A stretch of DNA of 58,410 nt, taken from contig NC_068992.1 in NCBI RefSeq assembly GCF_001194135.2, positions 58,925,384 through 58,983,793 of the forward strand. Reading direction: 5' to 3'. Within the stretch, counting starts at the first letter, position 1. Every line of letters begins with the position of its first letter. The notes under the pieces are model-generated. The model was not told where the DNA came from. It did no database searches and was given only the letters and a program-made list of their open reading frames with translations. This document shows, in pieces, positions 1-58,410 of the stretch. The stretch comes from Octopus bimaculoides (Eukaryota). The translations under genes and the position numbers were made by a program.

Positions 1-69
<69 letters not shown>
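1..69. repeat. (CA)n microsatellite
   Basis: Directly visible. Confidence 0.98.
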
Positions 70-70
<1 letters not shown>

Positions 71-2036
71 TATTTCATTTCTCAGCAAGGCAAATGCTAA
101 GATATCTAATTAAACATTTTAGGAAGCGTGACATTTTTTAGTGATAGAAAAGAATTACAGTCTGGACAAAATTCATGATATGTGTGTTCTTCTCTACTTC
201 TTTTTTCTTCTTCTTCTTCTTAGAAAGTTGTTTAGGAATGGAAATGGAAAACACAGAAAGTTCTTAGTATCTCAAAATCTTAATGCTTTTAGAGACCCTC
301 TGTGAAATATTTTGCCAAAATACTATTTGTTACCTGCATACAAACGTGAAAAAATTGTGAAATAAACGAAATTATACATATATATATTATATTATATTAT
401 ATTATATTATATTATATTATATACATATGCATATATTTATGTATATATGGAATGTATATGTACGTGTATGTGTGTGTGTGCGTGTGTGTATTTGTGTGCA
501 TGTTTGTGTGTGTGTGTGTGTGTGAATATATCTGAAATTTTGTGAATTTCATGAATTAGATTAGTAACTCTCGCCGTCTTATATTCAACTGACTTTTTTT
601 TAAATATATTTCTTTTTGACTACATTACTTTCTTCTGTTATATTTCTCCTCGTTGCCTCTTTTTTCACTGCTATACTTTACAACAGGCCGTTACATTAAT
701 GAAACAAATCACTAGTAACACACCACTGAATTATTAATGGGGCTAGCTGCCAAGAATGCGTTGCGTACAAAAATTCGATTAACCCAATAAGAATGGGCTT
801 ATATACAGTATGTTCCTAGACAAACAAGGTACTCACTCACTAATGATATGACTAGAATTAATCCGGATGACTAGAATAAATCCAGATGTTTCCTTTCTTC
901 CGCACACGAACATTTTGTATATAAAATTGAGGTCTTTACATATCTTTACATTCAGTGTAGCTTTCTTTCCGTTAAGCAAAAGGCTGTTTTTGTGTTAGTA
1001 TACATCGTTTATTAGATGGACTATGATTATATAGCTGACATTTATTTAAATTATAGGTTATGAAGGAATGAAATATAAAGTATCTAACATGCCAAATAGA
1101 TTTGATCTGATGTTGAATATTGATAATGTATCCTATAATGCATCAGTCTCAGTGACCCATGGTTTTTGCTAACATACTGCACTCTGGGCGGAATAAATAC
1201 TCAATTGTAATGATAATTTGATGAAATTTGATAAAGAATTTAGAATGAACGTGTCTTAGTGGTAAGCGTTTTCGGCTCACGATCACAGTGTCGCCAGTTC
1301 AATACCTGAGCCGACCGTCGACTTGTGACTTTGAGCAAGGCACCTCATTTCATGTTGCCACAGTCTAATCAGCTAAATGAGTAGCACATAGGTGCTGGTG
1401 CAGATCTTTCTCCATCTAGTTGTCATATCCTGGGTGTACCACAGAGCCAAAGGGGAGGCGAGTCAAAATAATGTGTCTATGTCTGCTCGCGACTTTATTG
1501 ACATCTATAACAATTAGCAAAAGCATGGTATATGTAACCCAGCCATATTCGTTCGTGAGTGACGGCTGGCTCTTAAGACATAGAATTCCATTCTAAAGAA
1601 TTTAACCCAGTCATAACTATTGAACGAATCACAAATCTGACTTATTTCTATATCATTTTGTAGACCCTACTGACAATGTCAAGCAGTCTCTAAGTATTTA
1701 TTCAATCTGCCGGGGGAATTTGGGGTAGCAACCAAATTTCTTTCACACCTAACTTTGTAAATATGTTAAATTAGTAAAATACACACTGGATGCTTTAGTC
1801 TTGCATACCTGTAGGAGTGGATCGTCTCCGAGTTGGGGCATTTTTAATTATAGATCTGATGATTAAGGGCTGACTCTTTTGCACATTTCTACAATGTGGG
1901 TGACCCGGCTTGCTTAATCTATCCACATGAATTTATTTTATTCCTTACATCTACGACATTGTGGGTCTTTGTTCTGTAACAAATGTTGTTACAGTATGAG
2001 CTGTGATTCGTTTGAAGCAGGTTTCAGTATAAGACT

Positions 2037-2260
2037 GCTGGAGGCGGCGAGCTGGTAGAATCGTTGCAAGCCAGACAAAATTTTTAGCGGCATTTCGTCC
2101 GTCTATATGCATTGAGTTCAAATCCCGCTGAGGTCGACTTTGCTTTTAATCATTTCCGGATCGATAAAGTACCAGTTGATCAGTGGAGTCAATGTAATCC
2201 ACTCACAACCGCCCCAGAAATTGCTGGACTTGTGCTAAAATATGAAACCAATATAAGACT
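2037..2260 (+). mobile_element. tRNA-derived SINE family A, near full length
   Basis: A-box-like ggcgagctggtagaatcg, B-box-like gagttcaaatccc, body gtcgactttgc, tail cttgtgctaaaatatgaaacc. Confidence 0.85.
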
Positions 2261-3033
2261 ATTGCATAACTACTTTATGGTGTAGTACTTCTTCAGATAT
2301 TGAATGAAAATCCAGGAGTAACAAGAAGAGAAGGAAGAGAAGAAAGAAGACAAAAAGAAGATGAAAGAAGAGAGCTTGGAAATAACGCATGTGTGATAGG
2401 TTCACATGTTCGACATATTTTGTACGTACGTATAACAATATTGTAATATGGTTGCCATGTCTGTACGAAACAGTATATGTTCTTAGCTGAACTGAAAAGC
2501 CACATCGGCGCTGTTCATGTTTAAAAGAACAACCAAGTGATGTTATTACTTGAAATCGAGTTGCAGCCGTCTTGTAAAATATATAAACACATTCAATTTT
2601 TAAAAGCCTTAAATTTAAATCTTTAAAGTAAATTTTTATTTGCAGCATTAACAGAACACCAATTAGGTGACAGACGTTCTGCTTTTTTTTTTCTTTCTTT
2701 CAAAGTAAACACGTCAGTTTGTTTTGTTAGCGTTATAGGTTAACTAAATGGTTCTTTTAACTTCCCGTATTGTAAAAGACTATAACCAACAATCATATTT
2801 GCAAATATATAAAAAACTACACAAAATAAAATGCACAACTCTTATCGATATCGATTTCAATGATCAAAGTTTATAGGGAAATATGCCTCCTACAAATGCA
2901 TCAGAATATTAATTTAAGAGCAAACATTATTTTTAAACACCACTTAGTGAAATATGATAATCAAATGAATGAACCAAAACAAAAGAATGAAGGAAGAAAG
3001 AAAGTAATTAAAAAAACTAATAATAATTAAGAC

Positions 3034-3218
3034 GCAGGTAAGGGAATGTTAAGAATTTTGTTTTCGGGTTCAATCCCACTGCGCGGCACTTTGAATAAGA
3101 GATATCTTCTACTAGAGCCCAGCTCGATCAATGTCTTTTGTGGGAATTTGGTCGAAGGAAACTGTACAGAACCTCATTGTATGTGTGTGTACATACACAC
3201 ATACATACACACACATAA

Positions 3219-3254
<36 letters not shown>

Positions 3255-3470
3255 GGGCGCACGTGTGTCTGTGATTTCCCATCCCAGCATCGCTTGACAA
3301 ACGCTGTTGGTTTGTTTACATCACATATGACTATAACTATAACAATAAGCGGTTCACCAAAAGAGACGAAATAGAATAAATACCAAACTTTAAAAAATAA
3401 GTATTGGGGGAAATTTTTTCGATGTGTGGCTGAGTATTCCTAAGACGCATAAACTCAATAAGTAATCCTT
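3034..3470 (+). mobile_element. SINE family B with internal CA/TA microsatellite
   Basis: gggttcaatcccactgcgcggcac head; internal microsatellite; catcgcttgacaa...gcggttc...aaagagac 3' module. Confidence 0.8.
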
Positions 3471-3519
3471 TAGTTAAGTATTGAAATGCTATTTTTACCA
3501 ATATTAATGGAGTAAAATG

Positions 3520-3780
3520 TGGAGGCACGTGGCTCAGTGATTAGGGTGTTGGACTCGTGATCCTGAGATTGTTCTTTCGATTCTTCGGCCGGGTGATGCA
3601 TTGTGTAATTGAACAAAGCACTTCATTTTTCTCGTTGCATGCCGCTGTAGTCCACCCAGATGGCAAAAATGAGTAATCCCGCGACAGACCGGCGTCTGCC
3701 CGGTGGTAGGCGGCGGGAATTTATACGCTACAGAATCCAGAAGACTGGCCTTATGAGCCTATGGCTCGGGACAGACGTTT
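3520..3780 (+). mobile_element. tRNA-derived SINE family C (CORE/Meta-like body)
   Basis: tggctcagtgattaggg A-box-like; ttgaacaaagcacttcattt; related copies about 1255-1420, 10920-11020, 15050-15190 (+) and 32090-32300 (-). Confidence 0.7.
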
Positions 3781-3976
3781 GATTCTCTTTGAAGAGAGTA
3801 AAATATTTCTGCTGTTGGTACAAACACAGGGAAAGGGAGAGACAGAAGAGAAAAGGGAGGAAAGAGAAAGCGAAAGTACTAGGTAGAGAAGTGGAGGACG
3901 GGTTAGGAAAATGGATGGGAAATAGGACGAAGGGACAGAATTAAAATGAAAATATAAAAAGAGTAAGAGGATAGAT

Positions 3977-4022
<46 letters not shown>

Positions 4023-4059
4023 AAGAGAAATAAAAAGGGGGATAAATAAGTTTTAATCT

Positions 4060-4260
4060 TTCTATTAAAGGCACAAGGCCTGAAATTTTGTAGGAGGGGT
4101 AGGGGGCTAGTCGAATACATCGAACCCCAGCGATCGACAATGAGAAGATGAAAGTCAAAGTCCACCTCGGAGGAATTTGAACTCAGAACGTAAAGCCGGA
4201 AGAAATCTTGCTTCGCATTTTGTCCGACGTCCTAACAATTCTGCTTGATCACAGCCTTTT
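4060..4260 (-). mobile_element. SINE family A
   Basis: ggcacaaggcc...gaaagtcaaagtccacctcggaggaatttgaactcagaac. Confidence 0.8.
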
Positions 4261-4398
4261 AGAGTAGACATTAATGATATTGTGTAGCAACTCGGTGAAG
4301 AAAAACTGATTAGATGGGTTAAAATAGATAGATAGATAGATAGAAAGATAGATAGATAGATAAATAGATAGATAGATAGATAGATGAGTAAACGCGTT

Positions 4399-4456
<58 letters not shown>

Positions 4457-4869
4457 AAATGTGTAAGAATGAGAGACGAGGAGCACGTATGTTTTAAAGA
4501 AAAATCTTATCTGAAAAGAAGAGACAAAACTAACCACTATAGCAACAACAACAAGAGATAAACGGACAAACAGGAGCCCAACAATATCGAATTATACTCC
4601 GATGGGAATCTATGATATATTAGAGTATTGACCATCTTCCCCATCTGCCGTTGACTCTAATAATAAATTGTTTTAAAATGTTTTATTGGTGCAACCCAAC
4701 CAATTATCTCAATCAGATTGTCGTAATTTCATTTTTTAAAATACATTACCATCACTAAACTACACTTAATCGAATAAAGGAAAAGTGATAGGACAGAGAT
4801 TGCAGATGTTTCTACCATCACCTGGCGCCGAACAGAAGAATTAATCATCTTGGAGAGATTATTATTAAT

Positions 4870-4945
4870 ATTATTATTATTATTATTATTGCTTTGCACG
4901 TATTTCGGAACTTTATCCCACGACACAGCATCTCCCGTGTGCATT
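4870..4945 (-). mobile_element. Possible R4-like 3' tail remnant ending in (AAT)n
   Basis: Minus strand ...gtgtcgtgggataaagttccgaaatacgtgcaaagc(AAT)n resembles a retroposon terminus. Confidence 0.3.
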
Positions 4946-5869
4946 TTTACTTAGCTTTGTGAAGGAAATTTAGAAGACAAAGCCAGTAACAACAATAGCA
5001 ACAACAACTATAATGATGGTTTCAAATTTTAGCACAAGGCCAGCAATTTCGGGGGAGGTTGTAAGTGACCCCATTAATCAACTGGTACATTTTTTACCAT
5101 AAGTTCTTCTGGTTTGGGATTATTTCGAGGCTAAAACCAAGATCAACTACGCAGCAATCTTGTGGAGTTCTTAAAGGCCACCTAGCGTCGGATTAAAGCA
5201 TGAGTAAACTCGGCAGTTGCCCACGGACCTCACTGGTCCAGTGGACCAAATCTGATCTCTAAATGTTGTGGACTGCTGTCAATAAGTAAATGCTGTAGGG
5301 TCCAGCGCATTGATTTTTCAGAGGTTTATAATGCTACTTAGATGGCCCTCAATTTTGAATATTCAATTGTTCGATCAACTGAACTACCTGCTCATTGCAT
5401 TAGCCTGTAAGTGACTGAGTAAACCACAAACACAGCTACCCTTGATATAATTCTCAGGCGGAGTCAGCGAGACAGATTGTGCTCAGGCGAGACCTTTGAA
5501 TTCCAAGCTCTTTATGCCTGGCGGACTTTCACACAGTTTTAGTCTACGTGATTTCACGCATTGGGCTTAAACCAAGTCGAAGCAATGGTAAAGGATACTT
5601 AGTCTAAGTGCTTAGCAATGGGAACGGAAATGATACCTTACAATCGTGAAGCAAATTTCATAACCATTGAGCCATAACGAACAAAAGAACTATACTACAT
5701 TGCACAACATATTGCTAAAACTGCTTCCTTTGCTTATTGTCGTTCATCGAATTCAGTAATCTTTAATCTTTAACTTGTCTCAGTGTTTTGAGTCCCAGTA
5801 CAATTTTCCAAACCTGATATATATTTTATTGGTCTCTAGCTTACGAAGAAGTGAACAAACCAGCACCGG

Positions 5870-5968
5870 TTGTCGATCTCGGCAGAATTTGAACTCAGAA
5901 CGTAAAGACAGACGAAATACCGCTAAGCATTTCGCCCGGCGTGCAGACGTTTCTGCCAGCTCGCCGCT
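5870..5968 (-). mobile_element. SINE family A head fragment
   Basis: ggcagaatttgaactcagaacgtaaagac...ctgccagctcgccgc. Confidence 0.8.
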
Positions 5969-6074
5969 TTTGTTGTGCGTAATATTGTTTCTGTTATTGC
6001 TGTTGTGATAACCATACGAGTGTCGCAATTAATATTAATTGCTGTTATGTTGTTGCGAACAAATAAAAAGATTG

Positions 6075-6131
6075 CAATAACAACAACTACTACAACTACA
6101 ACTACTACTACTGCCGCCGCTGCTACTGCTG

Positions 6132-6186
<55 letters not shown>

Positions 6187-6215
6187 AATTACTACTACTA
6201 CTACATCAAAACAAT
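6075..6215. repeat. (CTA)/(CAA)/(CTG) compound trinucleotide repeat
   Basis: Directly visible. Confidence 0.95.
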
Positions 6216-6440
6216 AACTACAAAAACAACGACGACAGCTGCACTAAAATATGCTTGAAATATAATTAGACACCGATTGGTTACTAAGCAACGCAACAAT
6301 TTCAAGCTGTTATTCATTAATTTATCTATTTATTGAAATTCCATTTGCCGACCACAGCTATTCTCCCCTGTTAAATTAGTTTATAATATGCTACAATGGT
6401 CAAGTGGTGCAGTTTATCATCTAATACGGCATTATATAGA

Positions 6441-6536
<96 letters not shown>

Positions 6537-6959
6537 TGTGTGTGTGTTTATATCTTATGTTCCTGCAGTCAAGTGTTACTATTTATCATGTAGTATAGCA
6601 TTATATATGTATATATTATTGTAATTATCCTTATAGAATGCTGTAATTGTGAAGTGCATCAGTTTATCAATTCCAAGAATACTAATTTCTTTGTTATTGA
6701 ATTTTTAACCGCGGGTGAACTTGGATCGAGAATAACTGTCATCAAAATCGTTGAATCTGTGTCTGTTCCATCAATATTTTTATTCTCTTAGACATATGGT
6801 ATCTACAACTACAACGACATTATCTAATGTATCCTTTTTTTTTTTGTAGTATAATATTTTTTATCTTTTGACTTCGACTTGATTCAATAATTGGAACCAT
6901 GCTGGTTCATCTCATTCAAGTGTTGGCTACTTTCATGGTCTGATACTTATTCTATCGAA

Positions 6960-7620
6960 TCTTTCGTCGAACCGCTACGTTATGAGGATGCAAACAAACT
7001 AGCAACTGTTGTCAACCGACTATAGAGGTAAAACACACACATACATACGAACGTCTTCCACGCAGTTTCCATCTACTAAATTCATTCACAAGGCATTGGT
7101 CTAATCGGGGCCATCGTAGACAGCATTTGCCAAAGATGCGCGCAGTGGGATGGAACCCGAAACCAAGTGACAGCAAAACAAGCTTCTTAACCACACGGCT
7201 ATGCCAGCACCTGGATACGATTTCAGACGAATCGACGCAAAAACTTGGACAATTATTTCTACTACAGACTCCCGCCGACCAAGGTCTTGTGAGTGGATGT
7301 GGTGGACGGAAAATGTGTGGAAGTCCGTCAGGCCACGTATGAGAATGTGTATGTGTGTACGTGTATGCATGTATGCATCCATGTGTGAATGTGTGTGTAT
7401 GCATGTGTATAATTGTGCTTGTCTCCGCACCATCTGAAACTCGGTACAACTTTTTTACGTCGCTGCATTCTAGCGGTTCGATAAAAAGAGACCGATAGAA
7501 TAAGTACCAGACTTCAAAAAAGGAATAAGTACTGAGGTCGATTCGTTTCACCAAATCCTTGCAGGTGGTGCTTCAGCATGGACGCATTCCAATGATTGGC
7601 GCAAATAAAGAATAACAAAA
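6960..7620. mobile_element. Back-to-back SINE family B copies (minus about 7010-7210, plus about 7270-7620)
   Basis: ggatggaacccgaaacc...gcttcttaaccacac on minus; plus copy ends ggtggtgcttcagcatgg. Confidence 0.7.
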
Positions 7621-7836
7621 TATGTCTGTTAGTTTTACATATGAATAAATTACGTCTCTAAATTATTTCACTTTTTCCTTCACAGTTTTATGTTCGGATT
7701 GCGGGGATATTCCATAGCATAAAATTACATTCAGAGATTTTTTTTAAAAATCATAAAATTGTTTCGTGACAAACTAATTTTGTGAAACAGCTGCTCTACG
7801 GTTTACGCTATTTCGGCTGAAAACCGAGACTTTAGC

Positions 7837-8002
7837 CAGGTATGGGCAATATATACAGAGAAGCGGGTCGTCATTCGCGGGGAAGCGCACAAAACGGTTC
7901 GTTATTAGGGGGCCGCACTACTAAAAGCTTTCAAGGTAATTTTTCGTTAGATATGTCTGTGGACCGCATGCGACCTGTAGGCAGCAATTTGCTTATATAA
8001 TT
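7837..8002. mobile_element. Degenerate hAT-derived MITE
   Basis: caggtatgggcaa terminus, ggaccgcatgcgacc subterminal motif, possible 8-bp TSD actttagc/tctttaga. Confidence 0.45.
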
Positions 8003-8049
8003 TCTTTAGACGTTCCGTCTTTCATATATTGTGCCCCTCTTTGAAAAGT

Positions 8050-8430
8050 TCTTCATGCTTGTAGCTGCATTGAAGAAAGATATATTTACGGTTATCGAAG
8101 CCTCGTATATTTAACACCACCAACCCGAACGTGAATAATTTTATCGAAATCCACTCTGTTGCAAACATTTAACCTAGATCTACGGCCTATGGATCATTTC
8201 CTCGATTCCTCCCACTACTTCAGAGTTCCTACAAAGGACCGTGGACCTTACCGTCCTCATTTGATTAATATAAATAATGAAGATGGATTGCTTTCTTGAG
8301 TTGTATACAATCTGCCTATTTACCTATTGATTTATGCATTTGGAGGAGATGGATATCACATGACTCATGGACTATGAAGAGAAGATATTGTGACCAGAGA
8401 CAACGTGATATACAGGAATAACTTCCGTGT
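8050..8430 (+). mobile_element. Penelope-like element fragment (RT remnant with upstream hammerhead-like motif)
   Basis: NINNEDGLL and YAFGGDGYHMTHGTM resemble PLE RT motifs (TNI...EG; YF.F.G..Y.Q.HGTAMG); ttgaagaa-agata..tatc-gaag upstream. Confidence 0.45.
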
Positions 8431-8529
8431 CCATCGACATAACATGTATAATTTATTATGTGTACAGATAATATGCTACATATTGGAGTAACATACTATA
8501 TGAATATATAAAGGGTTATATGTCAGAAT

Positions 8530-8713
8530 GAGTGTAGGCATGTCTGTGTGGCGTTGAAGTTTGCTTTGTAAGCAACGTTGTTTCAGGTTCAGTCCCACTG
8601 CGCGGCAGTTTGGGCAAGTGTCTTCTACTATATTCCTGAGACGACACATTCTTTTCTTTATGAGTGAATTTGATAGACAGAAACTGAGCGAAAGCCCGTC
8701 ATATGTGTGTGTT

Positions 8714-8756
<43 letters not shown>

Positions 8757-8865
8757 CTGATTGTGTTTGGTTTGTTTACCTTGCTGTAAATTAGAGGATC
8801 GGCACAAGAGGCCAATAAACTAAGTGCCAAATTAAATAATAATAATAATAACAATAATAATAATG

Positions 8866-8918
<53 letters not shown>

Positions 8919-9000
8919 TTCAGAGGTAGATTTATTCGACTAAACACTTCAAGGCGGTGCCCCAACATGGTCGCAATCCAATAACTGAAACACGAAAATG
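8530..9000 (+). mobile_element. SINE family B with (TG)n and (AAT)n expansions
   Basis: ggttcagtcccactgcgcggcagtttgggcaagtgtcttctac; tail ggcggtgccccaacatggtcgc. Confidence 0.8.
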
Positions 9001-9329
9001 ATAACCGATCTATTCAACATCAGAGCAACTTATTTATTTCATTGGTCATATTGGTGGTGGGTTTATCTACAGACATAATAGGAACGCCAGTGTTGTATTG
9101 TTACTATGAATTAGCATGATCAAAGCCGTCCCATCCATGATCATCCGAGCGTTCTGTCGGGGATTGCTTATCTGTGATTACGTGAGTCACTCTACCGAGC
9201 ATGTTAGTGTGTGTGCGCTTTTTGTTTTGTGATTTGACTGCTGCTTCTGGGACTTTGAACAGCCCAGCTGTAGCTTTCCTTCTCTGCTCCGCTGTGAATG
9301 TTGTAGATGTAGTTGGTATAGAGTTTGCG

Positions 9330-9975
9330 GTGGTGGAGATGGTGGTGGTGGTGGTGAGGTTATGGGTAATGTAGAAAAAAGTTGTAGTATTAACAGCTGT
9401 AGTGTTAATGATGGCAATGCTGGTAGTAGTGGTGGTAGTAGTGGTGGTAGTAGTGGTGGTAGTGGTGGTGGTGGTAGTGGTGGTAGTAGTGGTGGTGGTA
9501 GTGGTGGTAGTAGTGGTGGTAGTAGTGGTGGTAGTAGTGGTGGTAGTGGTGGTGGTNNNNNNNNNNNNNNNNNNNNNNCTGGTAGTAGTGGTGGTAGTAG
9601 TGGTGGTAGTAGTGGTGGTAGTGGTGGTGGTGGTAGTGGTTGTAGTAGTGGTGGTAGTGGTGGTGGTAGTAGTGGTGGTAGTAGTGGTGGTAGTGGTGGT
9701 GGTAGTAGTGGTGGTAGTAGTGGTGGTAGTAGTGGTGGTAGTGGTGGTAGTAGTGGTGGTAGTGGTGGTGGTGGTGGTGCCGGTGCTGGTACTGGTCGTG
9801 GTGAGCGTTATCGTCGTGATAATTATAGTGGTGGTCATGGTCATGATAGAGATGCTGGTCGTGATGATGGCCGTCGTGTTAGTTGTCGTGGTGTCATCGG
9901 TCTTGACGGCGACGACGGCATCATCATTCACGATGGTGGGGGCGATGATTTTCGTGTTGGTGGTGGTGGTGGTGG
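9330..9975. repeat. Compound (GGT)/(AGT) trinucleotide satellite
   Basis: ggtagtagtggt units with a short N gap. Confidence 0.95.
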
Positions 9976-10691
9976 CGTTGGTGTTAAAGGTCACTACAGA
10001 TATGTGTCGTTGTGTATAGAGGCTATCGTTAATGATACGTAAAGGCCAGAGTGTAGAAACGCTTCTTCTAATTAACATTTCTTTTAAAACATCAGGAAAA
10101 CACGCCTACTGGTAGCAGTGGCTCCACCTCTGTCATGTGACAAGGAACGGCCTTATACCAATACCAGTACCAATCGCGAAACACAGAATCGTATAACACT
10201 TCAGGCTGCAACTGGCCTGCATCCTTTTGGAGTGAATTGTTGATATCTCAATAAAAAATAAAATCAATATTCCAATGTGTTCAATAAAGACAAGAATTCA
10301 GTCGATTTCGATAAAAGGTTTACCAAATCAATCATTCACAGCAATCATTCTTAATAAGCCTCCGATACAGGTAGTAACTTCAGGTAATCCATTTAATTAG
10401 ATTCAATGTTACTAGTTAATAAAATCATATAATTTCATGCAGTTATTGAATTCAGAAGATTTGCAGTCTTTACTGAGCTCTGAAGATCTCATTAAAAGAA
10501 GCTCCAGGTGAACCCAGCACTTCAATTTCAAATGATGGTGTGAACGAGATTACTTCACCCTTGTGCTTTCGGTTACCTTTGAGAAAAATGCGGAGGTAAA
10601 TATAATATCATTGTACTCTCTTGTAACTGCTGCTTGTAACCATGCAGGACCCAAACATAATTACAATTATCCGATATTTATAGCCAGTTAT

Positions 10692-10905
10692 ATTCTTTTC
10701 TACTCTAGGTATAAGGCCGGAAACTTTTGGGGAAGGGGGCCAGTCGATTAGATCGACCCAAATACGCAACTGGTGCTTAATTTATTGACCCGAAAGGATT
10801 AAAGGCAAAGTCGACCTCGGCGGAATTTGAACTCAGAACATAGGGATGGGCGAAATACCGCTAAGGCCGGCGTGCTAACGATTCTGCCAGCTGGCCGCCT
10901 TAGTC
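10692..10905 (-). mobile_element. SINE family A, full length
   Basis: Close match to copies at 30672 and 50104. Confidence 0.88.
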
Positions 10906-11289
10906 AATTATATTATTAATGTGAGGACTCATGGTCTAGTGGTTAGGATTTTACTCTCACGATCGCAAGATCGTAGTTTCGCTTCTTGAACCGGGCAGTG
11001 CGTTGTGTTCTTGCGTTCTCCAAGAAAGAAAACAAGACACAATGCGAAAATTTTAATATAAATCGTCGTGTAAAGTCTCGATTAGAGTTGATAAAGGGCA
11101 AAACAACTACATTTTAATTTCCGTTGCTTGGATCTTCGAAAAAACCATGAACAACACAACACAACATTTCGAAATATGAAGCAAATATGTCTAAGAAATC
11201 AATAATTGCAGAACAAGGCAGGGAAGACCACCGATAAGAATCGATCGCGTGTCGCAGTTTTGGTTTCCTGGATGCTTAGGTCTTCTTTA

Positions 11290-11760
11290 GGAATGGTTGT
11301 GTGCTTCAGAGCTTGATTTGCAACCGTTTAGTTCTGGGTTCAATCACACACCCTGGCACCTTAAGCAAGTATATTTTAGTATAGACCCGGACGGGTCAAT
11401 GCCTTATGAGTAAACTGGTTGATGGATATATTATGGCAGCCTGTTGTATATCAAAAAGATGTGTTAAAATACTATTCCACATATATAAAAACAGCCATAC
11501 CAACAATCCAGCATACCTCCATCATCTGCTGCTCCATGCGTATCATTATGGTTTCGAAACCTGGGTAGTACCATATATGCCACATATATGTGTTTGTGCA
11601 TACGCGCGTGCTTGTGTGTATGTGTGTCTGTGTTTGTCTCCCATCATTGCTTGATAATTGGAATTGGTTTGTTTACGTCTCCCTATCTTATCATTCGGTA
11701 AAGGAAACCGGCAGAACAACTGAAGGTCTTTAAAAAGAAGTACTGGTTTAGTCAATTTAT
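11290..11760 (+). mobile_element. SINE family B, diverged
   Basis: gggttcaatcacac...tttgtctcccatcattgcttgataa. Confidence 0.65.
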
Positions 11761-12109
11761 CGTAAAGACAGACGAAATGCCGCCATGCATTCTATTCGGC
11801 CTGCTAATGGTTCTTTCAGCTCACCGCCTTTAATACAAGAAGTAATATTGCGATTGCGAAGAACGAATCATTGGATTCTATATTTTTCTTTTTGTCCCAT
11901 ATTTATTGCGCTAGCGATGTTTAAATCTCTTCTAGGCCTTCCTTGCCCTTCCCAGTCATTGAGCTGAGGTCATACTGGAGCACCGCCTTGAAAGTTTTAG
12001 TCAAACAAATCCAAGAACTGAGAACGCAAAGCAAAGTAAGGCAATCAGAATTATTGTCTGGATCGAAGACGATCCATTTCTGGACGACTGATGACGCTGG
12101 TTTAATAAG

Positions 12110-12800
12110 AGGTTTATTATACTGTTAAATGCTTCAGCAAATTTGTAAACAAGCATGTCTCCAACAGGATGGAGGAGCAAGTGACTGATGGCTATAAGGA
12201 ACAGAAATCGGATCGAAGAATCAGTTGACTGTGCATTTATCTCGTTATCTACTGTGTTTATTTCATAATTATTCTGTTGGCATTCACATGCCATTATATT
12301 AACTATTGCAGAGTGACGAAATTTCATATTGTATTCTCATTTTCCCTTTCATAATTCTAATCCGAATCCATCATCGGTAGAGAAACTAAGCACTGTACAT
12401 GTATAAAGACATGCAGCTTATTAAGGCTCTAAGCTGTCGCTCAACATGCTGGAGATAGCAGCCAAATCTCCCTCAAATCTGACTCTAGAATTAAAAAAAA
12501 AATGAAGGTGAAAACGGACAATGCAGTCCGGAATATGCAATTTGACGTGATAATAATGGGTGGAATATATTGTTTTTGAAGCAGTTGACAAGGTACAAAA
12601 TAACAACAAAAACATCGACATATTCTTAGTTCAAATGCAGCTGTGGTCAACTAAATAAATACTTGGCATATAACTACCCATCCCATGATCTAACTAAAAT
12701 CTTGCTGCCATGAAGCAATGTGAAGCGTCAGTATACTACCCTATAAGGTTACGGTCACACAGGACGCTACCCTGATGAAATCTCTTTAATATCTTATTAG
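12110..12800 (-). mobile_element. Decayed RTE-clade LINE reverse transcriptase fragment
   Basis: Motif remnants FCTLSTASKTI (F.DL.KAFDTV), NSRVRFEGDL and IRFLFLIAISHLLLHPVGDMLVYKFAEAF (IR.LLFADD...LVN.FAEA); frameshifted. Confidence 0.65.
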
Positions 12801-13049
12801 ACCGAAAGCTGCAAACGGTTAAGTCACTGGCACTGTAACCTGACATAGACGACAGTAGAGCAACAGTCTAACTCTCTCTTTCCTTCTTTTCTCTCTCTCT
12901 CCCCCTCTCTTTCTCTATATTTCTCTCTCTGTCTCTCCTACGGTCCACTTTCTATGTCTCTCTCCAAGATATCGCAATCCACAGCGAGATGTATCCCTCT
13001 ACTAGCCTTTTCCTTTGTCTTTTTGTTTGGTACCATTCTAATTCAAACC

Positions 13050-13290
13050 AGTTTTCTACCTCCCTTCATCGCCTTCATGGCTCCCGCGATGTCACCCTCC
13101 AGCTCCTTCTCTACCTACCTCACCCTCACAACCCTTGTCATAGAATCCATTCCATGGTTCTTTTCGTCTATCCATTATCTTTTGTTGTGGTTAAATGATC
13201 AAGCTATACAACTCCTTCCACCACAAGATCCAGTCCTCATTGTGGTGCGAAGCCTTGTGTGCCCCAATGATGCTGAGATCTATGCCAGCA
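13050..13290 (-). mobile_element. RTE-clade LINE C-terminal fragment
   Basis: DHLTTTKDNG*TKRTMEWIL*QGL*G*GR*RRSWR resembles GH..R..DNRWTKR..EW.P..GKR.RGR.R.RW. Confidence 0.55.
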
Positions 13291-13474
13291 AAGTGTAAGT
13301 TCCTGCTAGAATCTTTTATGATGTGATGGACAGTTCAAAGGACAGAGATAAGACTAATAAGGACCATCTCCTCCTAGAAGTGAAAAATGGTTGGCATATT
13401 GGTTGAAGCGATTTTTAAAAATACACGGAGCTTCATTCATTCAAGTCAAATATTGATGCATACAGTCTAATATG

Positions 13475-13612
13475 CATTAGCAGAGCTAGGATGGGGCTGT
13501 TGGGGCAGTCCACTCCGGGCGGCATTTTTGGATCTGCTGTAGGTAATGTGATCTTCGGAGGTGGCAAACGGAAGGGCCGCCCTGGGCGGGACACATTCCA
13601 GCTACGCTAGTG
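13475..13612. mobile_element. hAT-type MITE with 8-bp TSD
   Basis: Imperfect TIRs cattagcagagctagg / cactagcgtagctgga (reverse complement); flanks CTAATATG (13467-13474) and CTAGTATG (13613-13620), 7/8 identical. Confidence 0.7.
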
Positions 13613-15289
13613 CTAGTATGGTCCATTTTAAGGATGACCCATGCAGCAGCATAGCGTTGGCTGAGATGACCACCGAGGGTAGCCATGTTAGCATGGGTCT
13701 TCTCTGTAGAAGATATGTTCCGTTTAAAGAAGGCGAATCTTCGAAATTCTTACGTCACAGAGAATGTTACTGTAGAAAAACAAATCTGTAATACGAGGCA
13801 TATTATTTTAATAGTGTTTGAAATATAAGACTGGTGTGCAAGAAAAAGAAAAGCAAAGTTACTTAAGTTCGATGACAATTCAGAGCCAACAAGACCCAGG
13901 GGAAGGAAAAACAACACAGAGTCGACACAGTGGATAAACGTGATCGATGTCCTGTGCTCCGAAGGCAGTAACAGGTTTAAGAAATATACAACCACTTATT
14001 TGTTTTTGCTGTTTCTTTAGGTTTACCACTAACTTCTGTGCTTCTATTTATCTCTAAATTTCTAATTCTTTCAACATAATATTTCCGAGTAAAATATGCT
14101 GACGGAAAAGACTACTGCACCTTTTTACCAACGTTTATAGTGTTTAATTTGTAGTTGTAAATTCGGGTCCTCTAATGAGGCTTGATACGTTTGTGAGATA
14201 CTATAAAACAGTGAACATTAAAGAAGAAAGTTCGTGTATTTCTATCGCCGTGTGGGATCTGTGGTCTGAATGTAATTAGGGTTTTCAAAATGGAACTAGT
14301 CGCTGTAATTAGGTCTTCTTTAACTGTCTGTAATTAGGACTTCTTTAAATGTCTAGAATACAACCGTTTGTCACCAATGTCCCCAATTTCCTACTTGTAT
14401 ACTCCTCCGGAAGAAATTGTATTAATTACAAGGAATTCTAAAACTTATTACCCCAGATTCAGGTTTGTGTAACTATGGAAAAATTATAAATTCTATATGG
14501 CTCAGACGACTTCATTATATATTGGTGCCAGAGGAATATACAGCACACCGCATCTCTATACAATTATGTATATGACATTCTCTAGCCGTAGATGAATCTT
14601 AAACATACAAATCTATGATTAAAGTGCTCCATTTGTGACCATCCAATCTTTAAGAGGTATGTAGGACAATATCATTTACTGGCTGTTTCTTAGTTTAATA
14701 CATTAAGGTGTAATTTGAGGAAGACAGAGGATTATTCCTAGATTTTAAACCGACCAAGTTTGTGTGTGTGTGTATGTGTAAGTGAATAAGTGAACGTCCG
14801 CATATAGTTATAGATCTATTAAAGAAAGATATGACATTTTATAGTGTGTATATGTACGTATGTGTTTGTGTATTTTGTGTGTATATGCGCGGGTGCAAGT
14901 AACTTTGCTTGGCCATGGTCTCTCATCTCCTTCAAAGACGTTTCAGGGGCGCCATCATGACAAATAAGTGTCTTGGACACTTTTAGGCCTGGTGGAGTTC
15001 ATCTCTCTGAAGGCGTGTTGAGAAGTTGATGATAGGCTGTTGAACGATCGCTCGATCATGGCCTCGATTCCCGGCCCACGCGGTGCGTCGTGTTTTTGAG
15101 CAAAACACTTCATTATACGTTGCTCCAGTTCACTCAGCTGTAAATGAGTAACTCTATGACGGACTGGCGTCTCGTACCGGGGTGATGTTGTTCCACTTAT
15201 AAAAATGGAAACTGGTTAACTTGAGACAGTAACGTCCAACAGTTGATGATGTTGATGATGATGATGAGTTCATCATTCTGAAGTTCTAA

Positions 15290-15510
15290 CTAGGGCGAAT
15301 TTCTTCCAGAAGTTAAAACAGACAAAAAGAATTGAAAGAATGAAAATCGACACCAACACAAGGCGAGTACTTTATTTATCGACTCCAAAATGATGGGTTA
15401 CGATGTCGACATTGGTGTGATTAGAACTCAGAATGTAGAGAGCCGAAGCGATTACCACAAGGCAATGCTCCGACGAGCTAACGCTTCTGCCAATTGGCAT
15501 CATTTACATA
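15290..15510 (-). mobile_element. SINE family A, diverged
   Basis: gtcgac...tagaactcagaatgtagagagc...ttctgccaatt. Confidence 0.65.
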
Positions 15511-15623
15511 AAAATGCATCTATCTTTATGTGCGTATAGAAATAAGAATGTAAAAATATGTATCTATATTATCTATTTGTATGCGCATTGAGAAATAAGT
15601 ACATGTGTAAGTAAACATAAGTA

Positions 15624-15654
<31 letters not shown>

Positions 15655-15921
15655 NNNNNNNNNNNNNNNNNNNNNNNNNNNNNNNNNNNNNNNNNNNNNN
15701 NNNNNNNNNNNNNNNNNNNNNNNNNNNNNNNNNNNNNNNNNNNNNNNNNNNNNNNNNNNNNNNNNNNNNNNNNNNNNNNNNNNNNNNNNNNNNNNNNNNN
15801 NNNNNNNNNNNNNNNNNNNNNNNNNNNNNNNNNNNNNNNNNNNNNNNNNNNNNNNNNNNNNNNNNNNNNNNNNNNNNNNNNNNNNNNNNNNNNNNNNNNN
15901 NNNNNNNNNNNNNNNNNNNNN

Positions 15922-15981
<60 letters not shown>

Positions 15982-16329
15982 TGTGTGTGTGAAGAAATTT
16001 GGTCAAACTATATTAAGATTCAGCTATTTTAAAATCTTTTACGAAGGAGAATAGGTAATGCCCATAAACCTTCACGGAATCTCCAAGGGTCTTTGTGGGG
16101 AAAACGTCACCCTCATATGGGAGACAGGGCCGCATAATTGTAACAGAATTGGGTACATTGAAGACAACCAGGGTGTCAGGGTAGTGCGTTGAAGGAGAAG
16201 TTGCTTTAACTTTGCCAATCAAATATACCAGGGCAGGATTCGAACTCACAAAGCAATGAGCCTGAACAGATACCGCTGATATCAAGTAGGGCTTTCTCAC
16301 AACTGCGCCAATCTTATCTTTTACATTTT

Positions 16330-16709
16330 ACTTGCTTTGGTGATTAGACTGCGACCATACTGGGGTACCACCTTGGAAGGTTTAGTCCCAAAAATTGACC
16401 AGTTACGAAGACATAAACAAACTGACATCGGTTCTTAAGTGGTGGTGTGGACAAACACAAACACATAAATACGCGCATATACATACACACATATATGTAT
16501 ACATATATATATATATATATANNNNNNNNNNNNNNNNNNNNNNNNNNNNNNNNNNNNNNNNNNNNNNNNNNNNNNNNNNNNNNNNNNNNNNNNNNNNNNN
16601 NNNNNNNNNNNNNNNNNNNNNNNNNNNNNNNNNNNNNNNNNNNNNNNNNNNNNNNNNNNNNNNNNNNNNNNNNNNNNNNNNNNNNNNNNNNNNNNNNNNN
16701 NNNNNNNNN

Positions 16710-16743
<34 letters not shown>

Positions 16744-16910
16744 TATCTAGCACGGGATTTCACAGTTTCCACGAACCAAAATAACTTATAAAGCACTGGT
16801 CGGCTCGGAGCTATAGTAGAAGGTACTTGTCCAAGATCCTACAAAGTGGGACTGAACACGAAGCCAGGTAGTTGCAAACCAAGCTTCTTAACCACGCAGC
16901 CATGCCTGGT
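16330..16910 (-). mobile_element. SINE family B spanning a gap in its internal microsatellite
   Basis: gactgcgaccatactggggtaccacc (tail, reverse complement); ggtggtgtggacaaacacaaac; gtgggactgaacac head. Confidence 0.75.
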
Positions 16911-17079
16911 ATTTATATTTTGTGAACTCCCGAATGAATGGAAGGAAAAGTTCGTCTGGACGTTATTTGAACTAAGAGTGAAGAGTTTCAGAACAAATAG
17001 CACAAACCATTCTTTCCGATGCCCAAACCACGACACCGTATTGCAGCCTGGAGCTCCACACAAAATATTAGATTCAAAT

Positions 17080-17490
17080 TTTGGCAAAAGGCTAACAATT
17101 TTAAAGTAGGGGGTAGTCGAGAACTGGGGCTTATTTTATCGATTCCGAGACGATGAGACGCAAAATCGACGTTGTCGGAGTTTGAAACCCGAGCATAAAG
17201 CCAGATGAAATGTAGCTAAGCATCTCGTCCAACGTGCTAACCATTCTGCCGGATCGCCGCCTTATCTCCACATGAAATAATATGTACTAGAGGCGCAAGG
17301 AATGAAATTCGGGGGATGGGATAGTCGATTACATCGATCTTCAGTGCTCAAATGATAATTATCTTATTAACCCCGAAAGGATGAAAGGCAAAGTTGACCT
17401 CGGCGGAATTTGAACTCAGAACGTGCAAACAGACGAAACGGCACAAAGTATTTGCCCGGCATACTAACGTTTCTGCTGGGTTGGCGCCTT
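17080..17490 (-). mobile_element. Two tandem SINE family A copies
   Basis: Both end in ...gccttatctccacat; head-to-tail. Confidence 0.8.
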
Positions 17491-17967
17491 ATCTCCACAT
17501 AAAATACGGCTTTGACATGTATAGAAGTACAGACCAGATTACAATGCACAACAAAGAACAATTAAGGTTTATGCATGAGAGACGAACAGACGGACGGATG
17601 GATGGATGGATGGATGGATGAATGTTTGTGTATATGTATGCATGTCAGGGCCCTCTTATTGCTATTGTAAGCCAGTGTAACCTGTTGCATGTCCGGGCCG
17701 TCGGCGACTAAAATACCAGCGTTACTAACCCTGCTTGGTAAAGAGCATTGTTTTTTCCTGGATGTTGTGCAGGAAGAAAACCAAAACCTATAATAGGGCG
17801 AATAAGTATACTAGAACCATTAAAAAGCTGAGAGTGAGGCATACCTTAGTCTTCGTTTAATATCTCCCAAGGAGAAGGAAATTCTAACATAACACAGCCT
17901 CATTGCGAAACCGGAGGTCTTGTTTGTTTCTGGGCTACTTGGCATTGTAGGTGAGAGGCTTAGCGGT

Positions 17968-17987
17968 GTTATAACAGCTGTTATAAC
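17968..17987. repeat. Perfect 20-bp palindrome
   Basis: gttataacagctgttataac. Confidence 0.95.
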
Positions 17988-18206
17988 TTAACATTTCAGC
18001 ACGGATATTGCTGAGAGTTATTGCCTTAACAAATGGTATAAGGATTTCTGAGTGACGCTCATAATCGTCTACGAGTTGACAGCTACTATGTATGTATGTT
18101 TGGATGGATGGATGGATGGGTGTGTATCTATGTATATATGTATGAATGCATGTATGTATGTATGTATGTATGCATGGATTGATCGATGGATGGATGGATG
18201 TGTATG

Positions 18207-18261
<55 letters not shown>

Positions 18262-19180
18262 ATGAATGTATGCATGCATAGATTGATAGAGTGATGGATG
18301 AATGTGTATATGTATGTATGTATGTATGTATAAATATGTATGTATGTATGTATGTATGCCTGTCAGTCGATCTATCTATAAGTATGTATGTATGTATGTA
18401 GGTATGTATGCATGCACAATGAGTGTTTATTCATAAAAACAAATCCTACAGATACGAGATATTGAACTCAATACTGAAAGACGTATAGCCTATTGTATTC
18501 TACGTTCTGTTAAGCGTTAAGACGTTTGCAATGGAGTCAAGTCGGTGACGAGGTCGCAGTTGGTGCGACGAAAATTTTGACATCAAATAAAAGATGTTTA
18601 AGTGAAGTCAAGAGACTCTGGGTGTTTCATAATGGCAAAAATGTATCTTCTACACTACAATCGATTTAAGCATTTGATCCTGTTTCAGTTCTAACTCAAT
18701 CTGATGACAGATCATGATCGGTTGAATTTTCAAACGACAGAACTAACTCGGTGAACTAACCATTAAATAAATAGTATATATATATATATATATATATACA
18801 TATATTATATGCTTCTTTGTATGTGTGAGCGAGAGAGAAAAAAAGTATGTATGCATGAATGCGCATGTGTTTGTACGCGTGTCACGTATGTAAAGACTGC
18901 TAAATTTACAAGTTGGAAGGAAAATGTACTCAGTTTTAAAGTAAAATACATTTATTTCTTGTACTGCCTACATAATCTGCCGACATTACACTCACTGTAT
19001 CGAAAATATCCCCGTTCAACAGGCAAATTAGAATAGTACACTTACACTTTCACGCACACACTAATACACACACAAAGACACATATTCACACACACACGCA
19101 CCCGCACACACGTACACACGCACACATTCTCTCTCTCACACACGAATCACATGCTAAGCGGACATAGACACATACATACA

Positions 19181-19250
<70 letters not shown>

Positions 19251-19679
19251 AACATATAGGGAATGTGAGAGATATATAGACAAATTGATGAGATGTATAT
19301 AATACATACATTTATATATGTAGGCATAGGTATACATACATATGCATATACACAAAAGCACACATATTCATACAAACACAGGTATGTATGTATGTATGTA
19401 TATATTACAAATGAAAGGCTGTGACGTAAAAAATTGCTTGAACAGTTTCGAAGTCACCCTTAACTTTACATTTTTCTAAAAGCAAAGTATTGACCATTTA
19501 ATTTACAACGATGCTCACGACATCTCCGCTTCCGCCTGCCTCGCACACCAATAGATGCATGCTACATATATAAAGGTATTTGAATATATATAGATATATG
19601 TATTACATTGTCAAGAGGATATAACATAATTATTAACATTCTAGTCGGCATCATATGAAAAGTTGTTATAAACATTTTA

Positions 19680-19723
<44 letters not shown>

Positions 19724-20193
19724 ACGTATGCGTATGTATGTGCATATGTATAATTTTATGTATATGGATGTGTATATATATATTCATTTATATAAATATA
19801 TATGCATGCATGTATAGATACATAGCGTATGTGTGTGTGCGTGTTTGTGAGTGGACATATATATATATATATGTGTGCATATATATATATATATATATAN
19901 NNNNNNNNNNNNNNNNNNNNNNNNNNNNNNNNNNNNNNNNNNNNNNNNNNNNNNNNNNNNNNNNNNNNNNNNNNNNNNNNNNNNNNNNNNNNNNNNNNNN
20001 NNNNNNNNNNNNNNNNNNNNNNNNNNNNNNNNNNNNNNNNNNNNNNNNNNNNNNNNNNNNNNNNNNNNNNNNNNNNNNNNNNNNNNNNNNNNNNNNNNNN
20101 NNNNNNNNNNNNNNNNNNNNNNNNNNNNNNNNNNNNNNNNNNNNNNNNNNNNNNNNNNNNNNNNNNNNNNNNNNNNNNNNNNNNNNNNNNNNN

Positions 20194-20228
<35 letters not shown>

Positions 20229-20405
20229 ATATATGTATATGTATATGTGCGTATATATGCAAGCATGTACGTTTCCATACATACATACATACATTTGTGA
20301 GTGCTGCTTGTGGTTGTGCGTGACTGTGTACATGTACAATACAAGTATTTCTGTAAAGAAAACTTTAAAAAAAAAAAATAATAATAATAAACATCAAAGA
20401 CTTAC

Positions 20406-20507
20406 TAGTTCACTTTTGGGTAAAACTTCGGAGAGGGCCATAGCTTCGGCAAACATATTGGCACACACCACTACGAGAAAGAAACAAGCAAATGTGTGTT
20501 GACGCAT
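20406..20507 (-). CDS. First coding exon (34 codons) of a secreted or membrane protein with N-terminal signal peptide; gene unidentified
   Basis: Minus strand reads TGA TCC AAG ATG CGT CAA...GAA CTA|GTAAGT = MRQHTFACFFLVVVCANMFAEAMALSEVLPKSEL. In-frame stop just upstream, n/h/c signal-peptide layout with A-M-A cleavage motif, consensus phase-0 donor, promoter motifs about 360 bp upstream. Confidence 0.72.
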
Positions 20508-20864
20508 CTTGGATCACCAGCAATAAAACAACTGCGTTGATTTCGGAAACACCGTAAACGGGAGAGATTGAAGAATTCCGCGAGAGAACTTGGAACACGC
20601 AGAAGTATAATGATTATTCAGTCACAACGACTAGAAGAATAACCAATCGAGGATCTATAACCGTCCTTTATAGATTGAGAGCTGGAGAGAGAGAGAGTGA
20701 GAGAAAGTAACAAACGATATGCGTGTGTTTGTGCGTGTGTCTGTCGGACACCAGAAGTCTTTTATACAGAATGAATTTGTTTGTGTTTTTCGTTTTGTTT
20801 TGTTTGGTCTAGTAATAGATTTTCATAAGAGAATTGGCAGTTTTCTTCTTTGTCCTCTTCGAGA

Positions 20865-20970
20865 GCTTTGAAGGAAAGAGTTTTAAACGCTGTCTTTATA
20901 AAGCAGTATAAAGATGGGCGAGTACAAGAGAGTTTTGTATACGCGTGTGCTCTCTTCCCCGATTGGCCGA
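20865..20970 (-). promoter_or_regulatory. Core promoter: CCAAT box, TATA box, Inr-like site
   Basis: Minus strand: GGCCAATCGG (ATTGG on + at 20962-20966), TATAAAG at 20900-20894, TCAAAG with A at 20869, 31 nt from the TATA T; locally CpG-rich unique sequence. Confidence 0.55.
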
Positions 20971-21324
20971 CTTGCCGCGCCTTTTTCGGATCGATAAACC
21001 AATTATATGCAGCTGCATATTGCGTGGTAGTTGCTCCTAACTCTAATAGCTGCGCTTTCGTTGTTGTTTTCTTGCTGAGTTTTGCAACGCCCTGATTGAT
21101 CTTACAGGCATGTAAGTAGACAGGTGGATGGATGGATGGATGGATGGATGGATGGATGAACGGATGGATCGTCAGTCGGAACAAGAACTTACGAAACAAG
21201 CCTACGCTCTATGTAGCGTTGTTGCTGATTTCCTGCGAGTAATTCTTCTTCAAAAAAAAAAAAAAAGAAATATGATAAATGATCACATTATTTTGGTGGG
21301 TTTTCTTTATTGTTTGTTTTTAAA

Positions 21325-21620
21325 TAATAATGAAGAAGAAGAAGAAGAAGAAGAAGAAGAAGAAGAAGAAGAACCAAGAAGAAGGTGGTGGTAGTGGTGA
21401 TGGTGGTGGTGGTTGTGGTGATGGTGAAGATGATGATGGATGGATATGATGATATCGACGATGATGATAATGGTGAAGAAAGAAGAGAAAAAATAAGAAG
21501 AGGAGAAGGAGGAAGACGAATGTAGAGAGGCAGAAGAAGTGGGAAACGAAGAAAAAAGAGGAAGGACAAGAAAAGGAAGTGGAAGATGAAGAAGGAAGGC
21601 GAAAGAGTGGGTGGATGAGG
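21325..21620. repeat. Compound (GAA)/(GGT)/(GAT) purine-rich low-complexity tract
   Basis: Directly visible. Confidence 0.9.
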
Positions 21621-21689
21621 ACTGAAGACAAACTTTTTTCATTACTAAAACACGTATGAATGTTCTATGGAATAATAACGATAATCCTT

Positions 21690-21880
21690 TCCACTAAAGG
21701 CACAAGGCCTAAAATTTGTGGGGAGGGGTTAAGTCGATCACATCGATCCCAGTGATCAACTGGTGCTCATTTTATCGACTCCAAGAGGTAATGTCAGCCT
21801 CGGCAGAATTTGAACTCAGAACGTGAATCCGCTAGGTATTTCATTCAGGTGCGGTAAAGATTCTGCCAGCTCACTGCCTA
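21690..21880 (-). mobile_element. SINE family A abutting (TAA)n
   Basis: ggcacaaggcct...tttgaactcagaac...ctgccagctcactgcct. Confidence 0.8.
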
Positions 21881-21919
<39 letters not shown>

Positions 21920-21920
21920 C

Positions 21921-21953
<33 letters not shown>

Positions 21954-21954
<1 letters not shown>

Positions 21955-22280
21955 CAGCAGCTGACAACGTTTCCCTAATAGAAATGGAGAAGCTTTCAAA
22001 ATACAAAGACCTGGAAATAGAGGTAACTCGAATGTGGAATCTAAAAACAGAAACAATTCCTATCATAGTAGGTGCCTTAGGTATAATAAAAAAAAATATT
22101 CAGACAAATACATAACAAAAACACCAGGACTTACAAATATATATAAGATACAGAAAATTGCACTACTGGGCACTGCACACATCCTACGCAAAACACTTTC
22201 AATACAGTAAACATAAGAGCACCACAGCAAACCACAACACATACCCAAGGCGCACAGAGCTGCGCTCGGTAGTGAAGTGA
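21954..22280 (+). mobile_element. 5'-truncated R4-clade-like (Dong/Rex6-type) non-LTR retrotransposon: restriction-like endonuclease C-terminus plus 3' UTR
   Basis: PAADNVSLIEMEKLSKYKDLEIEVTRMWNLKTETIPIIVGALGIIKK / frameshift in A-run / YSDKYITKTPGLTNIYKIQKIALLGTAHILRKTLSIQ*; begins directly after a (TAA)n array. Confidence 0.85.
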
Positions 22281-22524
22281 NNNNNNNNNNNNNNNNNNNN
22301 NNNNNNNNNNNNNNNNNNNNNNNNNNNNNNNNNNNNNNNNNNNNNNNNNNNNNNNNNNNNNNNNNNNNNNNNNNNNNNNNNNNNNNNNNNNNNNNNNNNN
22401 NNNNNNNNNNNNNNNNNNNNNNNNNNNNNNNNNNNNNNNNNNNNNNNNNNNNNNNNNNNNNNNNNNNNNNNNNNNNNNNNNNNNNNNNNGAAGAAGAAGA
22501 AGAAGAAGAAGAAGAAGAAGAAGA

Positions 22525-22737
22525 AAATTCTAACTGGGCCCCCCACCTGCGAGGTCATGCGCTGTTTATCTTGATATGAGATCACCATGTCGTGCACATA
22601 TGGTTGTGATGCATGTGCCTGGTGTACCCTTATCAGACGGGGAGTCATGATGGGTATAATCGGCTTCGTATATTTTACCCCAGTGTCACTTTGATGGCAT
22701 GCACTGCTCTCTCACTCAATAATAATAATAATAATGA
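22525..22737 (+). mobile_element. Probable retroposon 3' segment ending in (AAT)n
   Basis: Complex sequence between a (GAA)n run and an (AAT)n tail; family not identified. Confidence 0.35.
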
Positions 22738-23470
22738 AGTTCAAATTTTGGCGCAAGGCCAGCAATCCTATGAGAGGGGTAAGTCAATTACGCCGACCCC
22801 AATGCTCAGCTGGTGCTTATTTTATCGACCCTGAAAGGATGAAAGGCAAAGTCGACCTCAGCGGAATTTGAACTCAGAACTTAATAACGGAAGAAACACC
22901 GCAAAGAATTTTGCCCGGCATGCTAACGATTCTACCAGTTCACAAATTCTTTGGAATTTTAGCTCAAGCCCAGCAAATTTAGTGGGATTGGAGTTTGTCG
23001 ATTACATCTACCCAGTATTTGAGTGGTAATCAATTTTATTTAAGGATGAAAAGCAAAGATGATATCAGTAGGAATTGAACTCAGAATGTAAAGAACTGGA
23101 AAAAATGCTGCTAAATATATTGTCTGACGCGCTAACGTTTCCTTCAGCTGGCTACTTTGCTCAAATTTTGGCACAAGGCCAGTTATTTTAGGTGGAAGAG
23201 AGGGTTTGTCAATCATACTGACTTCAATATTTGACTACGTTCTGAGTTCAAATTCCGCCGACGTAGACTTTGCCTTTCATCCTTTCGGAGTCGATAAATT
23301 AAGTACCAGTTACACACTTGGGTCGATGTAATTGACTTAATCCCTTTGTCTGTCCTTGTTTGTCAAATCTATGTTTAGAAATCAATATTTCACTGCTATT
23401 TATTTTATCGACCCCGAAAGAATGAAAGACAAAGTTGAATCTACGGAATTTGTACTGAGAATATTTATTC
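22738..23470. mobile_element. Cluster of about 5 SINE family A copies (mostly minus, one plus at 23235-23370)
   Basis: Repeated ttttggc(g/a)caagg...gaactcagaa units. Confidence 0.8.
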
Positions 23471-23651
23471 TTATTTTTTTTTTTTTTTCTAAGATAAATT
23501 TGTTCGTTTATATTTTTCAAACGATTTCCATCCTTTTCAATGTTATTTGAATTATCACGAAAAAATATCTTTATCGTACTATCTGATAGTTTTTCTTTGT
23601 GTGTGTGTGTGGGGGGGGGATGCGCGTGTGTGTTTAGCTCTATTCAACTTC

Positions 23652-23945
23652 AGTGGAGGTGCAATGGCCCAGTGGTTAGGGTAGCGGACTCCGGCGGAGT
23701 GGGGGCGAATCTTGCTGTACTCTTTCACCACAACTTTCTCTCACTCTTTCTTCCTGTTTCTATTGTACCCGTATTTCAAAGAGCCAGCCTTGTCACACTC
23801 TGTATCACGCTGAATCTACCCGAGAACTACGTTAAGGGTACGCGTGTTTGTGGAATGCTCAACAACTTGCGCGTTAATTTCACGAGCAGGTTGTTCCGTT
23901 GATTGGGTCAAGAGGAACCCTCGTCGTCGTAACCGACGAAGTTCC
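23652..23945 (+). mobile_element. SINE with family C-like head and distinct tail ending ...cgtaaccgacg(g)agt(g)cc
   Basis: Same tail inverted at 28283-28490 and 36350-36452, forward at 36500-36680, fragment near 5370-5500. Confidence 0.8.
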
Positions 23946-25179
23946 GTAGTAATTCAACCTCAACAATTCTTGTTTAGCATCTTCGAAATTTGAATATATT
24001 TCACCTTTTTTCAGACACATGACAATCGAATGCTAAGTAGAAGAAAAACACGAACCCAGTTAAAAGCCAGAACAAATGCTGCAAAGCATTTTTGCCAACA
24101 ATTTAACGATTCCGAAAATGTAACCCCTTTAATAATAGTCTGTAGTTTAAGAACAAGACCGGCATTCTTCAGAAATTGAGGATAACTCGATAGCATTGAC
24201 CCCATAGTGGGTAAAGACGCAGAATATGTACTGCGCAACGCATTTTTGACGAAAATATACATCATGATGATGATGATGATGATGACGACGACGACGACGG
24301 TATGTGGTAGTGTAGGTGGTGGTGGGCTCGACTACGACGACAATTATATAAGCTGCAGTTGTTTTACAATTTGAAAAGCAGATGTAGTTGCATAATTTCT
24401 CAGTCCCTGGCTTGTAATTGAAACGTGTGTAGAGGAGTAAAACTTCATGGAGAAGGACATGCGCAGAAATACATACATTCAAGGATATACATACACACAC
24501 ACATACATACATTCATATATATATATATATATANNNNNNNNNNNNNNNNNNNNNNNNNNNNNNNNNNNNNNNNNNNNNNNNNNNNNNNNNNNNNNNNNNN
24601 NNNNNNNNNNNNNNNNNNNNNNNNNNNNNNNNNNNNNNNNNNNNNNNNNNNNNNNNNNNNNNNNNNNNNNNNNNNNNNNNNNNNNNNNNNNNNNNNNNNN
24701 NNNNNNNNNNNNNNNNNNNNNNNNNNNNNNNNNNNNNNNNNNNNNNNNNNNNNNNNNNNNNNNNNNNNNNNNNNNNNNNNNNNNNNNNNNNNNNNNNNNN
24801 NNNNNNNNNNNNNNNNNNNNNNNNNNNNNNNNNNNNNNNNNNNNNNNNNNNNNNNNNNNNNNNNNNNNNNNNNNNNNNNNNNNNNNNNNNNNNNNNNNNN
24901 NNNNNNNNNNNNNNNNNNNNNNNNNNNNNNNNNNNNNNNNNNNNNNNNNNNNNNNNNNNNNNNNNNNNNNNNNNNNNNNNNNNNNNNNNNNNNNNNNNNN
25001 NNNNNNNNNNNNNNNNNNNNNNNNNNNNNNNNNNNNNNNNNNNNNNNNNNNNNNNNNNNNNNNNNNNNNNNNNNNNNNNNNNNNNNNNNNNNNNNNNNNN
25101 NNNNNNNNNNNNNNNNNNNNNNNNNNNNNNNNNNNNNNNNNNNNNNNNNNNNNNNNNNNNNNNNNNNNNNNNNNNNNNN

Positions 25180-25214
<35 letters not shown>

Positions 25215-25322
25215 CTCATTTATATATACGTATATACACATATATATATATTTATCCATATATACATGTATATGTGTGTGTGTGTATGTATATGTACATA
25301 TATAGATGTGTGTGTGTGTGTG

Positions 25323-25372
25323 TTAAGTGATTTACTGTTTTATATATATATATAAAACAGTAAATCACTTAA
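25323..25372. repeat. Perfect 50-bp palindrome centred on (TA)n
   Basis: ttaagtgatttactgttttatatat|atatataaaacagtaaatcacttaa. Confidence 0.95.
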
Positions 25373-25679
25373 GATCAAATAAAAGAGGAGGTAAAACAAG
25401 TACTATAGTCAAGAGAATGTGATATAAAATATTCGAGGTTTCTCATAAATGTCGCTCATACAATTGAATAAGCACTCTCTATTGACTGACGTTTTTCCCC
25501 TTGTTCTATTCTCATTAAATTATACAAAGAACAAAATATTTTTCTGTATAATGTACGTATATTGTCGTATTTCCGTTATCAGCTTTTTCTCTTTCTTTCT
25601 ACTAACAATTGTCAGATAACTAAGAAAATGTGGTGAATAGGTAGATTCGTTTGATTGTTTGACAGAATGCCTCGCCATA

Positions 25680-26130
25680 TTTCTTATTAACTTCCACTGA
25701 GGTCACTCTTGTTTTTCATTCTTCAAGGTGGTCGATAAAATAACTGCTATTTGAGTATTGGAGTCGATACACTCGTGTTCCCTCGAAATTGCTAGCTTAG
25801 TGACGAAGCTAGAAATAAATTAGGTACAAGGCCAGCGATCTGTGGGTAATGAGATTAATGGTACTTGACAACAGTGACTCTATAATATTATCGAACCCGA
25901 AAGGATGAATTATAGGGTAATAGATCTTGGTAAGATTTGAAACCAGAACTTACAAAACTGGAAGAAGCATTACGTGACATTTTTCCAGTGCTCTGAGACT
26001 GTCAACCTGCCACCCTGATTTCTGCCATAATAAGGATAATGGTTTAAAGTTTTGGCGCATAGTTAACAAAGTTTGGGATGGGGGAAAATTGAATAAATCG
26101 ATCCTAATGTTCAACTGGTGATCTACTTTA
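25680..26130. mobile_element. Cluster of diverged SINE family A copies
   Basis: Family A motifs in both orientations. Confidence 0.6.
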
Positions 26131-26718
26131 CAATGTCTTGTGAGTGAATTTCGTTAAAGGAATTTGGTAGAAAGAAACTGTCTGGAAGCCTATCGTATAT
26201 ATATATATATATATNNNNNNNNNNNNNNNNNNNNNNNNNNNNNNNNNNNNNNNNNNNNNNNNNNNNNNNNNNNNNNNNNNNNNNNNNNNNNNNNNNNNNN
26301 NNNNNNNNNNNNNNNNNNNNNNNNNNNNNNNNNNNNNNNNNNNNNNNNNNNNNNNNNNNNNNNNNNNNNNNNNNNNNNNNNNNNNNNNNNNNNNNNNNNN
26401 NNNNNNNNNNNNNNNNNNNNNNNNNNNNNNNNNNNNNNNNNNNNNNNNNNNNNNNNNNNNNNNNNNNNNNNNNNNNNNNNNNNNNNNNNNNNNNNNNNNN
26501 NNNNNNNNNNNNNNNNNNNNNNNNNNNNNNNNNNNNNNNNNNNNNNNNNNNNNNNNNNNNNNNNNNNNNNNNNNNNNNNNNNNNNNNNNNNNNNNNNNNN
26601 NNNNNNNNNNNNNNNNNNNNNNNNNNNNNNNNNNNNNNNNNNNNNNNNNNNNNNNNNNNNNNNNNNNNNNNNNNNNNNNNNNNNNNNNNNNNNNNNNNNN
26701 NNNNNNNATGTATGTATA

Positions 26719-27135
26719 CAGGGTGCAATGAATAAACTGTCGTCTAAATTACGCAAAAATGAAAATAACACTGACATCTCATTTTATCAGATGTATTTAC
26801 CAAAATTACATAGAAATATCCTGAATACTAAAGAGTAAATTTATTCAATAAGATCACCATTAGCTTCAACCACGGCCTCCAAACGACTTCGGAATCTCCT
26901 GCAACTCTTCTGGACGGTCTCTCTGTTTAAGTTGGTGAATGCTGCCATAATCCTTGCCTTCAGGTCATCTTTGATGTTACAAGGAGTTTTGTTGATCTCT
27001 TGCTCAACTGCGCCCCACGCATAATAGTCAAGGGGGTTGCAGTCTGGGGAGTTAGGTGGCCAGATATTAGAGGTGATGAGGTCGCAGAAATTGTTTGGCA
27101 GCCATGGCTGGGTTCTCCTGCATGGTGCAGAGTTT
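26719..27135 (-). mobile_element. maT/mariner-like transposase C-terminal fragment with terminus
   Basis: WLPNNFCDLITSNIWPPNSPDCNPLDYYAWGAVEQEINKTPCNIKDDLKARIMAAFTNLNRETVQKSCRRFRSRLEAVVEANGDLIE* (stop 26841-26843); TA|CAGGGTG terminus at 26717-26725. Confidence 0.85.
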
Positions 27136-28282
27136 CTACAGTATAGGGATTTGGATATGGGTTAATGTTGTTTTAAAATAAAATAACAACAAAACAAATT
27201 TGAAGTTCAAATCAAATTAATATATTTGTATATTCATGTGTCGTTCTTTTTCTCACAGCAGTTAATGTTATTGTTGGCTCGTGCGTGCGTGCGTGCGTGC
27301 GTGCGTGTGTGTGTGTGTGTGTGTGTGCGTGTGTGTGTGTGCGTGCGTGTGCGTGTGTGCGAGTGTGTGTGTATGAGGTTAATTATCAGTAATTACACGG
27401 ATAATAATTAGTAGACATATCATCGTCTTGTCTTTCGCTGGCATTTTCTAATAATAACAGATTAGAAAACTATTCTGTCTTCGTCCAAATTTCAACAAGT
27501 TTACAACGTTGTGTGTGTGTGTGTACACACACACATATGTATGTATATAAATATATATACACGCACACACATACACACGTGCACACACACACACATACAC
27601 ACATATATGTATATATAAATATGTAAGTATGTATATGTATGTATTTATTTATACATACACTTAAAGTGAACATCGTATTTTTATTTCCTGGTTTACACCA
27701 AATGTCCAACGAATGTCTATGGCTTCTCACATCGACGCATCGACTTCATAACTTCTATGACAGAACAGCGGATATTATCGTTTCAATCGATCGTCACACG
27801 TGACAGATCCTTATCTTGGTAAACCCGGTTGTGGTAATGGCGGCGGTAGGTGGTGGATGAATGTAAATTCCACTAAGGTGAAATTTGAACTTCGAACATA
27901 CATAAATGGATATGAGTAAAGTTTCTAGTTCAATACTCTAAAACTAAGCGATGAAGAAATATGCATCAAGCATTCTCGCCGCCGCTGCCGGACAATTGTT
28001 GTCTGCTACTGGTGTATTTTCGTGTTTTTAAACCCAGTACGTCCATAAGAGATATTGTCTCCGGATGTAGAGTTACTTGGACCTTTCTTGATTAATCTGC
28101 ATTAAATAAGATACAGAGATATCTATTTTAATCGAATACCTCTTCTGTTGCACATGAAAGATTATTTTAGTTAGTCGGGCGTCTAATCGCAACACTGGTG
28201 TCTTTCCAGTCACTGTTTTCTTATATCAATAGCGATGGATTTTGTCTTAGCATGCAGTTGTGAGTTTGTTTTTGTTTTTTAC

Positions 28283-28490
28283 TGGCACTCCGTCGGTTAC
28301 GACGACGAGGGTTCCAGTTGATCGGATCAACGGAACAACCCACGAGTAAAATTAACGCGTGCAAGTGGCTGAGCACACCACAGACATATGTACTCAACGT
28401 AATTCTCAGGAAGGTTCATCGTGACAAAGAATGTAACAATGCTGGCCCTTTGAAATACAGGTACTACTCATTTTTACCAGCTGAGTGACT
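28283..28490 (-). mobile_element. SINE tail copy (family of 23652-23945)
   Basis: ggcactccgtcggttacgacgacgagggttccagttgatcgg. Confidence 0.8.
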
Positions 28491-29839
28491 ACCTGCTATT
28501 GACAAAACCTAACAAGGCGGTATTTGAAATCAAAACCTGAGGAGCAGGAGGATATGCAACTAAGCATTTTGTCCGATACTCTAGCAATTTTTCCACCTCA
28601 CCTCCTTTAATTTTGCAATAATAATATTAATAATAATAATAATAATAAGAAGAAGAAGAATTGTTCATTTGAACGCATTAATTGTCTTTTGTTGGCTACA
28701 AAGGGCTCTCGCATACAATAAAATAGGTGATAAATATTTATGGTTACAATACTTTTGGGATTGGACAGATATACGTGAAACTGAAGGAAGTGTGAGAGCA
28801 TTATACAATGAATGGCTTTACGAATTTGATAAATAATCAGACATACAATAAGAAGAAAATTATATGAAAAACACTGGCTCTGTGGAATTCAAGGGTCATT
28901 ACATGACCACTTCAGACCACATTTAATCTTGTCACTAATGTACTGATTACCTGATCATATTACTATACACTACTAGTCATATGGTTCTGTAGCCCAAGTA
29001 TTGGCACGGCTGGTCATTACCTCTGTTTTTCAGCAGGTTTCGTTGTGACTTCGGTAGTTCTAAATTCCAAACTGTCAAAGGCATAGCCACGTGAGAGGGA
29101 AAATATTCCGTTATACAAGGGATTTGGGCTTCTTCTAGTTTCTGTTTGCTTTGAAGGCACTTAGAAGACATTTATTTAGATTGTTTTCCTCCTGTTAATT
29201 TTCTCCTTCCTAATTTCTAGGATATGCTAATTCGGCCAAACAAGATTGTGTGGTTCAACATGTTTTTGCCAAACTATCGCTTTTTTCCTAGAGTTTAGTT
29301 TATTTGAAGTCTCTCTGGTTTACTGGTAACAAATATAACACTCCCATTGTCAGAGGTATTTTCCCCTTGACGTTGTAAGCGGGCGTGTACCTGTAAGAAT
29401 ATTATAGCTGTTGACATCGTTATTGCCTTTACCAAACAAAAACGCATACATTCGCCATACGTGTGACACTTCTTATGAAATTTTCATTCATGTTCTTTAT
29501 GTTTTAAGCTTTTGTGGTTTGCTGTAAAATATTTTCTTGTTCACGTTTTGTGTGTTCCTGGTGTGATAACCGCAGTGAATCCGATTTCTTTCGGGGACGT
29601 AGCTGGGAAATTTCGTAGCCATTTTTCTGAATGTAGACAAATACAGAAAAAAATATAATTTACTGAAAAAAAAAAAAGACAGCAAAGCCTTATTTCTTGC
29701 TTAAATCCTTGTACAATAAGACTTTCTAAACTCTGTAAAGAAATGGAAAAAAAAAATTTATACGCCATGCAACCGTATGAATGAATATTCCTTCGCCTCA
29801 AAGAACAACATGGACATCACCTGTAATAGTGGTATCTAA

Positions 29840-30235
29840 AATAGGCAGAAAATGGGCAATTTTGACATGGCGAGGTTAGCCAGTTAATTGACTCCAGTAC
29901 CTCACTGGTACGCTATTTTATTGACCTCCGCACCACCACCACCACCACCACCACAAGAATAAAAGACAAAGATGACTCCGGTGAGAATTGAACTGAAGAA
30001 ACAGCATAGGAAATTTATCCGGACATGATAATGATTGCACAAAATCATCCCCCTGATAAATAAAAATACACCAGCAGTAATACTTTCCCCCATAGGCACA
30101 AGGCCTGAAATTTTGGGGGAGGGAGCGAGTCGATTACATCGACCCCATTGCCTTACTGTTACTTGCTTATCGATAAAATGTGACGAACAGTTTCGTCCGG
30201 CATGCTAAAGATTTCGCCAGGTCGTCGCCGTAACG
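29840..30235 (-). mobile_element. Two SINE family A fragments
   Basis: ttgactccagtac and ggcacaaggcctgaaattttgggggagg motifs. Confidence 0.65.
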
Positions 30236-30237
30236 CC

Positions 30238-30276
<39 letters not shown>

Positions 30277-30589
30277 GACTTAGTTTTATGGTAATAAGAT
30301 ATACACACTAACTTCTGTATCCTCTTAATTTTGTTTCTTTATTAGTCTCACAGCATTCAAAAACAAAAAAAAAAATTAGGGTCATACAATATTTGTCTCT
30401 CTAGGAGTGGTTGTGTGGTAAGTAGGCGTAGGAGTGATTGTGTGGTAAGCAGCTTGCTTACGAACCACATGGTTCCGTGTTCAGTCCCAGTGCGTGGCAC
30501 TTTAGGCAAGTGTCTTCTACTATAGCTTCGGGCCGACCAAAGTCCGTCATATATATGTATGTATATATATATATATCGGCGCAATTTGT

Positions 30590-30895
30590 ACTCAAAATGT
30601 GAAGACGAACGAAATGCCTCCAAGCATTTTTTTCCGGCATGCCACGATTCTGCCAGCTCTCCCACTTAAATAATAATCTTTTCTACTCTAGGCACAAAGC
30701 CCGAAATTTTTGGGGCGGGGGCCAGTCGATTAGATTGAGCCCAGTACGCAACTGGCCCTAAATTTATCGACCCCGAAAGAATGAAAGGCAAATCGACCTC
30801 GGCGCAATTTGAACTCAGAACGTAAAGGCAGACGAAATACTGCTAAGCATTTCGACCGGCGTGCTAACGTTTCTGCCAGCTCGCCACCGTCCCCC
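30590..30895 (-). mobile_element. SINE family A head fragment plus full-length copy
   Basis: Full consensus at 30672-30895. Confidence 0.85.
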
Positions 30896-32509
30896 TTAAA
30901 TAATAGTACCAACTTCAAATAAAACAAAAGATCTTGATACAATGGATGAAACGGATGAACAGCAAGAAGCCACACATTCTTCTACTAATGCGAATACCAA
31001 TTTTCAGAATGGTAACCAATATATCATACTTTGCATGTACAATAATATAATTTAGCAAGCACAATGAGCAACAAGAGACCAACAAATATTTTCATGCACC
31101 GTAGATTCCAAGCCTCCAGAATTCTACCTCAGCTATATTGTTCCTTACAAAGTGTGTCGTTATCAATATTATAGAATTCTTTTACTTGCACCTTCTCAAC
31201 CAAAGTAAATCGATAAACGGTATTTCAATGTATGAAAGCCAGCACTATTATCTCCAGTTATGCTGTCAATTCTACTCTATTCACACAGTATATTTCTTCC
31301 AACTCTTTCAAGCCCATTTGTCTCTCCACTGTGAATACATGTCACTGGTAACGATGTCATTTTTGGTCACTTCAAACTAATATAGTAACCATCTTGATAG
31401 CGTTTCTTCTGTAATTCTCATACAATGTGTTACTGAGTTGGTCCCAATCTTCATTAAGGTTTTCAGCATTTTCCCTTGAGTCATATAGCCTAATTTATGA
31501 AAACCGTGAACAATAACATCATCCTCAACTACTGTGTCTATCTCTTTTCCAGTTTCTTACACCAGGAAGTGATGTACATAAACATCCATTTATATAACCG
31601 TATTTTTTTTTGTTCTTCACAGCGACCGCTACGACAATTTATGTGAAGTTCTGTATCACACAAAAATGAGTTTTCACTTTATAGGACTTGGACTAAAGTT
31701 ATATATTGTAATTATATCTTGAAAGCTAACGTATCTATATTACATACTTTTGTGCCCTACATATCTCGAATCTCTAGAGCTGGAAATCTCCTGTGATATC
31801 GTTTCATGGCAGCTGTGCGTTAACAGAGCTTTCTTCGCTCTACATTTTATTACATCCTACAAAACTCAGGAAAATAAACGTGTGCTACTTTTTAAAACAG
31901 CTTCTTTAGAGACATGAGAACATAATCATCTTCATTAGTACCGAAATACACACACGCTAAACTAGTGCTTCTCATAGGAGAAATCGTTCTGAAGTGTTGA
32001 ATTGAGGCGAGCAAATCACCATGTGGGTAGGATAACGAAAAATAGATGGTTTTCAACTTGTCCAAAGCTATAAGGTTAACTCATATTACTCCGTAAGGTG
32101 CACAGGGCCGATTTCCCAGCTTCTCTAGCGAATATATTCCCCACTGGATGCAGAGTTACTCCTTTTTACCATCTGAATGGACTGGAGTAGCATGAAATGA
32201 AGTGTTTAGCTCAGAACACAACGCATCGCCGGTCCAGTAATTGAAATCACAATCTCACGACTATGAGCCCTATTCCCTAACCACTAAGTTACACACCTCC
32301 ATAAAACTATGGTGACGATAAAAGAATTATATGTTTGCAAACTCTATTTTGTTTTCACATGGGAACAGCATATATACATTGTATGTGTGTATGTGTGTAA
32401 TATTTTTGGAGTGTGGTGTTTGTCATCTTGAAAACCACATCATATCGAAGAAAGGCGGCTACAATACTATAACTCCCATAAACAATTGATAAATAGAATT
32501 CCCTACGAA

Positions 32510-33050
32510 TAACCAGGAAACGTTAGACCTCTCTGATCCTCTCTCATGCTAGTTTGACATGTACAACATTGCTGAAACATCAGAGTAAATTCTAGGCCTT
32601 TGATTCAAGTCCTAAAATATTTCAAAGCAGAAATTATGTTAAATCTCTCAAAAAAACCAAAGTAGTACACCGCTGCTTATCCACTAACTTTCAGGACAGC
32701 TTTCATAAAATAATGACAGACTGGCCTACGAATCTTTCACCGTAATTAACCCAGACCCAATAACACCTGTTGTTTTATATTTCTGCTTTTGCCTTAACAA
32801 TCATAGGTTTGCGTTCTTTCACCCAAGTTTACATGCTTCTATGTATTTATTCCACCTATCAAACCAAATTCATTATTCCACACAAAAAACTATGCTTGGA
32901 ATACGTGATCATCTTCTAACTTGTGATAGCTGCAGCTTTCAGTCAATGCAACATACAGTATTATCGGATTAAATATCCTCGTCTCTATCATCCTTCATAT
33001 CAGTGATTTGACATTACTTCTGAATTTGAAGTTGTCCATCAGTGAATCAC
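32510..33050 (+). pseudogene. Highly decayed CR1/L2-type reverse transcriptase fragment
   Basis: Remnants resembling NYRPISL, DF.KAFDKV and GPLLF..YISDL motifs in the expected order. Confidence 0.35.
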
Positions 33051-33759
33051 ATTTTGCAACACTCTCTAAAAATACCCGTGGATATATATATTTTTTTAAC
33101 GCTAGACATTTACTTCAAAGCCATCGTTTTAATAAAACTACGCAAAGCTGCTTTGAAGAGATCTAGTCTTGAAACCTTATAGTTTTCAAAAAAATAAATA
33201 ATAATGATGATAATAATAATAATAATAATGTCAAATTTGTTAGTAAGAAAGAAGATTTTGATAGCAATTCTTTTCAAGAAGAGATTCGATAATGTTTTTG
33301 TGTTTATCTTTTTTCTTTTCTTTATTTTTATTACATTTCTTTATCCTTCTGAATAATTAAAGTGTTTTCTTTCCACACGTGGCTTAATAGTTCACCTATC
33401 ATCTCAATCAGACGCTTATGCTTGTGAACATTCTAAAAATCATTGGTTATAAGGTGATAAGGTTAATATTTTATAAGCTGTGATATAAAGATTTCGATCA
33501 ATCAAACAAGGAAAACACAAATAAAAGTTTGTCTTGGTATTACAGCCTTCAACAGAACATCAGATACCACCATACGGAGTCACTTATAGAAACCCATCAC
33601 TTTTTTAAGTTAAAATTTTAGAAGTTAATGCAGAAGTATACCAGAGTGACTGTCACTACATTATACTATGATAATACAATTTTTTCAGTTCATATCTGAA
33701 TCACCGATTTCTTTTCTAGGTTCATGTTTAAGATGACAATCTGCCATAGTATTCTAAAT

Positions 33760-34685
33760 AATTAGGGCGCAAGGCCAACAGTTTTGAGAAAAAGGTAAGT
33801 CGATTACATCAACCCCAGTGCTTTAGCGGTACTCATTTTATTGACTCTCCGAATGAATGGAAGGCAAGGCTGGCCTTTACGAGATACGAACTCAGAATGT
33901 AAAGAGTAGAACCGGAAGAAATACTACTTACCATTTTCCTAACATTCAAGCAATTCTGCTAACACTTCGCATTCACAATCTGTCATATTTCTTTCTAACT
34001 TTGACACAAGGTCAGCAGTTTTGAGGTAAGATGGAGCTCGATTACAGTCCTTGACAGGTACTTATTTTATCAGCCCTCTAAAAGGATGAAAAGCAAAGTT
34101 GACCTCAGTGGGATTTGAACCCAAAATGTAAAATGAAATACAGCATGACACTGCCCGATGTCCTAGCGATTCTTCCAACTTGCTAAGTTGATTGAATGCC
34201 ATAATATTGAATTCAAATTCCGGCACGGCGCTAGCAGTTTCAGAGGAGGGTGTTAATAGAGTACATCGACCCCAAAGGCAAAGTCGACCTCAGCAAAATT
34301 TGAACTCAGCGCATAAAGCCGGACGAAATGCCCCTAAGCATTTTGTCTGGCACGATAACGATTCTGCTAGCTTGCCGTCTTATTGATTTCAGAGTTTAGC
34401 AATTTCAGGGGTAGTTGCAAGTCGGTTACATCGATGCCGGAGCTCATCTGGTACTTATTTTATCGACCCTGAAAGGGCGAATGGCAAACTCAACCTCGAT
34501 GAAATTTGAAATTAGAGCGTAAAAGCTTCATAATATTGGTTTAAAATTTTGGTACAAGGCTAGCAATTTTAGTCGAGAGTCTTAGTCAATTACATTGACC
34601 CCAGTGCTCGACTGCTACTTATTTTATCGACCTCGAAATGATGAAGAGCAAACTCGATTTCGGCGGAACGTAAAGCCTTCATAAT
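33760..34685 (-). mobile_element. Five head-to-tail SINE family A copies
   Basis: Five iterations of caagg..agca.ttt...gtcgat...gaaa.gcaaa; the last two end at the same cgtaaa.cttcataatatt point. Confidence 0.8.
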
Positions 34686-35089
34686 ATTAAAGAAAGTTGA
34701 TGAGAGTTAAATTAGTATTTACATTTAAATACATTAATTTTTTATCTGATAATATCAGAATTTAAACCTCTTTCAACGGATGAGAAATATGTTTCAGCAA
34801 AAGATCAAATAATTTTATTCAATATTCTTTTCTAAAAAATAAAAGAAAATTTCAGTAAAACTCTTCATAAACAGCTTTAACAACCAACTAGTTTTTTATC
34901 CTCCATTTTCAATGAAGATTTGTTATAATTCGGTTATTCACAGTCACTTTTCATATAAAGATACTTTCTAAATCTATTAACGTTAGTTGATAAAAATAAA
35001 TTGTATTTTTCTTCCACATATTTAGCGACTGTTGGCAGCAAAATGAACATTACGTCTCACAAGAAGCTAACTACCTGACATGGCTGTGT

Positions 35090-35590
35090 ACTTAGACGCA
35101 GGTGGAGACAGTGTAGTTGAGAAAATCGCTTGGTTTGGGGTTCAGTCCCGCTACATCTTGGTCAAGTGTCTACTATTATAGCCTCGGGCCGAGCAGTGTC
35201 TTTTCAATGAATTTAGTAGGTGGAAAATGTGTGGAAACTCGTCGTATATATATATATATATATATNNNNNNNNNNNNNNNNNNNNNNNNNNNNNNNNNNN
35301 NNNNNNNNNNNNNNNNNNNNNNNNNNNNNNNNNNNNNNNNNNNNNNNNNNNNNNNNNNNNNNNNNTGTGTGTGTGTGTGTGTGTGTGTGTATGTGGTTGT
35401 CCCCCCGGTGCTGGTGTGCCTACGTCCTCGTAAATTAGCGGTTTGGTAAATGAAGCTGATAGAATAAATACCAGGCTTGAAAAAAAAATATGTACCGGGG
35501 TCGATTTATTCGACTAAATTTCTTTAAGACAGTACTCCAGCATGGCTGCAGTCTAATGACTGAAACAAGTAAAAGATAAAGAATAAAAGA
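35090..35590 (+). mobile_element. SINE family B spanning a gap in its internal microsatellite
   Basis: gggttcagtcccgc head; tail ctccagcatggctgcagtctaatgactgaaacaagtaaaag. Confidence 0.8.
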
Positions 35591-35869
35591 GGTGCATGTT
35601 CACACAAGCAAATGTGTGTAGGAGAGAATAAAAGAGAAACTTGCTCAAAACTGATGTGTAGAGTTTAATATCACACAAATAGAAGCAACGATCTTTTGAC
35701 CTGAGGACGTTCTAGAATTTGTTCCACGAAATGATGCTGTATTACCAAACCACCTTCATCAGGCCCCTCATGGAATGAAAGCCCATTTTCTGCTCTGGAA
35801 GAAACCAGAAATCACAAATAACCCTGCTGCATTGATATTATTTGTTGTACAATATAATTATTTCTAAAT

Positions 35870-36050
35870 TAAGGCGGTCAGTTGGCAGAAACTTTAGCAT
35901 GCCGTACAACATGCTTAGCGGTATTTCGTTCGTCTTTATATACTAAGTACAAATTCTGCGGAGTTTGACTTAGCATTTCATCCCCTCGGCAACGATAAAA
36001 CAACCCTCTTCCCCAAACCTACTGGCCTTGTGCCATAATTTAAAACCAGT
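35870..36050 (+). mobile_element. SINE family A
   Basis: aaggcggtcagttggcagaa...ctggccttgtgccataatttaaaacc. Confidence 0.75.
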
Positions 36051-36349
36051 ATAATTATTCCTAAGCTAGCTCATTTCCTTGTAAAAGTTATATGCTCCAA
36101 TAAGTGAAGGTGCAACGAGGTTGTTTTTATTGGCTGAGCGTCGCAGCCAGGGAAAGAGTTGGTATTTAAGTTCTTTGATAAATCCAGTTTTGTAAAGATT
36201 TTGCTGTAGATTTCACAAATTTTCATAAAATTGTATTCATTCCAGGATAATATAAAGATTTTGAGGACTATATTTCTTCTGAGTGAGGTTTTGGGTATAT
36301 GTATATATTATATGTGTGCGTTCACGTACTTATGTATGTACGTATGTGA

Positions 36350-36680
36350 CCCGAGTTTCGTGCGGTTATGACGATGAGTGTTCCAGTTGATACTATCAAC
36401 GAAAGCGCTTACGCGTGAAATTAACGTGTAAGTGGCTGAGTTGTCCACAGACACTTTATTTCATGTTGCTCACCCAGCTGGCAAAGATGCGTTGTACATG
36501 TAATTCAAAGGCCCAGCTTAGTCACAATCTGTGTCATGCTGAATATCCCTAAGAGCTACGTTAAGGATTCACGCGTCTTTGTAGTGCTCAGCTACTTTCA
36601 CGTCAATGTCACGCGCAAGCTGTTTCGTTGAACATATCAACTAGAACGCTCGTCTTCATAACCGACGGAGTGCCGGTTTT
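36350..36680. repeat. Inverted pair of SINE tail copies
   Basis: 36362-36452 is the reverse-complement homologue of about 36573-36667. Confidence 0.75.
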
Positions 36681-37451
36681 TTTATATATTAAAACAATCT
36701 TCTTTGTTGATTAGTTATAAGAATATCCGTCACTGTTTATCATAAACTCCTATTTGTCTATTACATTTCATATATTAATGTAAATGAGTTGTCTTTGTTT
36801 ATTTCTGTTTGTAGCATATTTCATCTCAATATTTCAATTCCAATTTGTAGCAACTTAATCAATTTTGAGATACTTGAAGTAATTCAAGACAAATAAACTG
36901 TGCACGAATATTAGCAACTTATGGGAGCAGATTCCGCTTAATTGTATAGGTTGAGTGATTGAAATTCTTATGAGTTTAATCAGCTTATGCAATTATCCGT
37001 ATACTTATAGTAGACAATCAAGTACGAGAAGTAAATTTGTTGTCAGTCGTAAGGTATTGTGGGTACTTTACACATATATAGATTATATAATTGGTTCTAA
37101 CTTAGGCACAAGCCCATCAGTTTTAAGGAGAGGAGATAAATAATCGATACCATCGATCCCAGTACCATCGATCCAGAAAAGATGGAAAGCAAACTTAATC
37201 CTGATGGATTTTGAACTTTCGACGTAATGATCAGGATCATATATTAAAAATAGATAAACATTATGAGCTATTATTTACCACTGGATTTTCGCTCGACATA
37301 TTTCATATACAGATGATATATTTATATATTTCTCGACGCTTCTATGGTTGCGTTCTAAAATTAAAATAGCAAGCTTTCTAGCAGGTAAGATGAAAATATC
37401 TAATTTTGATGAGTAAAATTGGAAAACTGTTTTGGTGTACTTTGGTATAAA

Positions 37452-37642
37452 CCGTATTTCCTGGCATAGAAGTCAACGTAGTATATAGTGTAAACATGTT
37501 GTGCAAATATTCAAACACCGTCGTTATCTTTCCAAATCGCCCTGAATTTCGCATAGCATTTATAGTCCTCCAAAGTCAAATTGGTGTGAGTTGATTGTAA
37601 ATTTTGGTCTCAAAACTTCGACCTGTATACCAGAAAATACTG
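37452..37642. mobile_element. Tc2/pogo-like MITE
   Basis: Termini ccgtatttcctggcatagaagtc and gacctgtataccagaaaatactg|ta form imperfect TIRs. Confidence 0.65.
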
Positions 37643-37779
37643 TAGATATTGCGACTGTCTGTGTTGCAGTACATGCATGGATTTTGTCCTACATCTAGCC
37701 TCCCGCTTTATTTCTTTGCAAGGTATTTTTAACTTTATGTGTTATGAGCTATCCTTTATAAGTAAGCCGGCATTCGAGA

Positions 37780-38030
37780 TACATCGTTTATAGACGACAT
37801 AAGAACAAACTAGAAGATATAATCAGCGCTCTAATTTCTTACTTGTGGCAGCCTTTTGTGTAAACATATTTGATTTTCGTTCAACACAGTTCAAACTTTT
37901 TTGTTGATATGTATCAATAACAGCATCAATGTCCTGAAATATTGTTTGCTTTTTCTTTTGGTGTTCAATTATTCTCTTGGGTAGTATATTTCCAGAGCAG
38001 TTTATTGATTACTACTATCAGATATGTGAT
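37780..38030 (-). mobile_element. Penelope-like GIY-YIG endonuclease remnant
   Basis: NILPKRIIEHQKKKQTIFQDI resembles L..RI.EH.....IFQH. Confidence 0.4.
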
Positions 38031-38849
38031 GGGCGATACTTAGTTGGACCTACACTGTAAATATTGTTGTTGTTATGTTCATCGATTACAGCAGCAATAC
38101 TTTGCTGTTAGCATTATTATTATTGTTGTTGTTGTCATCATCATCACCATCATCATAATTTATCACTATCACTGCATCATTTCCTAGCTTGGTCAGCCAA
38201 TATCCTCTGTTGCTGTGCATTTTACTATTGTCCGCTTGGTTGAATATTTGGTTGGTTCGTTTTTGTTTGCTTCTTTGTTTATTGTTTGTTTTTTTCTTTT
38301 TTATTACTTTGATCAGCAAATTCACCGTTCTGTTCTATGCAGTCTGTATCTGTGTGTATATTTGTTTCCCCCAATATCCAGACGTTAACCGCCTGTGTGA
38401 CATTGATGCAATTATACTCCCCTACTTTAAACTGACTTCTGACAACTTTCAAATACATTTCTTTCGCACATCCTATTTCCCGTGTCTCCTTAATTTCATA
38501 ATTATTTGGTTAATTTTACACACAGGGTTTTTTTATATCGTTTTTACCAGCGTATCTTAAGAAAACAGACGGCTATCTGTAATTCAGTTGATTTACGGTT
38601 ATGACTACTTCGAGCAGAGAATCCCTCTATTAAAACATATAAATACGGATTTTAATGGATTTATGGATCCTTTTAAGTCGGTTCTGCGTTACACATGTCC
38701 AACTGGCGGACCCTTTACGTTCCAAGTTCAAGTCCTACTGAGATCGATGCTCTGGAGAGGAACGATTGGAGTAGGATATTATTTCAGGATTTAGCCGGAT
38801 AGGACACATGTCAGTGACGAGAAATGGAGTGCTAAGATCGATGGAATTA

Positions 38850-39100
38850 ATATTCTGCTAGCTTCTTAAGAGGGGTGGAGGTTGATGCAGCAGTGAAAGA
38901 GTAAGAAAAGAGCGTGAGACAGGGTGGAGAGATAGACAGACAATTGGTCAGAGCGAGGACTCGGCGTGTATGGGCCAGAGTTTGTTGTATGTTACTGGGT
39001 AGTTGAATAACTTTCTGTTGGAGGCCATCTTGGATGTTTGTGTCCAGAAGTTTCAATATCTCAGTCGTTGAAACAGTATTTCATTGTGTGTCTTAATTGG
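38850..39100 (-). mobile_element. Possible Penelope-like C-terminal remnant
   Basis: Frameshifted LLDTN / HPRWP.RK-like motif. Confidence 0.3.
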
Positions 39101-39249
39101 GAGTTTAAAACGATCGGTAGATGATCAGTACTAAACTATTCTCGGTAACACTTCTGCAAGCGGTTTACCTCTACTTGAAGAATTTTATACAGCAGAATGA
39201 TAAAACTAGACTGAATTATGTTGAAGAACGATTTTTAATTAATAGCCTA

Positions 39250-39365
39250 AATGCAGCGAGCTGGCAGAATCGTGAGCACGCCGGGAAAATTTTTTAGCGA
39301 CATTTCGTATGTCTTTTCGTTCTGAGTTCAAATTCCGCCGATGTTGACTTTGCCTTTCATCTTTT
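39250..39365 (+). mobile_element. SINE family A head fragment
   Basis: gcgagctggcagaatcg...ctgagttcaaattccgccgatgttgactttgcc. Confidence 0.8.
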
Positions 39366-40139
39366 CAAAATTTGAAACTACTCGTATTATTAATGACTTA
39401 CACTTAACAACAAAAAGCAAGATCAGCAAAATCTTTATCCTCAAAAATGCAATAGAGTATATAAACGGCCATCATTATGATGGAATTCTCTCATTTAACA
39501 CAAGGGGATACACACAATTTACATTTAAACCCTTTAGCACTTCATATGCAATTTAAGAATTACAAAACAAACCTGCTGCATCTTTTCTTAATGCTTTCCC
39601 GCACATGTCATCAAAGTGTGACTTAAAAATCTGACTATTATCGCCTGTCATTTTCTTTAAAAAACTTGTTTTGGCATCCAATCGCAATAGTTCAATAACC
39701 TGCATGTATGCTGTTGTTACTTGATCCGATGATGATCAGCTAATAAATTCATAGCATGAAAGGTCACTAAACCAACTAAAGTCTCAGCTGACGGATCAAG
39801 TCATTCCAACAGCATAGGCTCAAACACTAAAGTAGCACCGTATCGAATGAGACGGAAGAGAAAAGCACGTGCCTAGAATGCACGATTTGGTAAGTTACAT
39901 GAGATTGCTAGAAAAAAGTCCTCATAGATCATATGCAGTGACGTGGAAGACTTGATATACGTAACGTCCAAGACTAAAGAAGGAGAGCTAAAATATTACA
40001 TCGCTGCGTACGAGCATTTTGCCATCGTGCTGGAGATATAGAGAAGACTGTTCAAGTCCCATTATGGATTGTTTCCCAGGTCCTGGCACCATCAAAATTT
40101 TCTGCGTTAGAGATCTTGATTTCATGTGCAATGATGTTT

Positions 40140-40338
40140 GTGTGTCGAAGGTGAAGGCACAATTGTAGGTGAGTGTTAAGAAGTTTGCTTCCCAAACACA
40201 AGGTTTCGGTTCAATCCCATTGCGTGCCATCTTGGGAAGGTGTCTTCTACTATAGCCCCGGGCCGACCAAAGCCCTGTGAGTGGATTTGTAGATTTGCAG
40301 ATTTGATAGAGGGAAACTAAAAGAACACCATTGTATGC

Positions 40339-40345
<7 letters not shown>
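40140..40345 (+). mobile_element. SINE family B 5' half leading into long TG/TA array
   Basis: ggttcaatcccattgcgtgccatcttgggaaggtgtcttctactatagccccgggccgaccaaagcc. Confidence 0.75.
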
Positions 40346-40995
<650 letters not shown>

Positions 40996-41044
40996 TGTAT
41001 ATATTATTATTTCGGTTGAAAAACTTCGATAATACAAATATATT

Positions 41045-41562
41045 AATAGTTACCAGGCGCGCAGGCGGGGGAGATATGTAATAATTTACATATGGAAAAT
41101 ACTGGAAGGACTGGTACCAAACTTTGGTATCAAGTACTACACGAATGCTCGCACAGGTCGCCACTGCATAGTACCAAGCGTACCGTCTACTGCATCTCAC
41201 ATAAGAACAAGGTATTGCAACAGCCTCAGTTTCAGAGGACCTCAGATATTTAATGCCCTGCCAAAACAATTGAGTTACCTGCAAGACATGGATGTAGAGG
41301 TCTTCAAAACAAAATTCGACACTTTTCTATCCACGATACCAGATGAACCAATCACTCGAAATGAGACGCAGTTTAGGGCAGCGATGTCAATTTCTCTTAG
41401 ACACCAGATGTGCCATCGAAAGTCTTGATTGGACTACATCAGCTGGCGGAGAAAAGCCATGCTAGGAACGTGCAGAGAGCACAGCATAAGGGGCGAAAAG
41501 TCATGGTGGTGCTCCAGCAGGACCACAGCCACTTAGCTAAAACGCATCAATAAATAAATAAA
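41045..41562 (+). mobile_element. CR1-type LINE 3' end (ORF2 C-terminus, 3' UTR, (TAAA)n tail)
   Basis: 127 open codons ...RRGRYVIIYIWKILEGLVPNFGI...YCNSLSFRGPQIFNALPKQL...FKTKFDTFLSTIPDEP...* (stop 41426-41428), then UTR and aataaataaata. Confidence 0.85.
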
Positions 41563-41640
41563 TATATATGTATGTGTATATATATGTGTATATATATATA
41601 TACATGTATGTATATATCCCCTCGTATATGTGCTATATAC

Positions 41641-41683
<43 letters not shown>

Positions 41684-42471
41684 NNNNNNNNNNNNNNNNN
41701 NNNNNNNNNNNNNNNNNNNNNNNNNNNNNNNNNNNNNNNNNNNNNNNNNNNNNNNNNNNNNNNNNNNNNNNNNNNNNNNNNNNNNNNNNNNNNNNNNNNN
41801 NNNNNNNNNNNNNNNNNNNNNNNNNNNNNNNNNNNNNNNNNNNNNNNNNNNNNNNNNNNNNNNNNNNNNNNNNNNNNNNNNNNNNNNNNNNNNNNNNNNN
41901 NNNNNNNNNNNNNNNNNNNNNNNNNNNNNNNNNNNNNNNNNNNNNNNNNNNNNNNNNNNNNNNNNNNNNNNNNNNNNNNNNNNNNNNNNNNNNNNNNNNN
42001 NNNNNNNNNNNNNNNNNNNNNNNNNNNNNNNNNNNNNNNNNNNNNNNNNNNNNNNNNNNNNNNNNNNNNNNNNNNNNNNNNNNNNNNNNNNNNNNNNNNN
42101 NNNNNNNNNNNNNNNNNNNNNNNNNNNNNNNNNNNNNNNNNNNNNNNNNNNNNNNNNNNNNNNNNNNNNNNNNNNNNNNNNNNNNNNNNNNNNNNNNNNN
42201 NNNNNNNNNNNNNNNNNNNNNNNNNNNNNNNNNNNNNNNNNNNNNNNNNNNNNNNNNNNNNNNNNNNNNNNNNNNNNNNNNNNNNNNNNNNNNNNNNNNN
42301 NNNNNNNNNNNNNNNNNNNNNNNNNNNNNNNNNNNNNNNNNNNNNNNNNNNNNNNNNNNNNNNNNNNNNNNNNNNNNNNNNNNNNNNNNNNNNNNNNNNN
42401 NNNNNNNNNNNNNNNNNNNNNNNNNNNNNNNNNNNNNNNNNNNNNNNNNNNNNNNNNNGAGAGAAAGATAG

Positions 42472-42523
<52 letters not shown>

Positions 42524-42759
42524 CTATGTGTGTGTATTTATGTTTCCTCAACCCTCAGCGCTTGACAAATGGTGTTGCTTTCTTTACGTACGAGTAACAA
42601 ACCCGTTTTATTTCCAACGCTTAGGTAAACTCTAATTTATAGCAAAAGAAAGTTACATGAGATGCTGCGCAGCGGGATCGAACGTGGGAACTTCTGATTG
42701 CGAAATATTTGTTCACACGTTCAGCCATCTTACGTTCGCAAAAAGGCAGAGACTCATAT

Positions 42760-43300
42760 TTGTCTGTTTGTCTGCGCGTGTTCGTGCGTAAGTGTGTGTG
42801 CATCTGTATATACGTGCGTAGGTGGGTAGCTGAGGGAGGGACTGGGTGTGTCCGTATACGTGTGTATATGCATCTGTGTGTGCGCATGCACGTGCATGAT
42901 TACGAGTTCGTGTATGTGTGTCGAGATGCCTCCGTGTATGTGTGTGCTCGTATGTGTGTGCTCGTGTGCATGTGGCTGCGTGTGTATGCGCGGACATGCA
43001 TGAGTACGTGTATGTGCATGTCTGTATATGGGCTCCTGTGTGCGTGTGTGTACGTGTGTGTATGCGAGACTAAGACTGTGTGTGCACACGTACGTATGTG
43101 CGAGTGTGTGCGTATTTCTGTTTATGTCTTTTTTATGCGTGTGTGTTTTGTATGTGCGTGTGTGCTTGTGAGTGTGTGTGTGTTTATATGTGTATGTGTG
43201 TGTATTTGGGTATGTGCGTGTGTGNNNNNNNNNNTGTGTGTGTATTTGGGTATGTGCGTGTGTGTGTATAAGTATGTGTTTGTGTATGTATGTGTGCCTG
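42760..43300. repeat. Degenerate (TG)n array
   Basis: Directly visible. Confidence 0.9.
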
Positions 43301-43657
43301 TATCTGTGAGACAATAGCTATTTAGGACGTGTCTCTTCATCGGTGAAGTAAAATTGATTCAAATACACGGTGACACAAATTGCTATATCAATGTAACGTT
43401 AACAAAAACATGAATATTTAACAAGAAATATGAATATCAATTTACAGTTTGCAACCCACTGTTTCTCTGCTAATTCTTTGTCTACAGATTTATTTCCGTT
43501 TTGTTTTTTAACCCATAATATCTATTTTCACTAAAGAAGTGTACTGTTTTAAAGACAATAAAACTGAACATAGAAAGAACAAGTCAAGTATTCAGGCAAA
43601 TACATTTACACACACGCGCACGCGTATGCAGACGCACCTATACTCACACATGCACAC

Positions 43658-43688
<31 letters not shown>

Positions 43689-43779
43689 ATATTGTTCAAA
43701 AAAATATATATAAATAAACAGAATTCTCACATCACCAAAAAGGAACACTCTACGTATCCGACAAAGCAAAGGGAATGAA

Positions 43780-44042
43780 GTTTATCTGTATATATCTTCA
43801 TCAAAGAAGCGGGAATACTTCCGGGTTGTTTTTGGTACACCTGTGGAGACAGGAATAAAAATTCAGTATTGAATATATTCCGTGTATATATTTGATTAAT
43901 AAATTCAAAAAAGGATAAAAATCGTTTACAAGAATTTTATCAGGAAGCCAGTGTGTAAAATTTTTATTCCTGTCTCCACACATGTACCAAAAACAACCCA
44001 GAAGTATTCCCGCTTCTTTGATGAAGATACATACAGATAAAC
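43780..44042. mobile_element. Foldback element: 84-bp inverted arms, 95-bp spacer, flanked by 17-bp direct repeat
   Basis: 43780-43863 vs reverse complement of 43959-44042 = 80/84 identical; AAGCAAAGGGAATGAAG at 43764-43780 and 44044-44060. Confidence 0.85.
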
Positions 44043-44979
44043 CAAGCAAAGGGAATGAAGAGTTTTTGATTACGAGAGTATACACACACACACACACATA
44101 CACATACACACATATATATATCTAAACACAAACACATATATACATGTACACTTATACATACACACACCCATAGATATATGTGTATACGCGCGTGGGTTGT
44201 ACTGGTGATCTTTATAAAAATAAAATTGTTAATCGTAAATTTAATACACCGTAAAGTTGTATCCAGTACCAATATATTTTACCATAACGGTAGTGACAAT
44301 GCAAACGCGAATACTGGGAATAAAACGAAGACTTGGAACGACACAAGAACTACCATCTGTTACAGCACTTACGAAAATTAAAACTATAGAAAATAAAAAC
44401 GAAAATATTTCTTCATTACTAAACCAGACTAATTACTACTAAATGAAGAAATAGGAAAAAAAATTATAAATCAAAAGCTGCAGCTGCACCAAATTTGACA
44501 CGAATAATGAGAGGACACCATTTGTGTATGTTTTAAAAAATGTGACTGCGAGCTTAAAGAAAGTGAATGAACTATAGCTATACTCATGGGAAATTCTGCT
44601 ATGCTAAATCAAATAGAGCAATTATTTTTTGTAAATCTCAGAGAACATACACAGATGTCCGATGAATTTGACCTGTATAAAATAACACTTCATAAATCCT
44701 ATTGTCTTATAAACGTCAATGACAAAATAAAATGGAGTTCCTGGAGAACAGATGCTCATGTAGCCATGTATTGTTGTTTGTACCTGTTGAAATGCCACTT
44801 AAGCAAGACAAGATATAGCAATTAGGCAATTTTTTTTTTTGGCAACATGTAAATAACGTACGTAAAGTAAGAATACGTACAGCTTCAATATATGTAAAGT
44901 TTCTCCCGCCATTACGCAAAGCTACAAGAAATAATAAACACAGGACCCCATTTGATATTCTTTCTCTTAAAGGTACAAA

Positions 44980-45578
44980 GATTGAAATATTGGGGGAGGG
45001 GGCAAGTAAATTGTATCGATATTTGTGCTCAAATTGCAATATTTTATCGGCCCCGAGAGCGTGAAAAGCAGAGTCTGCTTCGATAGAATTTTGAACTCAG
45101 AACGTAAAAATGGACAAAATGTTGCCAAACATTCGGCTCGGTTTGTTAACGATTCTGCCAGGTCACTGCATTTTATTGATTTTGGCACAAGGTCAGCATT
45201 CTTGAGGGGAAGGAGTTGGTCGATTACCTCGGTTCAAGTGCACAACTGGTACTTCTTTTTAGCAACCACAAAAGGATGAAATGCAAAATCGATCTCAGCG
45301 AAATCTGAACGAAAATAGCTGGAAATAATTTACAAGCATTTTGTCTGATTCGCTAACGTTTCTTATTTCTTTCTTGCCCACAAGGGGCTAAACATAGAGG
45401 GGACAAACAAGGACAGACAAAGGGATTAAGTCGATTACATCGACCCTAGTGCATCGACCTCGAAAGGATGAAAGGCAAAGTCGACCTCGGCGAAATTTGA
45501 ACTCAGAACGTAACGCAGACGAAATACCGCTAAGCATTTCGCCGGCGTACTAACATTTCTGCCAGCTCGATGCCTTAA
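44980..45578 (-). mobile_element. Three head-to-tail SINE family A copies
   Basis: Units start near 44980, 45180 and 45370. Confidence 0.82.
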
Positions 45579-46254
45579 ATAATTCCTTTTGATAAAACTT
45601 CTGTAATGTAACAATTACACATCTGAAAGCCAATGATAACTGAATAATCAAGCAACATTCTCACCATCACAGATCTTTGACAGATCTTTGCAGATGTAAT
45701 CAAACCATAAGCTCGTCTCTTAATTAGTATATTAAATATCATTTCNNNNNNNNNNNNNNNNNNNNNNNNNNNNNNNNNNNNNNNNNNNNNNNNNNNNNNN
45801 NNNNNNNNNNNNNNNNNNNNNNNNNNNNNNNNNNNNNNNNNNNNNNNNNNNNNNNNNNNNNNNNNNNNNNNNNNNNNNNNNNNNNNNNNNNNNNNNNNNN
45901 NNNNNNNNNNNNNNNNNNNNNNNNNNNNNNNNNNNNNNNNNNNNNNNNNNNNNNNNNNNNNNNNNNNNNNNNNNNNNNNNNNNNNNNNNNNNNNNNNNNN
46001 NNNNNNNNNNNNNNNNNNNNNNNNNNNNNNNNNNNNNNNNNNNNNNNNNNNNNNNNNNNNNNNNNNNNNNNNNNNNNNNNNNNNNNNNNNNNNNNNNNNN
46101 NNNNNNNNNNNNNNNNNNNNNNNNNNNNNNNNNNNNNNNNNNNNNNNNNNNNNNNNNNNNNNNNNNNNNNNNNNNNNNNNNNNNNNNNNNNNNNNNNNNN
46201 NNNNNNNNNNNNNNNNNNNNNNNNNNNNNNNNNNNNNNNNNNNNNNNNNNNATA

Positions 46255-46550
46255 TATACATACGACGAGCTTCTTTTCAGTTTCCGTCTACCAAATTCGC
46301 TCACAAAGCTTTAGTCGGTCCGAAGCTATAGTAGACACTTGCCGGAGGTTTCACTCAGTTGGATTCTAACCGAAATCGTGTGGTTGGGAAGCAAACGTCT
46401 TACCACACGGCCAAGGCATTTGTGTACTGAATTCACTCAGAAGGCAATAATCGGCGCACATAGCTTGAGCATGTGGTATAACACAGTGGAACTAAACCTG
46501 AAATCACGTGGCTGCAAAGCGAATTTCTTAACTACTAGGTTACGCCTGCC
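46255..46550 (-). mobile_element. SINE family B 5' halves
   Basis: cttcttttcagtttccgtctaccaaatt...gggaagcaaacgtcttaccacac. Confidence 0.75.
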
Positions 46551-47129
46551 GAAATACACATAAAAAACAACCATCATGAAATGTCATTGTGGAGTACGTT
46601 TTTGAGGATATCACATCCTTCATTCTGTTGTCACACACAAAATCATTCTGTACCTTTAAGAATAACTTAATACAGTGATAGGTACAGCATAGTCGCCCAC
46701 CAGATGTCACGAATCACAGTATTAATATTAGAGGAATGCTTCGAAAATACAGAAGCATTATTAAGGGAACTGAATCGGCATAGAAATATTTCCGTTTGAA
46801 TGACTCTAATCTTCCAAACCTCAGATAGCCACAGGACTATATTTTCTGGAGAATGTCACAACACCGAAGATATGCAGAATCTATGCTTGACCTCAGTGAA
46901 TTAAATTATTCTCTACCCAGCCAGAATTAATAACACTCAAGATCAACGTTTTAAAAACAGTGCATACTTTATTCATAATGTGAAGGTCAAAAATAACATG
47001 AATTAACAATGTGCGATTATTTTAATCTATTGCTCAACGCCTCGCAAAACGGAGTTCAGATATTTGCAGGCAAAATTTCTACAAGGTGGGCTGGAAATCA
47101 CTTCAGAGAGAAACCCACACAATGAATTT

Positions 47130-47262
47130 GCTCATGCATGGATGTGTGGTAAAAAAGTTAGCTTCCCACCGCCTGGCACCGTAACCAAGTATCGGCTCCC
47201 GGTCGACCAGAGCCTTGTGAGCGAATTTGGTAGAATAGAAGCTGAAAGATTCCGGTCGTGTA

Positions 47263-47305
<43 letters not shown>

Positions 47306-47480
47306 GTGTATGTATAGATATACATATGTGTGTGTGAGAGCGCTGATGTGCCTTTGTATTTATATTGTGTTTGTCCCCTACTGCTGCTTGACAACAGGTG
47401 TTGGTTTGTTGACATTGACGAAGCTTAGTGGTTGGGCAAAGGTGACGACAGAATAAGTACCAGACTTTAAAAAATAAGTG
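47130..47480 (+). mobile_element. SINE family B with (TG)n
   Basis: gaccagagccttgtgagcgaatttggtag...tttgtcccc...gcttgacaac. Confidence 0.75.
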
Positions 47481-49077
47481 GTGCTATCAAGTAACTAGAT
47501 AAAAAGGGTGTAGCCCCCTAAGGATATTCATGCTGACAGAGTTACTACATTAGGGGATGACGCTCCAGTTTTATCTAGAGTGCAAAAGTGGGCAGCTGTA
47601 TTTAGGAGAGGAAAGTTTGAATGTCCTGAAACTGCCACCACCAAGGAAAACATTGTGTCCACCACATGGTGATGGATGACAGATGACTGACAATAAATCA
47701 AATGGTCAAGACTATTACTATATCCCAGAGAACAAATGATTGGCTGCTTGAAAATAACAAGAGACCACATGGACCCTGATACAGAAATTGTCTTCATTTG
47801 TCTAAAGGTTTTCCCTCAGCCTTTTTCTCACAATGTCGAACTTACTCTGAACTCGAAGCAATTCAATGGCTCTCCACTACGAAGGTCGTCTATAAATTGA
47901 AATTAAACTCCTGTCACTGATTGAACGTTTTTGAATATCTGCCCTGCGGTGAAGTAAAAACAGTTATTCAGTAATATATATATTTCGAAGATCTTGGAGT
48001 GACCGGTACTAAACTATATTATTAAACCCAAGGCAAATCTCTGATCTGGATGCCAAAGTTATCCGCCCCGCCCCCGTATTCTATCAAATGTTACAACAAC
48101 TTTGAATTCAAAGGAGCCATGCTTTTCTCACAGGGCATCAGGAATGTGCATGTAGTAAATTACTACAAATCTAAAGAACATTTGGATATTTTAGTGTGAA
48201 AGATCCTTGAAAAACCAGCATCATTAGAAGAGATTCATTGTTGGGGCAGCAGCATCAACGTCCTTCATTCTTCATTCACCAAATCGTAAGCATAAAGATA
48301 ATACAAGACTCTATACCATCTATTCAGCGCAATTAACTTGGTTTGATGAAGGTTTCCGCTCGGTGTCTTCTGACACCTGACTAAAATCGCACCAGGTTGA
48401 TCACACCACGGGGAAGTCTGACATTGTTTGAGGCAGATTCAGCTGGTTTCTTAAACGCTTCTTAAGCTAGAATGACTGTTGGATTCATCACTTTGAGCCA
48501 GAGACAAAGAAACAATTTGTGCAGTGGAAACAGCCCTCTTTGACCTGCTCCAAAGAAGGCCAAGGTCGTTTCATCTGCAAGGAAGGTGATGGCCTCAGTT
48601 TTTTTGGGGGTTTTTTTGAGATGCAAAAGTACTATGCCAACTTGGTGAGGCAGTTACGGAAGGCTATTAAGACCAAACACCCAGAACACTGATGAAAGTG
48701 GTCTTGTTTCATCAGGACAGTACTCGAGTACACAAGTCCTTGGTTTCAATGGCTGCTGCGCGTGACTATGGCATTGAGTTGACTGAATACCACAACCTCT
48801 CTAATCTCCTGATCTGGCCACATCTGATTATCATCTATTTCCCAGCACGAAAGAAGAACCAGTATCGCAATGATGTTGATGTCATATCTACTGTTGATTG
48901 CTTTTTTTTTTTTACCAAAAGGAGGAAAAGTCTTTAACCAATGGGACCTAAGCACTACATCGATGGAAGGTGTATGTGTGAACTGGAAGGGGGACTATGT
49001 TTTAAAATAAACCCTATTTGGTCACATTCCATGAGAGTATCTTGGTCTGCCTATGATCTTTTCAACCGAATATCGTA
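47481..49077 (+). mobile_element. Mariner-type (DD34D-like) transposon fossil, split by CR1 insertion
   Basis: KGVAPKDIHAD..TTLGDDAP...VQKWAAVFRRG; WIHHFEPETKKQFVQWK; PKKAKVVSSARKVMASVF; FHQDSTRVHKS; SPDLATSDYHLFP; right terminus ...atcttttcaaccgaatatcg|TA. Confidence 0.88.
47750..48300 (+). mobile_element. Degenerate CR1-type LINE fragment inserted into a mariner
   Basis: Nucleotide similarity to the 41-kb CR1 segment (e.g. aacaactttgaattcaaaggagcc, gggcagcagcatcaac); 47750-47890 also matches 49975-50100. Confidence 0.55.
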
Positions 49078-49739
49078 ATTAGCATAGTTTATGAAAATTA
49101 CTTGCGAAGTAATATTCAATACTGGTGATTGAATAATAAAATGTCCATTCACCCGTTGTCGGAAGAATTTATCGTGGTTTATGTCACTTGTTATATGATT
49201 TCAACAGAATTAGAAAGTTACAAGTGTAATAGTGCAATTTTCTATGGCAAGTAAAGAAACATAAAAGTGTCGAGAAATTTAACTCAGCGTCTTGGAGACT
49301 ATTTTGGTATGTCATTACAGTTTGTAATTGATCTTCTAGATGTAACTTCAGTTACTAGAGAAACCACTACCAGCAGTTATGATTATATTGCCAGAATATG
49401 GAAAACACTGAAAAGCAATGATAATGTCTACAAATTACTGAAAATTCTTAAGGCCATTTATAAGTAAGATGATAGAAGTAACATCTAATGGTTATTTGCA
49501 CATAGCCATCATCCCTTTAACGCCAGCGTTTCTCATGGGTGGAGGGCAATTTCCTCGGGGACGGAGGTCTTCGAGAACATAAAATTAGCGGACAGATTGC
49601 CATGTTTAATAAATTTAAGGATGTTTTACACTTTTTAAACTTAGCCAATGCTATGGTGAAGAAAGAAAGAATTGGATGCAAACTTTACTTAATGTTGCCC
49701 TTATTATAATGTGAGGCAGGCAAAATCTTCTTTAATATT

Positions 49740-50100
49740 TTATAGATAGAAGCTGGTATTTGTCACCTTCACCTGGGTGGTCACTGCTGTCATGCACTAC
49801 TACCTGGACACACACCTATGAGAGATTGTAATACTAGATTGGAGCTTGTATGAGACCTGGTAATTATCATAAATATAGTCACATCTTTCCTGGTCCATAT
49901 TTTAAGTTTCTATATCTAGAGATGGTAACAGGGTGAAAATGACTGGCTCCTTGAATTCCTGAGAATATTTCTAACAAAAGAACAAGAGATTACATGGATC
50001 CTGTAACAGAAATGGCTTTTCCCCTCAGCTATGTTTTCATAGTGTCGAACTCACTCTCAATTCGAAGCAATTCAATGGCCCTCCACTATCAAGATCTTCT
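49740..50100 (+). mobile_element. Degenerate CR1-type LINE fragment
   Basis: Shares about 130 bp with 47750-47890; stops in all frames. Confidence 0.45.
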
Positions 50101-50103
50101 ATT

Positions 50104-50320
50104 GTTTTCTACTCTAGGTACAAGGCCCGAAATGTTTGGGGAAGGGGCCAGTCGATTATATCGACGATAGTACGCAACTGGTACTTAATTTATCTACCCC
50201 GAAAGAATGAAAAGCAAGGTCGACCTCGGGGGAATTTGAACTCAGAATGTAAGGACAGACGAAATACCGCTAAGCGTTTCTGCCCGGCGTGCTGAAGTCT
50301 CTGCCAGCTCGCCCCCTTAG
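50104..50320 (-). mobile_element. SINE family A, full length
   Basis: Close match to 10692-10905. Confidence 0.88.
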
Positions 50321-50439
50321 ATCTTCTATATATTGCAATTAAATTTCTATCACAGATTGAACGCTTTCGAATGTCCGACCTGCAGGGAAGTTGAAACGTT
50401 TATTCAGCAATATGTATATTTCGGTGCCAAAGTTATGCT

Positions 50440-50493
50440 ATTGATAATTAAAGTACAATTGATAATTAAAGTACAATTGATAATTAAAGTACA
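50440..50493. repeat. 18-bp tandem repeat (ATTGATAATTAAAGTACA) x3
   Basis: Three exact units. Confidence 0.95.
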
Positions 50494-52289
50494 CTTTCCC
50501 AATTCACTAAGAAGCTATCATATACTTGTTTATATTTTTAGTAAAATAATTGCTGAATGAGATAAATACCTGTTTCTGGATCAATAGAAGCAATAATTGT
50601 TTCCGATTCGGAGCTGAAGTGAACAACCTACCCTTAATGTTGTGCTTTTAGTTTTCCTATTTTTGCTTGGTGATATATAAAAGCCCTAGGAACGGGAATA
50701 AAACTCCGTAAAACAGCATATTTCTAGCAAAACAGTCTTGTGCATTCCACATATGTTTTCAATTATGATCATAGCATTGTTTTCCTGTTCGAATCCAAAT
50801 GAGAAATACTAGATTATTTCTTCATCAGACGTCAATTGAAAGTAAATTGTAACTATTCTTTTCACAAGCCAATGAGTGGTCATAGTTTTAGTCTCTGAAT
50901 AGATATGGCAGCTAATTCTGCTTCAAATCGCACCCTATCATCTTACAAGAAGGATTACTGTATGTCTAGATACACTATTCAGCCTTAAAATAAAAGTTGC
51001 AGTTGGAAGACATTGCATTATAAATCTGCTCAGGATGACCAAAGCTAAACAGCAACAACAATAACAAATTCAACAACACTTATAACAGCAACAATAATAA
51101 CCGATTCTTTCTTCAAAATCTCTTCGCATCCTCTAAACGCCATTTAATGGCCTGCATAAAATTACATCACATTTTGCAATCCAGGTTAATTTCTCAAATC
51201 GGGATATCTTTACGGATGACCTGTTGAATTTTTCAGTAATGCTAGCAACACCCACTGCGTTATTCGAGCATGACAGTAGTTTCACAGGAGCTCAACAAAT
51301 TTCCTTCCTTTTGCAGATCCAATTCGTTATCAAATATAGAATTATTGATTTACTATCAAAATTGACTTCCTATCGCATGCTGTGTCATTCCCACGAATAT
51401 TATTTAGTTACTGTTGGTTTTAGACGAACGAAATCTGATATATAAACTCAATACTTTACACTGTGAAATGACGTTAACTTCACACACAAATTAATGTGCG
51501 GTAAGAGAGAGAAAGAGAGAGAAAGAAAGAAATAGAGAGAGAGGGGGACAGAAAGAGAGAAAGCGAGACAGAGAGAGAGAGAGAATATTACTGATATCAT
51601 TCACATCATTTTTCAACACCAGAGGATTAATTCACTCAACGAATTCAAGCGCATAATTTTACTGCACCAAAATTTTGGAAGTATAACGATAGATATCGTG
51701 AAAAGAAATGATTCAAGAACTTTCTGTACATGACAAGCAATAATTGTCAACCATTATTTTCACTTCTTTCACTTTACTTTGTTACCTCCCACTATATTCT
51801 TTAATCTATGCTTCTTAGTATTTGCGTATTTGCTTCCATTACTAAAAGATTTATTCCGCTGCTTTGTTTAATTTTTACTAACTTCTACGTTACCCCCCAA
51901 CTTGACATTATGATTTAAATGTCTTTTTACGTAGTCGATCTTCAAATACATTCAGTAACTCTCAATCTAATTCTATCACCAAAAATGTAACTAGCGCTGG
52001 CTTTTGTACATGACAGGCATACTATATTACTAGCGTGAATGCAAAGAAGAGATATTTAATTTGATATGCTAGCTGCAAGCATTCAGTGTCCCAAGTAGCA
52101 GTTTGAAATAGATCATTCAGCCACGATAATTTAGATAGCAATGCAGCATTATAAAATATATCAAAATATTGTGATTATCTATCTACCACCTTATGTAATG
52201 TATGCAATGTGATTCAAGCAGGGTTTAACTCCATAGTAAAGATATCTCAAACATCTCTACGCATCTTCTTACTCCAGCATTAATATTCG

Positions 52290-52905
52290 TTTCAAATTTT
52301 GGCACAAGGCCAGAAATTTCAGGGGCGGACCAAGTTGATTACAGCGACCTCACTTCTCAAACAGTTTTTATTTTTCCGACCTCAAAAGGATGAAAGGCAA
52401 AGTCGATATCCGCGGAAATTAACTTAGAAGGTAAAGATGGACGAAATACCGCTAAGCATTTTGTCAAGTATGCTAACGAGTTTGCTACTAGCTCACCACC
52501 TTTACTCAAACATTTAATTTTGGTTTCGAGTTTTAGCACAAGGCCTGAAAATTCGTGAGAGAGAATTAGTCGATTGTTTTCAAATTTTGGCGCAAGGCCA
52601 GCAATTTGAGAGGAGGGGATAAGTCGATTACGTCGACTCCAGTGCTCAACTGGTACCTATTTTATCGACCCCGATAAGATGAAAGGCAAAGTCGGACCTC
52701 CAGCATTAATATTGGTTTCAAATAAGGTAGCGAGCTGGCAGAATCGTTAGCGCGCCGGACAAAATACTTTGCAGCTTTTCATCCGCATGAGTTCAAATTC
52801 CGCCGAAGTCGATTTTGCTTTTCTCCTTTCGAGGACGATAAACTAAGTATCATTTGAACACCTTCCCTGGAATTGCTAGCCTTCTGCTGCTAAAATTTGA
52901 AACCA
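52290..52905. mobile_element. SINE family A cluster (three minus, one plus)
   Basis: Minus block bounded by 26-bp near-identical direct repeat at 52272-52297 and 52698-52723. Confidence 0.8.

Positions 52906-58410: not shown

What the first reader, a model, noticed from the sequence alone, without database searches (positions are those of the whole stretch)
20406..20970. Hidden first exon of a secreted protein with a complete core promoter
The ORF track misses it because the frame stops four codons into the intron. Seen on the minus strand: in-frame TGA, then ATG and 34 codons MRQHTFACFFLVVVCANMFAEAMA|LSEVLPKSEL ending at GTAAGT; upstream GGCCAATCGG, TATAAAG and a TCAAAG Inr-like site with TATA-to-start spacing of 31 nt. 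Established: the n/h/c layout with A-X-A is a signal peptide. Inferred: a secreted ligand, neuropeptide precursor or receptor with a first intron >20 kb. I do not recognise the protein.
Basis: partly seen in the sequence, partly recalled or inferred. Interest (0 to 1): 0.7.

Follow-up and report, generated by a model that had tools for sequence, protein, structure and literature searches.

The report
First exon of octopus allatostatin-C gene

Summary

The 34 residues are identical to residues 1-34 of a 90-aa Octopus protein (CAI9731308.1 / UniRef100_A0AA36BC24). That protein continues SEISRERQ…KR-AVITACYFQAVSCY.

A same-species RNA-seq contig (L004) matches window 20846-20407 with no mismatch. 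It then jumps to sequence absent from the window, exactly at the predicted donor. In O. vulgaris the gene has two coding exons (102 + 171 bp) and one phase-0 intron of about 24 kb. By colinearity, exon 2 lies about 1 kb beyond window position 1.

A 2026 preprint names this protein the allatostatin C precursor and shows that the mature peptide activates two receptors.

The TATA box and the TCAAA start site are conserved in O. vulgaris and in Argonauta hians. The transcript contig starts 23 nt downstream of the predicted start site.

Verdict: observation confirmed, interpretation supported, gene already known. The conserved core promoter is the only small addition.

The parts
20406..20507 (-). 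Coding part of exon 1 of the allatostatin C (AstC) precursor gene: codons 1-34, covering the signal peptide and the first 10-12 residues of the propeptide. It ends in phase 0.
   Evidence: Translation. 34/34 identical to P0002 (Octopus vulgaris CAI9731308.1; UniRef100 cluster with 3 Octopus members). tblastn places only residues 1-34 in the window. 98% nucleotide identity to O. vulgaris.
20400..20405 (-). Splice donor GTAAGT of the single phase-0 intron.
   Evidence: mRNA contigs L004, L001 and L002 leave the genomic sequence exactly here. The O. vulgaris genome has CTG|GTAAGT, and its exon 2 is preceded by TTGCAG.
1..20405 (-). The part of the AstC intron inside the window, including N gaps at 9557-78, 15655-921, 16522-709 and 19900-20193. 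Exon 2 is not in the window.
   Evidence: Colinear with O. vulgaris L003 at about 82-90% identity; L003 31790-33137 matches window 1379-35. Exon 2 starts at L003 34137, about 1 kb beyond window position 1. tblastn finds no match for residues 35-90.
20508..20846 (-). 5'UTR shown by transcript evidence (339 nt).
   Evidence: L004 nt 24-364 match window 20846-20508 with 0 mismatches and one 2-nt (CT)n length difference. L004 nt 1-23 are Illumina adapter.
20847..20869 (-). Inferred 5' extension of the UTR up to the predicted start site (the A of TCAAAG at 20869).
   Evidence: Inference only: 31 nt from the TATA box, and TCAAA is conserved in O. vulgaris and in Argonauta at 32 nt. No transcript contig covers these 23 nt.
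20894..20900 (-). TATA box, TATAAAG.
   Evidence: Identical in O. vulgaris. TATAAGG in Argonauta hians, inside a conserved block GCTTTATAA(A/G)GA.
20889..21029 (-). Proximal promoter block conserved between Octopus and Argonauta. It holds TACCACGCAATA (21029-18), ATTGGTTTAT (21003-20994), AAAAAGGCGCGGCAA (20986-72), CTCGCCCA (20922-15) and the TATA box.
   Evidence: Local alignment score 50, against a maximum of 32 in 200 shuffles. 95.4% identity to O. vulgaris over -110..-1, against 82% in the intron and 87% far upstream.
20959..20968 (-).
   Evidence: Present and identical in O. vulgaris, but GGTTGAATGA in Argonauta. Its function is not supported by deep conservation.
20809..20826 (-). Five-codon upstream ORF (ATGAAAATCTATTACTAG), holding the only ATG in the 5'UTR.
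   Evidence: Conserved in O. vulgaris, not alignable in Argonauta.
20661..20673 (-). Second TATA-like element, CTATAAAGGACGG, inside the 5'UTR. A perfect YYANWYY (TTATTCT, A at 20640) lies 32 nt downstream.
   Evidence: Invariant in the window, O. vulgaris, L001, L002 and L004. TATATAAAGGACAGG is present 277 nt before the ATG in Argonauta. Its role is unknown: an alternative promoter or a UTR element.

Best explanation
Window 20406-20869 (minus strand) is exon 1 of the allatostatin C (AstC) neuropeptide precursor gene of an Octopus species. The species is not O. vulgaris. It is probably O. bimaculoides, which is an inference.

A TATA-box promoter (TATAAAG at 20900) directs transcription from about 20869. 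The roughly 360-nt leader carries one 5-codon uORF. Translation starts at 20507.

A single phase-0 intron follows: at least 20.4 kb here and 24,034 nt in O. vulgaris. It joins exon 1 to exon 2, which lies about 1 kb beyond the low end of the window.

Exon 2 encodes the conserved proregion (LANRLLHRLLDVAYETFR…), a KR processing site and the C-terminal 14-mer AVITACYFQAVSCY. After signal-peptide removal and prohormone-convertase cleavage at KR, the two cysteines form a disulfide loop. The cyclic peptide acts on two somatostatin/opioid-related GPCRs.

Shown here: exon identity, splice site, gene structure, transcription, and conservation of the promoter. Taken from the literature: signal-peptide prediction, receptor activation and tissue distribution. 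Inferred: the exact transcription start site and the species.
For: -: a full HMMER scan of 1.84 billion representatives with the 34-aa peptide gives one hit (P0001, E 3e-13, 33/34 identical, residues 1-34 to 1-34).
- cluster member P0002 (CAI9731308.1, O. vulgaris; UniRef100_A0AA36BC24, n=3 Octopus) is 34/34 identical over the exon, then continues with sequence not in the window.
- the tblastn match stops exactly at residue 34.
- three RNA-seq contigs (L001, L002, L004) carry the uninterrupted 90-codon ORF. L004 matches window 20846-20407 with 0 mismatches and diverges at the donor.
- the O. vulgaris genome shows CTG|GTAAGT … TTGCAG|AGC, a phase-0 intron of 24,034 nt.
- preprint 10.64898/2026.02.18.706622 identifies this precursor as OvAstC. 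It reports two exons (102 + 171 bp), a 22-aa signal peptide, a KR site, and that AVITACYFQAVSCY activates OvAstCR1 and OvAstCR2 with broad tissue expression. It lists O. bimaculoides model Ocbimv22019504m.
- a profile search finds a mollusc-wide family ending in CYFQA[VI][ST]CY. The Elysia member is named 'Allatostatin C' by UniRef.
- Promoter: the TATA box and TCAAA are conserved to Argonauta with 31-32 nt spacing. Identity to O. vulgaris falls from CDS 98% to core promoter 95%, UTR 93%, upstream 87-90% and intron 82%.
- the cDNA end of the transcript contig lies at 20846, upstream of the second TATA element and 23 nt below the predicted start.
Against: - Exon 2, and therefore the mature peptide, is not in the window. 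The link rests on transcripts and on the orthologous locus.
- The window has A at 20406 (CTA|GT) where the same-species mRNA contig and all relatives have G (CTG|GT). The assembled allele therefore has a slightly weaker donor, or the base is an assembly error.
- The transcription start is not mapped. The contig end at 20846 could be a true start or a library artefact. A second conserved TATA-like element at 20673 could be an alternative promoter.
- The word-index protein search found nothing. That was a false negative of the tool, not evidence against the gene.
- Pfam has no model for the family.
Confidence: 0.97

Rival explanations
1. Chance pseudo-exon: an ATG, a hydrophobic stretch and a GTAAGT that arose at random in AT-rich non-coding DNA and are never spliced.
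For:: such a combination appears in about 6% of window-sized Markov simulations, so genome-wide there would be thousands. TATAAA occurs 86 times in the window.
Against: Identical N-terminus in an annotated 90-aa protein. Three spliced transcript contigs use the donor. 98% conservation to O. vulgaris, and peptide conservation in Argonauta.
Confidence: 0.01
2. The exon is real, but the main promoter is the proximal TATAAAGGACGG element (20673-20661) with a start near 20640. The distal TATA (20900) would then be minor or non-functional.
For: The element is invariant in all Octopus sequences, and a near-identical copy sits in the Argonauta leader. A perfect YYANWYY lies 32 nt downstream.
Against: L004 (same species) extends to 20846. 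L001 and L002 (a related species) extend to positions equivalent to 20780 and 20715. All of these lie upstream of the proximal element, so transcription starts further up in at least these libraries. The distal TATA/TCAAA pair is also conserved in Argonauta.
Confidence: 0.15
3. The gene is a molluscan paralogue distinct from true allatostatin C, a separate 'Q-type' cyclic peptide, and has been mis-named AstC.
For: The third loop residue is Q where the preprint reports N for other protostomes. All molluscan homologues retrieved here carry Q.
Against: The loop length (six residues), the flanking CYF…SC[YF] residues, the C-terminal position after KR and the single phase-0 intron all match ASTC. 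The peptide activates receptors that cluster with AstC/somatostatin receptors. UniRef names the Elysia member Allatostatin C.
Confidence: 0.07

Closest known systems
Octopus vulgaris allatostatin C precursor (OvAstC; OctVul6B022881P1 / CAI9731308.1), preprint 10.64898/2026.02.18.706622
   Same: The exon-1 peptide is 34/34 identical. The donor position and phase are the same. The gene has the same two-exon structure with a very long intron. The locus is colinear over more than 30 kb at about 85% identity.
   Different: The species is different: non-coding DNA is about 82-90% identical. The window has a synonymous A at the last exon base. The intron here is probably about 21.4 kb, against 24,034 nt. 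The preprint does not analyse the promoter or the UTR.
Insect/arthropod allatostatin C (PISCF-type, e.g. Manduca and Drosophila AstC)
   Same: A small precursor with a signal peptide and a single C-terminal peptide after a dibasic site. The peptide has a disulfide loop of six residues with CYF…SC[FY] (preprint alignment; own knowledge of the PISCF motif).
   Different: Q replaces N at loop position 3. [quoted passage not shown] The proregion is not alignable.
Vertebrate somatostatin/cortistatin precursors
   Same: [quoted passage not shown]
   Different: There is no sequence similarity in the peptide beyond the cysteine loop. PMC9048919 treats ASTC and somatostatin-related peptides as two distinct families.

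Membership tests
Allatostatin C (ASTC) neuropeptide precursor | N-terminal signal peptide | tested here: met
   n/h/c layout: R2, then a 10-residue uncharged window with mean Kyte-Doolittle hydropathy 2.84, then A-E-A and A-M-A. SignalP 6.0 on the identical O. vulgaris sequence gives 22 residues (preprint). No dedicated predictor was available here.
Allatostatin C (ASTC) neuropeptide precursor | Single mature peptide at the extreme C-terminus, preceded by a dibasic (KR) cleavage site | tested here: met
   …IQRKR|AVITACYFQAVSCY* in P0002 and in the same-species mRNA contig L004. This part is encoded in exon 2, outside the window.
Allatostatin C (ASTC) neuropeptide precursor | Two cysteines six residues apart, within a C-Y-F-[N/Q]-x-[I/V]-[S/T]-C-[F/Y] motif | tested here: met
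   C82 and C89 are invariant, and CYFQA is invariant across 6 aligned homologues and 10 further molluscan proteins. Q stands where other phyla have N.
Allatostatin C (ASTC) neuropeptide precursor | [quoted passage not shown] | tested here: met
   The intron falls after codon 34 in phase 0 and is the only intron. The rule is stated in PMC9048919.
Allatostatin C (ASTC) neuropeptide precursor | Sequence homology to proteins named allatostatin C | tested here: met
   The profile of A3 finds the Elysia chlorotica protein that UniRef names 'Allatostatin C' at E 5.6e-16, along with a mollusc-wide family. Pfam has no model.
Allatostatin C (ASTC) neuropeptide precursor | The mature peptide activates AstC-type GPCRs | not testable with these tools
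   Reported for the identical peptide: EC50 about 2.8e-8 M on OvAstCR1, with the cyclic form more potent than the linear form (preprint).
TATA-box / initiator core promoter (RNA polymerase II) | TATA box about 28-33 nt upstream of the start site | tested here: met
   TATAAAG lies at 20900 and the A of TCA at 20869, 31 nt apart. The spacing is 32 nt in Argonauta, and the box is conserved in both relatives.
TATA-box / initiator core promoter (RNA polymerase II) | Initiator consensus YYANWYY at the start site | tested here: inconclusive
   TCAAAGC matches 6 of 7 positions. TCAAA is conserved in O. vulgaris and Argonauta.
TATA-box / initiator core promoter (RNA polymerase II) | Capped transcript 5' ends map to the predicted start | tested here: inconclusive
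   The only 5' information is the adapter-to-cDNA junction of contig L004 at 20846, 23 nt downstream of 20869. This is compatible with the prediction but is not a cap-mapping experiment.
TATA-box / initiator core promoter (RNA polymerase II) | Functional CCAAT box upstream | tested here: inconclusive
   GGCCAATCGG is conserved in O. vulgaris but not in Argonauta. An inverted ATTGG at 21003-20999 is conserved in all three.

The most novel reading that the evidence does not exclude
The roughly 140-bp block at 21029-20889 and the second TATAAAGGAC(G/A)G element in the leader, both conserved between Octopus and Argonauta, could form a compact, deeply conserved cis-regulatory module, possibly with two alternative start sites. 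Such a module might drive the broad neural, immune and digestive expression of AstC in octopods. The 5-codon uORF might add translational control. Separately, the Q-type loop CYFQA[VI][ST]CY is shared by gastropods and bivalves, so it is a pan-molluscan state rather than a cephalopod novelty.
Probability: 0.3. Interest if true: 0.2.

Novelty: already known. Interest (0 to 1): 0.12.

Why it matters
The result shows that reading raw sequence alone can correctly pick out a 102-nt signal-peptide exon, its donor and its TATA promoter in a 58-kb stretch with no other coding signal.

Biologically, it places the first exon and promoter of the allatostatin C gene in this assembly. That neuropeptide system has been proposed to modulate feeding, immunity and nociception in cephalopods.

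The gene, its structure and its ligand-receptor pairing are already public. Only the promoter conservation and a few small corrections are new.

Tried and rejected
It reported no candidate. This was a false negative: the full HMMER scan found the protein, and its cluster representative shares more than 20 five-residue words with the query. Negatives from that tool on very short queries should not be trusted.
- Exact look-ups of the 37-aa read-through ORF and of the 145-aa ORF at 20762-21199 found nothing on record. The 145-aa ORF overlaps the promoter and UTR and is spurious.
- Rfam and tRNA scans of the window found nothing.
- CpG content: window 20401-21000 is at about the 95th percentile of the window, but about ten other 600-nt windows score as high. 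This is not diagnostic.
- Self-BLAST: the exon and promoter are unique in the window, so they are not part of an interspersed repeat.
- I prepared stop-free segments of the downstream minus strand for a Pfam scan, to hunt for exon 2. I dropped this once the transcript showed exon 2 lies outside the window.
- Pfam on the full precursor matched no family.
- A literature search for the Pinctada peptide string gave no hit.

Full report
**Observation.** On the minus strand the window reads TGA (20516-14), ATG (20507), then 34 codons MRQHTFACFFLVVVCANMFAEAMALSEVLPKSEL ending at 20406. GTAAGT follows (20405-00), and a stop falls four codons into the read-through. Upstream lie GGCCAATCGG (20968-59), TATAAAG (20900-894) and TCAAAG (20871-66). 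The A of TCA is at 20869, 31 nt from the first T of the TATA box.

**How much chance would give.** The window is a gapped eukaryotic draft: 13 N runs, dense microsatellites and no long genuine ORF.
- A deliberately simple scan for "ATG + signal-peptide-like ORF + GTRAGT before the stop" finds 10 signal-peptide-like ORFs. Only this one has a consensus donor.
- Order-3 Markov simulations of the same size give 0.07 such sites, and 6% of simulations have at least one. Genome-wide, thousands of such sites would arise by chance, so the sequence pattern alone was not decisive.
- TATAAA occurs 86 times in the window. With an Inr-like site at 28-34 nt and a CCAAT/ATTGG box 30-120 nt upstream, it occurs 3 times.
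- The 362-nt putative leader has one ATG, against a window mean of 7.1. Only 2.3% of windows that long have one or fewer.
- The region is unique within the window and only mildly CpG-rich.

**Identification.** The word-index protein search found nothing. A full HMMER scan of 1.84 billion representative proteins with the 34 residues gave exactly one hit: P0001, 90 aa, E 3e-13, 33/34 identical, aligned residue 1-34 to residue 1-34.
- Its cluster contains P0002. This is CAI9731308.1, "Hypothetical predicted protein [Octopus vulgaris]", and UniRef100_A0AA36BC24, "n=3 Tax=Octopus".
- The first 34 residues of P0002 are identical to the window peptide. It then continues SEISRERQLANRLLHRLLDVAYETFRDYGGTEHELKEIQRKRAVITACYFQAVSCY.
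- tblastn of the 90-aa protein against the window matches residues 1-34 only, and the match stops exactly at the predicted donor.

**Transcripts and gene structure.** Exact look-ups returned three short contigs from public sequencing runs that carry the uninterrupted 90-codon ORF, plus the O. vulgaris genomic locus L003.
- L004 (1,199 nt) matches window 20846-20407 with no mismatch and one 2-nt (CT)n length difference. It then continues with sequence absent from the window. It comes from the same species and is spliced at the predicted donor.
- L001 and L002, from a related species (S26T in the peptide), match window 20780-20407 and 20715-20407 at 90-91% identity and splice at the same point.
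- In O. vulgaris the junctions read CTG|GTAAGT … TTGCAG|AGC. The coding exons are 102 and 171 nt, and the single phase-0 intron is 24,034 nt (L003 10103-34136).
- The window is colinear with L003 along the whole intron. L003 31790-33137 matches window 1379-35, which puts exon 2 about 1 kb beyond window coordinate 1.
- The Argonauta hians orthologue (P0004, L005) has the same exon 1 length and donor, and spans 9,785 nt from start codon to stop.

**What the protein is.** A full-text search for the C-terminal string found one paper, the bioRxiv preprint 10.64898/2026.02.18.706622. It reports the following:
- The O. vulgaris protein (OctVul6B022881P1) is the allatostatin C precursor.
- It has a 22-residue signal peptide by SignalP 6.0, a KR site and one 14-residue peptide, AVITACYFQAVSCY.
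- The gene has two exons (102 + 171 bp) and one long intron.
- Expression is broad across tissues.
- The cyclised peptide activates two receptors, OvAstCR1 and OvAstCR2.
- An O. bimaculoides model, Ocbimv22019504m, is listed.

[quoted passage not shown] A profile built from six homologues retrieves a mollusc-wide family from bivalves and gastropods. The Elysia member is named "Allatostatin C" by UniRef. All fetched members end in CYFQA[VI][ST]CY. Pfam has no model for the family.

**Promoter.** Identity between the window and O. vulgaris forms a gradient.

| Region | Identity to O. vulgaris |
|---|---|
| CDS of exon 1 | 98% |
| Core promoter (-110..-1) | 95.4% |
| 5'UTR | 93-94% |
| Upstream | 87-90% |
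| Intron | 82% |

- GGCCAATCGG, TATAAAG and TCAAAG are all identical in O. vulgaris.
- Against Argonauta, the block 21029-20889 aligns with score 50, against a maximum of 32 in 200 shuffles.
- That block keeps TACCACGCAATA, ATTGGTTTAT, AAAAAGGCGCGGCAA, CTCGCCCA and GCTTTATAA(A/G)GA. A TCAAA lies 32 nt after the TATA box.
- The first 23 nt of L004 are Illumina adapter, so its cDNA begins at 20846. That is 23 nt downstream of the predicted start and upstream of a second TATA-like element at 20673-61.
- These data fit a TATA-directed start near 20869 but do not map it.

**Verdict.** The feature is exon 1 and the promoter of a known, annotated and recently characterised gene, so its novelty is nil and its interest is low. 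The promoter conservation and the notes below are modest additions. The species of the window is not given. About 85% non-coding identity to O. vulgaris, an identical protein shared by three Octopus species, and the gapped short-read style of the assembly suggest O. bimaculoides, but this is an inference.

Noticed in passing
window 20406 (minus strand, last base of exon 1): The window has A (codon CTA) where the same-species mRNA contig L004, contigs L001 and L002, and the O. vulgaris and Argonauta genomes all have G (CTG). The change is synonymous but sits at donor position -1. It is either a SNP or an assembly error.
   Followed up: partly
window 20661-20673 and 20636-20642 (minus strand): A second TATA-like element, CTATAAAGGACGG, lies inside the 5'UTR, with a perfect YYANWYY 32 nt downstream. 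It is invariant in all Octopus sequences, and TATATAAAGGACAGG is present in the Argonauta leader. It could be an alternative promoter or a UTR element.
   Followed up: partly
window 20809-20826 (minus strand): The only upstream ATG in the leader opens a 5-codon uORF (MKIYY*). It is conserved in O. vulgaris but not alignable in Argonauta.
   Followed up: partly
window about 20685-20700 (minus strand), in the 5'UTR: The (CT)n microsatellite in the leader differs by 2 nt between the window and the same-species transcript L004, and by more in O. vulgaris.
   Followed up: no
proteins P0006, P0008, P0011, P0013, P0016, P0019, P0023, P0031, P0039: Bivalve and gastropod homologues all carry Q at loop position 3 (CYFQA[VI][ST]CY). 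The preprint text says Q is found only in cephalopods and N elsewhere. Either molluscs in general have Q, or there are two paralogues.
   Followed up: partly
L003 10103-34136 (O. vulgaris OX597825.1): I compute the intron as 24,034 nt (a gene span of 24,307 nt less 273 nt of coding exons). The preprint prints 24,304 bp, which is probably a digit transposition or the gene span.
   Followed up: yes
proteins P0003 and P0005: The O. vulgaris annotation also carries a 73-aa isoform (CAI9731309.1) that starts at Met18 and so lacks most of the signal peptide. It is probably an annotation artefact. A 73-aa product from other sequencing-run contigs starts at the equivalent Met.
   Followed up: no
window 23236-23378, 45364-45578, 30724-30888, 50150-50319, 10742-10902, 22780-22941: Short interspersed repeats of about 140-210 bp occur several times in the window and many times in the O. 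vulgaris locus, at about 80-90% identity. They are SINE-like elements. Translated motifs such as SEFKF(R/C)R and RRHLPK recur.
   Followed up: no
tool behaviour: The word-index homology search reported that no candidate shares three 5-residue words with the query. Yet the cluster representative P0001 shares more than 20 consecutive words with the 34-aa query. The short or X-padded query evidently defeated the index.
   Followed up: yes
window 9421-9803: A long, imperfect 12-nt/3-nt repeat (TGGTAGTAGTGG)n interrupted by an N gap produces the longest 'ORFs' in the window: poly-Thr, poly-Gly/Ser and poly-Val. It lies inside the AstC intron and is not coding.
   Followed up: no
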